Shown piece after piece: positions 1 through 64,000 of a stretch of 64,000 nucleotides of DNA. Numbering within the stretch: position 1 is the first letter of the stretch; the number at the start of each line of letters is the position of its first letter. The notes under the pieces were generated by a model, which worked only from the letters and a program-made list of their open reading frames with translations, had not been told where the DNA came from and did not search any database. The position numbers and the translations under genes were made by a program. Origin of the DNA: Candidatus Doudnabacteria bacterium (GTDB taxonomy: Bacteria; Patescibacteriota; Doudnabacteria; UBA920); the NCBI GenBank assembly GCA_016218585.1, contig JACRDK010000004.1, positions 21,347 to 85,346 of the forward strand, given 5' to 3'.

Positions 1-254
1 AATTAAAAAACTGGCTTTGCTGAAAAAAGCTTTTTAAGCCAGAAACGTCTATTCCCGGAATTGGCACGTGGGCCAAAATTCTAGTTATGAATAAAAGACC
101 TAGCACAATTAAAATTTTGTTGCGCAGGTCTTTGGTTTTCCAAATAAGAGTGATTTTGTTCATAATAATCTAATGCGAATTACTAATTATTATGCGAATT
201 ATGCGAAAATTTTATTTTCATTTTTCGCATTTTATTTCGTATTATTCGCATTCG

Positions 255-680
255 TTATTTGACTGTGCCGCCAGCTTTTTCAACCTCTGCTTTAACGGAA
301 GCGGATACAGGCAACATAATATTTAATTTCTTTTTGATTTCACCTTTTAAAATTTTCACTTTCAAAACGCCGGAGTCAACCAAGCCTTTATCTTTTAAGG
401 CTTTTAAATCTACGGTTTCGCCTTCGTTGAAGACGCTGAGTTTGGAAAGGCTCAAAGCTAAAACTTTGTCATTCAAAGACCTAAAACCGCGGGACTTAGG
501 CAGCTGTCTTACGAGCGGTTGGCGGCCACCTTCAAAAGTCACGGGCATTTTGCTGTGACCGGTGCGCTTGGTCTGACCTTTGTTACCGCGAGTGGAATAA
601 GTACCTTTACCGCTACCCAAACCACGACCGACAACTTTGCGGCGGTGAATGGATTTTGATTCTTTTTTAACTGATGTAAT
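255..680 (-). CDS. rplO: 50S ribosomal protein L15; the true start is upstream of the ORF-track TTG and is non-canonical or uncertain
   Basis: Translation GRGxGSGKGTYSTRGNKGQ matches the L15 glycine-rich N-terminus. The conserved RRKVVGRG lies in frame upstream of the track start, with no in-frame ATG before a stop. Confidence 0.85.
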   Translation of the reverse strand: MTSVKKESKSIHRRKVVGRGLGSGKGTYSTRGNKGQTKRTGHSKMPVTFEGGRQPLVRQLPKSRGFRSLNDKVLALSLSKLSVFNEGETVDLKALKDKGLVDSGVLKVKILKGEIKKKLNIMLPVSASVKAEVEKAGGTVK

Positions 681-759
681 TTAAGCATAATCTGGTGAAT
701 TAGTAATTTAGAAAATTAGTGAACTAGTTTTCTAATTCTCTAGTTCTTATTCCTACACT

Positions 760-1269
760 TTACTTACGAAGTAACGCAAGCTTTTCTTTACTCTTCATTT
801 TCTTGAAAGCGGCGAATACTGCCTTAACGTTGTTCACTTTGTTGTTGGAACCCAACATTTTGCAGACAATATTCTTAACACCGGACAATTCCATAACAGA
901 ACGGACAGCGCCACCGGCAATAACTCCGGTACCTGGCTTAGCAGGCTTAAGCATTAAAGAGCTGGATTTGTACTTGATGTTAACTCCGTGCGGAATAGTT
1001 TCATTAACAAGAGGCAAAGTCACCATGTTCTTTTTGGCGGCATTAACAGCTTTGTTTACGCTTTCAGATACGTCGGCTCCTTTTTTCAAACCCATGCCAA
1101 CTTTACCTTTGCGATCACCAATAACAACCAAAGCTCTAAAGCGCATTCTTTTACCACCAGCAACTACGCGAGTAACTCTTTTTACTTCCACGACTTTCTG
1201 GTCGAATTCGCTTCTTTCGCGTTCGCCTTCTCTATTTGAATTCTTTCGTCTTTTTTCCATATTATTCAC
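760..1269 (-). CDS. rpsE: 30S ribosomal protein S5
   Basis: The VVAGGKRMRFRALVVIGDRKGKVGMGLKKG motif and its position between L18 and L15. Confidence 0.9.
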   Translation of the reverse strand: MNNMEKRRKNSNREGERERSEFDQKVVEVKRVTRVVAGGKRMRFRALVVIGDRKGKVGMGLKKGADVSESVNKAVNAAKKNMVTLPLVNETIPHGVNIKYKSSSLMLKPAKPGTGVIAGGAVRSVMELSGVKNIVCKMLGSNNKVNNVKAVFAAFKKMKSKEKLALLRK

Positions 1270-1339
1270 TAATTAACACTGATTATTAAAGGATAGACAC
1301 GGATCTGCGTTAATCCGTTTTCAATCCGTGTTTATTATT
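1270..1339. repeat. Intergenic repeat family R3 (CACGGAT hairpin); second copy at 2480-2569
   Basis: TTAACACTGATT...GACACGGAT.T...GTTAATCCGTTTTC..TCCGTGTTT is shared. Confidence 0.8.
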
Positions 1340-1693
1340 TTAAAACTCGAGCCCGCCTTCTCTAGCACCTTCTGCCAATGCCTTTATTCTACCATGATAT
1401 GCGAATCCGCCGCGATCAAAACTAACCGACTTGATATTTTTGGCCATGGCTTTGCCGGCAACCAACTTGCCTACTTCTTTGGCAATTTCGCTCTTTTTGG
1501 CTTTGGATTCAACTTCCAAGCTGGAAGCTGCGGCCAAAGTTTTGCCAACATTGTCATCAATTACTTGAGCGTAAATATGGCGGTTTGCCTTAAATACAGC
1601 CAAGCGTGGACGCTGGGCGCTGCCGGAAATTCTGCTTCTTACGCGGGTGTGGCGAATAGTTCTTTTTAAATTTTTCTGCTTCTGTCTGTTCAT
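1340..1693 (-). CDS. rplR: 50S ribosomal protein L18; start trimmed to the internal ATG (MNRQKQKN...)
   Basis: [23 protein letters not shown] is the typical L18 sequence; the track ORF is over-extended at its 5' end. Confidence 0.85.
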
Positions 1694-1807
1694 ATAATAT
1701 CGCTGAATGATGCGGAACTTAACGCTGAATGTCGCGGAAAGAACCACAACTTGTTAATTAAATTTCTGCGTACTTCCGCGTTATTTTCCGCGCGTTTCCG
1801 CGTTTAT
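1694..1807. repeat. Intergenic repeat family R1 (GCGGAA/TTCCGCG words), copy 1; copy 2 at 3859-3968 is about 95% identical
   Basis: ATCGCTGAATGATGCGGAACTTAACGC...GCGGAAAGAACCACAACTTGTTAATTAAATTTCTGCGTACTTCCGCGTTAT.TTCCGCG.GTTTCCGCGTT occurs in both rplR/rplF and rplE/rplX spacers. Confidence 0.85.
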
Positions 1808-2479
1808 TTATTTGCCGCCTCCGACTACTTTAACAACTTTACCGGCTTTGCGGATTATTACTTCATCGCTGTATTTAATTCCTTTTCCTTTGTATGGTTC
1901 CGGTTTTTTCAATTCTCTAATTTCAGCCGCAAACTGTCCAACCTGCTGTTTGTCCGGACCGGAAATGGTCATAACATTTTTTTCAATGGCAAAAGTCAGA
2001 TTTTCTGGTACTTGGACAAAAATCGGATGGGAAAAACCTAACTGCAAATCTATAACCATGCCTTTTAACTGTCCCAAGCGGGTCACCGCGTTGGCAAAAG
2101 TTTGAGCCTGTCCGGCTTGGTCTTTCTTTTCGGCGTCAGCCTGTTTAACCTGATAGGCTTTCTTTAACTCTTCGGCTTTCTTAACTTCCATTTTAAAACC
2201 AACACCGTTAAGTTCAAGTTTCTTTTCAAAACCTTTTGTTACGCCGTCTACCAAATTTTGAATCAAAGCGCGGAACAAACCCCAAAGAGCTTTTTCCTTC
2301 TTGTTCTCTTTGTTCTTCACGTCAACCAAAATTTCCTTTTCGCTTATGCTAACTTCCACTTTCGGGTTTAAAGGCAAAACTAAAGTACCCTTCGGACCGG
2401 TTACGGTCAAAGTTAAGTCCTTCTTTTCTGCTTTCACTCCCTGGGGGAGGCTAACTGGTTTTTTTCCGACTCTGCTCAT
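1808..2479 (-). CDS. rplF: 50S ribosomal protein L6 with an internal insertion of about 35-40 aa
   Basis: MSRVGKKPV...LGFSHP signature. The protein is 223 aa against about 178 aa normally; the extra segment is KAEELKKAYQVKQADAEKK... Confidence 0.85.
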   Translation of the reverse strand: MSRVGKKPVSLPQGVKAEKKDLTLTVTGPKGTLVLPLNPKVEVSISEKEILVDVKNKENKKEKALWGLFRALIQNLVDGVTKGFEKKLELNGVGFKMEVKKAEELKKAYQVKQADAEKKDQAGQAQTFANAVTRLGQLKGMVIDLQLGFSHPIFVQVPENLTFAIEKNVMTISGPDKQQVGQFAAEIRELKKPEPYKGKGIKYSDEVIIRKAGKVVKVVGGGK

Positions 2480-2569
2480 AAAATTAATATAAATTGATTA
2501 ACACTGATTTAGAACGGATGGACACGGATATCTCTGTTAATCCGTTTTCTGTCCGTGTTTGTCTGTTTT

Positions 2570-2962
2570 TTACCAAACCTGGCACACTACTTCTCCGCCC
2601 ATGCGGGACTTGCGAGCTTCTTTGTCAGTCATCAGACCTTTGGAGGTAGATACCACTGTAATACCATAACCGCTGTTAGTGCGAGGAAGCTTGTCTGCTG
2701 CTAAGTAAATTCTCTGTCCCGGTTTGCTTACTCTCTGAATTCCGCCAATTACCGCTTCGCCGCTTTCCGAGTATTTCAGAGTTATCTTCAACATTTTGTG
2801 CTTATCGGAGAACTCCTCAACGCCGCTAACGAAACCCTCTTTCAATAAAAGCTTTGCCAAGTTATCTTTGAAATTGGAATAGGGCAAAACCAGCTCGTTT
2901 TTGCGGGCTGCGCTTGCATTGCGAATGCGGGTTAACATGTCGGCGATTGGATCTGTGAACAT
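2570..2962 (-). CDS. rpsH: 30S ribosomal protein S8
   Basis: MFTDPIADMLTRIRNA N-terminus; gene order. Confidence 0.9.
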   Translation of the reverse strand: MFTDPIADMLTRIRNASAARKNELVLPYSNFKDNLAKLLLKEGFVSGVEEFSDKHKMLKITLKYSESGEAVIGGIQRVSKPGQRIYLAADKLPRTNSGYGITVVSTSKGLMTDKEARKSRMGGEVVCQVW

Positions 2963-3061
2963 AATTTTACTAAATACTAATTGTTTACTAATATGCTAAT
3001 CTTGATGAATCGTAAGTGAATTGTGTTATTTTGTAAGCAGAAATTCGTGCTTCGTAAAGTT

Positions 3062-3256
3062 CTACCAACTGGCTTTAACTACTCCGGGTATTTCCCCTTT
3101 GCTGGCTAATTCTCTAAAACAGATTCTGCACATATCAAAATCTCTCATATAACCGGCTTTACGGCCGCACTTCCAACAGCGCCTCACTACCCGAGTCTGG
3201 TATTTAGGATTTGTTCTGCTCCTTAAAGATTTTATGATTTGTGCTTGTGTAGCCAT
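3062..3256 (-). CDS. rpsZ: 30S ribosomal protein S14, zinc-ribbon type Z
   Basis: 64 aa with CWKCGR...CRIC Cys4 motif, between S8 and L5. Confidence 0.9.
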
Positions 3257-3318
3257 ACAAAATTAATTTAAGATACTAATCTACTAATTTATGCTAATGA
3301 TACTAACTCGGCTTTAAT

Positions 3319-3858
3319 TTATTTTTTAAACGGGAAGCCTAATAAAGTTAACAATTCTCTGGCTGGTGCGTCTTTGCCTGCGTTAGTAACAACAGAAATT
3401 TCTAAGCCAAAAACATTTTCTAGCGATTCGGAGGAAATTTCCGGGAAAACCAAGTGTTCTTTCATGCCGAGGTGATAATTACCTCTGCCGTCAAAACCAT
3501 CTTTGTTAATCCCCTGGAAATCGCGCACTCTTGGCAAAGCAACGTTTACCAGTTTATCCAAGAAGCTGTACATGCGGTAACCTCTTAAGGTGCAAACAAT
3601 ACCGACAACCTGGTTTTCTCTGACCTTAAATCCGGCAATGGATTTTCTGGCCTTAGTCTTAACCGGAGCCTGTCCGGTAATTTTCTTAACGTCTTCGACA
3701 TATTGGTCAATCTTCTTTTTGTCGTCCTTAACTTTACCAACACCGACGTTAACAATGACTTTAAGAATTTTCGGCACTTGCATAACATTCTTGTAGCCGA
3801 ATTTTTCTTTTAAAACCGGGACTATCTTCTTATTATATTGTTCCTGTAATCTTTCCAT
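3319..3858 (-). CDS. rplE: 50S ribosomal protein L5
   Basis: MERLQEQYNKKIVPVL...VNVGVG typical L5 sequence. Confidence 0.9.
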   Translation of the reverse strand: MERLQEQYNKKIVPVLKEKFGYKNVMQVPKILKVIVNVGVGKVKDDKKKIDQYVEDVKKITGQAPVKTKARKSIAGFKVRENQVVGIVCTLRGYRMYSFLDKLVNVALPRVRDFQGINKDGFDGRGNYHLGMKEHLVFPEISSESLENVFGLEISVVTNAGKDAPARELLTLLGFPFKK

Positions 3859-3968
3859 AAAATCGCTGAATGATGCGGAACTTAACGCGGACTATCGCGG
3901 AAAGAACCACAACTTGTTAATTAAATTTCTGCGTACTTCCGCGTTATCTTCCGCGTGTTTCCGCGTTG
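3859..3968. repeat. Intergenic repeat family R1, copy 2
   Basis: See copy 1. Confidence 0.85.
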
Positions 3969-4292
3969 TTAAACTGCTTTACCGCTGGTTCTGGCCATTC
4001 TCTGCTTGCTGCCATTTTCCAAAAAAGTAAATCCAACGCGGGATGGGTTGCCGGAATTCGGGTCGAGCAGCATAACTTTAGAAACATGGAGGGCTGCAAA
4101 AAATGTAACTTTCTTTCCTGGCTCGCCGGCTTTTTTAGACTTTTCAAACCTGGTATGGACATTAACGTTTTCCACCATCACCTTGGAGATTTTGGGTAAA
4201 ACTTTAATAACCTTGCCGGTCTTTCCTTTGTCTTTTCCGGAAATGACTTTTACGGTATCGCCTGTCTTAATTTTTAGTCTGTTATTATTCAT
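3969..4292 (-). CDS. rplX: 50S ribosomal protein L24
   Basis: KIKTGDTVKVISGKDKGKTGKV is the KOW motif. Confidence 0.9.
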   Translation of the reverse strand: MNNNRLKIKTGDTVKVISGKDKGKTGKVIKVLPKISKVMVENVNVHTRFEKSKKAGEPGKKVTFFAALHVSKVMLLDPNSGNPSRVGFTFLENGSKQRMARTSGKAV

Positions 4293-4418
4293 ATCTTTAC
4301 TAAATACTAATTGATACTAATATACTAATCATTAAATGTTGGGTAATCTTTGAGAGTAAGAATTCGTATATTCGCCTGCCTGCCGGTAGGCAGGTACAAA
4401 TTCGTACTTCGTAAAGTT
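4293..4418. repeat. Intergenic repeat family R2 (ACTAAT and GAATTCGTA words). Copies also lie at 2963-3061, 3257-3318 (partial), 5378-5483, 5901-6020 and 7373-7482
   Basis: CTTTACTAAATACTAATTGATACTAATATACTAAT...AGTAAGAATTCGTATATTCG[P20]TACAAATTCGTACTTCGTAAAGT. Confidence 0.85.
4375..4394. repeat. 20-bp perfect palindrome P20, CCTGCC(T)ACCGGCAGGCAGG; other copies at 7439-7458, 13399-13418 and 24476-24495
   Basis: Exact copies. Two are inserted into R2 copies (R2 at 5378-5483 lacks it), one is inside the partial tRNA-Leu copy, and one is upstream of tuf. Confidence 0.85.
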
Positions 4419-4811
4419 TTAAATTACTTCTGGTGCCAAGCTGACAATTTTCTTAAATCCATCTTCAAAGGAGCCTTTAGCTTTTTCGCGAATTTCTCTC
4501 GGGATAGGACCGAATATGCGGCTTCCTTTTGGCTCACCTTTTTCTTTATCTACAATCACTCCGGCATTTTCATCAAAGCGTATATAAGATCCGTCTTTTC
4601 TGCGAATTTCTTTGCGCAAGCGAACAATTACCGCATAAACTTTATCACCCTTCTTTAAGGAAGAGTTCGGCGCAACCTGCTTGACGGAGCCGGCAACAAT
4701 GTCGCCGATTCTGGCAAAACGATTGCTGTTTTTTCCGTTGACGGAGAAAACATTGACGATCTTTGCGCCAGTATTGTCTGCTATATTAATCCAGGATCTT
4801 ACTTGTAACAT
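4419..4811 (-). CDS. rplN: 50S ribosomal protein L14
   Basis: MLQVRSWINIADNTGAK N-terminus. Confidence 0.9.
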   Translation of the reverse strand: MLQVRSWINIADNTGAKIVNVFSVNGKNSNRFARIGDIVAGSVKQVAPNSSLKKGDKVYAVIVRLRKEIRRKDGSYIRFDENAGVIVDKEKGEPKGSRIFGPIPREIREKAKGSFEDGFKKIVSLAPEVI

Positions 4812-4919
4812 ATAATTCTTTCGCTAGTGCACGGAGGTTGTAGACTCCGCGGATATCATTGACCAAAGCAATTCCTTTTGATCAGCGCTATCCGTGGAAT
4901 CTGCGTATCCGCGAGATAA

Positions 4920-5162
4920 CTAAATTTTATTAATTACTTTAAACTTCTTATCTTTGCTTATTGGTTTAACCGATTCAATCACCACACGGTCTCCGGTTTT
5001 ATACTCATTCGCTTCATCATGAGCTTTAAAACGCTTGGAAATAGTGTAAGATTTTTTATACTTAGCGTGGCGCTTTCTCATATCTACCTTTACCACCACG
5101 GTTTTGTCCATTTTATCGGACACTATAACACCGGTAAGTTGTTGCTTCTTTGATTGTGTCAT
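4920..5162 (-). CDS. rpsQ: 30S ribosomal protein S17
   Basis: LTGVIVSDKMDKTVVVKV; gene order. Confidence 0.85.
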   Translation of the reverse strand: MTQSKKQQLTGVIVSDKMDKTVVVKVDMRKRHAKYKKSYTISKRFKAHDEANEYKTGDRVVIESVKPISKDKKFKVINKI

Positions 5163-5176
5163 ATACTTGATACCTA

Positions 5177-5377
5177 CTACTTAATGCTTTCAACTTTCTT
5201 CTGATTTAGATAAGTCATTATACGGGCAATGTCTTTTTTAACCGCTCCCAATTCCCGGGGGTTCTTTAACTGATTGAGGCGGATTTTAACCGCTAAATCG
5301 TGAGCTTTAGCGCGCAATTCGAGCAACAAGCTTTTAATTTCACCTTCTGATTTAGTTGTTAATTCCTTAAATTTCAT
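5177..5377 (-). CDS. rpmC: 50S ribosomal protein L29
   Basis: 66 aa, MKFKELTTKSEGEI...LRAK; gene order. Confidence 0.8.
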   Translation of the reverse strand: MKFKELTTKSEGEIKSLLLELRAKAHDLAVKIRLNQLKNPRELGAVKKDIARIMTYLNQKKVESIK

Positions 5378-5483
5378 ATCTTTACTAAATACTTATTGAT
5401 ACTAATATACTAATTTTAATCTAAAAGGTAATTTATGGAAGTAAGAATTCGTATATTCGTACAAATTCGTACTTCATAAAGTT

Positions 5484-5900
5484 TTAACCTTGCTTTTCTT
5501 TAACTAAGAATCTGGATTTTACCGGAAGTTTGTAGCTGGCTAATCTCATAGCTTCCTGGGCCTGCTCTCTGGTCACCCCGTCCATTTCAAATAAAATCTT
5601 GCCTTTTTTTACAACTGAAACAAAGTGGTCAACAGCACCTTTACCGCCACCCATAGGGCTTTCGTTTCCGTGGAGGGTAACCGGTTTGTCGGCAAATACG
5701 CGGATCCAAATTTTACCGCCTCTTTGCACATAGCGAGTCATAGCGCGGCGGGCTGCTTCAATCTGACGAGCGGTAACCCAGCTGCTTTCCATGGCTTTTA
5801 AGGCAAAGGTGCCGAAAGCGATTTGTTCGCCGGCGGAAGCCTGTCCTTTAGTATGACCGCGGTGATGTTTGCGGTGTTTTAACTTTTTCGGGATAAACAT
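5484..5900 (-). CDS. rplP: 50S ribosomal protein L16
   Basis: MFIPKKLKHRKHHRG N-terminus. Confidence 0.9.
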   Translation of the reverse strand: MFIPKKLKHRKHHRGHTKGQASAGEQIAFGTFALKAMESSWVTARQIEAARRAMTRYVQRGGKIWIRVFADKPVTLHGNESPMGGGKGAVDHFVSVVKKGKILFEMDGVTREQAQEAMRLASYKLPVKSRFLVKEKQG

Positions 5901-6020
5901 ATCGGTTAAATTTACTATCTTTACTAACTACTAATCGGTACTAATATACTAATCTGTGATTATTAAATTGGTATATTCGTAAAAATTAGTAGTTAGTAAA
6001 GTAAGAGAATTAATTAACAA

Positions 6021-6704
6021 TTAGGCTTTTTTTGGAGCGTCGGCGATATCTTTTACAAAGGTTTTCTTACTTTCAAATACGTCTCCTTTATAAATCCAGA
6101 TTTTTACTCCGACAGTTCCGTAAGTGGTAAAAGCAGTGCTTCTGGCAAAATCTATATTGGCGCGCAAGGTATGAAGAGGAATTTTACCGGAGGAAAGATG
6201 TTCTGTGCGGGCAATATCAGCCCCGTTCAACCTACCGCCAATTGCTACTTTTGCTCCCTTAGCACCGGCGTTCATCATCTGTTCCAAGGACTGCTTCATC
6301 AGTTTTCTAAAAGCAACGCGCTTTTCCAACTGTTCGGCAATGCCGTTAGCAATAACTTGAGCTTGCAGGTTAACTTCTTTAATATCTTCGATGTTAACTT
6401 TTAATTCCTGCTTAATCCCCAACTTCGCTTTAATCTTTTTCTTAAGCTCTTCAATGCCGGCGCCGCCTTTGCCGATTATTAAACCCGGTTTAGTGGTTTT
6501 AATAATGACAGTAATAGTGCCGTCGTTTAAGCGCTCAATGTCGATTCTAACCAAGCCGGCCTTTTTCAAATGCAATTCCAAATATTCGCGAATTTTTACG
6601 TCTTCAGCCAATTGCTTGGAGTAGTTCGCTTTGGAAAACCATCTGGACTTCCAGGTATCGGTTATCTTCAATCTTAGTGATGTTGGGTTTATCTTATGTC
6701 CCAT
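6021..6704 (-). CDS. rpsC: 30S ribosomal protein S3
   Basis: MGHKINPTSLRLKITDTW N-terminus; KH domain. Confidence 0.9.
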   Translation of the reverse strand: MGHKINPTSLRLKITDTWKSRWFSKANYSKQLAEDVKIREYLELHLKKAGLVRIDIERLNDGTITVIIKTTKPGLIIGKGGAGIEELKKKIKAKLGIKQELKVNIEDIKEVNLQAQVIANGIAEQLEKRVAFRKLMKQSLEQMMNAGAKGAKVAIGGRLNGADIARTEHLSSGKIPLHTLRANIDFARSTAFTTYGTVGVKIWIYKGDVFESKKTFVKDIADAPKKA

Positions 6705-6793
6705 AATTTTAGTTAAAAGTTAATCAGGTTAATCAAGTTTATCAAGTCATTTACTTTGCAACTTTATGAACTTGATAACTTTATAAACTCGTT

Positions 6794-7372
6794 TTATACT
6801 CCGGTTTTTCTGTTAAATAATCTGCGTTTGTTGGCAACTTTGTTCATCTTTACTTCTTCATCAGTCTTGAACACCTGGCTCTTTTTCGGTGCGGCATTTA
6901 CCGGCTTCTTGCTTACTGCGTCTTGCTGGTCAACATTTTCAGGTTTAACTTCTTTGCCTTCAGTTTTCTTTAAGAAGCCAAGCTTGGTTTTGCTGGCTTT
7001 GGCCTTCTTCTTTTCTTCCAGCACAACATTAACGTGGCTCATCTTTCTTCTAATTACGAAAGCGCTGCCGCGGGCTCTGGGGAAATAACGCTTCATTTCT
7101 TTGCCCTGGTCGGCGGTAATGCTTTTTATAAACAAAAACTGAGGATCTAAAGAAAAATTATTCTTGGCATTGGCAATGGCGGACTGAAGTAATTTAATAA
7201 CAATCGGGGCAGCCTTTTTGTTGGCATGCTGGAGCTGGACAATCGCGTCCATCGCATTCATGTTCTTGATTAAATTAGTAACCAAGCGCATTTTTCTTGG
7301 GGCAATATGAATATGCCGGGCTGAAGCCTTAACCAATTTTCCGTTATTCTGTTTAGTTGCTTGCTCTGTCAT
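6794..7372 (-). CDS. rplV: 50S ribosomal protein L22 with a Lys-rich C-terminal extension of about 70 aa
   Basis: ASARHIHIAPRKMRLV core. The protein is 192 aa against about 110 aa normally. Confidence 0.85.
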   Translation of the reverse strand: MTEQATKQNNGKLVKASARHIHIAPRKMRLVTNLIKNMNAMDAIVQLQHANKKAAPIVIKLLQSAIANAKNNFSLDPQFLFIKSITADQGKEMKRYFPRARGSAFVIRRKMSHVNVVLEEKKKAKASKTKLGFLKKTEGKEVKPENVDQQDAVSKKPVNAAPKKSQVFKTDEEVKMNKVANKRRLFNRKTGV

Positions 7373-7482
7373 ATTACTATATTTACTAAATACTAATTTT
7401 AAATGGTTTAAATTTTGGAATAAGAATTCGTATATTCGCCTGCCTGCCGGTAGGCAGGTACAAATTCGTACTTCGTAAAGTG

Positions 7483-7815
7483 TTACTTCTTGCTGTCGTC
7501 TTTGGCGGCGTTAAGCTTGGCCTTTTCGGCTTCGGCTTTGGCTAATTCTTGTTCTTTAGCCATCTTACCACCATGACGGAGGAACTTACGAGTCGGAGAA
7601 AATTCTCCAAGCTTGTGGCCTACCATGTTTTCTGTAACGAATACCGGAACGTGAGTACGGCCGTTATGAACCAGGAAAGTAAAGCCTACAAACTCAGGGG
7701 CAATAGTGCAGGATCTGGACCAAGTTTTAATTTGGGTCTGACCGGCCTTGCCGTTTTGCACTTTCTTTACCACTCTCGGGTCTACGTATGGTCCTTTTTT
7801 TAGTGATCTAGACAT
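7483..7815 (-). CDS. rpsS: 30S ribosomal protein S19 with a C-terminal extension
   Basis: [12 protein letters not shown]...TFLVHNGR. Confidence 0.9.
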
Positions 7816-7900
7816 AAAATCAGTTCTTAAAGTTAATCAAGTTTTAAAGTTTATAAAGTTATGCCGTCCACTTGATGAACTTGATAACTTGATAAGCTTG

Positions 7901-8737
7901 TTACTTACTGCGTCTCTTAATAATCATTTTATTGCTGTATTTCTTCTTGCTTCTGGTCTTAACGCCAAGGGCATGTTTACCCCATGGAGTCTTTGGATAT
8001 TTCATACCAATCGGGTTATGACCTTCACCACCACCATGAGGGTGATCTACCGGGTTCATAACTTTACCGCGAACAGTTGGTCTCCAACCCATCAAGCGCA
8101 TTCTGCCGGCCTTGCCAATACGGACATTCATCCAATCGGAATTAGCTAACTGGCCAACTGTGGCTAAACAGGTTTCTCTGACTCTGCGGATTTCACCGCT
8201 TGGTAATTTAAGCAAAGCATAACCGGCTTCAACTGTCTGCAAGGTGGCATAAGCTCCGGCGCTTCTAGCCATTCTGCCGCCCTGTCCTGGAGTTAACTCA
8301 ATATCATGTATAAAAGTACCAACTGGAATATTTTTAATAGCTAAGCGGTTTCCCGGTAAAATTTCAGCTGTTTCGCCGAACATAACTTTGTCGCCAACTT
8401 TTAAACCCTGGGGGGTTAAAATAAAACGCTTGGCTCCATCATTATAGTGCAATAAGGAAATAAAAGCTGTGCGGGTCGGATCGTATTCAATGGTAACAAC
8501 TTTCGCCGGGATATTCTTTTTATCTTCACGGGAAAAATCCACCAAGCGAACTTTGCGGATAGCGCCGCCGCCCTGATGGCGAACGGTGATTTTTCCGCTG
8601 TTGTTGCGTCCGGCCGGTTTGGCTTTGGAAACTATCAAACCCTTCGGGGTCTTGGAAGTTTTATGCAAAACCGAATAATCGGTCACACTTTGAATGCGCC
8701 TTCCTGCGGATGTTGGTTTGTATAATTTAACGGCCAT
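7901..8737 (-). CDS. rplB: 50S ribosomal protein L2
   Basis: [14 protein letters not shown]...[10 protein letters not shown]. Confidence 0.9.
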
Positions 8738-8840
8738 AGTTAGATTTAAAAAATTAAATAATATTTAAATGATTGGGCATGATTTTAGCAATCTAATTCT
8801 TGTCATTCTTAATTAATCATACCAATCTTGTCAATTACGT

Positions 8841-9197
8841 TTATATTACGTCGGTTAAGCCTTCAATTTTGTCGCCCTTTTTCAAAGTGACAATGGCTTT
8901 TTTAAAAGATGAGGTTCTGCCGCTGCGCTGGCCAAAGTTTCTCTGTTTGCCGCGGTTGATTACCATATTCACCTGCAAAACTTTTACCTTATAAGCATCT
9001 TCAACAGCTTTCTTAACTTCCACTTTGTTTGCGCCCATGCCAACTTTAAACACGTACTTGTTTAGTTTAACTAAGTGGCCGGCTTTCTCGGAAATTCTCG
9101 GGCTTACCAACACGCTAGGAATCCTAATGGCTGGGGCTCCGGCTGTTTCAGTTGCCTTTTCGGCAGTTGTAGTTTTCTTCTTGCTAATAATAGCCAT
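8841..9197 (-). CDS. rplW: 50S ribosomal protein L23 with an N-terminal extension
   Basis: Gene order, with a KYVFKV...core. Confidence 0.75.
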   Translation of the reverse strand: MAIISKKKTTTAEKATETAGAPAIRIPSVLVSPRISEKAGHLVKLNKYVFKVGMGANKVEVKKAVEDAYKVKVLQVNMVINRGKQRNFGQRSGRTSSFKKAIVTLKKGDKIEGLTDVI

Positions 9198-9202
9198 AAA
9201 AA

Positions 9203-9856
9203 TTACTTAACGTTATTCTTCAAATAGGTTTTTTCAATAACCTGCAAGCTGTCCTTTAATACTATCATGCTATCGGCTTTCAAGATATCCAGAAGATTCA
9301 GGCTGCTAGCTAATATTGGAGTGACAAAAGGGAGATTGCGGGAGCTGCGGACTAATTTGTCGTCTTTCTTTGCCATGACCAACAATTGCTTTTTGCCGGA
9401 ATTTTTTACGGCATTCTTTAAGCCGTCTAAAATTTTGGCCATATCTTTGGTCTTTGGATTTTCCATGGAAATCTGATCGACAACTATGAACCGGTTTTCT
9501 TTAGCCTTGTCGGAAAGAGTCATAAACAAAGCCTGAACTTTAGCTTTTTTATTCAACTTTAATTCCCAATTGCGGTTGCTGCGCGGTCCAAAGGTTACTC
9601 CACCATGACGCCAAATCGGGCTGCGGGTGCTGCCAGCTCTAGCTCGGCCGGTACCTTTTTGCTTCCAAGGTTTTTTACCGCCACCAGATACTTCACCGCG
9701 GGTTTTGGTATGAGCAGAACCCTGGCGGGCATTTGACTGTTGGATGCGAACCGCTTCCGCGAGCAAATGAGTTTTAGGCTTAACGTCAAAGATTTTGGAA
9801 TTTAATTCCACATCCCCGACAACTTCCGCTTTTTGGTTGTAAAGATTTACTTTCAT
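9203..9856 (-). CDS. rplD: 50S ribosomal protein L4
   Basis: 217 aa with a Gly/Arg-rich loop (KQKGTGRARAGSTRSPIWRHGG). Confidence 0.85.
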   Translation of the reverse strand: MKVNLYNQKAEVVGDVELNSKIFDVKPKTHLLAEAVRIQQSNARQGSAHTKTRGEVSGGGKKPWKQKGTGRARAGSTRSPIWRHGGVTFGPRSNRNWELKLNKKAKVQALFMTLSDKAKENRFIVVDQISMENPKTKDMAKILDGLKNAVKNSGKKQLLVMAKKDDKLVRSSRNLPFVTPILASSLNLLDILKADSMIVLKDSLQVIEKTYLKNNVK

Positions 9857-9932
9857 AACTTGAGTGAATTAGTGATACACAGATCTAGTGAGTTAGTTAT
9901 CTAATTCTCTAACTCTCTTTTTCTCTAGCTTG

Positions 9933-10598
9933 CTACTTCTTTTTCTTATCGTCTTTTACTTTAGGAATTATTACTAAAGGTTTAACTTTTCCGGTGGAAA
10001 TAACTTTTATAGTTCCATTTCTGTGTCCCGGAACCGCACCCTTTAAAGTAATTAAATTATTTTTAGCATCAACTTCGACAATCTGTAAATTCTTTACTGT
10101 AACCTGCTCAACGCCCATATGTCCGGACATTCTTAGGCCCCTGCGGGTATGCTGAGGAAAACGTTGACCAATGGAACCGACAGAGCGGGGCTTGTTATGA
10201 CCGTGGCTGGCTGGGAAACCGGCGAAACCGTGGCGCTTCATTGCACCGGCGAAACCGCGTCCCTTACTTATGCCAATAACATTAACCACTTCACCCGGAA
10301 CAAAGCTGCTAATTTCCAATTTCTGTCCGCGTTCGTATTTGTCGTTTTCGCCTACGCGAAATTCCGACAAAACGCCAAAAGTACCCAAATCCTTTAGGTG
10401 TCCCTGTAAAGATTTAGATACTTTTTTCTTTTTGTCGATACCGACTTGCACTGCATTATATTTATCTTTGCCACCGGCAGACTTAACCTGGGTAACAACC
10501 ATAGATCCGGCCTTAACAACAGTAACCGGAATTACTTCGCCGGTTGCTTCGTCAAAATACTGAGTCATATTGAGTTTCTTGCCTATCAAAAAGTTCAT
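9933..10598 (-). CDS. rplC: 50S ribosomal protein L3
   Basis: LIGKKLNMTQYFDEATGEVIPVTVV. Confidence 0.9.
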   Translation of the reverse strand: MNFLIGKKLNMTQYFDEATGEVIPVTVVKAGSMVVTQVKSAGGKDKYNAVQVGIDKKKKVSKSLQGHLKDLGTFGVLSEFRVGENDKYERGQKLEISSFVPGEVVNVIGISKGRGFAGAMKRHGFAGFPASHGHNKPRSVGSIGQRFPQHTRRGLRMSGHMGVEQVTVKNLQIVEVDAKNNLITLKGAVPGHRNGTIKVISTGKVKPLVIIPKVKDDKKKK

Positions 10599-10821
10599 AG
10601 TTTGGTAATAAGTTAAAAAAAACGGGCCGATTTGCCCGTAAGTATCAACACGGAATCAATACCATGTTGGTTCTTGCTGGTAAATCGTTGTCCCATTGGT
10701 TGACCCGTTACGACGGGTTTGGCCTATGAGAACTAATTTCCAAATAATTTGATTGTTTTATTTGCGCAATCTACGCCCGCCTGCAACGCATATGCGTAGC
10801 ATTTCGGGCAGGTATCTGCGA

Positions 10822-11145
10822 TTACGACATCTTAATCTCTACATCCACACCGGCCGGAAGATTTAAGTTAGTAAGGGCGTCGATGGTTTTAGGAGTTGCG
10901 GAAACTATATCAATTAATCTTTTATGAACGCGCATTTCAAACTGTTCGCGGCTGTCTTTGTGAACGAAAGTAGAACGAAGTACTGTGTACTTAGTTTTTT
11001 CCGTAGGCAGCGGAATTGGGCCTGAAATAGTCGCCCCGGTCCTTTTGGCCGTGTCAACAATTTGTTTAGAGCTCTGGTCAATAAGCTTATGATCGTAAGC
11101 TCTAATCTTTATACGAATTTTGGGAGCGGCTGGTTGCTTGTCCAT
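10822..11145 (-). CDS. rpsJ: 30S ribosomal protein S10
   Basis: [17 protein letters not shown]. Confidence 0.9.
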
Positions 11146-11376
11146 TTGTTAAGATGCTCTTAACTTGATTAATATGGGCTACAAAACAAGGCTTTTTAAA
11201 GCCCTTGTAGCACTTGCAATATTTTATACGAACCCTGAGATTTTGTCAAATAGCAAATCTGCTCAAAACCTAAATGACCAAATGCCAATTATCCACCCCA
11301 AAACAGCTTAAAAATATGCTTTTACCTCTGTTTTTCACAAATTCCGCTTAATTATAAGCATTTTCAGTAAAAACCA

Positions 11377-11405
11377 TTGACAAAATACTTAAAAAATGCT
11401 ATAAT
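11377..11405 (+). promoter_or_regulatory. Near-perfect sigma70 promoter, TTGACA-17 bp-TATAAT, driving the small ORF at 11443
   Basis: TTGACA at 11377-11382, a 17-nt spacer and TATAAT at 11400-11405. An AAGGAGGG ribosome-binding site lies 8 nt before the ATG. Confidence 0.6.
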
Positions 11406-11442
11406 CTTTGGGTTAAATTTCCTTTAAGGAGGGAGAATAGAA

Positions 11443-11688
11443 ATGACTGTAAGGATAGAGCGACTGGCTGTGAGAATGTCAATTTTCCTCTATGGCATTC
11501 TGAACGCGATTTTCGTGGGCATCGCCTATAAGCCGGCCATGTCCTACACAAAAAGCTCATCGGGAGAGTTGGCAAACCTGCTGACGATGCTTCTGATTGA
11601 AGCCCTTGTGTTGTTCAACCTCGCGATAGCGGCAACAGCCCTACTCATGAGGCTTGAGAAAAAACCTGACGCCACGACTCAAACGTAA
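11443..11688 (+). CDS. Small hydrophobic protein (81 aa, two predicted TM helices), antisense to the ribosomal-protein and tuf genes
   Basis: Consensus promoter, strong ribosome-binding site and two tandem terminators; local GC is higher than the surroundings. Confidence 0.55.
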   Translation: MTVRIERLAVRMSIFLYGILNAIFVGIAYKPAMSYTKSSSGELANLLTMLLIEALVLFNLAIAATALLMRLEKKPDATTQT

Positions 11689-11719
11689 ACAACCCGGGCT
11701 TGCCCGAGATGGCAAGCAG

Positions 11720-11806
11720 ACAGCGCAGACCTTTACCGGCCTGCGCTGTTTTCAATTTCTTAATACAAACTAAAACTCCCCTCGCGAAAGCGGGGGGAGT
11801 TTTTTC
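11720..11806 (+). terminator. Tandem rho-independent terminators
   Basis: CAGCGCAG...CTGCGCTG+TTTT, then CTCCCCTCGCGAAAGCGGGGGGAG+TTTTTT. Confidence 0.6.
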
Positions 11807-11845
11807 TACAAGCTAATTACTACTTACTACTAACTAGTAATTAAG

Positions 11846-13033
11846 CTATTTGATGATTTTAGTAACAACACCAGCGCCTACGGTATGGCCACCTTCGCGA
11901 ATAGCGAATTTGCCTTTTTCTTCCAAAGCGACCGGAGTAATTAATTTCACAACCAACTTTACGGTGTCTCCTGGCATAACCATTTCCTGACCTTCCGGCA
12001 AGGTAACGTCACCAGTAACATCGGTGGTGCGAATATAGAATTGCGGCTTATAACCCTTAAAGAACGGGGTATGGCGTCCGCCTTCTTCTTTGCTCAAAAT
12101 ATATACTTCGGTTTCAAACTCGGTATGAGGAGTAATGGAACCCGGTTTGCACAAAACTTGTCCGCGTTCTACTTCTTCTTTCTTAGTACCGCGGAGCAAA
12201 ATTCCTGCGTTGTCCCCTGCCATACCGCTGTCCAACTGCTTGTTGAACATTTCGATACCGGTAACAACAGTCTTAGTTGTTGGCTTTAAACCAACAATTT
12301 CAATTTCATCGGATAATTTAATTTCACCGCGTTCGATTCTACCGGTAACTACGGTACCGCGTCCTTCAATGGAGAAGATGTCTTCAATCGGCATTAAGAA
12401 CGGTTTGTCGGTTTCGCGCTTCGGATCCGGGATGTAGGTGTCCAAATATTCAACAAGTTTCAAAATGGAACCTTCGCCCATTTCAGAAGTGTCTCCTTCC
12501 AAGGCTTTCAAAGCAGAACCGCGAACAATCGGGGTGTCTTTGCCTGGGAATTCGTATTTGGTCAAAAGGTCGCGAATTTCTTCTTCAACCAATTCCAAAA
12601 GTTCAGCATCCTGAACCATATCGCACTTGTTCATGTAAACAATAATGTAAGGAACACCTACCTGCTTGGCTAACAAAATGTGTTCGCGAGTCTGCGGCAT
12701 AGGACCGTCAGTAGCGGATACAACCAAGATGGCTCCGTCCATTTGAGCAGCACCGGTAATCATGTTCTTGATATAGTCGGCGTGTCCCGGACAGTCAACG
12801 TGGGCGTAGTGGCGCTTAGCGCTTTCATATTCCACGTGAGCAGTGTTAATGGTAATACCACGGGCTTTTTCTTCCGGGGCATTGTCAATGCTGTCGTAGG
12901 CGCGAGCCTTGGCTCCACCAGTTTTAGACAGAACTGTAGTAATAGCAGCAGTAAGGGTGGTTTTGCCGTGGTCAACGTGACCAATGGTACCAACGTTTAC
13001 GTGCGTTTTGCTACGGTCAAATTTGTCTGCCAT
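11846..13033 (-). CDS. tuf: Elongation factor Tu
   Basis: [15 protein letters not shown] and the full-length EF-Tu sequence. Confidence 0.95.
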
Positions 13034-13459
13034 TTGAATTTGCCTTTCTTTCGGAGAATCGGATTGTCGGAGAATCGGAAATAAAGTTTTGGCTTAATTT
13101 TCCGACTTTCTGATTTTTCTGATTTTCCGGGTTGCCCGAGACCCCCTCATCACTAATGCTTATCGATAAGGCATCAGTGCCGAGGGTATCTCTTTCTTTC
13201 CTTACGGAATCCAGGGCATTTGATTAATTAATTTTTACCCGCCTTAAGCTCGAAAGCTTTGGTTAGGGCTAGAACTTATTTTAAAGATATTTTGCCTTGC
13301 TGTCAAACAGCATAATGTGATACTGATATACAAATACATTCGGATGATACTGATAATACCGATTCGCTCTTTGTCAGTTTGTCAGTATCTTTATTAACCC
13401 TGCCTACCGGCAGGCAGGCGTATTATCAGTATTCAAATCTGTATATCTGCATCATAGCT

Positions 13460-13816
13460 CTATAAATCTTCCATATCCATCTTTGGGCCTTCAAAGTCAA
13501 AACTCGGATCTATGACCTCAGCGCGCAAATCCACCCTGGGAAATGCCCGCTCGCTAATTATAACCGGCCCTTTAACCGCCGCCTCGGGAACAGACGGCGC
13601 GGGCGAAACAGGAGCCTCTTCCTGTAATTGCGCATTTAAAATTTCCCTATTTATTTTTTCAACATCCAAAATTTGTTTTTGCAGTTTTCCCAGCAGCAGG
13701 CGCTGATATTCCGCCAGCGGCAAAATTACCAATTGTGTCTCCCCTGTTTCATCAATAACAAAAAACTTGCCTCCATCGGCCTTGGCTAAATTTATAATAT
13801 CCTTTAATGAATTCAT
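13460..13816 (-). CDS. Hypothetical protein; the N-terminus weakly resembles a Phd/YefM-type fold (QLVILPLAEYQRLL)
   Basis: 118-aa ORF; motif similarity only. Confidence 0.35.
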   Translation of the reverse strand: MNSLKDIINLAKADGGKFFVIDETGETQLVILPLAEYQRLLLGKLQKQILDVEKINREILNAQLQEEAPVSPAPSVPEAAVKGPVIISERAFPRVDLRAEVIDPSFDFEGPKMDMEDL

Positions 13817-13951
13817 GATTTTTCTTTCTTAATTTCCCGCCAGGGGCGGGCATTCCCTAATTTCATTCTCATTATACGCCTCTTAGAAAGGCTTTACAAC
13901 TTTCTAAATAATTTGGTATTCTTGGGACTAGAATTTTGCAGGAGGATTGCG

Positions 13952-14320
13952 ATGTTGATTGTTTGTAAGGTGTTTGCTGTTTTGGTTTTTTATCACTCAG
14001 CGTCCTTTATGCATGCTGCCATAAATATGTTAATTTACAGAAACTTACCTAGCAGCGAAAGGAAAACTTCTGGCCCAATAACAAAAGCCTTCCACCTCGG
14101 AATTGCCATTTTGGCAACGACTCTTCTCCCCCCCTCACAAATCACAATACAAGAACTAGCCTTAGCAATTTTGGTTTATGCTGGCACGGCCATCTGGTGT
14201 TTTAACAAGGCAGTGAAGCACGTAAAGGATCAAAAAACGAGAGAGGCAAATGTATTTGGCGGTACTGGGATAGCGTTTATGTCGTTAGTTTTTTTCTTTT
14301 TTGGGTTGTGCTTGGTGTAG
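13952..14320 (+). CDS. Hypothetical membrane protein (about 122 aa, roughly 4 TM helices); start moved to the ATG preceded by AGGAGG
   Basis: gcAGGAGGattgcgATG; a hairpin plus T-run terminator lies at 14353-14400. Confidence 0.5.
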   Translation: MLIVCKVFAVLVFYHSASFMHAAINMLIYRNLPSSERKTSGPITKAFHLGIAILATTLLPPSQITIQELALAILVYAGTAIWCFNKAVKHVKDQKTREANVFGGTGIAFMSLVFFFFGLCLV

Positions 14321-14550
14321 AACCTCCTTACCGCAAAACAAGAACAGCTTTGTGCCGGCGGGTCCGTAAGGACTCCGCCGGCATCATCATTTTTATATTT
14401 TATAAATTGTGCAGATTTGGACGATCGTCAGAATATGTACAAAGATAAAAATGTAAAATACTCTGAAAGCTCTAAATTTAAAACAGGCCAATGCAATCGC
14501 ATTGGCCTGTTTTTATCTGTACTATCTGTTCCCATCCGTAATCCGTGATT

Positions 14551-16671
14551 CTACATACCTTTTCTAACATTGATGCCGGCGCGGGATTCAATAATCTTTT
14601 CCGCTACGTTCTTCGGCACTTCAGCGTAATGGTCAAATTCCATAGTATAGCTGGCTTGACCCTGGGTCATAGAACGCAAGGCTGTGGCGTAACCGAACAT
14701 TTCGGACAACGGCACAAAAGCGTCAATAATCTTTAAGTGCAAGCGGTCAGTCATTTCATTAATCTGAGCGCGTTTGCTGTTTAAGTCTCCGATTACGTCA
14801 CCCATGTTTGTTTCCGGAGTGGTAACTTCAACTTTCATAATCGGTTCCAAAATAATTGGGGTAGCTTTTTTAACAGCATCCTGCAAACCCTTGGAAGCGG
14901 CAATTTTGAAAGCCATTTCCGAGGAGTCAACTTCGTGGTAGCTACCATCGAACACAGCAGCTCTAAAGTCTACCAATGGGTAACCGGCAATAACGCCGTT
15001 TGCGGCAGATTCCTGAATACCTTTGTCGATTGGCTTGATATATTCTTTTGGAATAACACCACCAACAACTTCATCCACGAATTCATAACCCTTGCCGCGC
15101 TCAAGCGGTTCAACGCGAATATAACAATGTCCGTATTGTCCGCGTCCACCAGTCTGGCGAATGTATTTGCTTTCCGCTTCGGCAATCTTCTTAATGGTTT
15201 CCTTGTAAGCTACTTCCGGCTTACCAACGTTAGCTTCCACTTTAAACTCGCGCTTCATGCGGTCAACAATAATTTCCAAGTGCAATTCACCCATACCGGC
15301 AATAATTGTCTGCTGGGTTTCTTCGTTAGTGGAAAGTTTGAAGGTCGGATCTTCTTCAGCCAATTTAGACAAAGCAATGCCCATTTTTTCCTGGTCAGCT
15401 TTGGTCTTCGGTTCAATGGACATGGAAATAACCGTGTCGGCAAACTTGATAGTTTCCAAACGAATCGGCTTTTCTACATCGCACAAAGTATCTCCGGTAA
15501 ATGTTTCTTTTGGTCCCACAAGGGCGCAAATATCTCCGGCAAAAACTTCTTTAACTTCATCGCGCTGGTCGGCACGCATACGGACAATACGTCCAACGCG
15601 TTCTTTGTTGCCGGTGCGGGCGTTAAGAACATAAGAACCGGCTTCCAATTTTCCCGCGTACACGCGGAAGAAACACAAGCGTCCAACGAACGGGTCGGTG
15701 GCAATTTTAAAAGCCAAAGCTGTAAATGGTTCTTCGTCGGAAGGCTTTCTTAAAATTTCCGCATCGGTTTTTAAGTCATGGCCTTTTACCACGCCGCGGT
15801 CAACCGGGGAAGGTAAAAAGTTAACAACGGCGTCAAGAATTTTTTGAACAATAATTCCGCGTCCGTCGCCGCCTAAGACCGGGAAGAATTTTCCGCCCTG
15901 AACGGCTTTGCGAATTGCAACCAAGAATTCATTTTCTGTGAGTTCTTGTCCGCCTAAATATTTTTCCATTAAGGCGTCATCGCTTTCAACTACTTTTTCA
16001 AGCAACTTATGGCGATATTCCTTGGCTTTTTCCAGCATATCGGCCGGCACTTCGCCAACGGTAAACTCTTTGTCGGTAAAATCTTTATAGGTGTAGGACT
16101 TCATATTAATAAGGTCAACTACGCCATTGATATCTTTTTCAAAACCAATCGGCAACTGAATTGGGAAAGCATTCGGGGAAAGGCGCTTATGAATAGAATC
16201 CAAAGACTTATAAAAATCTCCGCCAGTTTGGTTGATTTTGTTAATGAAGCACATGCGAGGCACCTGGTATTTATCGGCCTGGCGCCAAACAGTTTCACTT
16301 TGCGGTTCTACACCCATTTTTCCATCAAAGACAACAACCGCGCCGTCGAGAACGCGCAAACTGCGTTCTACTTCCACGGTAAAGTCCACGTGGCCCGGAG
16401 TGTCAATAATGTTAATTTTGTGCTTAACGTCCCCTGCCAATTTAATAAAGCGGGGGGTCCAGTAGCAGGTAACGGCGGCGGAGGTAATGGTAATACCGCG
16501 CTCGCGTTCCTGTTCCATCCAGTCGGTGGTAGTTTCACCTTCGTGCACCGCGCCAATCTTGTGAATCATACCGGTGTTATACAAAACACCTTCGGTGACG
16601 GTGGTTTTACCGGCATCAATGTGGGCAATAATTCCAATATTGCGGGTTACTTCTATAGGATATTCTCTCAT
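14551..16671 (-). CDS. fusA: Elongation factor G
   Basis: [12 protein letters not shown] and the full 706-aa EF-G sequence. Confidence 0.95.
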
Positions 16672-16864
16672 AAATAAATATTAGATTAGAGATTTAAGAA
16701 TTAAACTTTTATTTTTAATTTTGAAGTTTCCAAAACTTTTGTAACAGTCTATCAAGCTTTTAAAGTTGTAAAGTTTTTCAAGTTTCTACATCCGCTTTAT
16801 GAACTTAACGGACACGGCTAACTTGATAAACTTTACAAACTTGATGAACTTTTAACTCGTCGCT

Positions 16865-17431
16865 TTAGCGGCGGCCAAAACGCGCAAAGTGGGCAAAAGC
16901 TTTGTTGGCTTCAGCCATACGGTGTACATCTTCGCGTTTCTTCATAGCGCCACCGGTCTTGTTGTATGCATCCATAATTTCACCGGCAAGTCTTTGCGCC
17001 ATAGGAGAACCTTTTTTGGCGCGGCAGGCGGCCAATAACCAGCGCATGGCTAAAGTGGTGCGGCGAGGTTCCATAACTTCCATTGGTACCTGATAGTTAG
17101 CACCGCCAATGCGGCGGGATTTTAATTCCATAATTGGGGAAACATTTTTTAAAGCAATATCAAAAACCTGGCGGCCTTCCAACACTGCCGGCTTTTCTTC
17201 TTTTGCCGGTTTTTCTCCGGTTGTTTTAGAAGCCGTTGTGGCTGTAGCCGGGGCGGTTAGAGTAGCGGCTTTTTCGCCGACTATGTCTAATGCATCGTAA
17301 AAAATCTTGCGGGCAACATTCTTCTTGCCGCGTTCCATTAAATAGTTAATGAATTTTGCATATTTAACCGAGCCGTAACGAGGGTCCGGTTCTGGAACGT
17401 GTTTATCGTAACTTCTGGATTTTCTTGGCAT
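16865..17431 (-). CDS. rpsG: 30S ribosomal protein S7 with an Ala/Thr/Lys-rich internal insertion of about 35 aa
   Basis: MPRKSRSYDKHVPEPDPRYGS. The protein is 188 aa against about 156 aa normally. Confidence 0.9.
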   Translation of the reverse strand: MPRKSRSYDKHVPEPDPRYGSVKYAKFINYLMERGKKNVARKIFYDALDIVGEKAATLTAPATATTASKTTGEKPAKEEKPAVLEGRQVFDIALKNVSPIMELKSRRIGGANYQVPMEVMEPRRTTLAMRWLLAACRAKKGSPMAQRLAGEIMDAYNKTGGAMKKREDVHRMAEANKAFAHFARFGRR

Positions 17432-17519
17432 ATGTTTATTCCACTAATTCACGAATTCTCACTAATTTCACGAATACCACTTAGTGTGATTCGTGATGAT
17501 TAGTGAATTCGTGGATAAA
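17432..17519. repeat. Repeat family R6 (CACGAAT words) immediately downstream and upstream of rpsL; second copy at 17934-18019, about 90% identical over about 75 bp
   Basis: CACTAATTTCACGAATA.CACTTAGT.T.ATTCG.GATGATTAGTGAATTCGTGGATAAATTATT occurs on both sides of rpsL. Confidence 0.85.
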
Positions 17520-17933
17520 TTATTTTCTCTTCGTTCCGTATTTAGAACGGCTTCTCTTTCTCCCGTCGACTCCGAGAGTATCTAGCTTTCCGCGAACAAT
17601 GTGATAACGGACACCGGGAAGATCTTTTACACGTCCGCCGCGGATCATTACTACGCTGTGTTCCTGTAAGTTGTGGCCAATACCCGGGATGTAAGCAATA
17701 ACTTCCATTCCGTTGGTAAGTTTGACCTTAGCCACTTTACGCAAAGCCGAGTTCGGCTTTTTAGGCGTTGTGGTATAAACCTTTAAACAGACACCGCGCA
17801 TAAACGGGGCGCCGGTTTTTATGAACAATGTCTTGTTCTTTATCAAGTTCTGCCTGCGCATTAACGCCGGAGACTTGCTTTTGGTTTTAAGAGGGCTTCT
17901 GCCTCTGCGAACCAATTGATTGATTGTTGGCAT
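17520..17933 (-). CDS. rpsL: 30S ribosomal protein S12
   Basis: [12 protein letters not shown]...[10 protein letters not shown]. Confidence 0.95.
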
Positions 17934-18310
17934 TTTTTCTCCACCAATTCTCGAATTAACACTAATTTCACGAATACTACTTAGTATAATTCGCGATGAT
18001 TAGTGAATTCGTGGATAAATTATTTTCTTGAATACTTTAAATAGCCATAAAAAAACTGACAAAAGATGTCAGATCTTTCGCGCTCGCCTGCTTGGTACTC
18101 ATCAGAAACCTTTTGATGTTTCTTCCCTCCCCTCCTAAGGGGAGGGTGAAGGGAGAGGTTGTCTTCCCAAAACTTGCGACTAATAAATAGTGATTCAATC
18201 GCCAATACGCTGATATGCACAGATTGCGCGGATTTCTGCATCCGTGTTATCTGTTGCTATTTGCGTATTTGCGACTGGGCTTCTTATTCAATTAAACACA
18301 TTATACAGAA

Positions 18311-18339
18311 TTGACTTTAATCTGTCAATTTGCTACGAT
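18311..18339 (+). promoter_or_regulatory. Candidate sigma70 promoter (TTGACT-17-TACGAT) upstream of the Cys-rich ORF
   Basis: Spacing and sequence only. Confidence 0.35.
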
Positions 18340-18374
18340 AAAATGTTTTCAGGCTATTTTTAAGGAGGACGATC

Positions 18375-18701
18375 GTGTCTGTTTTTCATTATCAGGGCAT
18401 GAGAGTTGAAGGCGGTACAGAACCTACAATAACCGAAGCCCCTCTCAAACAATGCCCAGGCGGCGAACACTCGTGGACTATGACCAGCTTTGAATGGGTA
18501 CTGGCTAAGTCGGGTATCTTCCACAGCAACTACTTCTGGACAAAGACGTGCCCTTTATGTAGCCACCTGTTCAAACGGTACAGGCGCAAAGAGCTGTACT
18601 ACTGCCTGGTGTGCCACTCCAAAGGCCACATCACGCCGTCCGTTGTGCACGGGCGCTGTGATGACTGCAACACATTCCAAACAAATTTGGCTGAGAGATA
18701 G
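18375..18701 (+). CDS. Cys-rich small protein (108 aa) with two predicted zinc ribbons; GTG start
   Basis: A perfect AGGAGG sits 7 nt upstream of the GTG. Motifs CPGGEH, CPLC, CLVCH and CDDC. About 52% GC against a background of about 38%. Confidence 0.55.
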   Translation: MSVFHYQGMRVEGGTEPTITEAPLKQCPGGEHSWTMTSFEWVLAKSGIFHSNYFWTKTCPLCSHLFKRYRRKELYYCLVCHSKGHITPSVVHGRCDDCNTFQTNLAER

Positions 18702-18711
18702 GAGGAATAGC

Positions 18712-18918
18712 ATGCCGACGATGTCAGAGGTAACTGGTGTAATGGAGATCGCCATATTTTTAGGAGGGCACCTTGGCTCGATGGCCCTCAAGACTGTCAC
18801 AGCCCGAACACCACTTTCTGAAAGGAAAACAACACGCAATCTCAGCTTTGTGATTGCCGTGACAGCGATCTGTTTTTTCGCCCCCATCGCCGCCGCGATT
18901 TACTTTTTGAGAGGCTAG
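18712..18918 (+). CDS. Small membrane protein (68 aa, 2 TM), translationally coupled to the Cys-rich ORF
   Basis: AGGAGGaatagcATG starts 10 nt after the upstream stop; a terminator follows at 18931-18972. Confidence 0.5.
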   Translation: MPTMSEVTGVMEIAIFLGGHLGSMALKTVTARTPLSERKTTRNLSFVIAVTAICFFAPIAAAIYFLRG

Positions 18919-18930
18919 TCCTCTCCTCAC

Positions 18931-18972
18931 CGCCGGCCGCTTCTAACCATCGAAGCGGCCGGTTTTGCTTTT
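18931..18972 (+). terminator. Rho-independent terminator
   Basis: CCGGCCGCTTC...GAAGCGGCCGG followed by TTTT. Confidence 0.6.
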
Positions 18973-19010
18973 CTTAGACATTGACAAATGCTCACAAATT
19001 CAGTAAAGTA

Positions 19011-19241
19011 ATGCCTATGCCAGTTTTAGTACCGCTTGTTGATGAAGTCATCGGCTGTAAGGTTATTGCCATAAACGGCAAAGCCGTATCAGTAAATGGC
19101 GAAATTGCCGTAGAAGGAGGAATGGTCAAAAGATGTTGGGTGGAGAGAGGACACAAGTTCTATAAGTTGCTTGACCCGACAACCCGCTCGGAGTTTCCAA
19201 GCTACTTCCGGGCTTCGGATTTCACTACTGTCGACGGATAA
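19011..19241 (+). CDS. Hypothetical small protein (about 74-76 aa), possibly leaderless
   Basis: TTGACA (18981)-17-TAAAGT lies immediately before the ATG codons at 19011 and 19017; a terminator follows at 19265-19305. Confidence 0.4.
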   Translation: MPMPVLVPLVDEVIGCKVIAINGKAVSVNGEIAVEGGMVKRCWVERGHKFYKLLDPTTRSEFPSYFRASDFTTVDG

Positions 19242-19437
19242 CACCGTTACCCACCCAAACGCAAAAGGGCGCCCCGTCCAATTCGGACGTGTGGCGCTTT
19301 TTTCTTTACCTCTAAATATTTTACTTGTCTAAGACTTTCCAATTTATAAAAAAATAGACAAGCTTTGTACAATGACTATATAGCTACAAATTCCACTCAT
19401 TCACGGCCGTGAATGAGTGGAATTTGTTAAATTAGGC

Positions 19438-20046
19438 CTAAAAAAATGACAAGTTAAATACTTTTCCAAACAGCAAGACAACAGGCATTAGCAAATAACT
19501 TAACCAGCCTAAATATAAAAAAATTAAAACCAAAACAAAACCATACCGCTCTAAGGATAAGATTTTTTCCATCCAGGCATTTGGCGCCAAAGAAGCTAAA
19601 ATTTTGCTGCCATCAAGCGGCGGAATCGGTACAAGGTTAAATGTTCCCAAGACTAGGTTTATTAAAATAGCCTGAAGCAATATTGGATATGAAATTGAAT
19701 TGGTGAGCCCGAGTTTTATTGGAATAACAAACAAAATAGCCAAAGCAAAGTTAGAAAGCGGCCCGGCCAAACTCACCAAAGCCATGCCCAATTTTGGTTT
19801 ACGCAAATTACTAAAATTTACCGGCACCGGTTTGGCAGCGCCAAAAATAATTGGCGAATGAACGGCCAACAGCAGCAAAGGCAACAAAATGCTGCCCATT
19901 GGGTCTATGTGGGGAATTGGATTTAAAGTAATCCTCCCCTCTTCCCTGGCAGTATCGTCACCCAATCTTTCCGCCATTAAACCATGGCTCACTTCGTGAA
20001 CAATAGCGGAAAACAATAAAATTATTAGAATTATTACTATATCCAT
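19438..20046 (-). CDS. M50-family (site-2 protease-like) zinc metalloprotease
   Basis: HEVSHG HExxH motif inside a TM segment; polytopic membrane protein. Confidence 0.7.
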   Translation of the reverse strand: MDIVIILIILLFSAIVHEVSHGLMAERLGDDTAREEGRITLNPIPHIDPMGSILLPLLLLAVHSPIIFGAAKPVPVNFSNLRKPKLGMALVSLAGPLSNFALAILFVIPIKLGLTNSISYPILLQAILINLVLGTFNLVPIPPLDGSKILASLAPNAWMEKILSLERYGFVLVLIFLYLGWLSYLLMPVVLLFGKVFNLSFF

Positions 20047-20229
20047 AAAATCATACTCTCATTTTATCATTCTAACATGCTAACATATTTTACCTCAGAT
20101 AATATTAGTATGTTAATATGCTTAAATGTTAAACTGTATTCCTTCTTGACCATTATAACAAACTGTGTTAATCTATACAAAGTTAGATTTTATATCTTAC
20201 ATCTTATATCATAAATCCTAAATTATTTT

Positions 20230-20403
20230 ATGCCCAGAATGTGCACAGTATGCGGCAAAACTTATTCCCGCACTATAAAACGCTCTCACAGTATGCGCCC
20301 TTCTATTGTTAGACTTTTACCAAATTTACAGTATACGGTAATTGGCGGCAAAAGAGTAAAGGCTTGCACCCGCTGTATTAAGACGAAAAGCAAGAGCAAA
20401 TAG
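20230..20403 (+). CDS. rpmB: 50S ribosomal protein L28 (57 aa); absent from the ORF track because it is under 60 aa
   Basis: Manual translation MPRMCTVCGKTYSRTIKRSHSMRPSIVRLLPNLQY... matches the L28 signature (C.V.GK...SHS...R.F.PNL). Confidence 0.7.
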   Translation: MPRMCTVCGKTYSRTIKRSHSMRPSIVRLLPNLQYTVIGGKRVKACTRCIKTKSKSK

Positions 20404-20410
20404 TTTAAAT

Positions 20411-20447
20411 TAAAATCCTCTCCCGTTTATGGGAGAGGATTTTTTTG
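20411..20447. terminator. Bidirectional rho-independent terminator
   Basis: AAAATCCTCTCCC...GGGAGAGGATTTTTTT. Confidence 0.65.
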
Positions 20448-20451
20448 TTGA

Positions 20452-21486
20452 TTATTTTAAAACAATTTTACTCTCTTTATCTTGCGGCACCAGCTCTATC
20501 CAAATTGGCCCGCGGTTAAAGGCAACCTCCTGGCCGGCTTCGTTATAATAATGAGTGCGGTTATTTTGCTTTTTCCAGGTTCCTATTATTTCTTTGCCAT
20601 CTTGCAGAATTATAGCCTTACCGCCGGAGTCCATATCTATATTTACATGCAATAAGGGGTCTTTAGGCACTGGGGTGACATTTACAATCTGTGCCACCAC
20701 ATTTTTGGCGGTAATTTGTTTTTTTGCCGCCTCATCCATATGGGCTTCAAAATACTGCAAACGTTTATAGCTATTTGTTAGCGCATCGTACTGCCAGCCA
20801 ACTTCATAGCCGGCGCGGGAGAAATCAATATTCAGCTCTTTTGCGGTTGCCATATCTGCCGGTTGATCACTTTTAAATTTCCAAGCGGTATAAATAGCGG
20901 TGTTGGAAAAGTCGTGAAATTTAATTAGTTCGCGCAACTTTTCCACCGAAGTAAAAATATGGTGCGGTTGAGGCTTATAATTATTGCGAGGGAAAAAATC
21001 AAAATTATAATATTCGTTGGCGTCGCTTAAATTTTTAAAATAATTATTTTTCAACTGATTTATAACTTCGTTCGAACCGCCAACGTGGGCAAACAACGCG
21101 CCCCACTCGTCGGCGATTTCCGCAAAATATTCACGCGCGCTCCTAACCGGGCCAATTGCCTTGGCCTGGCTTGACTGGAAAATGGCCAAAAATCTGGTAA
21201 TGCCGCCTTCGGCCAAAGTTTCGTAAACCACATCTGCCGAAGACAAACCGGACTGCGGCCGTGCGTCGGGATGGTTTTCTATAATTACCGCCAAAGGCCT
21301 TGCTGCGGCAAGCTCTTTATTTACAGGCACTCCGTTAATTGCCTCAAGCTTTTCCTCGGCCTGTTGGTTGCCGGCAGCCTGAACATTTTGAGAGCTTTGA
21401 GGGTTTGTTTTTTTACGCCAAAAAACCCCGACCAAAATAGCCGATACTAAAATTAATATCGTAAAAATTAAAACAATTTTTTTCAT
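20452..21486 (-). CDS. Secreted or lipoprotein-like hypothetical protein (DUF3048-like)
   Basis: Signal peptide and TM at the N-terminus; resemblance to YerB-type DUF3048. Confidence 0.45.
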   Translation of the reverse strand: MKKIVLIFTILILVSAILVGVFWRKKTNPQSSQNVQAAGNQQAEEKLEAINGVPVNKELAAARPLAVIIENHPDARPQSGLSSADVVYETLAEGGITRFLAIFQSSQAKAIGPVRSAREYFAEIADEWGALFAHVGGSNEVINQLKNNYFKNLSDANEYYNFDFFPRNNYKPQPHHIFTSVEKLRELIKFHDFSNTAIYTAWKFKSDQPADMATAKELNIDFSRAGYEVGWQYDALTNSYKRLQYFEAHMDEAAKKQITAKNVVAQIVNVTPVPKDPLLHVNIDMDSGGKAIILQDGKEIIGTWKKQNNRTHYYNEAGQEVAFNRGPIWIELVPQDKESKIVLK

Positions 21487-21489
21487 AAT

Positions 21490-21675
21490 TTATATAACTT
21501 CGGCGTCTTCGGCTTCTATGGTCGTATTCGGATGCTCGTAAGCCTGTTCGTGATGCCCGTCGCCGCAATGGCAAACCGTCAGCGGCTGGTGGTACTTAAT
21601 ACAACTTTGATTGTTGCAGGTACCCGGGATTTCCGAATACTCACCGCATCCGCCAGTGCAAATGTAGTGGGTCAT
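21490..21675 (-). CDS. Small Cys/His-rich hypothetical protein
   Basis: CTGGCGEY...CNNQSC...CHCGDGHH. Confidence 0.35.
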   Translation of the reverse strand: MTHYICTGGCGEYSEIPGTCNNQSCIKYHQPLTVCHCGDGHHEQAYEHPNTTIEAEDAEVI

Positions 21676-21683
21676 ATTTTATT

Positions 21684-22151
21684 TTAATTTTTAACTTTTT
21701 CTTTCCAGGACTCTAACTTTGCGCCAATATTTAATACCAGCGCAATCAACACTAAATTTTTAATTATATATTGCCCTTCCATAGTCGGGGTTAAAAATCC
21801 CTGCCAGGTAACCTGGGGCAAAAACAATAAAGGCATAAAGGTCGTCCCCATATGCAAAACAAAAAGCAAAATAGTCAGCCGGTCAAATTTGGAAAACAAA
21901 AATAAAATTCCAATTAACATTTCATACAAACTGAAAAAAATAATAAACTGGTGGAAAGACAAGAATGGCAAAGTTTTTTCCTGCAATTCCATAACCAACG
22001 GATTGGCCGGACTAGTATCTAAAATTTTCAGTATTCCAAACCAAAAATAAACCACAAACAAAGCAAACCGGGCAAAATGAGGGTGAAATTTCCTAAAAAA
22101 GCTAATTAAACTATGGTCAAATTCTTGTAATTTTGTGTTCATATTATGCAT
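21684..22151 (-). CDS. Hypothetical integral membrane protein
   Basis: Four hydrophobic segments. Confidence 0.45.
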   Translation of the reverse strand: MHNMNTKLQEFDHSLISFFRKFHPHFARFALFVVYFWFGILKILDTSPANPLVMELQEKTLPFLSFHQFIIFFSLYEMLIGILFLFSKFDRLTILLFVLHMGTTFMPLLFLPQVTWQGFLTPTMEGQYIIKNLVLIALVLNIGAKLESWKEKVKN

Positions 22152-22301
22152 TATGGATTACCCATATATTATAGCAAATAATTAAACGCGCTACTTAAGG
22201 GGTTTTATTTTTTAGGGATTTCTGCTAAACTATCCAAGAAAGTTAAATGTTTTACAAAAAAATATATTTAACGGGCTGTAGTTAAAATATTTACATCTAC
22301 A

Positions 22302-22375
22302 CGGGATATAGTATAGTGGCAGTACGCGTGCATGGGGTGCATGTAGTCCCGGTTCGATTCCGGGTATCCCGACCA
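22302..22375 (+). tRNA. tRNA-Pro (anticodon GGG)
   Basis: Manual cloverleaf: acceptor CGGGATA/TATCCCG, anticodon loop ATGGGGT, T-loop GTTCGATTC, 3' CCA encoded. Confidence 0.75.
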
Positions 22376-22419
22376 AAAAAAGATTACACTTTAGTGTGGT
22401 CTTTTTTTGTTTGTACAAA

Positions 22420-22900
22420 GTGAAAGCTCGCCGTCCGGGAAGGAACGGCGAGCTTATTGCGTGCAGCTGTTGCTGCGGTTGATGATGAGTCAGCCTTGGG
22501 CTTGCGCCGCGGGCTGGGATTTTCCCTCCGTTGAAAGCGGAGACTGACCATCTCGAGTCAAGAGCGCCTTACACTTGGTGCATTCAAACCCGTGTGGGGT
22601 TTCTGTGTGAACCCGTTCTTGATCGCATTGACAGCAAAACAACATTGCGTCCATTTGCCGCATCTAACGCTCCTAGGCGACTGAAGCCGCTTGTTCGAAC
22701 ATCCTTTGCAAGGTTGATTCCCTCGCTCTGCCGGAACGCTTGGATACCACCAAGCATCTCCAGCAAATCTTAAACGTACCGTGACAATCACGAACGCTGA
22801 CGAAAGTCCGAGCCGCCCTGGCGCAGTGTGGGCAATGCATCGCAGGCAACTCTTTAGAAATAACCTCATCAACCTCCATCTGGAGGCCAAAAATAACAAC
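22420..22900. other. GC-rich (about 55%) region without a credible ORF; candidate structured RNA of unknown class
   Basis: Abrupt composition shift. Overlapping ORFs in several frames translate to R/C/W/P-rich proteins. Many stems. Contains GACGAAAGTCCGAGCC, which resembles RNase P RNA CR-I. Confidence 0.35.
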
Positions 22901-23206
22901 CTGCACTTTTCAATCCCCCTTAACTCTTTAATTCTAACCAACAATACATTTCCGATATAATCAGAAAATAATTGCTATCTAGAATCCCATTTTAAAACCC
23001 TAAAGTTTTTAGCTTTAGGGTTAAGGTGTAAGAAATCTTTTGGTAAAAATCTGTAAACGCCTATTCCCTAAATAACCCTGCCAAAACAATGGCCTTAGTA
23101 AAGACCGGGAGGGTATTAATGGAATTGTGGCGAAAATTCATCATATTGCAATTATATTACAACTTTATGCAAAATCCGTCAAATAGATTTTTCCACAATA
23201 AAAAAA

Positions 23207-23242
23207 TTGGTCAAATTTGGACGATCGTCCAAATTTGACCAA
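23207..23242. repeat. 36-bp perfect palindrome TTGGTCAAATTTGGACGATCGTCCAAATTTGACCAA downstream of parB
   Basis: Exact dyad. The 15-mer ATTTGGACGATCGTC recurs at 14415-14429, and GGACGATCGTG overlaps the ribosome-binding site at 18365. Confidence 0.8.
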
Positions 23243-23257
23243 AATATAATCTTAAAT

Positions 23258-24229
23258 TTAAACAGTTAAATACGGCAAGCCGGAAGCTGACTGTTCCGTG
23301 GCCATTTTGTGAACCAAGTCAGAAAGCTCCTCATCGCTAAAGAACTCAATAGTAATTTTTCCGCCCTGGCCTTGGCGCTGAATTTTCACCTGGGTACCAA
23401 GCTTGCCACGGAGTTCTGTTTCCAGTGCCATTAACTTTGGATCCGGAGCGGCTGAGTCCATTTGCCTCTTGGTGGTAAGCTCGCGAACCTTAGCTTCCAC
23501 TTGGCGGACATTTAAATTCTGTTCCTGCACCATTTTATACATTAACAGCATTTTTTCGGGGTCGAGCAGGCCTAAAATTGCGCGGGCGTGCCCTTCCATA
23601 ATTTTACCTTCAATAACGCCACGCTGAATTTCCGCCGGCAAGTTTAACAAACGCACGGTATTGGCAACTGCCGGACGGCTCTTACCGACCTTCTTAGCTA
23701 CCTGTTCCTGCGTCATATTAAAAGTCTTCATTAGCCTCTCATAGGCTTGAGCTTCTTCAATCGGATTCAATTCCTGGCGCTGAATATTTTCAATAAGAGC
23801 AACTTCCAATTTCGTCTGGTCAACCATTGCGTCTTTAATAATAGCAGGCACCAATTGCATACCGGCTAATTGGGAAGCGCGAAAACGCCTTTCCCCTACC
23901 ACTAATTCATACCCAATTGGGGTTTTAGTAACAACTAACGGCTGAATGACGCCATGTTCTTTTATGGAATCGGCTAATTCTTTTAATGCAGCGGGGTCAA
24001 AAGTTTTTCTTGGCTGAAAAGGGTTTGGGGCAATTTTTGCCACTTCAATTTCCTGAATCTGAGCGTCTGCATAAGACACCCTGCCCTGCTCCGGCGTAAC
24101 CTGAGGCATTGGCACCGGCGGATTTACTATCGCATTTTCGGCAACAGCCACAGGGCTGGCAGAAGTTGGCAGCACTGACCCGTCTAAAGACTGAATTGTG
24201 ATTTTTGGTTGAGAGTTTATTTCGTCCAT
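23258..24229 (-). CDS. parB: Chromosome partitioning protein ParB/Spo0J with an N-terminal extension
   Basis: GVIQPLVV...GERRFRA...HTH region. Confidence 0.85.
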   Translation of the reverse strand: MDEINSQPKITIQSLDGSVLPTSASPVAVAENAIVNPPVPMPQVTPEQGRVSYADAQIQEIEVAKIAPNPFQPRKTFDPAALKELADSIKEHGVIQPLVVTKTPIGYELVVGERRFRASQLAGMQLVPAIIKDAMVDQTKLEVALIENIQRQELNPIEEAQAYERLMKTFNMTQEQVAKKVGKSRPAVANTVRLLNLPAEIQRGVIEGKIMEGHARAILGLLDPEKMLLMYKMVQEQNLNVRQVEAKVRELTTKRQMDSAAPDPKLMALETELRGKLGTQVKIQRQGQGGKITIEFFSDEELSDLVHKMATEQSASGLPYLTV

Positions 24230-24453
24230 AAGTGTATTATTTACTTAAAAAGTCTATCAAATTTATGGCCCTAACGCAAACCTCCTATAACAATTCACTT
24301 TTCTGATGTTTGCCGTAGTCTGCCGATTTATCGGCCATGCAACACGGTTATAGCCTGATAAATCAGGCAACTACGACTACGACACCTTTAGGATACACCC
24401 TTGAGCCTTTACGGGTAATTTCTTTTCTGCTAAAATAAATTAGTTTTCAATTC

Positions 24454-24506
24454 GGCCGAGTGGTGGAATGGCAGACCTGCCTACCGGCAGGCAGGCACAA
24501 ACGACT
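24454..24506 (+). pseudogene. Partial duplicate of the tRNA-Leu 5' half (acceptor, D-arm and 5' anticodon stem), interrupted by the 20-bp palindrome
   Basis: GGCCGAGTGGTGGAATGGCAGAC + CTGCCTACCGGCAGGCAGG + CACAAACGACT are identical to the 5' half of the intact tRNA at 24759. Confidence 0.75.
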
Positions 24507-24520
24507 AATCTGTATAATAT

Positions 24521-24808
24521 ATGTACACAGTTTATGCTATAAGTAGCTTAACTAAGAATTACATATACGTAGGTCTAACAGATAATATTCTCAGGAGATT
24601 TACTCAGCATAATCAAGGCTGGGTAAAAACAACAAGAAGCTATAAACCTTTTAAGCTCTTATATACGGAAAACGTTCCTAACCGTATATCTGCTAGAGCA
24701 AGAGAGAAATACTTAAAGAGCGGCATAGGAAAAGAATTTTTAAAAAGTTTATTGATAAGGCCGAGTGGTGGAATGGCAGACACAAACGACTCAAAATCGT
24801 TCGCTTAA
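24521..24808 (+). CDS. GIY-YIG domain (URI-type) endonuclease, about 80-95 aa; the 3' end runs into the tRNA-Leu gene
   Basis: YTVYAISS...YIYVGLT...RRFTQHNQG...KLLYTE...REKYLKS motifs; TATAAT sits 4 nt before the ATG. Confidence 0.7.
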   Translation: MYTVYAISSLTKNYIYVGLTDNILRRFTQHNQGWVKTTRSYKPFKLLYTENVPNRISARAREKYLKSGIGKEFLKSLLIRPSGGMADTNDSKSFA

Positions 24809-24842
24809 CGGCATGAGGGTTCGACTCCCTCCTCGGCCACCA
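24759..24842 (+). tRNA. tRNA-Leu (anticodon CAA), type II with a long variable arm
   Basis: Acceptor GGCCGAG/CTCGGCC, anticodon loop CTCAAAA, T-arm GAGGGTTCGACTCCCTC, CCA. Confidence 0.8.
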
Positions 24843-24870
24843 AAAAACATCCCTATAACAGGGATGTTTT

Positions 24871-25398
24871 TTAATGGAGAACAATTGGCCAAATCCAACC
24901 CATCGCTACCCAGGCTGCGAGCAATCCCACCAGCCAGCCGGCTAAAATGTCCGAAATATAATGATACCCCAATACAATTCTGGACAGCCCATTAAAAATG
25001 GCAATAATTATTATTACCCCACCAAGCAACGGAAAAAATATAACCAACGGGGCCGCGATTGAAGCAAAACTCGCAGCATGATCAGAAGGAAAAGAATTAT
25101 ATCTCGCGGTGATATTAGAAAACAACCAGGCATTATGAGGCGGCACAAAATTTAACTTTTGGTACGGACGCTGCCTCTTATAAACCAAAAAAACCAGCGG
25201 ATTAATTATAATCCTCGCCAAAACAAAAGACACCAGCAACAAAATAAGTTCTTTATATTTTCCTAAAACTAAAAGATACAATCCGGCGGCGTAAATTAAC
25301 AACAGTGAATAAAGGCCAAAAAATACAACAATACTTTTCAGCATGGAATTTTCTTCCAGCTTTTTATGCCAACTCAAATATGTTTTATTGGATATCAT
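24871..25398 (-). CDS. PAP2-family membrane phosphatase; start uncertain
   Basis: KRQRP, PSDH and SRxxxxxHxxxD motifs. Confidence 0.7.
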   Translation of the reverse strand: MISNKTYLSWHKKLEENSMLKSIVVFFGLYSLLLIYAAGLYLLVLGKYKELILLLVSFVLARIIINPLVFLVYKRQRPYQKLNFVPPHNAWLFSNITARYNSFPSDHAASFASIAAPLVIFFPLLGGVIIIIAIFNGLSRIVLGYHYISDILAGWLVGLLAAWVAMGWIWPIVLH

Positions 25399-26204
25399 TT
25401 TCTTAGGAAGTAAACTGCCAAAATTAATGCGGTTAAAGCTAAGCGGTACCAAACAAAAATCTTAAAACCATGTTTAGACAAATATTGCAACAAATACTTT
25501 ATGGATAAAAATCCAAAAAAAGCGGCGGAAACAAAACCGACAATTAGCTCCTGAGTTGTAACCCCGGTATGAAAGTTTTTAATATTTGCCAAACCGGCCC
25601 CAAAAATTATTGGGATAGACATTAAAAAAGAAAATCTCGCCGCATCTTCGCGCTTAAAACCTAAAAACATTCCTGCAGCCATTGTGCTGCCGCTGCGCGA
25701 AACTCCCGGGATTATCGCCAGCGCTTGTGAAAGACCAACCCACAAAGCATCCATCCATGCAATTCTGTCTAAGTTCTTTTGCTTGGCGCCAACCCAATCC
25801 ACCCACCAAATAATTAGCCCGAAGGAAGACAAAGTTATGGCAATTAACAACGGATTTCTAAAGACGGTCTCTGCTTTTTGTTCAAGCAACTTGCCAATTA
25901 TTGCGCCCGGCACAGAAGCAATAATTAACAGCCAGGCTAATTTTTGGTAGATGTTGTTCTGGAGATTTCTGGTTGATTTAAACAGGCTATGCCAAAAACC
26001 TTTTATTAGCAACCAAACATCGTTTCTAAAATAAACCAAAACCGCCAGGAGCGTTCCCCAGTGGAGCGCAACGTCAAAACCCAAGCCCGGATCATTCCAT
26101 TTAAAAAACCATGGCGCCAAAATTAAATGTGCGGAAGAAGAAATCGGTAAAAATTCCCCGAGTCCCTGAACCAAACCTAAAACTGCTGATTGAAAAATTG
26201 TCAT
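25395..26204 (-). CDS. uppP: Undecaprenyl-diphosphatase
   Basis: GLVQGLGEFLPISSSAHL. Confidence 0.85.
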   Translation of the reverse strand: MTIFQSAVLGLVQGLGEFLPISSSAHLILAPWFFKWNDPGLGFDVALHWGTLLAVLVYFRNDVWLLIKGFWHSLFKSTRNLQNNIYQKLAWLLIIASVPGAIIGKLLEQKAETVFRNPLLIAITLSSFGLIIWWVDWVGAKQKNLDRIAWMDALWVGLSQALAIIPGVSRSGSTMAAGMFLGFKREDAARFSFLMSIPIIFGAGLANIKNFHTGVTTQELIVGFVSAAFFGFLSIKYLLQYLSKHGFKIFVWYRLALTALILAVYFLRK

Positions 26205-26221
26205 GATTTAACTTTTAATTA

Positions 26222-27472
26222 TTATTCCACCCCTGGAACCGGAAAGCGCAAAGCAAATTGTTTTACTTTTTCTTTAATTTCCGTTAGCTTATTTTCATCC
26301 GAACGGTTCATAAGAGCTTCGTCCATTAAGTCGGCCACGGTTTGCATGTCTTTTTCCATGCAGCCACGGGTAGTAACAGCCGGAGTACCAACGCGAATTC
26401 CGGAAGGATCCATTGGTTTTCTTGGGTCAAACGGAATCATATTCTTGTTTATGGATATACCAACATGTTCCAAACATTTTTCCGCTTCTTTTCCGGTAAT
26501 CTGCTTGCTTCCAAATAAATCTACCAACATTAAATGGTTGTCGGTGCCGCCGGAAACTATTCGGTATCCCTTGCCTTGCAAAGCGGTGGCAAGCGCTCGC
26601 GCATTCTTAATAATCTGCGCGGCGTAATTTGTAAATTCCGGTTTTAAGGCTTCTCCATAAGCTATGGCCTTGGCTGCGTTAATGTGATCATGCGGACCGC
26701 CCTGAACTCCCGGAAAGACGGCCTTGTCTATGGCGGAAGCAAATTGTTCTTTACACATAATCATCGCCCCGCGCGGACCTCTTAAAGTTTTATGGGTTGT
26801 GGTAGAAACTACGTCAAAATACGGTACCGGATTTTCTAATTGTTTGCCGGCAATAAGACCGGCCACATGGGCAATATCCGCAAAAGTAAACGCGCCAATT
26901 TTGTCCGCAATGGCTTTAAATCTTTTCCAGTCAAAATCCCTGGAGTAAGCGCTGAACCCCGCCAAGATCATTTTTGGTTTTTCTCTAAGAGCTATTTCTT
27001 CCACTTTATCCATATCTATGACTTCTGTTTCTTTTTCCGCGAAATACGGAATTATGGTATAAAGTTTTCCGCTAAAATTTAAAGGATGGCCATGGGAAAG
27101 ATGCCCGCCTTGGTCCAGGGAAAAACCCAAAACTTTATCGCCGGGGTTTAGCAAACCCATATACACGGCCAAGTTGGCCGGACTGCCGGAAAGAGGCTGG
27201 ACATTAACATGTTCGGCGTTAAATAGCTGTTTGGCGCGCTCTACCGCCAAACTTTCCACTTGGTCAATAATTTCATTTCCCCCGTAATATCTTTTTCCCG
27301 GATAGCCTTCGGAATATTTGTTGGTGAGAGTGGAACCCATTGCTTCAAGCACGGCACGGGAGACATAATTTTCAGAGGCGATTAATTCAATCCCCTCTTT
27401 TTGCCTCTGCTCTTCGCGCTTCATAATTTCATAAACCGCCGGGTCTTCTGTTTGTATTGTTGGATATATCAT
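26222..27472 (-). CDS. glyA: Serine hydroxymethyltransferase
   Basis: Full-length SHMT including the TTTHKTLRGPRG motif. Confidence 0.95.
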   Translation of the reverse strand: MIYPTIQTEDPAVYEIMKREEQRQKEGIELIASENYVSRAVLEAMGSTLTNKYSEGYPGKRYYGGNEIIDQVESLAVERAKQLFNAEHVNVQPLSGSPANLAVYMGLLNPGDKVLGFSLDQGGHLSHGHPLNFSGKLYTIIPYFAEKETEVIDMDKVEEIALREKPKMILAGFSAYSRDFDWKRFKAIADKIGAFTFADIAHVAGLIAGKQLENPVPYFDVVSTTTHKTLRGPRGAMIMCKEQFASAIDKAVFPGVQGGPHDHINAAKAIAYGEALKPEFTNYAAQIIKNARALATALQGKGYRIVSGGTDNHLMLVDLFGSKQITGKEAEKCLEHVGISINKNMIPFDPRKPMDPSGIRVGTPAVTTRGCMEKDMQTVADLMDEALMNRSDENKLTEIKEKVKQFALRFPVPGVE

Positions 27473-27577
27473 TTTGGTAGATTTAGTAATTAGTAAATAG
27501 TGCTAAGTGAATAGTAAATCCAAAACTACCACTGAATAATAAGATATTTAATTTGAAAATGATATTTATTCATTTTG

Positions 27578-28000
27578 TTAAAACTTAATTTCAAAAATAT
27601 TATTTGGCTTTGCTCCATAATCTGAATAACGAATCCAAACTGGAGATACTTTAAAAAATCGGGCTTCCAGCATTTCCGAAAATTTTAACTCAATAGGATT
27701 TTTCTGTATATGATACTTTAAATATGGTAAAAACTCCGTTTTTCCCAATTCCTTTGCCTCACCTTCATACTGAACTGTAATATTATTTTTACCGCCGAAT
27801 GTCAGTGCAACATTTGAATTTTGTTTTAAATCTTCATATTTACGGTAGCTTAATAAGGTTGTAAATATTATCTCTAAATCCCCCGTTTCAGAAAAATCTA
27901 TAACTGCCGATCTTGGCTTGTTCCCATGTAGGTAAGACAAAACAGCCAGATTTTCCTTTTTTAATAACTCTAAAACTTTTTCTTTTTGTTCCTGGTTCAT
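27578..28000 (-). CDS. Hypothetical protein, possibly with a pyridoxamine-5'-phosphate-oxidase-like FMN-binding fold
   Basis: 140 aa; weak pattern only. Confidence 0.35.
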   Translation of the reverse strand: MNQEQKEKVLELLKKENLAVLSYLHGNKPRSAVIDFSETGDLEIIFTTLLSYRKYEDLKQNSNVALTFGGKNNITVQYEGEAKELGKTEFLPYLKYHIQKNPIELKFSEMLEARFFKVSPVWIRYSDYGAKPNNIFEIKF

Positions 28001-28034
28001 TTTCTTAAATCTTATATCCTAAATCTTAAATCTA

Positions 28035-29183
28035 TCAAATGTACATATAAAGCAAACTGTAAATTGCAGCTATTATAAATAATACCACAAAGCTTCCGGT
28101 GAAGCTAAAAAGCAGGGCGCCTATTAAGCAGGCAGACAGTTTGCCAATAGCCAGGCTTTGCTCAAAAAATACGGCATAAGGAACAATATGGGTCGCTTCC
28201 GCTCGCAGATAGGTTAAAGTTGAAAGCGGAATGAACAAAGTTTCTTTTGCCGCCTTTGAGGCAGAGTCAGATGCAAAAGCTGTTACAAAAGTTCCGGAAA
28301 AAATTCTGCCCAGCCAAAAAATTGAAGAAAAGAAAGCGCCTATTTTTACCAAAACTCGTTTGGTGTATTGGTCGGAGATTTTTCCCAAAAATAAAGCAAT
28401 CACCGCTGCCACAAAACTGGATGAAGCGGAAAGAAGACCGGTGTCTTTATAATCTTTTACAACTATAAAAATAAATATCGGCCAAATTGTTAAGACCAAA
28501 AGTTCTTCCCCAAAACCTATATATCCCAAAAATTTTCTTGGGTAATCTTTATACAGCTGCAAAGTGTCTTTAAAACTGTAAATTTTAGGAATAAAAATTT
28601 CTTTGGCCATTAAAAGCGGCACAATGCTTAAACAATAAATTACCGCCGCCAAAAGGAATGCGGAAGACAGCCCCATATACTGCGACAGAATTCCGCCAAT
28701 TAATGGTCCGCCTATTTGTGCAATGCTATTTATGGCGTAAGACATGCCAAATTCCCTACCCATTTGTTCGGTTTGGGAATAGCGGGCAATAACAGAATGA
28801 AAGCCTGGCCAATAAAAAGATTTTTGCAACCCAAACACCACCGCGGCAAGAAAAGCCGCGTTAGGATGGGTTGTAGAGGCAAGCAGAGCTAACCAGTAAA
28901 AAATCTGGAATGGTACCGAAAGGGCAATGCAATGCCTATATCCATAAACACTAGCGAACTTTCCGCCAAAAGGTATAAAAACAATATAGACCGCGTAAAC
29001 CACGGCCATAAACATTAAAACCTTGGGAATGCTAAAATGCAAAACACTAAACAAAAATATCGGCTCAAACAAAGTTATAACCGAGAGCGCAAAGTTGGAA
29101 ATAGCCGAGGAGGCATATAGTTGCCCCATTTCTTTGCGGACATTTTTGCTAAAGTAATGTGGTAGATGGAAATTTAAAAACAC
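28035..29183 (-). CDS. MFS-type transporter
   Basis: About 12 TM helices with typical MFS loops. Confidence 0.6.
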   Translation of the reverse strand: MFLNFHLPHYFSKNVRKEMGQLYASSAISNFALSVITLFEPIFLFSVLHFSIPKVLMFMAVVYAVYIVFIPFGGKFASVYGYRHCIALSVPFQIFYWLALLASTTHPNAAFLAAVVFGLQKSFYWPGFHSVIARYSQTEQMGREFGMSYAINSIAQIGGPLIGGILSQYMGLSSAFLLAAVIYCLSIVPLLMAKEIFIPKIYSFKDTLQLYKDYPRKFLGYIGFGEELLVLTIWPIFIFIVVKDYKDTGLLSASSSFVAAVIALFLGKISDQYTKRVLVKIGAFFSSIFWLGRIFSGTFVTAFASDSASKAAKETLFIPLSTLTYLRAEATHIVPYAVFFEQSLAIGKLSACLIGALLFSFTGSFVVLFIIAAIYSLLYMYI

Positions 29184-29192
29184 GGAGGAAAT

Positions 29193-29852
29193 TTAAGATT
29201 TATGATGTAAGATGTATGATTTGATTTTTCTTTCAGAGATTGGGCCGGCTCGCAAAACAATAGCTTCGCCATTTACAACTTTTATTAATGTAGACGGTTT
29301 ACGCTTAGCAAGCCTGCCGGAGTTTATAATAATATCCGGTTTATATTTGGCTTTTTCAAATTGTTTTAATAACTCTTCCGCGGAATAACATTCTGGCTCG
29401 CCGCTAATATTGGCGCTGGTCGTGGTAATTGGCTGTTTTAAATATTTTGCCAAATCAAGTGCAATATTATTTTTCGGCTGCCTAATCCCCAACTCTCCTG
29501 TGTTTGCCGATAACGCTTTAATATTTTTTCCCCTTAATTCTTGATTCTTAATACTTAATACTAGTGTGATTGGCCCAGGAAAAAACTTTTTTGCCAATTT
29601 TTCCGATAGTTTATCCCAAACAACTATTTTTTTAGACGCGGCTGCTGACGGCGGAATTATTGAAACAGGTTTTTTAAAACTTCGCCCCTTTACGGCAAAA
29701 ACTTTTTTTACCGCCGCTAAATTGCTAACGTCTGCCGCCAAACCATAACAAGTATCCGTTGGGTACGCCACAACCTTCCCCTGCTTTAGCGCGGCAACGC
29801 AGGCGTGAATAATTTTTTGATGATGTTTTTTGTTGTAATCAATAATAACCAT
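29193..29852 (-). CDS. tsaC: L-threonylcarbamoyladenylate synthase (YrdC/Sua5 family)
   Basis: VAYPTDTCYGLAADV. Confidence 0.8.
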   Translation of the reverse strand: MVIIDYNKKHHQKIIHACVAALKQGKVVAYPTDTCYGLAADVSNLAAVKKVFAVKGRSFKKPVSIIPPSAAASKKIVVWDKLSEKLAKKFFPGPITLVLSIKNQELRGKNIKALSANTGELGIRQPKNNIALDLAKYLKQPITTTSANISGEPECYSAEELLKQFEKAKYKPDIIINSGRLAKRKPSTLIKVVNGEAIVLRAGPISERKIKSYILHHKS

Positions 29853-29969
29853 AATATTCAGATTTACGAATAGAACGAATCTACAGATACCTACAGATTC
29901 AAATTGTGTTGCCTTGGAAAATTAACATCTGTAGTTATCTGTAAATCTGTTTTCATCTGTATATCGGAA

Positions 29970-32861
29970 TTATATAACAAGGTTTATTAATCTGTTTGGC
30001 ACAAAAATTACCCGCTTAACGCTTTCTCCGACCAATGCCTGTTTAACTGCGTCCATTGCCATAACCTGAGCTTGCACTGCTTCCTGAGTCGCGCCGGCCG
30101 CAACGGTAAGTTTGGCTTTTACCCTGCCATTAATTTGCACAATTATTTCTACTGACGATTCAATAACCAATGCGGGATCAAAATTTGGCCAACTTAAATA
30201 CTGTAATGAGCCGACTTTCTTTTTTTCAACTTTGCTAACTTTCTCGTTTAATTCTTCCGCTATGTGCGGAGCAAATGGATACAACAAAATCAAGAATGTT
30301 TTAATGGATTCTAAGGTAATAAATTCATCCTTAATCTCATTATGAAATTCCATAAAAGCGGAAATGGAAGTGTTAAAACGGAAATTTTCCAAATCCTCGG
30401 TAATTTTCTTTATTAATTTATTCAACGCCCTCTGCACCTTATCAGTATCTTTTGCCCTTGATTCCTGATTCCTGATTCCTGATTCTTGTTGGTGGGGCGC
30501 TTCCGCAATTTCATTTACCCAGGTCCAAACTCTGTCTAAAAATCTTCTCACCCCAACAACGCCCTGGTCATTCCACGACACCATGGACTCGTGAGGCCCT
30601 AAAAACATTTCGTACATTCTTAGGGTATCGGCTCCATATTTTTTTACAACCTCATCAGGATTTACCACATTGCCCCGGCTCTTGGACATTTTCTCGCCAT
30701 CCGGGCCCAAAACAATTCCGTGCGGATGGCGTTTTTTATACGGTTCAGACACAGTAACCAAACCCTGGTCATACAAAAATAAATTCCAAAACCTGCTGTA
30801 AAGCAAATGCAAGGTTGTGTGCTCCATGCCGCCCAAATATACGTCTACCGGTTGCCAGTACTTTAACTTTTTCATATCGGCAAATTTGGTTTTATTTTTT
30901 GGGTCAGCATAGCGCAGCCAATACCAAGAACTGCCGGCCCATTGCGGCATAGTGTTAGTTTCCCGCCAAGCGGTCTTTTTACATTTTGGGCACTTGGTTT
31001 TTACCCAGCTTTTAATATCGGCCAATGGAGATTCTCCGTTGCCCGTTGGTTCATATTTTTTTACATTCGGCAGCTTTACCGGCAAATCCTTTTCCGGAAC
31101 CGGCACAATACCGCAATCTTCACAATGAATTAACGGAATTGGCTCGCCCCAATATCTTTGCCTGCTAAAAACCCAATCGCGCAGTTTATATTGAACGGTT
31201 AACTTGCCAAACTCCCCGCCCATTTTTGTTATTGCTTCTTCTGTTTTAAGTCCGTCAAATTTTTCAGAATTAATTACCACTCCGCTTTCCACCAGGGCTT
31301 TTGGCCCCGTCTTATACAAATCCCAAAAATGTTTAAACACCGCGCCCTTAATAAAAGCGGCCACGGATTTTTCACTTACCCAAACCGGTTTATGTTTGGC
31401 CAGTTCTTCTCCCACAACTTCTGTTTTATCTTCGTTTACCAAATCAAACACAAAACCTTTAAAATAAGCGTGGCGATTTTCTTTTTTTAACAAATGGTAA
31501 AACTTTTCATGCGCTTGCCCAAGTTCCGCAACAAGTTTTATATTTTTATAGCCGGTTTCTTCCGCCACTTCTCTCTGGCAGGCAACAATGTAATCTTCGC
31601 CTTTTTCCACCCCGCCGGTTACAAAAGTTTTCCAGGCTTCAGAAACCTGCCACTGCAAGCACAAAAATTCATTGGTTTTTGGATTGCGAACCAAACAAAC
31701 CACCGCATTTCTAGGAACGAACGGTAATTCAGGCTTGGGAGGTTCGTCTTTAGAAACAAACTCCGGAGCCACAACCTGGACTATTGGCAATTTAAATTTT
31801 GTTGCAAATTCAAAATCGCGAACATCGTGCGCCGGCACGGCCATAATTGCTCCCGTTCCATAATGGCCAAGAACATAGTCTGCCACCCACACCGGAATTT
31901 CCTGTTTGGTTGCTGGGTTAATTGCCTTAATTCCTTTTAACTCAACTCCGGTTTTTTCTTTTCCTTCGGCCGTGCGGTCCATTTCCGCCTTCTCTTTTGC
32001 CTTAGCAATATACTTTGCGACCTCGTCGTAATTCTTGATTCTTGATTCTTGATTCTTAATTAAAGGGTGCTCCGGCGCCACCACCATATAACTCGCGCCA
32101 AAAATAGTATCCGGTCGGGTGGTGAAAACCTCAATTGGAAATTGGAAATTGGAAATTGGAAATTTAATAATCGCTCCCGTGCTCTTTCCAATCCAATTCT
32201 CCTGTTGCAGCTTTACCGCTTCAGGCCATTCGGGCAAATTTTTTAATCCTTCCAATAATTTTTCCGCGTAAGCGGTTATGCGCAAATACCACTGCCGCAG
32301 CTCTTTCTTTTCCACGATAGTGCCGCAGCGTTCGCATTTGCCGTCTATTACTTCCTCGTTAGCCAATCCGGTTTTGTCTTTTGGACACCAATTAATCAAG
32401 CCGGTAGCTTCATAAGCCAACCCTTTTTTGTAAAATTGCAAAAACAGCCACTGCGTCCATTTATAATATTCCGGGTCGGTAGTGTTTATTTCCCTGCTCC
32501 AATCAAAACTCAAACCCCAACTTTGAATTTGTTTCTTGGCGTTGGCAACATTTTTTTTGGTAGTAATGGAAGGATGCACGCCCATTTTTATGGCATAGTT
32601 TTCCGCAGGCAGACCAAAAGCATCCCAACCAATTGGAAACATAGTCTCAAAACCTTTTAACCTGTTAAATCTGCTGTAAACATCGCCCGCCACATAAGGG
32701 CGCAAATGCCCCATATGCAAACCTGCGCCGGACGGATAAGGAAATTCAACCAACACAAACTTTTTTGGTTTTTTGGCCGACTCTTTGGCGATAAAAGTTT
32801 TATTTTTTGCCCAAAATGCTTGCCACTTGCCTTCTATTTTTTTATGGTCGTACTTTTGCAT
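29970..32861 (-). CDS. leuS: Leucyl-tRNA synthetase
   Basis: HMGH, KMSKS and the CP1 domain; 963 aa. Confidence 0.95.
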   Translation of the reverse strand: MQKYDHKKIEGKWQAFWAKNKTFIAKESAKKPKKFVLVEFPYPSGAGLHMGHLRPYVAGDVYSRFNRLKGFETMFPIGWDAFGLPAENYAIKMGVHPSITTKKNVANAKKQIQSWGLSFDWSREINTTDPEYYKWTQWLFLQFYKKGLAYEATGLINWCPKDKTGLANEEVIDGKCERCGTIVEKKELRQWYLRITAYAEKLLEGLKNLPEWPEAVKLQQENWIGKSTGAIIKFPISNFQFPIEVFTTRPDTIFGASYMVVAPEHPLIKNQESRIKNYDEVAKYIAKAKEKAEMDRTAEGKEKTGVELKGIKAINPATKQEIPVWVADYVLGHYGTGAIMAVPAHDVRDFEFATKFKLPIVQVVAPEFVSKDEPPKPELPFVPRNAVVCLVRNPKTNEFLCLQWQVSEAWKTFVTGGVEKGEDYIVACQREVAEETGYKNIKLVAELGQAHEKFYHLLKKENRHAYFKGFVFDLVNEDKTEVVGEELAKHKPVWVSEKSVAAFIKGAVFKHFWDLYKTGPKALVESGVVINSEKFDGLKTEEAITKMGGEFGKLTVQYKLRDWVFSRQRYWGEPIPLIHCEDCGIVPVPEKDLPVKLPNVKKYEPTGNGESPLADIKSWVKTKCPKCKKTAWRETNTMPQWAGSSWYWLRYADPKNKTKFADMKKLKYWQPVDVYLGGMEHTTLHLLYSRFWNLFLYDQGLVTVSEPYKKRHPHGIVLGPDGEKMSKSRGNVVNPDEVVKKYGADTLRMYEMFLGPHESMVSWNDQGVVGVRRFLDRVWTWVNEIAEAPHQQESGIRNQESRAKDTDKVQRALNKLIKKITEDLENFRFNTSISAFMEFHNEIKDEFITLESIKTFLILLYPFAPHIAEELNEKVSKVEKKKVGSLQYLSWPNFDPALVIESSVEIIVQINGRVKAKLTVAAGATQEAVQAQVMAMDAVKQALVGESVKRVIFVPNRLINLVI

Positions 32862-32897
32862 AGGTTTATTATTAATCGTAGTCTGCCGATTTATCGG

Positions 32898-33311
32898 CTA
32901 TTCGTAAAACTTTTTAAATTCCACAATTTCCTGAGTTGGATTTTTTAAAATGTATTCCCTAATCTTATTCAAAGCATTTTCGTTTCTAATAATATGCTCA
33001 TAATAATTTGGCTGCCAGATAAACTCTTCCAGCGCATGCGATACTTTTGCCTTAAACCTCCTAACAATCTCACCTAATTTTAACGTTGACGATTTTAGGA
33101 CAAAGATAATATGGACATGGTTCGGCATAATAACATAGAGATCTAGTTCTAACCCTTCGGTCTTACTCACCAAATCTCTTAGTTCACGTTCAACTTCTTT
33201 TTCTTTATCTTTAAAATAATTTAATCTTAAATCGGTAACTATGGTCACAAAATAATAACCGTTTGACCCATAATCATATTGCTTAAGTCTAATGTGTTTT
33301 AAATTCCTCAT
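32898..33311 (-). mobile_element. tnpA: IS200/IS605-family Y1 (HUH) transposase TnpA or RAYT-like, with flanking hairpins
   Basis: YYFVTIVT...PNHVHIIF motif. A hairpin CGTAGTCTGCCGATTTATCGGC lies at 32877-32898, and GCCGATGAATCGGC at 33325-33340. Confidence 0.75.
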
Positions 33312-33351
33312 ACCATGAAGAAGCTTAAGTCAAAGCCGATGAATCGGCGAA

Positions 33352-34194
33352 CTACAATCTAAACAAATGTCTGGCGTTATCCGTAGTAATTTCTTCAATT
33401 TCTGATATTGATAATTTCTTAATTTCAGCAACTTTTTCCGCAACATATTTTACGAAACTTGGTTCATTTCTTTTTCCCCGATTTGGTATGGGTGTTAAGT
33501 ATGGGCAATCGGTCTCAAGCAAAATTTTATCTAGCGGAGCTAGCTTTACCAGCTCTGCCATATTTCCAGTTTTATCAAAAGTAATTATGCCGTTAAAAGA
33601 CACATAAGCCCCGAGTTCCAAAAACTTTTTAAAATACTCCGGGGTATGAGTATAGCTATGAATTTCAAAGCGCATCTCGCTAACTTTTTCTTCCTCAAAG
33701 ACTTTCAGCATATCTTCATAAAGCTCGTCGCTTCCTTTTTCGGGACGGCTATGAACGACCAAAACTTTATCATGCTCTTTGGCAAACCTAATTTGTTTTT
33801 TAAAAACTTCAATCTGTTTTTGTTTGATTTCTTTGTGTAAAGTTTTGTCTTCTGGTAAGCGGTAATAATCTAAGCCGCATTCCCCAATTCCCACAACTTT
33901 GGGATTTTTTACGAGCTCGGAATACAAATCTGCGTCAAAATTTTCTTCCCTGCTTTTAAAATGGGTTTCTTCTTCATCCACGTACTGCGAATGTGTGTGT
34001 TCGGGGTGCACGCCAATTACCGCATAGACTCCCTCATTAAATTCGCTAGCCAATTCCACCGCCTGCCTGGAGGTATCTATTTGGCTGCCAACATTTATTA
34101 TCCAAGTTCCATTATCTAAAGCCCGCTGCAAAGTTTCCTTAGCATCGTCTTTAAATGAATGAAAATTTACATGCGCATGGGTATCTATTAACAT
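33352..34194 (-). CDS. tatD: TatD-family metal-dependent hydrolase or DNase
   Basis: MLIDTHAHVNF. Confidence 0.8.
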   Translation of the reverse strand: MLIDTHAHVNFHSFKDDAKETLQRALDNGTWIINVGSQIDTSRQAVELASEFNEGVYAVIGVHPEHTHSQYVDEEETHFKSREENFDADLYSELVKNPKVVGIGECGLDYYRLPEDKTLHKEIKQKQIEVFKKQIRFAKEHDKVLVVHSRPEKGSDELYEDMLKVFEEEKVSEMRFEIHSYTHTPEYFKKFLELGAYVSFNGIITFDKTGNMAELVKLAPLDKILLETDCPYLTPIPNRGKRNEPSFVKYVAEKVAEIKKLSISEIEEITTDNARHLFRL

Positions 34195-34195
34195 A

Positions 34196-34858
34196 CTAAG
34201 GCAACTCTTTGGTTTTATTTAAATCGAATATATATATTTTTCCGGTTCTGGGATCGTAGGACATATTGTGTGGTTTAGTATCCCAATATTTAATTCCTAA
34301 AATATTCTGGATATTTTTAATTCTTTCCAATAACTTAAGTTCTTGTTCGGTAGGCTGTTTGCCTTTTTCTTTAATGTCTTCGAGGTATGCCAGGGTGCTT
34401 TCAAAATTCGGATCCCATTTTGAAACAAAATATTTATAATTAGTACCGTCATAACCCAAAACATATTCAACAATTTCCACATTTTCCACCCCGGCCAATA
34501 ATTTTTTGGCTTCTCGGGTGTCATACAACTCGCTCACACCGCCCCCGGTTTCATAATTTAAAGCAGCGGGAATTCTTTTTACAAAAAAAGAATTTTCAGG
34601 TATGTCTAATTTATAATAAAATGCCTCTTCGTCTTTCCATTTTTCCGACCCCAGATGCCCTTTTGCAGTCACAGTATAATCGCCATCGGAGACAATGGCA
34701 TTTTCCCGATCTTGAGCATCAGCTAGATCAAATAATTTAACCGCTTTCCTAATTTTACTTCTTTCCAATAGCGCCTCGCCTTCCGGTGTATAAACCAAAT
34801 CGTTCATAGAAAATTCAACTGAAGTAAGGTTGTCTGGATGATTTGTTTTTAAGGCCAT
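34196..34858 (-). CDS. Hypothetical protein
   Basis: ORF only. Confidence 0.4.
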   Translation of the reverse strand: MALKTNHPDNLTSVEFSMNDLVYTPEGEALLERSKIRKAVKLFDLADAQDRENAIVSDGDYTVTAKGHLGSEKWKDEEAFYYKLDIPENSFFVKRIPAALNYETGGGVSELYDTREAKKLLAGVENVEIVEYVLGYDGTNYKYFVSKWDPNFESTLAYLEDIKEKGKQPTEQELKLLERIKNIQNILGIKYWDTKPHNMSYDPRTGKIYIFDLNKTKELP

Positions 34859-34892
34859 AAAATAAATTTACAATTTTTTCGAAATATAATAT

Positions 34893-36422
34893 CTAAATTC
34901 TTGGAAATAATCTTGGAATGTTCCCCGATGTTAAATCTTTTAACGCTAAAAGTATTTGCCCTGCTGTATTAGGAAGAAACGGCTTTAAGCTCTGTGCAAT
35001 ACCTTCTAACTCACTAAGCAAAAACTCGATGTCCTTTTTTGCCGCGGCTTCATCAACCTTAATTTTTTTAAATGGCTCTTCTTTTTGAATATACTGGTCG
35101 CAAGCTTGGATTTTTTTCCAAACTTCGTCCGTTGCTTTGGCTAATTCATAATGATTCAGCAACTCGTTTCCCTGATTCATAATTCTTAACTCATACTTCG
35201 TGATTCCCGCATTAACCGCCATTTTCAAAATTCTGCTGGTTAAATTTCCAATTCCATTAGCAAGTCCGGCGTTATAGGTTTCCACAAAATGTTCCCAGGT
35301 GTAATCCCCGTCTTCAAAGGTTGGAATTTCCCGCAACAAATAATAGCGCAAGGCATCAGTTGCCTGCTCTTTCGTTAAGCCCAAACTTTCCAGCTTGGCC
35401 AAAATTTCATATGGGTCGGCAACATTGCCGAGAGACTTGGACATTTTTTGCCCGCCGCTGGTAATAAACCCATGAATTATTATTTGTTTGGAGTTTGTCA
35501 ATCCAGCTGACATTAACATCGCCTGCCACATTGCCGATTGTTGGCGAAGGTTGTCTTTTCCGGCAATTTGTACCCCGGGCCAGAATTCAGCAAATAGGAA
35601 GTCGGAAGTCGGAAGTCGGTTCGAGTCCGATCCTCCGGTTATCCGGTTATCCGATTTTTCCGATTCAGGCCAACCCAAAGTGGAAATATAGTTAATGAGC
35701 GCATCAAACCACACATACATTACATGAGCTTCGTCTCCGGGCACCGGAACCCCCCAGGACATTTTTTCTTTTAAACGCGATACGCTAAAATCTTCCAGGC
35801 CTTTTTTCACAAATTCTTTTATTTCATTAAACCGAAAATCGGGAATAACAAAGTCCGGTTGTTTTTCGTATAAATCTAACAACTGTTGCTGGTACTTAGA
35901 CCAACGAAAAAAATAATTTTCTTCTTCTCTTATTTCCAACTCTAAATTGGGATGAAGCGGGCATTTGCCGTCTACCAATTCACTTTCGGTTTTTTCCAGC
36001 TCACAACCAACGCAATATTTAATTTTATAATTCTTTTTATAAATATCGCCGTTCTTCTCGCATCTCTTCCAAAATTCCTGGGCCGCGGCAATATGATTTG
36101 CATCTGTAGTTCTAACAAAATGAATGTCCGGGCTAATACCCAAAGCAGGCATAAGTTGTTTAAATTTTTCGGCATATTCGTCTACATAAGCCTGAACATC
36201 CTGTTTTTTACTTTCTGCTTTCTGAAAGATTTTTTGTCCGTGTTCATCTGTTCCCGTATTAAAAAACACCTCTTGTCCTAAAATTTCTTTATGATATCTC
36301 GCGATTACGTCGGCTTGAACCATTTCTAAAGCAAACCCTAAATGAGGGTCAGAATTAACATAAGGCAACGTTGTTGTAATGTAAAACTTATTTTTGTTCA
36401 TAATCGTATAAAACTCTCGCAA
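34893..36422 (-). CDS. metG: Methionyl-tRNA synthetase with an in-frame insertion of about 20 aa made of tandem short repeats
   Basis: KMSKS and the LGWPE...FWP region. The insertion SEKSDNRITGGSDSNRLPTSD is encoded by GGAAGTCGG x3 and CCGGTTATC x2 (35595-35665). Confidence 0.9.
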   Translation of the reverse strand: MREFYTIMNKNKFYITTTLPYVNSDPHLGFALEMVQADVIARYHKEILGQEVFFNTGTDEHGQKIFQKAESKKQDVQAYVDEYAEKFKQLMPALGISPDIHFVRTTDANHIAAAQEFWKRCEKNGDIYKKNYKIKYCVGCELEKTESELVDGKCPLHPNLELEIREEENYFFRWSKYQQQLLDLYEKQPDFVIPDFRFNEIKEFVKKGLEDFSVSRLKEKMSWGVPVPGDEAHVMYVWFDALINYISTLGWPESEKSDNRITGGSDSNRLPTSDFLFAEFWPGVQIAGKDNLRQQSAMWQAMLMSAGLTNSKQIIIHGFITSGGQKMSKSLGNVADPYEILAKLESLGLTKEQATDALRYYLLREIPTFEDGDYTWEHFVETYNAGLANGIGNLTSRILKMAVNAGITKYELRIMNQGNELLNHYELAKATDEVWKKIQACDQYIQKEEPFKKIKVDEAAAKKDIEFLLSELEGIAQSLKPFLPNTAGQILLALKDLTSGNIPRLFPRI

Positions 36423-36432
36423 TTACAATAAA

Positions 36433-36456
36433 AAAGGCTACTTTTAGCCTTTTAAT
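36433..36456 (-). terminator. Rho-independent terminator for the transporter gene
   Basis: AAGGCTA...TAGCCTT with a T-run on the minus strand. Confidence 0.5.
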
Positions 36457-36485
36457 TATAGCGTTTTATTGGGTTTTTAACAAAT

Positions 36486-37499
36486 TTAGGAGTTAGTTGC
36501 GGTTTTCGCCGCCCAAAATTCATTTACTATAACCGTTATGGCGCTTACCAAAGGCACTGCAATAAGCAAACCGACTACTCCGGCGAGTTTAAAACCAATT
36601 AAGACCGCAAGCAAAACCGCCAAAGGCGAGGTGCCAACGGTTTTTTCCATAACCTTAGGAACCAGAATATAACCTTCTGTTTTTTGAATCAACAAATATA
36701 ATACGCCAACGGCAAAAGCCAGGGGCGGGTTTTGAATAAATGCCACGAACATGGCCGGTACTGCGGACAAAAATGGTCCAATATAAGGAATTACTTCCAA
36801 CATGCCGGCTATAATCGCCAAAACAAAAGCATACTTAATTCCTAAAATAGACAAGCCTACCCAAGTTAAAACAAAAATAGAAACGCTCAAAATTAACTGG
36901 CCCAAAATCCATAAACCCATTTTCTTTTGAATTTTTTCAATTATTCCCAAAGTGAATTCATGGTGGCGTTCCGGCAACAGAGTTCCAACGAATTTTTTCA
37001 TCCCCTGTTCTTCAGCAACAAGATAAAAAGAAATAACCAACACGCTAACAAAAGACAATAAGCCGTTAAATACGCCAAAAGTTTGGCTTAAAACATTACT
37101 GCCAGGTTCCGGACTAGAAACCGCGCTCTTTATAAAGTCGGAAACATCTACGTTGCCCAAACCAAAACTCGACAATCTTTCCTGCAAACTGGTTAAATAC
37201 TGTGGCAGATTAACTTTTAAAATTCCAAACTGCGAAACTACAGGCGGAATAGCCAAAAAAATAATCAGCCCAATAAGTCCAAAAAATAACAAATACGTAA
37301 CTAAAACGCTAACCGCTCTGGGCACTCTTTTTTCATTAAAGTAGTCAACCATTGGTTCCATTGCCGAAGCCAAAATTAAAGACAGCAGTAAAATTAAAAT
37401 AACGTCGCGAGTCACCCACAAAAATGCCAAGGCAAGCACGACAAAAACAACTTTTAAAATAACTTTGGTTGAATTTTCTAAATCAGCGTACTTCATCAA
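36486..37499 (-). CDS. AI-2E family (UPF0118/PerM) transporter
   Basis: 337 aa, 8 TM, typical family topology. Confidence 0.65.
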   Translation of the reverse strand: MMKYADLENSTKVILKVVFVVLALAFLWVTRDVILILLLSLILASAMEPMVDYFNEKRVPRAVSVLVTYLLFFGLIGLIIFLAIPPVVSQFGILKVNLPQYLTSLQERLSSFGLGNVDVSDFIKSAVSSPEPGSNVLSQTFGVFNGLLSFVSVLVISFYLVAEEQGMKKFVGTLLPERHHEFTLGIIEKIQKKMGLWILGQLILSVSIFVLTWVGLSILGIKYAFVLAIIAGMLEVIPYIGPFLSAVPAMFVAFIQNPPLAFAVGVLYLLIQKTEGYILVPKVMEKTVGTSPLAVLLAVLIGFKLAGVVGLLIAVPLVSAITVIVNEFWAAKTATNS

Positions 37500-37585
37500 A
37501 ATAATGCGAAATTAAGGAAACAATGCTAATTATGCGAAAACACATTTACATAAATTTTAACACAATGAAAAGCAAAAATCCACCT

Positions 37586-37813
37586 CTATAACAGAGATGG
37601 ATCTTCGGCAGGGGCAGTTTCTAATTCTTTTTTGGCCGCGGCAATCTTTTCATCAATAACTTTTAAGCCTTCCAGACAATAAGCTTTAATTTGTTCGCGC
37701 AGAAAATCGGTAAGGCCTTCGTTTTCCAGGTCTCGGATTAAAATATCTTTAATTGTTGGATCCAGCGGAGAAGCTTGGATTAAATGAATAATGTTTTGAA
37801 TTTTATCGTCCAT
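37586..37813 (-). CDS. Hypothetical small protein (75 aa); start trimmed to MDDKIQN
   Basis: The upstream small ORF's stop overlaps the extended frame. Confidence 0.35.
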   Translation of the reverse strand: MDDKIQNIIHLIQASPLDPTIKDILIRDLENEGLTDFLREQIKAYCLEGLKVIDEKIAAAKKELETAPAEDPSLL

Positions 37814-37817
37814 AGTT

Positions 37818-37994
37818 TTATTTCCCCACTGCTTGTAATAAAGCATTCAGGCTTTTTTGATATTCTAATAATTTTTCCATACTAACACCTTCCATCGCTT
37901 TTTCATCTAAACGATACTGCGCGTCAACAGCTACGCCAATCTTTGGGTCAATCAAACCTCTGCGTTCCACACCAGCCTCCATATTGTTAGACAT
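37818..37994 (-). CDS. Hypothetical small protein (58 aa), not in the ORF track
   Basis: Manual translation MSNNMEAGVERRGLIDPKIGVAVDAQYRLDEK.... Confidence 0.3.
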   Translation of the reverse strand: MSNNMEAGVERRGLIDPKIGVAVDAQYRLDEKAMEGVSMEKLLEYQKSLNALLQAVGK

Positions 37995-38012
37995 AAATGT
38001 CCCTTTCGATTT

Positions 38013-38888
38013 TTATTTCTTGAGTTTATCCCTCAAGGCTTTTAAGATTTTAATATCTGTTTCAACTTTATCATGCTCGGTTTCCAAAATCAAGGGCACG
38101 GCTTCGCCAGATTTATGATTTAAGATAGAAGATTTAAGATTTGACTGCAAAGACTGCAAAAAAATACCAAAGCCCTTCTTTCCTATTAAACCTTCGTTAA
38201 TATGCTCGTGCCTGTCTTTGCGGCTGGCTAATTCCACCTTGGAGTCGTTTATATGGCTCATTTTCAGCCATTTTAAGCCGATTGCTTTATCAAATTGCTT
38301 TATCCAATCCCCTTTTCTTACGTCGTACCCGGAAGCAAAAGCATGCTGGGTATCAAAACATACCCCGCCAAAACCAGGATGTTTAACCAGCGGCGCCATA
38401 AGCTCTGTTACTTCTTCAAAAGTATCGCCCAAAACCTCGCCCGCGCCGGCGGCGATTTCAATTAACAGCTGGGCTGAGCCTTTATACCCGTCCAAAACTT
38501 TTTTTAAGCCTTCCTGAGCCTGTTTTATGGCCTTTAGCTTGCCCTGGTCTTTGCCGCTGCCGGTATGGAACATTACATATTGCCCGCCAAGCAAGCTGGT
38601 GCGATCAAGCTCTCCCCGCACAATGGAAATTGAACCATGAAAGGTCTGCGGCTTGCCGCTGCCAAAATTTATGTAATAAGGGCAGTGAACAACAAACTCA
38701 CTTAATTTATGCTTTTGCATCTCATCTTTAAATTTTTCAATTACCTCGCCATTTAATTCCGGCGCGGGTCCGCCCTGTGGGCTTCTGGTAAAAATCTGGA
38801 AAGTCTCGCACCCCAAAGCCGCCGCACGTTCCGGCGCGTTCCAAACTCCCCCGGCAATAGAAACATGGCAGCCTATTTTAAAATTCAT
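38013..38888 (-). CDS. nfo: Endonuclease IV (AP endonuclease family 2)
   Basis: MNFKIGCHVSIAGG...; start trimmed to match the family N-terminus. Confidence 0.8.
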   Translation of the reverse strand: MNFKIGCHVSIAGGVWNAPERAAALGCETFQIFTRSPQGGPAPELNGEVIEKFKDEMQKHKLSEFVVHCPYYINFGSGKPQTFHGSISIVRGELDRTSLLGGQYVMFHTGSGKDQGKLKAIKQAQEGLKKVLDGYKGSAQLLIEIAAGAGEVLGDTFEEVTELMAPLVKHPGFGGVCFDTQHAFASGYDVRKGDWIKQFDKAIGLKWLKMSHINDSKVELASRKDRHEHINEGLIGKKGFGIFLQSLQSNLKSSILNHKSGEAVPLILETEHDKVETDIKILKALRDKLKK

Positions 38889-39433
38889 TTTGTTTTGAGC
38901 CATTGGTTAATTTTATCTTGAGCTTCCAAATAACAAAGCGACGCCCAATTGGCAGGATCTTTCTGGCCTTCCTGTAAGGCTTCCAGCATATCCCGCCATT
39001 CAACTTTTTCAATTTCTCCGTCGTTAAATTTTATGTCGGACTTTTTTCCGTCAAATACATAAGCGTACAGCCAGGAAACATGCTTAAAGTTTGGATTCTT
39101 TCTGGTATCTAAAAAATACAAATCTGCGGACGAAACCTTAAGCCCTATTTCTTCATCTAATTCATCTACCGCATTTTGCGCCGGGGTTTGCGAATATTTT
39201 ACGTGTCCGCCAAAAGCCATTTGCCAGCGTCCAGGATTTTGGTTTAACTTTTCACTGCGTTTGGAACATAAAATCCGGCCTTCCGGATTAACCACATAAA
39301 TTCCCGTGGTCAAATGCCAAAATTTTAACGGCTGCTCGTGAACCTCCGCCCTGGTTTTTCCCACGGTGATTTTGCCATTTTCATCACAGCATTGCAATAT
39401 TTCATTTTCCGGTTCCGGGGAAACATAATCCAT
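38885..39433 (-). CDS. NUDIX hydrolase
   Basis: GGHVKYSQTPAQNAVDELDEEIG matches the Nudix box. Confidence 0.7.
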   Translation of the reverse strand: MDYVSPEPENEILQCCDENGKITVGKTRAEVHEQPLKFWHLTTGIYVVNPEGRILCSKRSEKLNQNPGRWQMAFGGHVKYSQTPAQNAVDELDEEIGLKVSSADLYFLDTRKNPNFKHVSWLYAYVFDGKKSDIKFNDGEIEKVEWRDMLEALQEGQKDPANWASLCYLEAQDKINQWLKTK

Positions 39434-39443
39434 AAACTAAAAA

Positions 39444-40712
39444 TTAAATTTTTAACAATGATTTAAAAACTTTTTCATCTTTATATGGGCCAATAATTGC
39501 CAAAGTCATTTTCTTTTTATTAAATAGCTCCTTAGCCAATTTTTGGATATCGTCGGCGGTTACCGCGTCAATTTTCTTTAAGGCTTCTTTTGGCGTTAAA
39601 ACTTTTGGATAAAAAGCCTGCCGCTCCAAAAACCAATCAAGCCGAACCTGGTTGTCTTCCAGAGCCAATGCGGTTTTGCCTTTAATATATTCTTTTGCTT
39701 TATTTAACTCTTCTTTACCAACTTTGGTCTTTGCGGCAAATTCCAACACTTGCAAAATAGTTTGTATAGCTTCTTCTATTTTCTCCACTCTCACACCCGC
39801 GTTTACCGAAAAATTTCCGGCGTCTTGGTACGCGCCGCCGCTAGCCCTTACATAATACGCCAGCCCGCGCTTTTCACGAACCTCCATAAATAATCGGCCG
39901 GACATGCCGCCGGAAAGAACTGCGGAAAGAACCGACTGAACGGCAAGGCGCTTATCACTATAAGGCAAGCCCTTAAAGCCAAAGGCCAAATGAGCTTGTT
40001 CTGTTTCCTTAAATTGTAAATTCAATCGGGAAGCATTTTGTCCATCTTTAACTTTTTGCCAACCGCCGGCTTTGGCTTTTGGATACTTTAACCAATGTTT
40101 GGCAATTAGCGAATTTAATTTCTTCTGATCATATTTTCCGGAAATTCCCAAAATCATATTGGTTGTTTGGTAATGCCGATTCATATAATCTTTAAACATT
40201 TCCGGCGTAAACTTGGTGACAATCTCTTTTGTTCCCGCAATATCCCGGCCTAAAGGATCCTGCGGCCACATTGCGCTTTCTAAAATATTATCTATTTCGT
40301 ACATTGGCGCGTCTTTGTACATATTTATTTCTTCTACAATAACGCCTTTCTCTTTTTCCAATTCCACCGCATCCAAAAGGGGCTGCTGAATCATATCGGT
40401 AAGCACTTCAAAAATAAGCGGCAAATGTTGCGAGGCCGCCTTAATGTAGAACTGGGTATGTTCCTTGCCGGTATTAGCGTTCATTTCCCCGCCAATGGAA
40501 TCCACCAGGGTGGAAATTGCCAAAGCTGTCGGGTATTTTTTGGTTCCTTTAAACAAAAAATGTTCCAAAAAATGGGAAATGCCATTTTCTTTTTCCGTTT
40601 CGCTTCTGGAGCCGGTCTTAATAAAAAAATCCACCACCACGCTTTCCGCGTCGGTGGAAGGAACCTGAATTATGGTTAAACCGTTTTTTAAAACTTGTTT
40701 GGTATATTTCAT
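39444..40712 (-). CDS. M16-family (insulinase-like) zinc peptidase
   Basis: HFLEHFLFKGT is the inverted HxxEH zinc motif. Confidence 0.8.
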   Translation of the reverse strand: MKYTKQVLKNGLTIIQVPSTDAESVVVDFFIKTGSRSETEKENGISHFLEHFLFKGTKKYPTALAISTLVDSIGGEMNANTGKEHTQFYIKAASQHLPLIFEVLTDMIQQPLLDAVELEKEKGVIVEEINMYKDAPMYEIDNILESAMWPQDPLGRDIAGTKEIVTKFTPEMFKDYMNRHYQTTNMILGISGKYDQKKLNSLIAKHWLKYPKAKAGGWQKVKDGQNASRLNLQFKETEQAHLAFGFKGLPYSDKRLAVQSVLSAVLSGGMSGRLFMEVREKRGLAYYVRASGGAYQDAGNFSVNAGVRVEKIEEAIQTILQVLEFAAKTKVGKEELNKAKEYIKGKTALALEDNQVRLDWFLERQAFYPKVLTPKEALKKIDAVTADDIQKLAKELFNKKKMTLAIIGPYKDEKVFKSLLKI

Positions 40713-40718
40713 AGCACT

Positions 40719-41270
40719 TTAAAATTCCTCGCTAGATAATAGGCTCATTAATTTTTCATAATCATCTAGTTGACTGGAGTATCGTTTACAGTCGGACTCC
40801 AAGTCTTCTTTTGTTAACTTTAATCCTCCAAAAACATCGGGACTGTTAATTGCTTCTTTTATCATACCAACTTCGGTAATGACAGAATTCGGCAAGTAGG
40901 TCATAATTTCTGACTCCTTTATATGCCCCAGGGCCCAATCCATAAATTCTTGTCGCTGGACTGCAATTTCTTTATGCCTAGTTTCAGGTTCTTCAAATAA
41001 CTTTTTCTGTTTAATAAGTTCTAGTCGCAACTCTTGTTTTTTTGCGTTCTCCGACTCAACCATTTTGTCAAAAAGTTCATTTATTGGCTCAACCTTTTCT
41101 TTTTTAATATTTGCTGCCTTGGCTCTTATTTTTTCAGCGACACTTTTATACTGCGCTTCCAAGCTGGCTGCCCGCTGGCTTAAAGCGTCTAATGTCGATA
41201 AATATTCCCTTAATTCTGGCTTTTGTACTTCGGGCTCTTGTATGCGGCCTCTTGATTCTGTCCCGATCAT
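40719..41270 (-). CDS. Hypothetical coiled-coil protein
   Basis: ORF only. Confidence 0.4.
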   Translation of the reverse strand: MIGTESRGRIQEPEVQKPELREYLSTLDALSQRAASLEAQYKSVAEKIRAKAANIKKEKVEPINELFDKMVESENAKKQELRLELIKQKKLFEEPETRHKEIAVQRQEFMDWALGHIKESEIMTYLPNSVITEVGMIKEAINSPDVFGGLKLTKEDLESDCKRYSSQLDDYEKLMSLLSSEEF

Positions 41271-42349
41271 ATAATATTGTCTTTTAATTTTGTGGGAACA
41301 TTAATAAACTTTTCAACGTTTCCTTGCTTTAAATATACCAAATCTTCAATTCTTATGCCACCACAGCTTGGCAAATAAACCCCCGGCTCAATGCTAAAAA
41401 CCATATTATTTTGCATTATACTTTTAGATTTGGGCGATATATTTGGCAATTCGTGAATTTCCAAACCTGTCCCATGCCCTAAGGAATGAATAAAGTACTT
41501 ATCTAAATCTTTCTCCGCTAAAACTTTTACAGACAAGTCGTAAACTTTATCAGCCAAAGTCCCGGATTTTGTAAAATTAATCGCCTGATTATAAGCTTCC
41601 TCGACTTGATTATAAGCATCGGCTAATTTGGCGGGAGCTGTCTTTAAAAAAACAGTCCTGGTAAAATCACTGCAATAATTTTTATACTTAAAACCGAAGT
41701 CCAAAATTATTGACTCTCCGGTCTTAAGTTTTTTCTTTGATGGTACATGATGAGGAATGGCAGCATTGGCTCCGCTGGCAACTATTGCCGGAAAACTAAC
41801 GTCTTCGGCTCCTAGTTTTAAACCGGCTGATTCAATAAACTTTGCCAAGCCCTCTTCCGTCATCCCCGGTTTTTTTATTTCTTTTCTTACCAGTTTAAAC
41901 ACAGCCTCCACAATTTGCATGGACTTTTTTACCAACGCAATTTCCATGGGCTCTTTAATTACCCGCATCTGATCTACCGGGCTTAGCTCCGGCTTGACTT
42001 CAATCTTTAATCCTAAATCTTTAAGCTTACTTTTTATATACTCGCCTTCTCCGTAATTAAAACCCCATTCTAAATCCAGACGTTTTTGTTTTTTTAAATA
42101 TTTGCCGATATTTTTCAAGCTGTCAGAATTTTTGATCCAATGCATAGCTTCGAGCCCGCTGCCAAAACCGACCACATCCGTGTTAGTCCGTCCTTTATCC
42201 GCGTTTTTCCGTCTTGGGCTCACCAACAAATATTCTTCAGCGCGTATATCAAAAGACCGGCCAGTTAAATAAAACAGGTTCTCTTTCTTTTTTATTAAAA
42301 TAGGATTCTGAATTTTCGCCTGGAGTATTTTTAGGCGCGATGTATTCAT
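41267..42349 (-). CDS. pepP: M24-family Xaa-Pro aminopeptidase
   Basis: HSLGHGTGLEIHE pita-bread motif. Confidence 0.8.
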   Translation of the reverse strand: MNTSRLKILQAKIQNPILIKKKENLFYLTGRSFDIRAEEYLLVSPRRKNADKGRTNTDVVGFGSGLEAMHWIKNSDSLKNIGKYLKKQKRLDLEWGFNYGEGEYIKSKLKDLGLKIEVKPELSPVDQMRVIKEPMEIALVKKSMQIVEAVFKLVRKEIKKPGMTEEGLAKFIESAGLKLGAEDVSFPAIVASGANAAIPHHVPSKKKLKTGESIILDFGFKYKNYCSDFTRTVFLKTAPAKLADAYNQVEEAYNQAINFTKSGTLADKVYDLSVKVLAEKDLDKYFIHSLGHGTGLEIHELPNISPKSKSIMQNNMVFSIEPGVYLPSCGGIRIEDLVYLKQGNVEKFINVPTKLKDNII

Positions 42350-42795
42350 TATTTATTTTCCCTCCCCTGATTAAGGGGAGGGATTAAGGGAGAGGTTGGC
42401 TTAAATATTTTGCTTTATTATTTCCAACACCCCATTAATATTTTTATCTATATCATTATTCCAAAACCTTAAAACTTTATAACCTTGCTTAGAAGCGAAA
42501 TCTTGTTTTAGAATATCATACTGGTTAATATGTAACTCACTATGCTGGCTGCCATCAAGTTCAATAAGAAGCATTTTTCCTCTACAACTGAAGTCAAAAA
42601 TATATTGTCCGATTTGGACTTGCCGTTTAAATTTTAAATTGCAAAACCGTCCGGCACGCAAGTATTGCCATAATTTTGTTTCCCAAGGGTTGTGAGTTTT
42701 TCGAAGTACGCGAGAATTGGTTAAATAAGGTTCGGGGATAATTCTTTTCATACAACCTCTCCCCTGCCCCTCTCCTTAGAAGGAGAGGGAATTAC
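42350..42795. mobile_element. DUF559 endonuclease gene bracketed by inverted hairpin repeats (CCCTCCCCT..AAGGGGAGGG..AGGGAGAGGTTG)
   Basis: Left repeat at 42351-42400. The right end at 42752-42795 starts with CAACCTCTCCC, the reverse complement of GGGAGAGGTTG. A solo copy of the repeat lies at 18112-18170. Confidence 0.5.
42401..42751 (-). CDS. DUF559 / Vsr-like PD-(D/E)xK endonuclease domain protein
   Basis: IFDFSC...LIELDGSQH...YKVLRFWNNDI. Confidence 0.7.
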   Translation of the reverse strand: MKRIIPEPYLTNSRVLRKTHNPWETKLWQYLRAGRFCNLKFKRQVQIGQYIFDFSCRGKMLLIELDGSQHSELHINQYDILKQDFASKQGYKVLRFWNNDIDKNINGVLEIIKQNI

Positions 42796-44108
42796 TGCAA
42801 TGATTTTTTAATATAATCCGCCAATTCGCTAATTTTTATTCTTGGCTGTTCTTTTGTGTCGCGGTTGCGCACAGTGACACAGTCGTCTTTTTCTACGGTG
42901 TCAAAATCCACTGTTACGCAAAACGGCGTACCAATTTCGTCCTGGCTGTAGTATCTTTTTCCCACGTTGCCGCGATCATCCCAGGCAACGTTAAAATGTT
43001 TTTGTAAATCTTTGTAAACTTCTCTGGCTTTGCCAACCAGCTGTTCTTTATTTTTAAGCAATGGGAATACAGCAACAGTATAAGGAGCCAATTTTGCCGG
43101 TAAGTGTAAAATTATATTTTCCGGGTTGCTGTCGTCGTAAGCTTCACAAAGCACCGCCAATACGCTGCGGTCAACTCCCCAGGTCGGTTCTATGCAATGA
43201 GGAATAAATTTTTCGCCGGATTGCGGGTCAGTATAACGAATATCCTGTTTTGAGCTTTCCATGTGATTTTTCAAATCAAAGTCCGTTCGGTAAGCCAAAC
43301 CGTAAAGTTCGCTAACGCCAAAAGGAAAATGGTATTCAAAATCTATAGTGCGCTTGCTGTAATGTGCCAATTCATCTTTAGGAACTTCCAACTCGTGGAC
43401 GTGTTCCCATTTTAAACCTAAAACTTCTGTCATCCAGGCTTTCATTTCTCCGCGCCACATTTCAAAAACATTATTCCAATCTTCATCGTTTTGCGGGGGC
43501 TTAATAAAATATTCAATTTCCATTTGTTCAAACTCGCGGGTGCGGAAAATAAAATTTCCCGGGGTTATTTCATTGCGAAAAGCCTTGCCCTGCTGGGCAA
43601 TGCCAAACGGGAGCTGTTTTCTGGAAGTATCTAAAACGTTTTTAAAATCCACAAACATCGCCTGCGCGGTTTCCGGCCTAAAATAAGCAACATTTGCCTG
43701 CTCCTGCGCCGGACCAATGTATGTTTGGAACATTAAATTAAACATCTTGGCCTCGGAAAACTCCTTGCCGCCGCAACCTTCACACTTCTCCGGCAGCTTG
43801 TCCTGGCGGTATCTCATATGGCATTTTTTGCACTCCACCAAGGGATCGGAAAAATTCTGCAAATGTCCGCTCGCCTGCCAAACTTTTGGGTTCATTATTA
43901 AAGCCGCGTCTATGCCTACCATATCATCGCGCTGTTTAACAAACCTGCTCCACCAAGCCTGCTTAATATTATTTTTTAATTCCACACCCAAAGGACCATA
44001 GTCCCATGAGTTAGCCATGCCGCCATAAATTTCACTGCCGGGAAATACAAACCCGCGGCGCTTACAAAGTGAAACTATTTTATCCATCAAATCATTTTTT
44101 TCAGCCAT
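42792..44108 (-). CDS. glyQS: Glycyl-tRNA synthetase (alpha2 type)
   Basis: FVFPGSEIYGGMANSWDYGPLG. Confidence 0.9.
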   Translation of the reverse strand: MAEKNDLMDKIVSLCKRRGFVFPGSEIYGGMANSWDYGPLGVELKNNIKQAWWSRFVKQRDDMVGIDAALIMNPKVWQASGHLQNFSDPLVECKKCHMRYRQDKLPEKCEGCGGKEFSEAKMFNLMFQTYIGPAQEQANVAYFRPETAQAMFVDFKNVLDTSRKQLPFGIAQQGKAFRNEITPGNFIFRTREFEQMEIEYFIKPPQNDEDWNNVFEMWRGEMKAWMTEVLGLKWEHVHELEVPKDELAHYSKRTIDFEYHFPFGVSELYGLAYRTDFDLKNHMESSKQDIRYTDPQSGEKFIPHCIEPTWGVDRSVLAVLCEAYDDSNPENIILHLPAKLAPYTVAVFPLLKNKEQLVGKAREVYKDLQKHFNVAWDDRGNVGKRYYSQDEIGTPFCVTVDFDTVEKDDCVTVRNRDTKEQPRIKISELADYIKKSLQ

Positions 44109-44312
44109 AAATCTACAAAATTAAAAATTAATCTGACACTACAGAAACCTACAGAACCTAAACTTTATAAACGCTTAAATAATGAAATTCTGTGAGTTTC
44201 TGTAGTGTTCCTCGCCGGTTTATTCTGAAGTATTATACCAAAACCGCCATATTTTGGCTAATTACTAAAACAGCCACTTTGTCAGTGACTGTTTTAGATT
44301 TATAGTTTCTAG

Positions 44313-47294
44313 TTACTGTGGCGATCCGCCTTCGTTGAGTTTGCTGGCTCTATTAAATATTCCCAAAGTTGAACTTCCGGTAAAACTATTTACGCCGTCG
44401 CCCGTTGCTGTCGACAAGCAGAAAATATTAGCACCAGAATTCGAATTCGCGTAATACGAAGCCCAAATATTATAATATCCATTATCTAAGGCTGAAATTC
44501 CTGTAGCATAAGGAATTGCCGCGCCGGTGGTTGTGCCAACGGTGCCATTTTGAATGTCAAAATATACCCAGCTGCCGCAAGTGGAAATAAAGGACAATGC
44601 GGCCCAAGTTCTGCCGTTTGGTTTTACTTCCGCTGAAACTGTATAGAGCGCTTGGCTTTTTACGTAACTGCCCAAAGCATAATTTACCCGGTGAATTAAG
44701 TTCTGCGTATTTTCCATAAATGAGTTTGCGGTTCTTGTTCCTACGCCTTGCACCGCCCAGGTGCCTTGGGTCATATCTACATTTGCGGTTGAAGGGAATA
44801 ATTGCGCAATTGTTGCGGGAGTAGTATTTAACTCCTGGCTTAACACTGTCCTGACTGTTGGCAAAGAATAATATGTTGTGGTTGCAATAACATATTTAAA
44901 ATTCTGTCCGAGATAGCTGTTATAATCGGCGCTAAAATTGGCAACGCTAACTCCGCCTAAGCTATAAATTGTTTGCGTGCCGTCGTTAACTGTTGGGGAA
45001 TTCCAGGTATTGCCGCGAGAGCTCAAAGAAGAGCCCGTGCCGGACATTGTAATTCCGCCAATTAACGTTGAACTGGCAATTGTTAACGCTGCGTTAGTTC
45101 CGCTTAAATACGCGGCGGTTCCGGTTCCGGTTAGAGTAACGTTGCTCATGCTAATAATCTCCCCTGTTGTATTAGTTCCGGCCAGAGCTCTGCCTCCATT
45201 TGTCATTTGGCAGCTAGAATTAGAAATGGTTGTGGTGCCAACTCCTGCCTGGAAACAAGCAGTGCTCGAAGAGTCCGCGGGAGAATTGGTGATTGTGGTA
45301 TTTTTAATTATAAAGTTGGAAACTTCATTAGCCGCCGGACCTCTCATATTATCTGAGGTTAAATTATCAACTGTAACGGTGCCGAAAGTGTCGGGCGTTC
45401 CACCGGTATGGGAAATAAAAGAAGAGGCGCCTGCCACATAAGTGGTTGAATCATTATAAGCGGTACTATTCCTAACTTCGCCGCTGCCGCCGTTGGCAAA
45501 GAACGAACCCGGGTGCAATACGTACATGCCATAGCCGCCATTATGAGCCACGGAGTCAGTAACCAAAGAGCCGTCTGAAAAATAATATTGATGGCTATAA
45601 CTTTCTTCCGATAAACAATTGGAAATATATGCGTTAGTAAAGGCGCGGATTGAACCGTCGTTTGCCTGAACTCTTCTAGCATGAAGGCCAATATACCTGG
45701 TGCCATCTTTGGAACTGTCTACCGCTCTGGCTCTTGCCGTATATTCATACTGACTGCCGTTTGAAGAAGGATTCCCGGTTGTTGCGTGCACATAAATTGT
45801 CGGCGAAGTTGTACTAGCGTTGCCAATATAAAAACTTCCGGCTATAGAATCACAACTTGAAGTTGACGTCTGCATAGAAAGACGGGATCCATTTTCAAAA
45901 ACCCAAATTTGGTTAGGGTTGGCGTTATCAGATGGCAAAACCGCTTTATAGCAATTGGTTGTCCCGGCAGTAAGGCTCCAGGCAGACGAAGAAATAATGT
46001 CAGAGGCATCAACCAATGGCTTAGCTCCGGATCCATAAGATTGAACGGTCATGTTATCTCTGGGAACTGTAAGAGTTTCTCTCCAGGCAGAGTCGGTAAC
46101 CAAATTCCATGTATTAAGAGGCGCGGAGGCATCTACAGTTTGCAGGCGGGAAATTGTTTTTACAGCCTGCGCCGGAGATAACCCGGAGTTGCTGTCATTG
46201 CCGTTAACGGAATCTACATAATAAGTTGGCGTAGGGTTTGTATAATCTGCCGAGGTTACCGTATTACTGCTTGCGTCAGTGGATTTAATATGAAAATGGT
46301 AGGCGGTTGTGGTTGCTAATCCGGTTAAAACCAGCGAATGGGAAGTTACCATCGATGCAGACGAAGTTGAAAATCCATACGAAGTTGTTGTTCCATATTC
46401 AATTAACGAATTAGATAATTCGTCGGTAGTCCAGGTTATTTGTAAACTGGTTGCTGTTGGCGTACTGGTAGCAACCGAAGAGATTACCGGCGCGGTTGTA
46501 TCTGGCGTAGAGCCGGAAGACCCTCCGGAAGATGAGCCGCCTCCCCCGCCACCACTGGCATAACCGCCGCTGTAAGTAGGCGGGGGGTTATTATTTCCGG
46601 TTGTATTATTGGAAGATGAACCATTATTGGCTACGGTGGTTCTGGTTTCCACCACTCCGCCAACAGGCAAAGCTAAATCTGCTTCATTAGCAGGGACCAC
46701 TGTTTTAAAATCATTATCTATATGCCATGCATTATAGACGTCCAAAGAAGGATAAGGATAGAGTGTTCCGTTATTTATCCAATAAATCGTGCCGTTGCTT
46801 AAAATATCAACTCCGTTTAAATGAGCGGATGATGAATCGAAAATATTAGAACCTTTTGGCAGCAGCTGTTCTTCCGGATTAGTTACCAAAAGTACGGACG
46901 TAAATCTAAAGCCGAGCCCAAGAAAAACTTCTGCGGAAGTAAAAGCGCGGCGCGTGCCATCGGACACCAAATAAACGGTTTTATCTTCGGCAGATTTAAT
47001 TAAAGCTCCGTTATTTGGAAGCAAAAGACTTCCCTGCGGCAAGCTTAAATCTTCGGCCGTTGCCGCGGCTGCATCCTTAAATTCAAAACCATAGGAAAAT
47101 AAAATTCCGGGACTGGTTACTCCTTGCAGCGTATTGTTTTGGATTAAATAAAATGTTCCGTTGTTATTTATAAGCCTTATTGGATTTGATTTTGGAAAAG
47201 TTAGCGTCTCCCCCATAACTCGCATAGGAAAAGGAGTAAAAATAAAAATCGCTGTAATTATCAAATAAAAAAAAGACCGCTTTAAAATATCCAT
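44313..47294 (-). CDS. Large secreted surface protein: signal peptide, Gly/Ser-rich linker, Fn3-like domain, beta-helix-like repeats
   Basis: Signal peptide; GGGGGGSSSGGSSGS linker; ITWTTDE...EYGTTTSYG Fn3-like segment; NxT/S-rich repeats. Confidence 0.6.
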   Translation of the reverse strand: MDILKRSFFYLIITAIFIFTPFPMRVMGETLTFPKSNPIRLINNNGTFYLIQNNTLQGVTSPGILFSYGFEFKDAAAATAEDLSLPQGSLLLPNNGALIKSAEDKTVYLVSDGTRRAFTSAEVFLGLGFRFTSVLLVTNPEEQLLPKGSNIFDSSSAHLNGVDILSNGTIYWINNGTLYPYPSLDVYNAWHIDNDFKTVVPANEADLALPVGGVVETRTTVANNGSSSNNTTGNNNPPPTYSGGYASGGGGGGSSSGGSSGSTPDTTAPVISSVATSTPTATSLQITWTTDELSNSLIEYGTTTSYGFSTSSASMVTSHSLVLTGLATTTAYHFHIKSTDASSNTVTSADYTNPTPTYYVDSVNGNDSNSGLSPAQAVKTISRLQTVDASAPLNTWNLVTDSAWRETLTVPRDNMTVQSYGSGAKPLVDASDIISSSAWSLTAGTTNCYKAVLPSDNANPNQIWVFENGSRLSMQTSTSSCDSIAGSFYIGNASTTSPTIYVHATTGNPSSNGSQYEYTARARAVDSSKDGTRYIGLHARRVQANDGSIRAFTNAYISNCLSEESYSHQYYFSDGSLVTDSVAHNGGYGMYVLHPGSFFANGGSGEVRNSTAYNDSTTYVAGASSFISHTGGTPDTFGTVTVDNLTSDNMRGPAANEVSNFIIKNTTITNSPADSSSTACFQAGVGTTTISNSSCQMTNGGRALAGTNTTGEIISMSNVTLTGTGTAAYLSGTNAALTIASSTLIGGITMSGTGSSLSSRGNTWNSPTVNDGTQTIYSLGGVSVANFSADYNSYLGQNFKYVIATTTYYSLPTVRTVLSQELNTTPATIAQLFPSTANVDMTQGTWAVQGVGTRTANSFMENTQNLIHRVNYALGSYVKSQALYTVSAEVKPNGRTWAALSFISTCGSWVYFDIQNGTVGTTTGAAIPYATGISALDNGYYNIWASYYANSNSGANIFCLSTATGDGVNSFTGSSTLGIFNRASKLNEGGSPQ

Positions 47295-47432
47295 TATAAA
47301 TAACGTTTAATTTTTTTGTCTATTGGGACTAAAAGTGCCCTCGAGATTTAGTAATTATGTGTGCTTTAATCATAAATAATAAAAACTTTAATGTCAAAAA
47401 AACTCAAGGGAAATCCCTTGAGTTTTTATAAT

Positions 47433-48680
47433 TTAAATTTTTGGTTCGGTGTAATCTTTGTAATCTCTAACCATATCTTCAAAATAATCATAACTAATTG
47501 CGGTGCGAATTTTTTTCATCAGATTTAAATAGAAACGCAAATTATGCATTGTTGCCAGGCGAATGGCCAGAGGCTCGCCTGTGGCGAACAAATGTCGCAA
47601 ATAACTGCGCGTATGGTTTAAACACAAATAACAATCACAGGTGTTATCTATTGTTGTAAAATCTTCTTTATATTTTTCCAAACGAATATCTATAGTAGAA
47701 TAACCTTCCTTTTTTGTGTCATCCCGGCCTTCGAGCCGGGATCCAGGATTCACTGCACTGGATTCCGGATACCCCTCGGATGCACTTGGGCTTCCGGAAT
47801 GACAAACAGCCGAAACATACAAACGCCCATGTCGTGCTTCGCGGGTAGGAATAACACAATCAAAAGTATCGCAGCCTCTGCTGGCGGCCTGAACTATATC
47901 AAATGGAGTTCCAACGCCCAAAAGATGCTTTGGTGAATTTTCCGGCAAATGGGGAATTGCGGCCTCAACTGCTTTCATCATTTCCTCGTGCGGCTCCCCT
48001 ACTGCCACGCCGCCAATGGCAAAAGCTTCAAAACCAAGAGCCACCATATCTTTGGCGGATTGTTCTCGCAAATCCGGGAATGAAGCGCCCTGAACTATGC
48101 CCCAAAGTTTTTGTCCGGGGTTTATAGGGTCGCCGTCTATAATTATTTTTTGATATTCTCTAATTGCCCGCTCGGCCCAGCGCTTGGTAAGCGCAATGGA
48201 TTCCTTGCTTCGTTCATACTCAAAAGGATAGCCGGGAAAATCGTCTAAAATTAGCGCAATGTCGCTTCCTAAATTCGCCTGAATGTCTACCGACTTTTCC
48301 GGAGACAAAATTTCTGTTTTGCCGTCCAAGTCAAACTGAAACACCACGCCGCCTTCCCCTACTTTTCTCATTTTGGCCAAAGAGAAAACTTGAAATCCTC
48401 CCGAGTCCGTAAAAATCGGCCCTTTCCAATTCATAAATTCGTGCAAGCCGCCGGCTTTATAAATAAGGCCGTCTCCCGGCCTTTGCCAGAGATGGTAGGT
48501 ATTGGCTAAAATAATATCCGCACCCCAGAATTTTAATTCTTCGGAAGTTATTGATTTTACCGCACCCTTTGTGCCAATTGGCAAAAACGCCGGAGTTTGA
48601 ATATCTCCGTGAGCGGTATGAATAACACCCGTTCTAGCGCGAGAGCCGGGATCGGATTTTAAAATTTCAAAATATGGCAT
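47433..48680 (-). CDS. tgt: Queuine tRNA-ribosyltransferase with an in-frame GC-rich palindromic insertion of about 40 aa
   Basis: Zinc site CxCxxC...H. The insertion VSAVCHSGSPSASEGYPESSAVNPGSRLEGRDDTKKEGYS is encoded at 47706-47830 and contains the hairpin TCCCGGCcttcgaGCCGGGA. Confidence 0.85.
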   Translation of the reverse strand: MPYFEILKSDPGSRARTGVIHTAHGDIQTPAFLPIGTKGAVKSITSEELKFWGADIILANTYHLWQRPGDGLIYKAGGLHEFMNWKGPIFTDSGGFQVFSLAKMRKVGEGGVVFQFDLDGKTEILSPEKSVDIQANLGSDIALILDDFPGYPFEYERSKESIALTKRWAERAIREYQKIIIDGDPINPGQKLWGIVQGASFPDLREQSAKDMVALGFEAFAIGGVAVGEPHEEMMKAVEAAIPHLPENSPKHLLGVGTPFDIVQAASRGCDTFDCVIPTREARHGRLYVSAVCHSGSPSASEGYPESSAVNPGSRLEGRDDTKKEGYSTIDIRLEKYKEDFTTIDNTCDCYLCLNHTRSYLRHLFATGEPLAIRLATMHNLRFYLNLMKKIRTAISYDYFEDMVRDYKDYTEPKI

Positions 48681-48758
48681 TGGCTAAATTATAACTGATT
48701 TATCTGAAAGTATAAAGCAAAAAACCGAACTAATTTAGAACGGTTTTTGCTAATAATT

Positions 48759-49097
48759 TTATTGAACTTTTTTATTCTTTTCCTTTTCTAAATCAGCTGA
48801 CAAATCATCCAGAAAATTTTTCAATGGCTTATCGGTATTACTTAGATTGCTTGATAATCCTTTAAAAAAATCTGCTATGCTTTTTGCAACTTCTGCCGCT
48901 TTTTCTGGACTTAAATTTCCAAATCCTTTTATGATTTCGATAATCGCCGCTTGACTCCCATAATCCAATCCCTTAAAAGAACTCTCCAAACTTCCTACCC
49001 AGCCCCTAGCTTCAGCCGGGACTTTGACTCCACTAAGTTCATTTAACTTACGAGAGGAACTAGAAATTCTGCCTTGTGAATTTTCTAATGAGTTCAT
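48759..49097 (-). CDS. Hypothetical protein
   Basis: ORF only. Confidence 0.35.
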   Translation of the reverse strand: MNSLENSQGRISSSSRKLNELSGVKVPAEARGWVGSLESSFKGLDYGSQAAIIEIIKGFGNLSPEKAAEVAKSIADFFKGLSSNLSNTDKPLKNFLDDLSADLEKEKNKKVQ

Positions 49098-49111
49098 ATT
49101 TTTATAATTAT

Positions 49112-51406
49112 TTATCTGTCAAAGTTTCTTCTTGGGGGGCGGGAGCCGCCGTGGCCGCCGCGGTTGCCACCCATTGGTCGGCGCGGACGGTCAAAACCGT
49201 GATCACCGCCTCCTTGAGCGAGTTGCTCAGGAGTAGCTGCTGCTGCAAACGGCTTATGGGTTAAATTAATTCTCCCTTGGTCGTCTATTTCGCTTACCTG
49301 AACCTTTAATGTGTCGCCAATCTTTACAACATCTTCTACTTTGTTCACGCGATAATTGGCTAACTGGGAAATATGGACAAGTCCGTCTTTGCCCGGCAAG
49401 ACTTCCACAAAAGCGCCAAAATCCATAATGCGAACAACTTTGCCTTCGTAAATTTCTCCCGGCTCAACTTCTTTAACAATATTTTGAATCCATTCCACTG
49501 CTTTCTTGGCGCTTTCGGCATCGGTAGAAGTTACCATAACCAAACCGTCGTCTTCAATATCAATTTTAACACCCGGGCAGTTGGCAATAATTTCGTTAAT
49601 GGTTTTACCGCCGCTGCCAATAACTTCGCGGATTTTATCAGGCTTGATTTTGAATGAAGTAATGCGAGGAGCATACGGAGACAAATCTGCGCGCGGAGCG
49701 GAAATAGCTTCTTTCATTTTGCTTATAATATGGGTACGGGCAGGTTTGGCTTGTTCTAAAGCTTTAGCCAAAATATCCGCACTCAAACCTTTTAGCTTCA
49801 TATCTAACTGCAAAGCGGTTACGCCGTCTTCGCTGCCGGTAACTTTAAAGTCCATATGTCCGTTAAAATCTTCTATTCCGGCAATGTCGGTTAAAACTTT
49901 AAAATTATTCGGGTTTTGTTCATCCATAACCAAACCCATGGCGCATCCGCCAATAATATGTTTTATAGGCACACCGGCATCCATTAAGGCCAGAGTTGAG
50001 CCGCAAGTGGAAGCCATAGAGGTTGAGCCATTGGAAGACATAATTTCAGAAACCAAGCGCATAGTGTAAGGGAATGCTTCCTGTTCCGGCAAAACTACTT
50101 CTACCGCGCGCTCAGCGAGCATACCGTGGCCAATTTCTCTGCGGCCAGGTCCGCGCAAAGGCGCAACTTCGCCAACAGAATATCCCGGCATATTGTAATG
50201 ATGAATATAGCGCTTGGTGCGGCCTTCAGTTGGATCTTCCATGCCGTCCAAAGTCTGTTCGTCACCTTTGCTGCCTAAAGTTACTACTGTAAGAGCTTGT
50301 GTTTCTCCGCGAGTAAACAAAGCGCTGCCGTGAGTTCTCGGCAATATTCCAACTTCGCAGGAAATTGGGCGAGTTTCGTTAAGAGCGCGCCCGTCCACGC
50401 GGCGTTCTTTTTCCAAAATTTGCTTTTGCTGATATTTCTTTAAAATTTTGTCTATAGATTTTGCAACTTCTTTTTCAATATTAACGCCTTCAATTTCGCC
50501 CAATGCGGCCATAGTTGCGGCAACAATTTCTTTAGACAAAGCGCTGACATTGGCTTCGCGGTCTTCCTTGCTTTTTACATACAAAGCCGCGTCTATTTTG
50601 TCGTCGGTCAATAATTCTTTAACTTTGGCAAAAACCTGTTCATTCGGTTTTATAATAATCGGTTCGGCTTTGGCTTTGCCAATTTGTTTGGCAAAATCCA
50701 GCTGGCATTTAACCAAAGTTCCTAAGAAGGGTTGCGCAAATTTAATTCCCTCTACAATTTCCGCTTCAGAAACCAGCTTAGCGCCCATTTCCACCATAAT
50801 AATGTGTTCGCCGGTACCACAGACAATTAAATCCATTGTGGAAGTTTCTTGCTGTTCGTGGGTTGGATTGATAATATATTTACCGTCAATTTTTCCAACT
50901 CTAACTCCGGCTACCGGACCGTCAAACGGCACTTCGGAAATAGCCAAAGCCATAGAGGCGGCGTTTACCGCGAGCATATCAGGTTCATTTTCTCCATCAA
51001 TGGAAAGAACCATGGCGGTTACCTGCACGTCGTTGCGCATGCCATCAGGAAACAACGGCCTTAAAGTTCGGTCAATAACGCGGCCCTTTAAAATTGCGTC
51101 ATCTGTTGCTCTGCCTTCGCGCTTAATCCAGCGGGAGCCTTTAATTTTTCCTGCCGCGTAAAGTCTTTCTTCGTAGTCAAGCAACAGTGGAAAAAAATCT
51201 ATTCCTTCCCTGGCTTTGTCATTCATAATTGTGGTTGCCAAAACAACCGTATCCCCTACGCGGGCTAATACGGCTCCACTGGCCTGACCGGCTAATTTGC
51301 CGGTTTCAAATACAAAATCAACTTCGCCGATTTTGCACGAAATCTTTTTGGATTCCATTTGGTTATCCTTTTGTTTCAAGAGACTGGCAAATTGACGATT
51401 CCCCAT
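49112..51406 (-). CDS. pnp: Polynucleotide phosphorylase with a Gly/Arg-rich C-terminal tail
   Basis: Two RNase PH domains, KH and S1 domains; tail GGGDHGFDRPRRPMGGNRGGHGGSRPPRRNFDR. Confidence 0.95.
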   Translation of the reverse strand: MGNRQFASLLKQKDNQMESKKISCKIGEVDFVFETGKLAGQASGAVLARVGDTVVLATTIMNDKAREGIDFFPLLLDYEERLYAAGKIKGSRWIKREGRATDDAILKGRVIDRTLRPLFPDGMRNDVQVTAMVLSIDGENEPDMLAVNAASMALAISEVPFDGPVAGVRVGKIDGKYIINPTHEQQETSTMDLIVCGTGEHIIMVEMGAKLVSEAEIVEGIKFAQPFLGTLVKCQLDFAKQIGKAKAEPIIIKPNEQVFAKVKELLTDDKIDAALYVKSKEDREANVSALSKEIVAATMAALGEIEGVNIEKEVAKSIDKILKKYQQKQILEKERRVDGRALNETRPISCEVGILPRTHGSALFTRGETQALTVVTLGSKGDEQTLDGMEDPTEGRTKRYIHHYNMPGYSVGEVAPLRGPGRREIGHGMLAERAVEVVLPEQEAFPYTMRLVSEIMSSNGSTSMASTCGSTLALMDAGVPIKHIIGGCAMGLVMDEQNPNNFKVLTDIAGIEDFNGHMDFKVTGSEDGVTALQLDMKLKGLSADILAKALEQAKPARTHIISKMKEAISAPRADLSPYAPRITSFKIKPDKIREVIGSGGKTINEIIANCPGVKIDIEDDGLVMVTSTDAESAKKAVEWIQNIVKEVEPGEIYEGKVVRIMDFGAFVEVLPGKDGLVHISQLANYRVNKVEDVVKIGDTLKVQVSEIDDQGRINLTHKPFAAAATPEQLAQGGGDHGFDRPRRPMGGNRGGHGGSRPPRRNFDR

Positions 51407-51459
51407 AGCTCTTAAGGCTATAAGTCTTCGCTATATCTGCCAACCTTTTGAAAACTTAA

Positions 51460-51873
51460 TTATTTTTTACTGCTTAAAACTTCCCTAATTTTACCTAAAA
51501 TTTCGTCCGGTGTAAAGTAGGCTTTTACCATATAACCGTCGACTTTTAGAGCCTGGGTTTTTAAAATATCTTCGTTGCTCCAAAGATTGCTTAGCACGAT
51601 TATTGGCAATGAAGCTAACTTTTTGTCTTTGCTGCCGCGGATTTTTGCCAAAACCTGAAAACCGTCCATCTCCGGCATCATTAAATCAAGCAACATTAAA
51701 TCAGGAGCGGACTCCTCGCACATTTCCACGGCACGAAGGCCATTTTCTGCATGGCGAACGTCATAACCGCTCGCAGTTAGCTTATGGCTTACAATTTCCG
51801 CCATCGCCGCGTCATCTTCAGCAACAATAATATTTATTTTTGTTTGAGCCATATATAATAAAAAATTTCCCAT
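51460..51873 (-). CDS. Stand-alone response-regulator receiver (CheY-like) domain
   Basis: IVAEDD...LMLLDLMMP...K receiver motifs; 137 aa with no output domain. Confidence 0.8.
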   Translation of the reverse strand: MGNFLLYMAQTKINIIVAEDDAAMAEIVSHKLTASGYDVRHAENGLRAVEMCEESAPDLMLLDLMMPEMDGFQVLAKIRGSKDKKLASLPIIVLSNLWSNEDILKTQALKVDGYMVKAYFTPDEILGKIREVLSSKK

Positions 51874-51907
51874 AATTATTATAACATAAATAGTATTTTC
51901 GCTTAAA

Positions 51908-51920
51908 TTGTGGTATAATA
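51908..51920 (+). promoter_or_regulatory. Extended -10 promoter element (TGGTATAAT) for the 51.9-58.4 kb operon
   Basis: TGnTATAAT about 30 nt upstream of the first start codon. Confidence 0.4.
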
Positions 51921-51949
51921 TTTAATATTATTTAATATTTACTTATATT

Positions 51950-53008
51950 TTGGCAAAACAAAAAAATAATAAAAATTCTGACCAATTTGAACTTAAGGAA
52001 TTCGACGGACACCGCCTAGTCTCTTTCATTTACGACCCCAAAACTAATCTGGAAGGTTTTATCGCAATTCACCGAGGAGACCCGGCTTTTGGCGCTACTA
52101 GAATTTGTTCATACCAAAATAGAACTGAGGCATTACGCGATGCGCTCAGGCTCTCCAAATTAATGTCGTACAAAGCAGCAATGGCTGGTTTGAAATATGG
52201 CGGAGCAAAATCAGTAATTATTCTTCCGAAGCAAAGTCAAAACAAAAATAACCTGCTTAAAGCCTATGCAAAAAAAGTTAATTTGCTTGGCGGACATTTT
52301 ATTACCGGTGCGGACGTTGGCATTTCTGCGGATGATGTTAAATTAATGCGGCAATCCAGTCCTTATTTTATCGGCGTTAATGTTGACCCGGTAAAATATA
52401 CAGCTTTAGGAATTTTTTACGCTTTAGAAGAATCTTTGAAAGAGATTTTTGGCGACAAAAGCTTGAGCAACAGGAGTTTCGCCATTCAGGGAGCGGGAAA
52501 AATTGGCACAGCCTTTCTAAAACATCTGTATGGGAAAACAAAAACTATTTATATTGCGGACAGCAACTTACAAAAGCTAAAAGAAGTTAAAAAAGCTTTT
52601 CCTAAAGTAATTATTACCAGCGTCGAAGACATATTTAAACAAAAAGTGGACGTGCTATCCCCTTGCGCTATGGGGCATGTTTTAAACTCCGAAACCATAA
52701 AACAAATAAGAGCGCCTTTAATTGTAGGCGGCGCAAATAACCAACTTGCAAGCCCTGAAATTGGCAATACCTTGTTTAAACAAGGTATCTTATACGCCCC
52801 CGATTATATTGTTAACGGAGGCGGAATGATTTCTGTTGTATCTGAATACGAAAATTCTAAAATAAATGACTCGAAAATAATAAAAAAACTGGATATTATT
52901 CCTCAGACTCTCGGCAAGGTCATAAAAAAAAGTTTACAACAAAAACTTGCAACCAATATTGTAGCCGATAGAATGGCTGAAAAAATATTCAACAATTTAA
53001 ATATTTAA
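51950..53008 (+). CDS. Glu/Leu/Phe/Val dehydrogenase-family amino-acid dehydrogenase (352 aa, Leu/Val/Phe-DH size); TTG start
   Basis: GFIAIHRGDPAFGATR and the KYGGAKSVI lysine motif; Rossmann fold GAGKIG. Confidence 0.75.
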   Translation: MAKQKNNKNSDQFELKEFDGHRLVSFIYDPKTNLEGFIAIHRGDPAFGATRICSYQNRTEALRDALRLSKLMSYKAAMAGLKYGGAKSVIILPKQSQNKNNLLKAYAKKVNLLGGHFITGADVGISADDVKLMRQSSPYFIGVNVDPVKYTALGIFYALEESLKEIFGDKSLSNRSFAIQGAGKIGTAFLKHLYGKTKTIYIADSNLQKLKEVKKAFPKVIITSVEDIFKQKVDVLSPCAMGHVLNSETIKQIRAPLIVGGANNQLASPEIGNTLFKQGILYAPDYIVNGGGMISVVSEYENSKINDSKIIKKLDIIPQTLGKVIKKSLQQKLATNIVADRMAEKIFNNLNI

Positions 53009-54507
53009 TGCCCACCCCGACGCCAAAACAAATTTTAAAAGATCTTAAATCCAAACAAGAAAACTACTGGCTAAAAAGAGGGGAAAATATGGCGCTCAAG
53101 CTTTTTAAGCAAATGGCAGCCAGAGTTCCCGCCTATAAAGACTTTTTAAAAAAACAAAAAATTAACCCGGATAAAATTAAATCGGGCGCAGATTTTTCTT
53201 CTGTCCCTGTAACTTCAAAAGACACTTACCTGCGCCGCTATCCGCTGGAACAACTTTGTTGGGATGGAAAATTTTCAAGCAAGCAGTGGGTAATTGCCGC
53301 TACATCGGGCTCAACCGGTGAACCATTTTATTTTCCAAGAACTTCAGAGCAAGACCGGCAATATGCATTATTAGCAGAGCTTTACTTAAAAACAAATTTT
53401 CAGATTGATAAAAAATCAACTCTTTATATAAATGCTTTTGCTTTAGGGATATGGATTGGCGGTTTGTTTACTTACCAGGCAATAAAATTAATTGCGGATA
53501 CGGGACAGTACCACTTAAGCATTATTAACCCAGGTTTAAATAAAAATGAAATTTTAAATGCGGTTAAAAAATTTGGCGGAAAATTCGACCAAATAATTAT
53601 TGGCGGCTACCCTCCATTTGTAAAAGAAGTTCTTGATGAGGGTGTTGAAAAAAAGATAAACTGGAAAAAAAATAATTTGAAATTCGTTTTTTCTGCTGAG
53701 TCATTCACTGAAAATTTTCGGGATTATATTTTAAATCTAGCCGGAGCTTCTAATCCTTATTTATCTACCCTAAACCATTACGGCACTGTTGATCAAGGAA
53801 CTCTCGCCTACGAAACGCCAATCAGCGTTTTAATTAGACGGCTCGAAGTTGAAGGGGGGCTAAAAAGCAAACCAATTTTTAGTGATTCTATGACTCAGCC
53901 AACATTAGCTCAATATTTACCTGAGATGTTTTATTTTCAAGAAGAAAGAGGGCGCCTAATTTGTTCCTCACAGAGCGGGATTCCATTATTTCGATATGAC
54001 CTGAAAGATAAAGGAGGCATAATACATTTTGAAAAAATGACAGAGCTTTTCTCAGAAAATGGCGTTGATTTAAAAAAAGAGTGTATAAATAAAAAAATTT
54101 CTGAAACGGTTTGGAAACTTCCCTTTGTTTATGTTTATGAAAGAAGTGATATGGTGGTTAGCTGGTATGGCGCCAATATTTACCCGCAGCATATCAAAGA
54201 ATCACTCCTTTTAACAGAACAGTCCGGCAAACTTACCGGCAAGTTCAGCTCCGTATTAGAGAGAGATAAAAACCACAATCCTTTTTTACACGTCAACATT
54301 GAACTTAAAAAAAATGTTCAACCCACGGCAAATCTTTCTAATTTACTAACAGCATCTTTAGTCAGAACTCTTTTAGAAAAAAATTCAGAATTTCGAAACA
54401 ACTACTCTACCCTGCCTAAAAAAAATACCCCAAAAATTACCCTTTGGCCTTATAAGAGCTCGCCTTACTTCAAAGGCGGAGGAAAACAAAAATGGACAAT
54501 AAAATAA
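53008..54507 (+). CDS. PaaK / coenzyme-F390-synthetase-like adenylate-forming ligase (ANL superfamily, COG1541-like)
   Basis: ATSGSTGEPFYFPRT P-loop analogue, YGTVDQG and RYDLKDKGG motifs; its start overlaps the upstream stop (TAATG). Confidence 0.6.
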   Translation: MPTPTPKQILKDLKSKQENYWLKRGENMALKLFKQMAARVPAYKDFLKKQKINPDKIKSGADFSSVPVTSKDTYLRRYPLEQLCWDGKFSSKQWVIAATSGSTGEPFYFPRTSEQDRQYALLAELYLKTNFQIDKKSTLYINAFALGIWIGGLFTYQAIKLIADTGQYHLSIINPGLNKNEILNAVKKFGGKFDQIIIGGYPPFVKEVLDEGVEKKINWKKNNLKFVFSAESFTENFRDYILNLAGASNPYLSTLNHYGTVDQGTLAYETPISVLIRRLEVEGGLKSKPIFSDSMTQPTLAQYLPEMFYFQEERGRLICSSQSGIPLFRYDLKDKGGIIHFEKMTELFSENGVDLKKECINKKISETVWKLPFVYVYERSDMVVSWYGANIYPQHIKESLLLTEQSGKLTGKFSSVLERDKNHNPFLHVNIELKKNVQPTANLSNLLTASLVRTLLEKNSEFRNNYSTLPKKNTPKITLWPYKSSPYFKGGGKQKWTIK

Positions 54508-54516
54508 ACAGACAAA

Positions 54517-55650
54517 ATGAAAAAAAATATTACAACAACTGAAGACCGCGAACTGTGGCAGCCAATCCACATAAAAAATATTGAGAATTGGCAAAAAACT
54601 CTTGCTAAATTAAACCAACCTTCAGGTGGTGTGACTTTTGTTAATGAGGCAGAAACGCAGCTAGAGGAGCTTTACCAATTGCGCAACCCAAAAACCAGAT
54701 TTTTGCAGGATTACAAAAAAGAGTCTGACGAATTCAAATTCAAAAACATTCACAAGACTGAATGGTTTTATTTTCCGTGGCTAAAAAAAATGGTTTTATT
54801 TCTGAAAGAAGACATGCATACTGAACTTCGGACAGGAAGAAACAGAAACTTAATTACCAGTCAGGAACAAAAAAAATTCTATAACAGCCATATTACGATT
54901 TTGGGAATGAGCGTTGGCAGCCACGTAGCGCTCACTATTGCTTTGACGGGCGGAGGAAAATTCCTCACTCTTGCAGATCCGGATAAAATTTCCGGATCCA
55001 ACATTAATAGAATTCGCACAGGTTTTTATAACCTTGGGTTAAATAAAACCAAAGCCGTCGCCAGACAAATTTTTGAAATTAATCCTTATTCTAAAATAAA
55101 AATCTATCCTGAAGGCGTTAACGAAAAAAATCTTCATTCATTATTAAACAATAAAATAGACTTATTAATTGAAGAAACCGATTATCCTTATCTAAAAATT
55201 AAAATTAGGGAAATGGTAAGGCCTCTTGGCATACCGGTTATAATGGCCGCAGATAACGGAGATGGCGTGATTGCAGATATTGAAAGATATGATAAAAACA
55301 AAAAACTTCAAATCCTGCATGGACTTTTAGGATCCATGACCTCGGAAGAGTTTAAATTAATCCCCCCTCGCAATCTGCCTAAAATTATGGCTAAAATTGC
55401 GGGCGCAAAACTTTCCAGCGTAAGGATGATTGAATCTGTTATGGAAGTTGGCAATACTTTATATTCCTGGCCGCAACTCGGAAGTGCTGCAACTTTATGC
55501 GGTTCAGTCTTGGCAAATATTGGCAGAAAAATACTGTTAGGCCAACCATTAAAAAGCGGGAGATACGATATTAATATTGACGGTTTTTTCGGCGAGGAAA
55601 AAAATAAAAAACGCAAGGCCGTGTTATTAAAAAAATTAGGTGTAGAATGA
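54517..55650 (+). CDS. E1-like ThiF/MoeB/MccB-family adenylyltransferase with an N-terminal extension of about 115 aa
   Basis: ILGMSVGSHVALTIALTGGGKFLTLADPDKISGSNINR nucleotide-binding motif; IDLLIEETDYPY; the N-terminal domain has no ThiF counterpart. Confidence 0.65.
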   Translation: MKKNITTTEDRELWQPIHIKNIENWQKTLAKLNQPSGGVTFVNEAETQLEELYQLRNPKTRFLQDYKKESDEFKFKNIHKTEWFYFPWLKKMVLFLKEDMHTELRTGRNRNLITSQEQKKFYNSHITILGMSVGSHVALTIALTGGGKFLTLADPDKISGSNINRIRTGFYNLGLNKTKAVARQIFEINPYSKIKIYPEGVNEKNLHSLLNNKIDLLIEETDYPYLKIKIREMVRPLGIPVIMAADNGDGVIADIERYDKNKKLQILHGLLGSMTSEEFKLIPPRNLPKIMAKIAGAKLSSVRMIESVMEVGNTLYSWPQLGSAATLCGSVLANIGRKILLGQPLKSGRYDINIDGFFGEEKNKKRKAVLLKKLGVE

Positions 55651-56702
55651 TTGAAAAAATAACAAAAATACTTACTGAGGCAAATTTTGCTCCATCAGGT
55701 GACAACTGCCAGCCATGGAAGTTTAAAATAACCCCTAACGGATTACTATTATTCAACTTACCCGAAAAAGATAAGTCGGTATATAATTTTAATCAAAAGG
55801 CTGCTTATATCTCGCATGGCGCATTTATAGAAAATATTAAAATTGCCGCCCTTGCACATGGTTTAAAAACCACTATAAATTTATTTCCAGACATAAAAAA
55901 CCCAGACCTCGTAGCCGAGCTTGATTTTTCGCCATCAAATGGAGAAATCGATAATTTGTATGAATTCATAGAAAAAAGACACACCAACAGAAAACCATAC
56001 CTAGCAAAGCCAATCAGTGAAAATCAACTTTCGGAACTACTAAACTTAAAAGTTGATTCTTTCGACGGGAAAATTGTAATGGTTACAGCGCGTGAACATA
56101 TAAAAACTTTAGCGCAACTATTAAGTATTAATGAGAAGATAGTATTACAAAACAAAAAACTGCACCAATTCTTGTTCGGCAATATTAGTTGGGGCCAGGA
56201 AGGCTTACAAAAAAATGACAAAATGTTCATAAAAACTCTGGAGATGAATCCGTTACAACAGTTCGTCTTCAAATTATGTTCCTCCTGGAAAATAATGAAT
56301 TTTTTTGACAAATTTGGGTTGGCAAAATTTATCTCCAAAGAGAATTCTAAAATATACTCTAACTCGGGTGCAATTGGAGCAATAATAACTTCAAAAAACT
56401 CCAAAACTGATTTTGTGCAGGGTGGCAGACTACTGCAACGAACTTGGCTATTAGCCACCTCCATGGGATTATCATTACAGCCACTTGCCGGCATGGCTCT
56501 ACTTAATCAGATATTGGTTGCGGGGCAAAGGCAAGCACTTTCGCCAGAACACGCTATGGAAATCGAGGATTCAATAAAACACATATCAACTTTGATTAAT
56601 TCCGGCGACGAAAATATAATCTTTATGTTCCGAGTCGGCGAATCATCCGCGCCTTCTGCCGTTACCCCGCGGCTTCCAGTTGAAGAAATACTCTCCAAAT
56701 AA
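55647..56702 (+). CDS. Nitroreductase-fold (two-lobed, SagB/McbC-like) FMN oxidoreductase
   Basis: APSGDNCQPWKF motif; 351 aa double-domain arrangement; ATGA overlap with the upstream gene. Confidence 0.6.
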   Translation: MIEKITKILTEANFAPSGDNCQPWKFKITPNGLLLFNLPEKDKSVYNFNQKAAYISHGAFIENIKIAALAHGLKTTINLFPDIKNPDLVAELDFSPSNGEIDNLYEFIEKRHTNRKPYLAKPISENQLSELLNLKVDSFDGKIVMVTAREHIKTLAQLLSINEKIVLQNKKLHQFLFGNISWGQEGLQKNDKMFIKTLEMNPLQQFVFKLCSSWKIMNFFDKFGLAKFISKENSKIYSNSGAIGAIITSKNSKTDFVQGGRLLQRTWLLATSMGLSLQPLAGMALLNQILVAGQRQALSPEHAMEIEDSIKHISTLINSGDENIIFMFRVGESSAPSAVTPRLPVEEILSK

Positions 56703-56704
56703 AA

Positions 56705-58375
56705 ATGACAAACTTACTCACAAATTTAGGACTTCTTTCAGTCGGCATAGCAACCGCCGCAAATATTTTATTGGGGCTAGTAGTTTATTTGAGCAACAAG
56801 AAAAGCCAAACAAATAACTATTTTTTCTTATTTACATTTATCAGTTCAATTTGGGGAATATTTAATTTTTTACTTTATCAATTTCAAGATACCATAATTA
56901 TTTTATGGTTTATTCGCCTTGTAATGTTTTGTGCTATTTGGCAAGCCTATTCATTTTTCTTATTAACCTACGTTTATCCCGAAGAACAAAAAGACCTCCC
57001 TGTCATTACAAAAAAATATCTTATTTGGATAGTAATTATAACCTCAATTATCACACTTACTCCCATTATGTACTCTTCGGTAATCCCTCCAAAAAGTATT
57101 GGACAGGTTGCTGAAGCTGTTCCTGGGCCTGGAGTTTTAATATTTGCGATTGTTGCAATTGGCCTTGTTATAGTGAGCATTATTCAATTAATAAAAAGGC
57201 ATAAAAAGATTGCTCCAACTCAACGGACGCAGCTCAACCTGCTTTTTGCGGGCACTGCGATGACCTTCCTGTTAATAATTACCTTTAACTTTATTGCACC
57301 AAACTTCTTTCAAAATTATAATTACATACCCTTAGGATCAGTTTTTGTCTTCCCGTTTATAATTTTTACGGCTTATGCAATCTTAAAACACCACCTATTC
57401 AACGCAAAAGTAATTTCAACTGAAATCGCAACTTTTTTGCTTTTAGTTGCCAGCCTTGTTGAAATTGTTTTGTCTAAAACTTCATTTGAAATTACCCTGC
57501 GGTTCGTGATTTTTCTGATTTTGCTCGCTATAAGTACTGTTCTACTTAGAAGTGTAAGAAAAGAAGTTGAGCAGCGGGAGCAGTTGGAAATTTTGACCAA
57601 AGAATTAGAAAATGCAAACGAGAAATTAAAAGCTTTGGACAAAGCCAGGGCGGAATTTATTACTATTGCTTCCCACCAGCTGCGCACGCCGCCGGCGACA
57701 ATTAAATGGTATTTAAGCTCGGTCTTAGATGGCGACTACGGAAAAGTGCCAAAAGAGTTAAAAGATATTTTAGAAAAAACTAATCGCACCAACAACTCTT
57801 TAATTTCATTAGTTGATGACATGCTAAATGTCTCACGCATAGAGCGCGGCAAAATGGAATTTTTATTTCAGGAATCTAACCTGCTTGAGCTAGCCAAAAC
57901 CACCTTTGAACAACTTGAGCCAATAGCTAAAGAAAAAGGCCTCAAGCTCACTTTCAAATATCTTCCAAAAACCAAATTCCCCAAACTTATGGCAGACAAG
58001 GAAAAAGTCCGCCAGGTTATGAATAATTTAATAGATAACGCTATAAAATATACCAAACAAGGCTCCGTGGCTGTCATGCTGTCGGCCGATAATCAAGAAA
58101 TTAAATTTAGCGTTACCGATTCCGGCAAAGGCATAACCCCGGAAGAAAAAGAAAGCATCTTTGAAAAGTTCTCCCGCGGCAAAGAATCTGTTAAACAAAG
58201 CGCGGGACTAGGACTAGGCTTGTACGTTGCCAAAATTATTATTGCCCAGCACAAAGGCAAAATTTGGGCGGAGAGCCCCGGAGACGGTATGGGTTCTTCT
58301 TTTATCTTTACCTTGCCAATTAATAATGAATTAAAAGAAACGACATTGGTGGATTTAGCAAAAAACCAAGGTTAA
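56705..58375 (+). CDS. Sensor histidine kinase with an N-terminal polytopic (7-8 TM) domain
   Basis: H-box SHQLRTP, N-box NLIDNAIKYT, G1 DSGKGI, G2 GLGLGLY; starts 3 nt after the nitroreductase stop. Confidence 0.85.
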   Translation: MTNLLTNLGLLSVGIATAANILLGLVVYLSNKKSQTNNYFFLFTFISSIWGIFNFLLYQFQDTIIILWFIRLVMFCAIWQAYSFFLLTYVYPEEQKDLPVITKKYLIWIVIITSIITLTPIMYSSVIPPKSIGQVAEAVPGPGVLIFAIVAIGLVIVSIIQLIKRHKKIAPTQRTQLNLLFAGTAMTFLLIITFNFIAPNFFQNYNYIPLGSVFVFPFIIFTAYAILKHHLFNAKVISTEIATFLLLVASLVEIVLSKTSFEITLRFVIFLILLAISTVLLRSVRKEVEQREQLEILTKELENANEKLKALDKARAEFITIASHQLRTPPATIKWYLSSVLDGDYGKVPKELKDILEKTNRTNNSLISLVDDMLNVSRIERGKMEFLFQESNLLELAKTTFEQLEPIAKEKGLKLTFKYLPKTKFPKLMADKEKVRQVMNNLIDNAIKYTKQGSVAVMLSADNQEIKFSVTDSGKGITPEEKESIFEKFSRGKESVKQSAGLGLGLYVAKIIIAQHKGKIWAESPGDGMGSSFIFTLPINNELKETTLVDLAKNQG

Positions 58376-58389
58376 GTTTATAACAAAAA

Positions 58390-58421
58390 TCCCGCTCCGG
58401 TTTCTCGAGCGGGATTTTTTT
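58390..58421 (+). terminator. Rho-independent terminator closing the operon
   Basis: TCCCGCTC...GAGCGGGA followed by TTTTTTT. Confidence 0.7.
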
Positions 58422-58459
58422 ATTGTCTAATAACTATTCACTATTGCCTATTTACTATA

Positions 58460-58864
58460 TTACTTTTTCATACTGCCAAGCATCTCTTCTTCAAAGTGAA
58501 GCAAAAAAGGCAACGGATCAGGCGTGCTGCCAAATAATATATGGTCAACGCTGCTGCGCTGTCCCCTGTCTTTTTGGCTTTCTACGCCTTTCTTTTGAAA
58601 CCACTGGCGCCAATTTACGCTGAAATCTTTGTAAGTTTGGCTGTTCTCGCCGCCAAATCTTTCAAAAATAATATCGTACTTAGTTTTGTCGCAAATGTTA
58701 ATAAATTCACTTTTTTCATCAAGGCTTAAGAATCCATTTTTTTGTAGCGAATTCTTAATCTTCTGAATTGCCGGATTAATGTAAACCGCCTGACAAATTT
58801 CTCTGCCTAACTGCGTCCACAGCTTATCAAACTCTTCAAAATCAAAATTACCATTTTGGGTCAT
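58460..58864 (-). CDS. Hypothetical protein
   Basis: ORF only. Confidence 0.35.
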   Translation of the reverse strand: MTQNGNFDFEEFDKLWTQLGREICQAVYINPAIQKIKNSLQKNGFLSLDEKSEFINICDKTKYDIIFERFGGENSQTYKDFSVNWRQWFQKKGVESQKDRGQRSSVDHILFGSTPDPLPFLLHFEEEMLGSMKK

Positions 58865-58884
58865 GGTTTTTGTATTAATTTAAG

Positions 58885-59184
58885 TTATTCAGCTTTTTCG
58901 GCTACTTTCAATTTGAGCTTTTCAGCGATTTTTTCAAAGCGCTTTTGATCCTCATTTTTCAAGAATCTCAAAAGTCTTCTGCGATTGCCAACCATTTTTA
59001 ACAAACCTCTTCTGGAATGGTTGTCTTTGCGGTGAACTTTCAAGTGTTCGGAAACCTGTTCAATTTCCTTGGTCAAAATGGCAATTTGGACTTCCGGGCT
59101 TCCGGTGTCGTCCTTGTGCACTTGAAACTTTTTAATAATGGCGTTCTTCTCTTTTGCGCTTAACATGTTGTTGTCCTTCTGCAC
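58885..59184 (-). CDS. rpsO: 30S ribosomal protein S15
   Basis: [12 protein letters not shown]...[19 protein letters not shown]. Confidence 0.9.
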
Positions 59185-59261
59185 GTAACCAGTAGATTGC
59201 CTAAAATCTTTATTAACTGATTCGTGGATTAAAATTATTGCTTTTATTATACCTTAAATCG

Positions 59262-60122
59262 CTAATTTTGTAAATATGCCTTTTTGGCCCCGGACACCAA
59301 GTATTTAACAAACTCTCGGGCCACATTAAACTTAGTCAGCGCTTCAAAAGACTGGAGACCCGGAAACCGGTTCACTTCCAAAATATACAGCTTGCCGTTG
59401 CTTTCCAAAATGTCGGTTTTAGCCAGCTCGCGGCCTAAAATTTTTGCTGCTTTTTGAGCCAGACTGACCGCCTCAGCCAGCATATGGTCTCCTGCGGTGG
59501 TTGAAATATTAAGCACCTGATAATTTTTAAAATCCGGCCTTTTGGTTTTTTTATTAATAGCAAACTTTAAAATAACCGGCAGGGCTTTATAGCCTGCGGT
59601 TATAACTTTATATTCATATTCCGCGTTTACAAACTCCTGAAGCATTAGCTCGCTTTCCGGGTAAGCGCCGGGCAAGGAGCCTCCGGATTTTACCAAAAAT
59701 ACATTTTTGCCCTTAAACCCATAAATCCATTTGGCAATAAATATATCCTGTTTTAAAAATTCGGATTGCATGCTAAATAGCTCGGTTTTTGGAATGGGTA
59801 AACTATTTGCGAAAAGCACCCTATAGTCATCCCATTTGCCGCCGCCTAACAAACCATCTGCAATTACCTCATCCACAACTCTTTTGCCCCTGTTTTTAAA
59901 TTTCTTGGCCAAAGAAATAACATCTTTCAAATATTTAGGGCTTCTTTGCACATAAGGATTCCTAATATAAAGAACGTCATACTCGCCAGGTTCAATAATA
60001 AAGTTTTTTTCTGCCAGTTCAACAATTGGCATTACAACAAACTCACAATTTAAATTGCCGGCTTCGGCAAACAACCGCTTAGAAGCATAAGTTTCTGATG
60101 AAGATATGGCAAGAATTCTCAT
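59262..60122 (-). CDS. ATP-grasp fold ligase (RimK / glutathione-synthetase-like)
   Basis: KLYILEVNRFPGL C-terminal ATP-grasp motif; 286 aa. Confidence 0.55.
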   Translation of the reverse strand: MRILAISSSETYASKRLFAEAGNLNCEFVVMPIVELAEKNFIIEPGEYDVLYIRNPYVQRSPKYLKDVISLAKKFKNRGKRVVDEVIADGLLGGGKWDDYRVLFANSLPIPKTELFSMQSEFLKQDIFIAKWIYGFKGKNVFLVKSGGSLPGAYPESELMLQEFVNAEYEYKVITAGYKALPVILKFAINKKTKRPDFKNYQVLNISTTAGDHMLAEAVSLAQKAAKILGRELAKTDILESNGKLYILEVNRFPGLQSFEALTKFNVAREFVKYLVSGAKKAYLQN

Positions 60123-60158
60123 ATCTTTGATTCTACGCTAAAACCTGCTATACTGACA

Positions 60159-60255
60159 ATGTCGCATAATGCATTTATGAGCCATGCAAAAAAGACGTGG
60201 TCGTAATATGTCCTGTGGGCATTGTGGATAAACTATGATGTCGCATAATGCATTT
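60159..60255 (+). promoter_or_regulatory. Two 18-bp direct repeats, ATGTCGCATAATGCATTT, 79 bp apart upstream of the xer gene; the second resembles a dif-like site
   Basis: GTCGCATAA + TGCATT + TTAAATTA compared with E. coli dif GTGCGCATAA + TGTATA + TTATGTTAAAT. Confidence 0.4.
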
Positions 60256-60273
60256 TAAATTACCAAAAAGTTT

Positions 60274-61329
60274 ATGGCCGAAATTAAAACAAAACTAGAC
60301 TCCCCTCTTTACCGTTATATAACGGAGTTTTTGGAATTCTGTGAAATTGGTAAAAACCAGAGCCGCAACACTATTGCCGCTTATTACCGCTACCTAAATA
60401 AATTTTTAAACTTTGCCATTCCTTTGGGAGTAAAAGATCCAAAAGATATTGATTTGGAAATCATTAAAAAGTACCGCCTCTATTTAAACAGGCTGCAGGA
60501 TGATAAAGGCAACACTCTAAAACTGGTTACCCAAAACTATCATTTAATAGCTTTGCGGGCTTTCTTGAAATACTTGGCGAAGCAGGACGTAAAAACCCTT
60601 TCTCCGGAAAAAATTGAACTTCCAAAAAACCCTCAAAGACAAGTTGAGTTCCTGGAAAAAGAGGAATTGGAAAGGCTGTTTCAGGCTGTGGCCAATGAAA
60701 AAGATGAATTACAGCGACTGCGCGACTCAGCTATTTTACATACTCTCTTTTCCACCGGACTGCGGGTATCCGAACTTGCTTCCCTAAAAATAGAAAGCAT
60801 TAACTTAGACCGAAGGGAATTTACCGTACGCGGCAAAGGCAGTAAACTTCGCCTGGTATTTTTGTCGGACGAAGCGGCGGAAACAATAAAGAAATATTTG
60901 GCTAAACGAAAAGATAACAGCAAGGCGCTGTTTGTCGGACACTCGGAAATAGGCCAATCATCCCCTGCCGCCAAAACCCCAGGCAAAGGTGAAAAGCTTA
61001 CAGCGGAACAAAAAAAAGTAGAAAAAGAAATTGCCAGCCAGGGCTTTAGCAAAAATGGGGACAAAAATACCAATAGAGCCAGCGGTTTAACAGTCAGGCA
61101 AATCCAAAGAATAATAAAAAAATATTGCCGCGTGGCGGGAATAATAAAAAAAGTTACTCCACACACTCTTCGCCATAGCTTTGCCACAGACCTGCTGCAA
61201 AACGGGGCAGATATCCGCTCAGTGCAAACCCTGCTCGGGCACGCCTCAATAACCACTACCCAAATTTACACGCACATTACCAACCAAGGCCTGCGTGATA
61301 TTCATAAAAAATTCCACGATAAAAAATAA
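60274..61329 (+). CDS. xerC: Tyrosine site-specific recombinase (XerC/XerD family) with an internal insertion of about 50 aa
   Basis: R..HxxR...Y catalytic box: TPHTLRHSFATDLLQNGADIRSVQTLLGHASITTTQIYTH. Confidence 0.8.
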   Translation: MAEIKTKLDSPLYRYITEFLEFCEIGKNQSRNTIAAYYRYLNKFLNFAIPLGVKDPKDIDLEIIKKYRLYLNRLQDDKGNTLKLVTQNYHLIALRAFLKYLAKQDVKTLSPEKIELPKNPQRQVEFLEKEELERLFQAVANEKDELQRLRDSAILHTLFSTGLRVSELASLKIESINLDRREFTVRGKGSKLRLVFLSDEAAETIKKYLAKRKDNSKALFVGHSEIGQSSPAAKTPGKGEKLTAEQKKVEKEIASQGFSKNGDKNTNRASGLTVRQIQRIIKKYCRVAGIIKKVTPHTLRHSFATDLLQNGADIRSVQTLLGHASITTTQIYTHITNQGLRDIHKKFHDKK

Positions 61330-61339
61330 ACGCAAACAA

Positions 61340-61906
61340 ATGCCTACTGAAAACAATTATGAATACCAACCTCCTGAAATAAGGGCACCAGTTTCAGAAA
61401 TTGAAATGCAAAATGGACTAGCCTATTATCAAGAGCACAAAAAACAACTTGCAGTTGCAGCGGCTGTTACCAGCAACAATGCCAATTCTTGGAGAGATAA
61501 ACCTTTTAAAGTTGGTTGTGCCTTGCTGACAATTGGCGAAAACACCCCAGAAGGAGAATATGTTGTATTTAATGCGTACAACTTCAAACCGGAACCAGGC
61601 GATGTTAAGGGCTGGAAAAAAAGATGTGCTGAAAGAAATGCAGTTCAGGATGCTTTAGAGCGTAAGACAAGGGCTATTATTTCAATTACCACTTCTAGCA
61701 CTGAAACCCATACTGGAGACCCAACCAAAGCTCATGACGCCCTTCACCCATGCTTAGAATGCCGGCAGATGTTTAGAGACTTACTTAAGAACGGGGTTTT
61801 AAAAAATGAAAGCATTATTTGCAACGCCAATCATACAGATCCTAAAAACATCGTTATGGAAGAACGGACTGTCGGGGAACTGCTAGAGCTATACAAAGAT
61901 GACTAA
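61340..61906 (+). CDS. Cytidine/deoxycytidylate deaminase-fold protein (Cdd-like, CAE...PCxxC)
   Basis: CAERNAVQ and PCLECRQ zinc-binding motifs; start trimmed to the ATG after the xer stop. Confidence 0.6.
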   Translation: MPTENNYEYQPPEIRAPVSEIEMQNGLAYYQEHKKQLAVAAAVTSNNANSWRDKPFKVGCALLTIGENTPEGEYVVFNAYNFKPEPGDVKGWKKRCAERNAVQDALERKTRAIISITTSSTETHTGDPTKAHDALHPCLECRQMFRDLLKNGVLKNESIICNANHTDPKNIVMEERTVGELLELYKDD

Positions 61907-62004
61907 ACTAAAAAGACCTTTATGTTTCCATAAAGGTCTTTTTATAATTCTGATTTCGACATTTTCCCTTAACTCTTAATTCTTAATACTATCTACCAAC
62001 TCCG

Positions 62005-62190
62005 TCACACATACCACTTATACTCGCTCATTGAACGCATTGCTTCTTCCATATCTACCTGGTACTCTGACTGCCCTTCCTTGCTGTATTCGGTAAGCGG
62101 CAACTCGCAGTGCGGACAAACCCCCGGGTTTTGTTTACTAAACCCGCAGACGTCGCACATATACATATAAAAGTTTTGCATATAAATCAC
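62005..62190 (-). CDS. Small zinc-ribbon protein
   Basis: CDVCGF...CPHCE. Confidence 0.4.
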   Translation of the reverse strand: MIYMQNFYMYMCDVCGFSKQNPGVCPHCELPLTEYSKEGQSEYQVDMEEAMRSMSEYKWYV

Positions 62191-62475
62191 CTCCCTCGTT
62201 GTGATTTAATTTTTTAAATTGTTTTTTGATTTTATGGCTTTTTCCCTCCTTATCTATGGTTTAACTCTTTTTAAAAAGGAAGTCAATTGTTTAAAATCCG
62301 ATTTGCTCACATTGATGATAAAAAAAATATTTTACCTCTAACAAAAGGCAAAAAAATAGACCTGGGTAAGGCTAAAAAGATGCTGTAATTAACCGCTTAA
62401 GCACTGTTTGTCCACTTATTTTGAACCACTTGAAAAATATCAACATTTATGATATAGTTTAGCAAGTTCTAATGT

Positions 62476-62552
62476 GGTCGCGTAGCTCAGTTGGATAGAG
62501 CGTCAGCTTGCGGAGCTGAAGGTCGCAGGTTCGACTCCTGCCGCGATCACCA
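62476..62552 (+). tRNA. tRNA-Arg (anticodon GCG as read; an unusual isoacceptor)
   Basis: Acceptor GGTCGCG/CGCGATC, D-arm GCTCAGTTGGATAGAGC, anticodon loop TTGCGGA, T-arm GCAGGTTCGACTCCTGC, CCA. Confidence 0.65.
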
Positions 62553-62657
62553 TAACTAAATTTAATCTTTTCTTTCAAAGTATAAATACCGCACCTTTTA
62601 AAGCAGAACTATCTTACACTCAAAGTCTAAAGGATAGCGTCCCGCGGCTTCTGATTT

Positions 62658-62732
62658 GGTCTCGTAGCTCAATGGATAGAGCCGCAGCCTTCTAAGCTGC
62701 TGATGCAGGTCCGATTCCTGCCGAGGCCACCA
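62658..62732 (+). tRNA. tRNA-Arg (anticodon TCT)
   Basis: Acceptor GGTCTCG/CGAGGCC, anticodon loop CTTCTAA, CCA encoded. Confidence 0.7.
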
Positions 62733-62786
62733 GAAGCGGCGGGATTCAGTTCCTGATCTGCTAACCAAAAAATATTTTCCAATTTG

Positions 62787-62822
62787 AAAAACCTCTCCCG
62801 ATATTTGGGAGAGGTTTTTTTG
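62787..62822. terminator. Bidirectional rho-independent terminator
   Basis: AAAAACCTCTCCC...GGGAGAGGTTTTTTT. Confidence 0.65.
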
Positions 62823-62824
62823 TT

Positions 62825-63808
62825 TTAAACTTTGGCTGCGAAATATTTTTTATTCAACTTTACCGCGTAATACCCTACTCCCATAATTGCCAAACCGGCC
62901 AGCACCAGTGCCAGCGGCCAGCCGAGGCCTGAACTAAAATACTCAGCGGTAAGTTTTAATATATAACCAATTAAGAACAAGGAACCAAATACCAAGAATG
63001 ACTTGCTCTTAACATAAACGCTTAAGAATATTACCCCGAAGACTAACAGCGGAAATATTAATTCCCAAAAGGCATTCTGCTCCGGCGACCAGCCGCCAAG
63101 GGCCATTGCCGAACCCAAAAAAGTTAAAATACCAAAGCCAAATAAAGTTCCAGTAAGTGCTTTAAAACTTGTAGGTTTCAAATAATAGCCAATTAAGACC
63201 CAGGAAAAGCCTTCAACCAGAAAACGATACTCCCAAATTTTTCCAGTATCAGTACTTAACAAGTTCTGCCCAACAACCATATTCACCAAAAAATGAAACA
63301 ATCCGGTAGCAAAAATTATCCCAAAAAATAATAGTATAGTTTGTCGGAAAAACCAAAGAGAGCCAAAAAATACACCTGTTAGAATCAAATAAATCAGAAC
63401 CTGAAGGCTGTCTGCGCTAATATCCATACCTGCTTCCTTAAAAGCAACATTCACGCCCAAAGGCGCTAAACAACCGGCTATTAAGAAAAACGCTTGTGAG
63501 ATCTTTTTTAAATTCTCATAGCGGTATAACAACCCTCCCACTACAAAAGCGGCAATCCCGCTTCCCAGAGTTAACAACACTCGAACAACCGAGGAAAAAT
63601 TATCCCAGTTTTGATACGCCAGCACGCAAATCCCCAAAAAAACTATACCGCCGCCAATGTAGTACAAAATCTCCGAAAGGCTTAAGTTATGTTTAACAAC
63701 ATCGCTTTCCGCACCCTGCCCGGCAATTGCTGCCATTATTTCTTCCCTGCTAATTTGCCCAGATGCTGCCAACTGTTTTAGCTCGGACAAAACTTGTTGC
63801 TTATCCAT
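62825..63808 (-). CDS. Hypothetical polytopic membrane protein
   Basis: 327 aa, about 9 TM. Confidence 0.45.
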   Translation of the reverse strand: MDKQQVLSELKQLAASGQISREEIMAAIAGQGAESDVVKHNLSLSEILYYIGGGIVFLGICVLAYQNWDNFSSVVRVLLTLGSGIAAFVVGGLLYRYENLKKISQAFFLIAGCLAPLGVNVAFKEAGMDISADSLQVLIYLILTGVFFGSLWFFRQTILLFFGIIFATGLFHFLVNMVVGQNLLSTDTGKIWEYRFLVEGFSWVLIGYYLKPTSFKALTGTLFGFGILTFLGSAMALGGWSPEQNAFWELIFPLLVFGVIFLSVYVKSKSFLVFGSLFLIGYILKLTAEYFSSGLGWPLALVLAGLAIMGVGYYAVKLNKKYFAAKV

Positions 63809-64000
63809 ATAAATTCTCCCTATATTAAATCTTTCTAATCCTTAAATTTTAAATCTTTTAATTAACTTACTCCACCCAGCCCAAAAACTGGATGCCGTAA
63901 TAATCATTTGAAGTTATTTTCATATTCAATTTTTTGCTGCGATTATGACCCTTTATAAACCAACTGTTATAATCATTGCTATTGGACCCAAACAAAAAAT

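Follow-up and report, generated by a model that had tools for sequence, protein, structure and literature searches.

A candidate oxazolone-type biosynthetic operon linked to a 7TM sensor kinase in CPR bacteria

On balance, we favour the view that an operon from a Candidatus Doudnabacteria bacterium, located in the 64,000-nucleotide stretch of DNA analysed here (the window), is a CPR-specific variant of the oxazolone/N-acyl-dehydroamino-acid pathway with its own two-component sensor. An earlier note on this DNA had proposed that the operon makes or modifies a peptide or an aminoacyl-type small molecule; of the two, the small-molecule reading is supported. Its ThiF-like enzyme and its nitroreductase-fold flavin enzyme (FDO) match the oxazolone synthetase family. 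The two are neither orphans nor a RiPP-like pair: they are collinear with the Rv1355c/TrzS/OxzB family, and the pairing is an already known one, the architecture of the oxazolone synthetases (OxzB, TrzS = Rv1355c, TyzB/TyzC) in split form. New are the deaminating enzyme and PaaK-fold ligase replacing the N-acyltransferase, the linked kinase and the CPR-wide distribution. [quoted passage not shown]

Organization and conservation of the locus

All six predicted ORFs of the locus (6/6) coincide with the ORF list of the window, and their domain calls (Pfam, NCBIfam, PDB and fold matches) agree with those made earlier. Five co-directional genes on the + strand encode, in order, an ELFV-family amino-acid dehydrogenase (51950..53008, 352 aa, TTG start), a PaaK-fold (ANL) adenylate-forming ligase (53008..54507, 499 aa), a ThiF/E1-like ATP-dependent enzyme of the Rv1355c/TrzS/OxzB type (54517..55650, 377 aa), a two-lobed nitroreductase-fold flavin enzyme of the FDO/Acg type (55647..56702, 351 aa) and a 7TM sensor histidine kinase (56705..58375, 556 aa); a stand-alone response-regulator receiver of 137 aa, which has no output domain, is encoded divergently on the - strand (51460..51873). 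The junctions read, in order, as a TAATG overlap, a 9-nt gap, an ATGA overlap and a 2-nt gap, so that both overlaps described in the earlier note stand and its 3-nt gap is corrected to 2 nt. The 76-bp divergent intergenic region (51874..51949), into which no ORF of at least 20 aa fits, contains a candidate promoter, the extended -10 TGGTATAAT at 51911-51919 on the + strand, 31 nt upstream of the TTG start; it is missing from a simple promoter scan list because it lacks a good -35. The strong terminator reported at the operon end was confirmed: an intrinsic terminator on the + strand (about 58380..58423) has a 13-bp G+C-rich stem followed by a U7 tract and folds with -19.4 kcal/mol (z = -5.19; 0/200 shuffles equally good). 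The five genes form one operon.

Co-conservation was counted over 53 complete loci, defined as those with enough flanking DNA. The ligase family marks the cluster and is found in every locus of the module, ThiF accompanies it in 53/53 complete loci and the 7TM kinase adjoins the enzymes in 49/53, which disposes of the possibility, raised at the outset, that the genes are not co-conserved elsewhere. Such an arrangement is well outside what chance would produce; the set recurs in related loci with enough flank, even where ligase identity is no more than 30-34%. At least 156 species genomes, of which essentially all are CPR, carry the module with its 7TM kinase, with ligase identity down to 30%; more than 2000 ligase homologues were found (the top 120 all at least 51% identical), and at E ≤ 1e-30 the family reduces to 532 representatives when clustered at 50% identity. 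Fusions join dehydrogenase to ligase (L088, P0262), dehydrogenase, ligase and ThiF in a triple fusion of 1242 aa (P0309), ligase to ThiF (L018, P0241) and, in reverse order, ThiF to ligase (P0319), and there are further ThiF-FDO fusions in 7 CPR loci, FDO-hydrolase fusions in 4 loci and a ThiF-hydrolase fusion in 1 locus.

The kinase comprises a HisKA_7TM membrane domain, HisKA and HATPase_c (Pfam), with the H-box ASHQLRTPP and the N/G boxes visible in the translation, and it was also found in three look-ups begun from ThiF matches and in three distant loci with a ligase only 30-34% identical. The receiver matches Pfam Response_reg (1.1e-21, residues 15-129), and its translation shows the DD of the acidic pocket, the D of LLDLMMP that accepts the phosphate, and both the S and the K that are conserved. 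A single-domain receiver adjoins the cluster in 31/53 complete loci, either divergently upstream or just after the kinase; the tie between the enzymes, the 7TM kinase and a stand-alone receiver that the earlier note had pointed out extends to related loci. This arrangement suggests a signalling role for the kinase; the linkage does not show that the product is the kinase ligand. In the autoinducer cassettes cqsA-cqsS, lqsA-lqsS and agrBDCA, the genes for a small molecule likewise share a transcript with those for a polytopic histidine kinase (6-7 TM) and its cognate receiver, but their enzymes are not homologous to the CPR enzymes and the CPR receiver lacks a DNA-binding output.

The ThiF-like enzyme and the flavin enzyme

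Residues 8-366 of the ThiF-like protein match positions 5-347 of the 722-position NCBIfam model NF005901 ("Rv1355c family"; 1.3e-88, 298 bits), the next-best ThiF model scoring about 67 bits, and the protein aligns at 35% identity (E 2e-51) with a 710-aa member of the Rv1355c family from Rhodococcus, over residues 9-330 of the latter. The FDO matches positions 377-718 of the same profile (191 bits) as well as PRK14851 (210 bits), the Acg family (154 bits) and, in the PDB, Acg 2ymv (4.7e-7); it also aligns with the fused protein from Rhodococcus, over residues 381-702 of that protein (E 6e-16). Indeed, a fused ThiF-FDO homologue from CPR (L081) spans positions 24-713 of NF005901 with 452 bits, the curated cut-off being 476.

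The CPR operon shares with TrzS (Rv1355c) and OxzB the order of an E1-like cyclase followed by a two-lobed flavin desaturase, the N-terminal region WFYFPW...LRTGRNRN and the conserved ATP-site Asp. TrzS and OxzB are fused ThiF-nitroreductases, a form that also exists in CPR, whereas here the two are split into genes with an ATGA overlap; moreover, they come from Actinomycetota or Pseudomonadota and work with the N-acyltransferases TrzA or OxzA, in contrast to the kinase-linked CPR module with its PaaK-fold ligase and deaminating enzyme. In TyzA/TyzB/TyzC of Mycobacterium tuberculosis (tyrazolone) and in the NAS-ThiF-nitroreductase clusters (thalassotalic acids, kyonggic acids, stieleriacines), ThiF and FDO are, as here, separate adjacent genes of a single operon, and the products derive from aromatic amino acids, as we propose for the CPR operon; the end product may be a ring-opened dehydro acid. 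Unlike the CPR operon, these clusters need an N-acyl amino acid synthase using acyl-CoA or acyl-ACP and, as published, they carry no PaaK-like ligase, ELFV dehydrogenase or co-transcribed kinase.

The ATP-site motifs R105/R108, GMSVGSH, SNxNRxR, K177 and EExD222 are invariant in 24/24 CPR ThiF proteins and include the Asp equivalent to one mutated in TrzS (24/24); the AF2 model has a pLDDT of 86.5. The N-terminal domain noted earlier is present, but it measures about 97 residues up to the canonical E1 Arg-finger helix LRTGRNRNLIT and not 115 aa, and it is no longer unexplained from residue ~39 on, where it is common to Rv1355c-family proteins, the first ~38 residues lying outside that alignment. 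We propose that the ThiF-like enzyme is a cyclase that would adenylate the carboxylate of an N-acyl amino acid and close the oxazolone ring, with the FDO as a putative C-alpha-C-beta desaturase. An FDO is present in 42/53 complete loci and was not found in 11/53 at BLAST sensitivity; L008 and L013, counted among the latter, carry one further along the flanking DNA, and at other loci (e.g. L057) the gene spacing leaves no room for an FDO, so desaturation is not universal. Characterised FDOs require O2 and many CPR are regarded as anaerobes, which counts against the oxazolone reading.

The proposed entry enzyme and the PaaK-fold ligase

The dehydrogenase matches Pfam ELFV_dehydrog_N and ELFV_dehydrog, both above cut-off; its best NCBIfam match is the ScyB tryptophan dehydrogenase (275 bits versus a cut-off of 600), and its best PDB matches are TrpDH 5b37 (1e-66) and LeuDH 3vpx (1e-64). 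The catalytic residues K75, K87 and D122 are invariant, and the pocket of the CPR homologues features G120 (48/48) and L/M293 (40/48), as in PheDH/TrpDH, the corresponding LeuDH residues being Ala and Val. Judged by these residues, the pocket resembles that of Phe/Trp dehydrogenases and the substrate is probably an aromatic amino acid. A class-I aminotransferase stands in for the dehydrogenase in 21 loci, one or the other being present in 49/53 complete loci and never both together, and in L091, the one locus with an intact lyase variant, an MIO-containing aromatic ammonia-lyase of the PAL/HAL family takes its position. As all three enzymes deaminate, the shared step would be conversion of a probably aromatic amino acid into a carboxylic acid. 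The dehydrogenase and the aminotransferase are reversible and could instead supply the amino acid, which counts against this direction; the predicted lyase argues for it.

The ligase has no Pfam match and reaches the NCBIfam PaaK equivalog with only 43.8 bits (1e-11; cut-off 646). Its AF2 model (pLDDT 84.6) is best matched in Foldseek by PaaK1 2y27 (E 2.6e-26, TM 0.78, 16% identity), and the matches also include the amide ligase ClxA 9s45 (E 1e-16). With PaaK and ClxA (closoxazole) it shares the two-domain ANL fold and the conserved adenylation motifs A3, hinge (ERSD) and C-terminal Lys, its own invariant motifs being TSGSTGEPFYFPR, ERSD and a C-terminal GGKQKW, but it is only 16-18% identical to them, about 70 residues longer and lacks a paa catabolic context. 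ClxA is a documented PaaK-fold amide ligase (PMC9400959, PMC12519233), which demonstrates that direct formation of amide or ester bonds is within reach of this fold. The neighbourhoods of related loci contain no conserved acyltransferase-like gene, and we infer that the ligase may take the place of the known N-acyltransferase in an amide-forming role. The ligase-ThiF fusions imply that the ligase product keeps a carboxylate, as would be expected of an N-acyl amino acid but not of a CoA thioester. On the other hand, the closest structures (PaaK, BT_0428, HCL) are CoA ligases, which counts against an amide-forming role, and sequence alone does not separate the two activities.

A possible pathway and competing explanations

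In the pathway that we favour, the ELFV dehydrogenase (or, elsewhere, the aminotransferase or aromatic ammonia-lyase) would strip the alpha-amino group from a probably aromatic amino acid to give an acid such as an arylpyruvate, which the PaaK-fold ligase would adenylate and join to the amine of a second amino acid, yielding an N-acyl amino acid with no requirement for an acyl-CoA/ACP-dependent N-acyltransferase. The ThiF-like enzyme would then adenylate the free carboxylate of this intermediate, allowing the amide oxygen to close a 5(4H)-oxazolone (azlactone), into which the FDO would put a C-alpha=C-beta double bond. In the clusters with an alpha/beta-hydrolase (about a fifth), the azlactone would probably be opened or transferred to give an N-acyl-dehydroamino acid. 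Two roles are conceivable for the 7TM kinase together with the CheY-like receiver: detecting the product or some related cue, or linking its production to a response of the cell. These substrates and the oxazolone product are suggested by the homology of the enzymes. The CPR ThiF and FDO are 35% and 22% identical to the actinobacterial member and fall just below the NF005901 cut-off as a sister group, so a different reaction on the same scaffold is conceivable: a small molecule derived from an amino acid would have carboxylates activated by ligase and ThiF in succession and would be oxidised by the flavoenzyme, the product being, for example, a different heterocycle, a lactam, a thioacid or an acyl group on a cell-envelope amine. 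We hold this to be unlikely, though ThiF-like enzymes widely neofunctionalise (review PMC12596934), the front end is unlike that of all characterised oxazolone clusters and the hydrolase could be a transferase, because the homology is collinear from one end of the ThiF-FDO architecture to the other and takes in the WFYFPW region, which is specific to the family and precedes the E1 core, and because all other characterised models of ThiF or nitroreductase proteins score far lower.

Degradation or salvage of aromatic amino acids (via arylpyruvate or aryl acid to aryl-CoA), with a nutrient-sensing kinase and ThiF and nitroreductase as accessory or unrelated proteins, would suit the entry enzymes, which are classical first steps of amino-acid degradation, and the aryl-acid CoA ligases closest in structure to the ligase. 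Yet no decarboxylase, oxidoreductase or downstream paa-type gene is conserved, the ligase scores far below the PaaK cut-off, and ThiF, present in every complete locus, forms a fusion with the ligase in several proteins, making this quite improbable. We consider it more doubtful still that a precursor peptide or protein C-terminus is modified by a SagB-like dehydrogenase together with an E1 whose N-terminal domain binds peptides. Azoline RiPP systems such as SagBCD/TOMM do pair an E1 with an FMN dehydrogenase, MccB is among the structural matches, and the first ~38 ThiF residues lie outside the actinobacterial alignment; but the E1 ATP site is intact, no ocin_ThiF_like, SagB, YcaO, cyclodehydratase or other TOMM-specific model matched at E ≤ 0.01 (the absence of YcaO from the operon had been recognised before), and MccB aligns with the E1 core only (TM 0.44-0.51), which leaves the suggested RRE or peptide clamp unsupported, the N-terminal region from residue 39 being common to small-molecule oxazolone synthetases. 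Nor do the short junctions leave space for a precursor: the sought-after short ORFs were not found, no small ORF being conserved across 82 loci (those that do recur are shadows antisense to the receiver gene or to flanking genes such as HU and diacylglycerol kinase), and the fusion partners of ThiF are dehydrogenase and ligase, not peptide-handling proteins. Finally, a housekeeping E1, acting in ThiS/MoaD activation (thiamine, molybdopterin) or TcdA-like tRNA ct6A formation, is effectively refuted: despite a generic ThiF Pfam match and a sequence that, of the solved structures, matches TcdA best (3e-7), the ThiF, MoeB and TcdA equivalogs score 27-68 bits (about 67 for the next-best model) against cut-offs of 152-647, the protein has neither CxxC zinc motifs nor a rhodanese domain, and no ThiS/MoaD-like ORF is present in the locus or, as with YcaO and precursor peptides, conserved with the module.

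Returning to the oxazolone-type pathway, the linkage of the enzymes to the kinase suggests an undescribed chemical signalling system in ultra-small CPR bacteria.

Layout and conservation of the gene cluster

All six open reading frames described in the earlier note were recovered where it had placed them: a receiver gene (51460-51873, minus strand) and, divergent from it, an operon for an ELFV-type dehydrogenase (51950-53008), a PaaK-fold ligase (53008-54507), a ThiF/E1 protein (54517-55650), a nitroreductase (FDO, 55647-56702) and a 7TM histidine kinase (56705-58375). Read from the DNA, the dehydrogenase and ligase genes overlap at TAATG and the ThiF and FDO genes at ATGA, and the spacers between ligase and ThiF and between FDO and kinase measure 9 nt and 2 nt, respectively. 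A putative extended -10 element, TGGTATAAT (51911-51919), lies 31 nt upstream of the TTG at 51950, the only possible start of the dehydrogenase gene; it escaped a consensus promoter scan because it lacks a -35 element. The operon ends in a hairpin followed by U7 (-19.4 kcal/mol, z = -5.2, 0/200 shuffles folding equally well). Another promoter-like site (TTGATT-17-TATAAT, 10/12 matches; 56592-56620, plus strand) is located inside the 3' end of the FDO gene, about 85 nt before the kinase start, and could allow independent transcription of the kinase gene.

The operon lies on the plus strand, and the first 51 kb of the window carry almost entirely minus-strand genes. Receiver and operon together form a block of 35-37% G+C, compared to 42-47% in the adjoining pnp, that sits between rpsO (58885-59184, minus strand) and pnp (49112-51406, minus strand), genes that are normally neighbours. 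This composition and position first suggested a recent insertion, a reading that we rejected since four relatives with a PNPase of 83-97% identity carry the cluster in the same rpsO-pnp slot, which argues for an old placement in this lineage. The interval between the kinase terminator and rpsO contains a 134-aa open reading frame (58460-58864, minus strand) with no Pfam or NCBIfam match, which has syntenic counterparts of 69-78% identity in four relatives (loci L005, L006, L020 and L088). Its conservation exceeds that of most enzymes of the cluster, it does not accompany the clusters of other lineages, and it is probably part of the rpsO neighbourhood. Adjoining rpsO is a gene for a RimK-like ATP-grasp protein of 286 aa (59262-60122, minus strand), with only 42-66% identity in relatives with PNPase 85-97% identical.

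A scan of one genome per species revealed 156 genomes with a relative of the ligase, the best 80 of which were retrieved. We annotated 82 non-redundant loci at the BLAST and ORF level. Where record titles are informative, they name Doudnabacteria, Magasanikbacteria, Paceibacterota, Kaiser-, Nomura-, Adler- and Liptonbacteria, as well as Roizman-, Woese-, Gottesman- and Woykebacteria and Saccharimonadia. Among the 53 complete loci (flanks of at least 4 kb and 6 kb), ThiF is present in every one (53/53) and FDO in 42, and 49 encode either an ELFV dehydrogenase (37) or a class-I aminotransferase (12), never both. The 7TM kinase likewise occurs in 49/53 and a stand-alone receiver in 31/53; in two of the four loci where no kinase was detected (L001 and L008), a restriction-modification insertion displaces the distal genes beyond the range covered. 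This restriction-modification-like insertion (11300-16143 in L001) consists of genes for an N6_N4 methyltransferase and a ResIII/SWI2-SNF2 helicase and lies between ThiF and FDO. Look-ups that started from three ThiF matches, or from three ligases only 30-34% identical, led to the same cluster each time. It is effectively certain that the operon is a co-conserved functional unit.

Gene order is lineage-specific: dehydrogenase-ligase-ThiF-FDO-kinase in Doudna- and Magasanikbacteria, ThiF-dehydrogenase-ligase-FDO-kinase in Paceibacteria, and receiver (minus strand), aminotransferase (minus strand), ThiF, ligase, FDO (minus strand) and kinase in Saccharimonadia. This is an indication that the cluster has long been resident and did not spread recently. 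Several records titled 'uncultured Gammaproteobacteria' or 'Polyangiaceae' (L015, L019, L022, L025, L026, L030, L037, L039, L045-L047, L051, L062, L064 and L083), one of them a 0.94-Mb chromosome, carry a cluster typical of Patescibacteria (CPR) in the same gene order, and these taxon labels, which stem from third-party assemblies, are probably wrong.

Kinship of ThiF and FDO to oxazolone synthetases

The earlier note had found the pairing of an E1-like enzyme with a nitroreductase puzzling. It is not, because ThiF and FDO are common to TrzS, OxzB and TyzB/TyzC and thus form a catalytic pair that is already known. The prototype 'oxazolone synthetase' is OxzB of Pseudoalteromonas rubra (A0A5S3UR53; bioRxiv 10.1101/2020.06.11.147165), TyzB (ThiF, P95234) and TyzC (FDO, P95233) of M. 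tuberculosis are a split version (PMC10404671), and Rv1355c, or TrzS, converts N-acyl tryptophan into N-acyl tryptazolone by ATP-dependent cyclisation and then O2-dependent desaturation (PMC12856293). Oxazolones do not survive acid or alcohols (PMC12856293). ThiF/FDO genes also lie beside N-acyl amino acid synthases in producers of N-acyl dehydrotyrosine (PMC12479983).

Residues 8-366 of the ThiF protein match positions 5-347 of the 722-position NCBIfam model NF005901 ('Rv1355c family protein') with 298 bits (1.3e-88), and FDO matches positions 377-718 with 191 bits, each half having been scored separately against a model whose curated cut-off of 476 bits is set for the fused protein. FDO also scored 210 bits with PRK14851 and 154 bits with the Acg family. 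A fused ThiF-FDO homologue from CPR (L081) reached 452 bits over profile positions 24-713, just under the cut-off, so that it is preferable to regard the CPR proteins as a sister clade and not as strict equivalogs. We used a 710-aa 'Rv1355c family protein' encoded on a Rhodococcus plasmid as a stand-in for TrzS, OxzB and TyzB/C; ThiF and FDO are collinear with it (ThiF residues 39-354 versus 9-330, 35% identity, E 2e-51; FDO residues 16-337 versus 381-702, 22% identity, E 6e-16). Residues R105/R108, GMSVGSH, SNxNRxR, K177 and EExD222 of the ThiF ATP site are invariant in 24/24 CPR sequences. Judging from the alignment to the Rhodococcus protein, D222 would be the equivalent of TrzS D217, and mutation of the Asp in TrzS abolishes cyclisation (PMC12856293). 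As in oxazolone synthetases, an ATP site of apparently functional type and a two-lobed FDO, C-terminal or adjacent to ThiF, are both present, and we consider it quite probable that ThiF and FDO work like an oxazolone synthetase. By contrast, the N-acyl amino acid synthases or acyltransferases that neighbour known oxazolone synthetases (OxzA, TyzA, TrzA, NasY) have no counterpart here: no such gene is conserved in the 82 loci, where the only recurrent extra families are the aminotransferase, an alpha/beta-hydrolase and lineage-specific neighbours.

The N-terminal domain of ThiF, described in the earlier note as unexplained, proved to be largely a family feature, as the WFYFPW strand and LRTGRNRNLIT helix that precede the Rossmann fold are found in the Rhodococcus match as well. 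The helix is the canonical arginine-finger element of E1 enzymes (compare LRYNRQ of MoeB). The AlphaFold model of ThiF is confident (pLDDT 86.5), including the N-terminal ~100 residues, and its Foldseek matches in the PDB (AclA, MccB, ThiF, MoeB) span the E1 core only. The closest solved structure to this core is AclA of Tenacibaculum discolor (9egb/9egc, TM 0.74-0.75), a 2025 entry entitled 'AclA in complex with substrate', which may be informative about small-molecule ThiF chemistry. A different architecture of the ThiF clade is found on a plasmid of Streptomyces sp. NBC_01431 (L085, 7209-10123), where a 622-aa protein with an Rv1355c-type ThiF half (397 bits, NF005901 26-340) carries an N-terminal extension of ~270 residues and is followed by a KAS III gene, with no FDO.

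Other readings of the ThiF protein fared less well. The RiPP or azoline machinery that the earlier note had likened to the operon would call for partners that did not emerge: the 82 loci contain neither a YcaO-like conserved ORF nor a conserved small ORF, there is no room for one inside the operon, and profiles of the ocin_ThiF_like and SagB-type dehydrogenase families are absent from the NCBIfam matches at E<=0.01. When ORFs of 20-89 aa from these loci were clustered in search of a precursor peptide, none was conserved, and those that recurred were antisense shadows of receiver, HU and diacylglycerol kinase genes. Nor did the suggested RRE or peptide clamp at the N-terminus hold, as MccB, which has an RRE peptide clamp, aligns at the E1 core only (TM 0.44-0.51). 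A housekeeping role, named in the note as the opposing outcome, found no backing in the ThiF, MoeB and TcdA models (27-68 bits versus cut-offs of 152-647), and no small ubiquitin-like (ThiS/MoaD) gene is conserved among the ORFs of the 82 loci; with such sub-cut-off scores and no partner gene, TcdA-like tRNA modification and sulfur-carrier activation are not supported. Anti-phage defence was likewise set aside: PADLOC returned a generic E1-E2 (Cap2-like) match for ThiF (1e-12) and none for the other enzymes.

A ligase-based front end and the proposed pathway

The dehydrogenase has both ELFV domains above the Pfam cut-off. Its best curated model is the ScyB tryptophan dehydrogenase, at 275 bits versus a cut-off of 600 and thus short of equivalog level, and among solved structures it comes closest to tryptophan dehydrogenase 5b37 (1e-66), followed by leucine dehydrogenases (1e-64 and weaker). 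The catalytic residues K75, K87 and D122 are invariant in 48/48 CPR homologues, as is Gly120 in the pocket; at position 293, 38 of them have Leu and 2 have Met. The alignment places Gly and Met/Leu where leucine dehydrogenase has Ala113 and Val291, and we take Gly/Leu at these positions to be the phenylalanine/tryptophan dehydrogenase state (PheDH G124/L307 mutagenesis, TrpDH structure). The pocket residues resemble those of PheDH/TrpDH, a likeness that falls short of fixing specificity.

The ELFV dehydrogenase of this first position is replaced in other loci by a class-I aminotransferase (21 loci) or, in L091, by a 557-aa MIO-containing protein of the aromatic ammonia-lyase family with a GASGDL motif (301 bits with the phenylalanine and 284 bits with the histidine ammonia-lyase model). 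A 92-aa fragment of an aromatic/histidine ammonia-lyase is also encoded just upstream of the FDO gene in L001. All three enzymes share a single activity, removal of the alpha-amino group of an amino acid to leave a carboxylic acid, so that we infer that the ligase receives a deaminated acid rather than an amino acid. Such an input fits the natural fusions of dehydrogenase and ligase and the specificity of the ligase's structural relatives for arylacetates, and the dehydrogenase pocket and the lyase family point to aromatic substrates. Dehydrogenase and aminotransferase are, however, reversible, and the intact lyase variant occurs in a single locus (L091).

The ligase has no Pfam match, and NCBIfam gives weak N-terminal matches to the PaaK and F390-synthetase models (43.8 bits on PaaK versus a cut-off of 646, i.e. 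below equivalog level). Its AlphaFold model (pLDDT 84.6) nonetheless displays the complete two-domain ANL fold of the PaaK type. Foldseek matched it to 2y27 (E 2.6e-26, TM 0.78, 16% identity) and also to the amide ligase ClxA, a precedent for amide formation by a PaaK fold (PMC9400959, PMC12519233). An alignment of 23 family members revealed invariant adenylation motifs (TSGSTGEPFYFPR, the ERSD hinge and the C-terminal GGKQKW). Fold and motifs are thus shared with PaaK, but there is no paa catabolic operon context, the neighbours being ThiF, FDO and the kinase; simple catabolism of aromatic amino acids is not supported as an explanation of the cluster. The family is large, with more than 2000 matches (the best 120 all at least 51% identical and ~500 aa long) and, in a library clustered at 50% identity, 1776 representatives at E<=1e-3 and 532 at E<=1e-30.

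Natural fusions join every enzymatic step. Dehydrogenase and ligase are fused in L088 (856 aa, no internal stop) and protein P0262, ligase and ThiF in L018 (889 aa) and P0241 and, in the reverse order, in P0319, and all three in the 1242-aa Patescibacteria protein MBU0546338.1 (P0309). ThiF-FDO fusions occur in seven CPR loci, such as L081. An alpha/beta-hydrolase of the BphD/enol-lactonase type is fused to FDO in four loci and to ThiF in one, and is encoded by a separate gene in 12 further loci.

On this basis we propose that an (aromatic) amino acid would be deaminated by the first enzyme, since that enzyme is displaced by others with a shared deamination activity. The ligase would then adenylate the deaminated acid and form an amide with a second amino acid. 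We favour this step because no acyltransferase is conserved, the ligase is universal, ClxA provides a precedent and ThiF needs on the ligase product a carboxylate that a CoA thioester would lack. From family homology, ThiF would adenylate the carboxylate of the N-acyl amino acid, with ring closure to an oxazolone, and FDO would desaturate the ring compound; where present, the hydrolase might open or transfer the azlactone. The N-acyl amino acid would then be made in a new, probably CoA-independent way. For the full sequence of steps, our confidence lies only a little above even. Its strongest rival is that the same ThiF-FDO scaffold makes something other than an oxazolone. As caveats on the proposed steps, the CPR clade falls just below the equivalog cut-off, some loci lack FDO, and the FDOs characterised so far use O2, as does TrzS for desaturation (PMC12856293). 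The invariant ATP site and the collinearity with the Rhodococcus protein are consistent with oxazolone formation.

Linkage to a sensor kinase and its implications

The most striking feature of the cluster is that, throughout the whole radiation, the kinase and receiver genes have stayed beside those for the enzymes and mostly share a transcription unit with them. They encode a two-component system: the kinase carries HisKA and HATPase_c domains, and the receiver, which has the phospho-acceptor Asp, is a receiver domain alone, with no output domain. We found no ligand of the HisKA_7TM membrane domain in the literature; it is a reasonable hypothesis that the product of the pathway is what the kinase senses. 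Kinases of the Saccharimonadia and Microgenomates clusters are ~720 aa long, compared to 556 aa in the window, and the 744-aa kinase of L091 (10572-12806) has weak GAF matches between membrane region and HisKA. Pilus genes lie beside the receiver or cluster in L084 (pilB, T2SSE, and pilC, T2SSF; 5782-8507) and L062 (pilC, 7457-8509), and in L091 the receiver gene is followed by one for a prepilin N_methyl protein (13217-13705). As a weak hint from adjacency in these three loci, type IV pili might be the output of the receiver.

The catalytic core of ThiF and FDO is of a known kind. What is new is the ligase-based front end with its interchangeable deaminating enzyme, the optional hydrolase, the 7TM kinase with its receiver and the CPR-wide spread. 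We found no paper describing this cluster in CPR, and the supplementary tables of PMC10633639 contain, by name, no ThiF entry for the genetically tractable Saccharibacterium Southlakia epibionticum. The natural fusions offer ready-made constructs for biochemistry.

CPR bacteria are defined by scant biosynthesis, yet at least 156 species genomes, spread over Microgenomates, Parcubacteria, Doudnabacteria and Saccharimonadia, retain a five-gene small-molecule pathway with its sensor. That it has been kept so widely implies an important function. The cluster also extends oxazolone/N-acyl-dehydroamino-acid chemistry to a new phylum-level group. The discovery papers of bacterial oxazolones give their biological role as unknown, and the linkage to the 7TM kinase (49/53 complete loci) raises the testable hypothesis that oxazolones act as signals. 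It is conceivable, albeit rather unlikely, that the cluster is a chemical signalling system widespread in CPR, with a labile azlactone or N-acyl-dehydroamino acid derived from an aromatic acid as an autoinducer-like or host-directed signal, which the co-transcribed 7TM kinase would sense and relay to the CheY-like receiver. If signalling proved true, the cluster would constitute the first circuit of small-molecule signalling in CPR, between cells or between symbiont and host, and would provide the first biological role for bacterial oxazolones.

Follow-up and report, generated by a model that had tools for sequence, protein, structure and literature searches.

Half-dif boxes in the promoter region of a Doudnabacteria xer gene as candidate operators for the Xer recombinase

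The window, by which we mean the whole 64-kb stretch of DNA that was analyzed, contains a 151-bp intergenic region (60123–60273) with a minus-strand gene for a RimK-like ATP-grasp protein on one side and the plus-strand gene xer on the other (Table 1). By public annotation of an exactly matching protein, the DNA comes from a Candidatus Doudnabacteria bacterium, which belongs to the Candidate Phyla Radiation (CPR, or Patescibacteria). The translation of xer carries all of the catalytic residues of a tyrosine recombinase (R, K, H-x-x-R, H, and Y) together with an insertion of ~50 amino acids. In a PDB search it matched XerD (1a0p) at 3.2e-37 and XerH only at 1e-15, and its best NCBIfam matches were to XerD, XerC, and XerA at 231 to 240 bits, with XerD and XerC slightly higher than XerA and under their own cutoffs; the sole family cutoff passed was that of XerA_Arch (NF040815, 230.9 bits against a cutoff of 220), and XerS reached 114 bits, below its cutoff of 267. 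These matches place the recombinase outside the XerS and XerH families. As a gene, xer is chromosomal and syntenic, and is described as housekeeping, and the second xer gene that the earlier note had proposed to look for was not found within the 64-kb window.

Table 1 Features of the xer locus, with positions numbered from the first nucleotide of the window
Feature	Position	Strand	Evidence or remark
RimK-like ATP-grasp gene, divergent from xer	59262–60122	−	conserved beside xer within the Doudnabacteria clade
Predicted promoter P1 towards xer, TTGATT-16-TATACT with TG	60127–60154	+	consensus scan
Predicted divergent promoter of the ATP-grasp gene, TTGTCA-18-TAGAAT	60130–60159	−	consensus scan, 10/12 matches
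Box copy 1 (C1), ATGTCGCATAATGCATTT	60159–60176	+	exact repeat; core conserved upstream of xer in relatives
TTATGAGCCAT, inverted 9/11 match to the C1 arm	60175–60185	+	read from sequence
Block M, GTCGTAATAT, degenerate third box oriented as C1 and C2	60200–60209	+	16-species alignment
Conserved block CTGTGGGCATTGTGGATAA	60213–60231	+	contains TGTGGATAA and TTGTGG
Box copy 2 (C2), same 18-mer as C1	60238–60255	+	exact repeat; kept in relatives
xer, 351-aa tyrosine recombinase, XerD/XerC/XerA-like	60274–61329	+	Pfam Phage_integrase, 3.6e-43

The intergenic region holds the only two copies of the 18-mer ATGTCGCATAATGCATTT in the 64-kb window, both on the plus strand and 79 bp apart from start to start, exactly as the earlier note had reported. 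No third match was found in the window with up to three mismatches allowed, where dinucleotide shuffles expect 0.10, and none of 100 such shuffles gave two or more matches to the 18-mer. C1 consists of an 11-bp core, ATGTCGCATAA, which resembles an arm of dif, followed by seven conserved bases; C2 ends 18 nt 5′ of the xer ATG, and the sequence that follows it is TTAAATTA, again as had been reported. Beyond the 18-mer there is no exact identity between the copies, and upstream of them merely a loose likeness (TATACT-N5 and TAAACT-N4). Block M lies midway between the copies, 39 to 40 bp from each; in the 16-species alignment its GTCG is invariant and the next bases are mostly conserved, and in three relatives (L008, L010, and L085) it reads GTCGCAAT, which scores as a weak box. 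The conserved block that follows contains TGTGGATAA at 60223–60231, which equals a perfect DnaA-box sequence, and across the two-copy clade TGTGGA is invariant and TGTGGATAA nearly so; from its sequence a role of this block as a DnaA box or as a −35 element is possible. The inverted match TTATGAGCCAT lies 5 bp from the C1 arm, out of register with the 7-bp spacing found in relatives, it shows no conservation in L001–L003 or L206–L208, and it is probably nonfunctional.

The comparison set consisted of 80 related xer loci, one genome per species, and several more that were reached by exact protein look-up. The core TGTCGCA[T/C/A]AA occurs just 5′ of xer, within ~250 bp, in ~50 of the 80 CPR loci, among them distant groups (Paceibacterota, Moranbacteria, Vogelbacteria, and Berkelbacteria) whose Xer proteins are 47 to 55% identical to the query. 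Exact matches to RTGTCGCAHAAY in the window and in ~700 kb of related DNA all lie upstream of xer, one of them as far as ~900 bp from it, and the density of GTCGCA is tenfold higher within 250 bp upstream of xer than elsewhere (3.6 against 0.36 per kb). In the related loci the information content is limited to positions −2 to +12, about 13 to 15 positions (RTGTCGCAYAATRT), and no second arm conserved across the related loci overall was found; the box is a roughly 13-bp asymmetric element, RTGTCGCAYAAYR. In lineages with a single box it lies mostly 20 to 40 bp before the ATG and in either orientation; it is on the strand opposite to xer in ~20 lineages, and in Moranbacteria it overlaps the xer start codon.

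The two-copy array, with a spacing of 77 to 79 bp, is kept in at least 16 Doudnabacteria species. It is ~107 bp long and runs in the order C1, M ~40 bp on, the TGTGGATAA block, and C2, its internal blocks being the degenerate box midway, then CTGTGG, and then TTGTGGATAAC. At both copies the closest relatives (84 to 88% protein identity) retain RTGTCGCATAAYGCATT, conservation ends after 17 to 18 bp, and the sequence is randomized directly after it; the variable position 12 carries the same base in C1 and C2 in six of the seven closest genomes, which could reflect recombination between the copies. Because it is conserved in relatives, we take the repeat to be far more than chance, and the absence of the repeats from relatives, which the earlier note had named as grounds for abandoning its proposal, was not what we found. 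The retention of layout, spacing, and internal blocks in at least 16 species also speaks against the suggestion that the intervening unit of ~80 bp might be excised. Within the two-copy clade C2 lies anywhere between 24 and ~100 bp from the ATG, and therefore the constant unit is the array itself, not its position relative to the start codon.

The core ATGTCGCATAA is identical at 11 of 11 positions to the XerC-side arm of a common and widespread class of dif, TGTCGCATAA-N6-TTATGTTAAAT. A metagenome scan with the pattern TGTCGCAHAA-N6/7-TYATGTTAAA gave at least 120 sites, on contigs of 22 to 68% GC, and the matches listed are strongly canonical at positions on which the pattern sets no constraint: an A precedes TGTCGCA in 78 of 120, the last spacer base is A in 90 of 120, the base after the right arm is T in 101 of 120, and the commonest central region is TATATA. 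We regard these matches, from their sequences, as ordinary dif sites that are not adjacent to xer. A subgroup with a 7-bp center, TGTCGCATAACGTAATTTTATGTTAAAT, has swapped flanks and inovirus genes (Zot and Rep_trans), a pattern that we read as the integration of mobile elements into the dif of an organism outside the CPR. The idea that the copies at xer might themselves be attP-like, of phage or plasmid origin, was rejected, the matches found in viral contigs being judged compatible with chance for 15- to 16-mers by a rough estimate of collection size; none of these matches adjoined a xer homologue.

The likeness to dif that had been claimed for the copies accordingly stands for one arm of a widespread class and not for the E. 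coli arms, nor for a complete site. Taken as full 28-mers the copies match dif no better than shuffles do: copy 2 agrees with a 28-bp dif at 18 of 28 positions, and shuffled sequences reach 19 to 21. The full-length comparison with dif of E. coli, B. subtilis, and H. influenzae stayed at the level of chance. The alignments that the earlier note had recommended gave only chance-level agreement: the intergenic region matches the dif arms of E. coli (7/11 and 8/11), B. subtilis, and F. alni at the level of chance, and shows no match above chance to the arms of difSL and difH (arm sequences from PMC3025954 for the first three and from PMC5357621 for difSL and difH). In a scoring of partner arms, palindromic or of the canonical XerD type, over all spacers from 0 to 25, none was found at 6 to 8 bp from C1 or C2 in the window, and none was conserved among the closest relatives (84 to 88% protein identity). 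Each copy in the window is on this basis best described as a half-site rather than a complete dif. A dif is expected to have two imperfect inverted arms of ~11 bp around a center of 6 to 8 bp, to lie at the terminus, where compositional skew changes sign, and to be present once per genome. The canonical dif is a 28-bp sequence in which an XerC arm and an XerD arm are separated by 6 bp, as in E. coli GGTGCGCATAATGTATATTATGTTAAAT (PMC3025954). The window shares with it the 11-bp XerC-side arm and the adjacency of a gene for an XerD/C/A-like recombinase, and differs from it in having one arm in two direct copies, 79 bp apart and in a promoter region, with neither a conserved XerD-type arm nor a skew switch.

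Complete two-arm dif-like sites do occur at the position upstream of xer in eight relatives. Exact inverted CGAC was found at four sites with a 7-bp spacer and at one with 8 bp, and at nearly every other spacer the count was zero. Palindromic two-arm sites lie directly before xer in L014, L019, L023, L025, and L026 (7 bp) and in L020 (8 bp), and in L008 and L013, which fall in different subclades, C2 is followed after 7 bp by a canonical XerD-type arm (TTATGTTAAA, 10/10, and TCATGTTAAA, 9/10, respectively). Because two-arm sites are seen there in these eight relatives, the position upstream of xer has held complete dif-like sites, either repeatedly or ancestrally, and by the same sites the locus can be read as capable of being a genuine recombination substrate. 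What is left in the window and in its closest relatives is the half-site alone. Since some relatives still have full two-arm sites there, the boxes probably descend from an ancestral dif-like site adjacent to xer.

A terminus at the locus, for which the earlier note had proposed a check by GC skew, is not indicated. Skew is negative throughout positions 1–64000, the cumulative curve is monotonic, and there is no switch at the locus, in a test with 3.7 kb of sequence on its right side; from 1 to 51 kb every gene is on the minus strand, a plus-strand block follows at 52 to 58 kb, and skew is still negative through that block and past xer. With 10-kb flanks no switch was seen in L082 (a 1.21-Mb contig) or in L085 (a 372-kb contig), where genes lie on the same strand on either side of xer. 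In L081 (a 699.5-kb contig with xer at 50.3%) skew does pass from positive to negative, and this is confounded by one gene of 1768 amino acids with unusual composition. Complete or near-complete genomes of the clade include CAWINB010000001.1 (699,532 bp), with xer at ~351.7 kb, and CAYYWQ010000001.1 (1.21 Mb), with xer at ~694 kb. Among 51 loci analyzed with 4-kb flanks the sign changed in 14, in inconsistent directions, and no clear switch was found at the loci with full two-arm sites. A replication origin, which the presence of TGTGGATAA brought into consideration, was rejected, since skew does not switch and neither dnaA nor dnaN is close by. The locus is 36 kb from a chromosomal parB; in most bacteria parB is closer to the origin than to the terminus, and its place here is weak evidence on where either lies.

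The boxes overlap predicted promoter elements, which are consensus matches from a scan. P1 has the extended −10 sequence TGCTATACT at 60146–60154 and ends 5 nt before C1, placing its predicted transcription start at about the first bases of C1, and the arrangement GCTATAMT-N5-TGTCGCA recurs in the window and in L001–L003, L009, L011, L014, L017–L020, and L045. The predicted divergent promoter, a strong match, touches C1 with its −35, and the alignments show its ATTCTA block to be conserved; its −10 stops 7 nt short of the start codon of the ATP-grasp gene, so that the ATP-grasp mRNA would be leaderless. A second promoter towards xer is possible, with CATAAT inside C2 (60244–60249) as its −10 hexamer and TTGTGG (60222–60227), 16 bp before it, as its −35. 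Single-box lineages have −10-like hexamers 6 to 7 nt from the ATG, a distance that implies leaderless mRNAs there as well; the box is placed between or over these hexamers, often with a −35 position on one side of it and TATAAT on the other. Overlap with the core promoter or start point, in a position kept irrespective of orientation, is thus found at the level of predicted promoters, and a fixed place combined with free orientation would be expected of a DNA operator; neither a promoter hexamer nor an element in the RNA would be expected to show it.

The reading that fits the boxes best, to which we give close to even chances, is that they are Xer-binding operators through which xer regulates its own expression, in line with the regulatory role that had been suggested as one option for the doubled site. 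C1 and C2 would be two strong copies of a box of ~13 bp that occupies the promoter region of xer in a large part of the CPR, and the protein most likely to bind it would be the Xer encoded beside it; we infer Xer as the likeliest binder from the identity of the core with the XerC-side arm of ordinary dif sites and from the confinement of the box to places beside xer. A protein on C1 would cover the predicted P1 start point and touch the −35 of the divergent promoter, and one on C2 would cover the predicted −10 of the second promoter, so that rising Xer would fill the boxes and block RNA polymerase. Such negative autoregulation would keep an enzyme that cuts DNA at a low and steady level, by means of an array probably derived from the ancestral dif-like site.

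There are parallels for this logic among transposons. The 12-bp ATGTCCRCTAAY motifs of Tn5401 TnpI also repress the tnpI promoter, and the res sites of Tn3 and gamma-delta, with several recombinase-binding subsites in a divergent promoter region, serve as recombination site and operator alike. The res system uses a serine recombinase and inverted subsites that bind dimers, making this an analogy of logic only. We know of no description of autoregulation for XerC, XerD, or XerA. If the boxes are operators, the locus would clearly exemplify a chromosomal Xer that sets its own level by way of half-dif sites. A further precedent for the operator reading is Tn4430 TnpI, which has repeats of its own binding motif beside its core site (PMC2847244). 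The likeness lies in several copies of a recombinase motif, direct repeats included, within ~110 bp beside the recombinase gene (PMC2847244). The motif repeats of Tn4430 are accessory sites, whereas those of the window are only likened to them and their binding is predicted; moreover, the Tn4430 IRS lies in a transposon and has a clear inverted-repeat core, IR1-IR2, which the window lacks.

Against the operator reading stand the variable distance from C2 to the ATG, the full sites in eight relatives, and the base shared by C1 and C2 at position 12, and these would sit well with its main rival, the array being a working recombination site, either for the resolution of chromosome dimers or of the res/IRS type. 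We consider this unlikely, though it is to be taken seriously, and sequence alone cannot separate it from an operator. One box and a weak, unconserved arm would form the crossover core, C1 and M would be accessory Xer-binding sites that impose a resolution-only selectivity, and autoregulation would be a by-product of the overlap with the promoter. The model for this is the 116-bp IRS of Tn4430, where the DR1 and DR2 motifs give TnpI its resolution selectivity (PMC2847244), and to which the ~107-bp array is close in length. Of the features of that type, the direct repeats C1, M, and C2 are present in the window, and the inverted core is absent from it and present at C2 in L008 and L013. The existence in nature of 7-bp-spacer dif sites that have the same left arm and carry integrated inoviruses also favors recombination, as does the constancy of the array next to an ATG distance that is not constant, and the concerted changes in C1 and C2. 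Against it, neither copy in the window has a recognizable partner arm at 6 to 8 bp, no skew switch accompanies the locus in the window or in most relatives, those with full sites included, and single-copy deletion products are not seen in the two-copy clade.

Recombination at such a place would have company in the XerS/difSL, XerH/difH, and some XerA/dif systems, which are adjacent modules of site and gene (PMC1914069, PMC5357621). The earlier note had compared the locus with the first two of these, and the comparison holds in that a recombinase-related site lies directly upstream of the gene, with a linkage that is lineage-wide (PMC1914069, PMC5357621), and fails in that the recombinase is not XerS or XerH and the arms are unmatched. 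In difSL and difH, moreover, two conserved arms lie at the terminus, unlike the window, where the flank of the box is unconserved even in the closest relatives. The archaeal XerA/dif system is similar in that the window protein passes the XerA_Arch cutoff (PMC2958812, PMC5357621), and some archaea have a xerA/dif module and a dif that is not always opposite the origin (PMC2958812, PMC5357621), but archaeal dif is a complete 28-bp site and the window has half-sites only. If the boxes recombine, the idea of a xer-dif module known from XerS, XerH, and some XerA would extend to an XerD/C/A-type enzyme, and an accessory-site architecture would be added to a chromosomal Xer system.

The two functions may also be combined, and we regard as improbable, but worth stating, an undescribed CPR xer-dif module in which a single XerA/D-like recombinase has its site in its own promoter. 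In Doudnabacteria this would take the form of a res/IRS-like array, with C2 and a weak arm as the core and M and C1 as accessory sites, that would confer resolution-only selectivity without a terminus position or FtsK and would provide autoregulation as well. To our knowledge, chromosome dimer resolution is essentially unstudied in CPR bacteria, whose genomes are tiny and whose cell-cycle machinery is reduced, and full-text literature searches on Xer or dif in CPR or Patescibacteria found no paper. The elements of the locus are all of known kinds (a dif arm, a site linked to xer, and recombinase-binding repeats beside a recombinase gene); it is their combination, an array of dif-arm half-sites tied to an XerD/C/A-type gene across the CPR, that appears to be undescribed. 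A dif-arm box that tracks xer across many CPR phyla offers a clonable target of 13 to 28 bp for Xer binding and recombination, and for the prediction of dif it means that a good match to the XerC arm beside a xer gene is insufficient for a dif call.

It is quite improbable, in our estimation, that the boxes are bound by some other protein or are promoter elements of xer, with CATAAT as a −10 and a likeness to the dif arm that is coincidental. The hexamer CAYAAT does fit a −10, TTGTGG lies 16 bp upstream of it, and L017 has CACAAT 7 nt before the ATG, but ~20 lineages have the box on the strand opposite to xer, and elsewhere it lies upstream of a better TATAAT, and therefore it cannot be the xer −10 in general. 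As for another protein, the conserved TGTGGATAA, with its perfect match to a DnaA box, could couple expression of xer to replication. A general regulator should, however, have sites at other genes, of which there are none in ~700 kb, and identity to the dif arm at 11 of 11 positions, including the preferred first A, beside a gene for Xer would be hard to obtain by chance.

An element acting at the level of RNA, either a structured 5′ leader or a short upstream ORF (ATG TCG CAT AAT, M-S-H-N), is very improbable. Transcription from P1 would begin at C1, an ORF of 15 codons opens at C1 and one of 6 codons at C2, and an ORF of 15 codons that ends in the M block is present in 6 of 16 relatives. The ORFs nevertheless range from 6 to more than 37 codons, nothing is conserved past MSHN, some of them do not open with a start codon, and ordinary dif arms likewise favor A at the first position; the upstream-ORF reading was rejected because neither ORF length nor start codon is conserved and because many lineages have the box on the strand opposite to xer, an arrangement that also argues against an RNA element of any kind. 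For a structured leader, RNAalifold gave −2.8 kcal/mol with 7 pairs, no compensatory changes, and no consensus structure, the single-sequence fold had a z of −1.07, and there was no Rfam match at gathering or E-value thresholds.

Finally, a neutral local duplication of promoter sequence without function is scarcely credible, given that the two copies and their 77- to 79-bp spacing are kept in at least 16 species, over a divergence that has taken their Xer proteins to ~70% identity and has randomized the DNA between and after the blocks; the −10-like hexamers that precede both copies (TATACT and TAAACT) are compatible with a duplicated unit of promoter plus box.

Within the two-copy clade, which comprises 16 Doudnabacteria species that keep both copies of the 18-bp direct repeat (the box) at 77-79 bp spacing upstream of xer, the TGTGGATAA block between the copies is almost invariant, three genomes having TGTGGACAA in its place; 10 bp upstream of it lies a weaker block, CTGTGGG/CTGGGGA. 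The TGTGGATAA block could be a DnaA site or a -35 element (TTGTGG), or else a form of the box that lacks one base. In many CPR lineages the xer start codon, like that of the divergent RimK-like ATP-grasp gene in the window, is preceded at 6-7 nt by a -10-like hexamer, and the shortness of this distance at both genes suggests that leaderless mRNAs are common at these loci.

The base following the box core (AAT versus AAC; window 60170 and 60249) varies between genomes, and yet the two copies agree at it in six of the seven closest genomes, with equivalent positions compared in L001, L002, and L206-L208. Such agreement could be due to recombination or gene conversion acting from one copy on the other, or alternatively it could have arisen by co-evolution with the binding protein. 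In the lineages of two relatives, L007 and L085, the array, as read from the added box-like sequences, is expanded further, and some of the additions form a palindrome, GCACAAT/ATTGTGC. Some two-copy relatives carry long inverted repeats, which in L015 include 18 nt at 100%, and a related GGTAGC-rich sequence is found in L008 and L012. A contig classed as viral (L293, IMG/VR 3300046002_005207) contains ATGTCGCACAATATT twice in direct orientation at a distance of 64 bp, with TTATAAT after the second copy; the gene downstream is truncated in this locus.

Because of the Xer insertion, the protein aligns to XerD and XerA in two separate stretches, and the inserted region differs in length among relatives, whose proteins range from 326 to 409 aa. 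The parB gene has BacA as its neighbor with no ParA adjoining, and since it lies 36 kb from xer, it hints that the region is origin-proximal rather than terminus-proximal. Essentially every gene in window 1-51400 is on the minus strand, and this is followed by a 6.5-kb plus-strand block (51950-58375) with glutamate dehydrogenase-like, nitroreductase-like, and histidine kinase genes; GC skew is negative in both, while AT skew reverses with gene orientation.

The Doudnabacteria genome L081 (699.5-kb contig) has a serine recombinase region that probably represents an integrated element, because relatives L082 and L085 are without that gene set 3' of xer. Metagenome contigs of GC ~0.35-0.40 (within L096-L203) have in common the site TGTCGCATAACGTAATTTTATGTTAAAT, which has a 7-bp center, but join it to differing left and right flanks. 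Inovirus genes (Zot, Rep_trans) are present on L098 and L186, and these contigs look like filamentous phages integrated at a dif site of a non-CPR host.

Features of the xer locus, its window, and related loci
Feature	Location	Strand	Remarks
-10-like hexamer	window 60130-60122	-	6-7 nt ahead of ATP-grasp start codon
TGTGGATAA	window 60223-60231		between copy 1 and copy 2; perfect DnaA-box sequence
ParB gene	window 23258-24229	-	complete (N-terminal, HTH, C-terminal domains)
Low-complexity insertion, ~50 aa (…SSPAAKTPGKGEKLTAEQKKVEKEIASQGFSKNGDKNTNRASG…)	Xer residues about 216-266 (gene, window 60274-61329)
Further box-like sequences, GTCGCAAATTATTGCAATATTGTGCAACG, ATCGCACAATATTG	L007 3900-4000; L085 9900-10000		past copy 2
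Long near-perfect inverted repeats	L015 3889-3944; L011 3899-3989		inserted between copy 2 and xer start codon
ATGTCGCACAATATT pair	L293 13443-13521
Large serine recombinase gene (Resolvase + Recombinase domains) and ~10 small unannotated ORFs	L081 11315-17300		directly downstream of xer
TGTCGCATAACGTAATTTTATGTTAAAT site examples	L098 514-540; L125 99-125; also L186, L151
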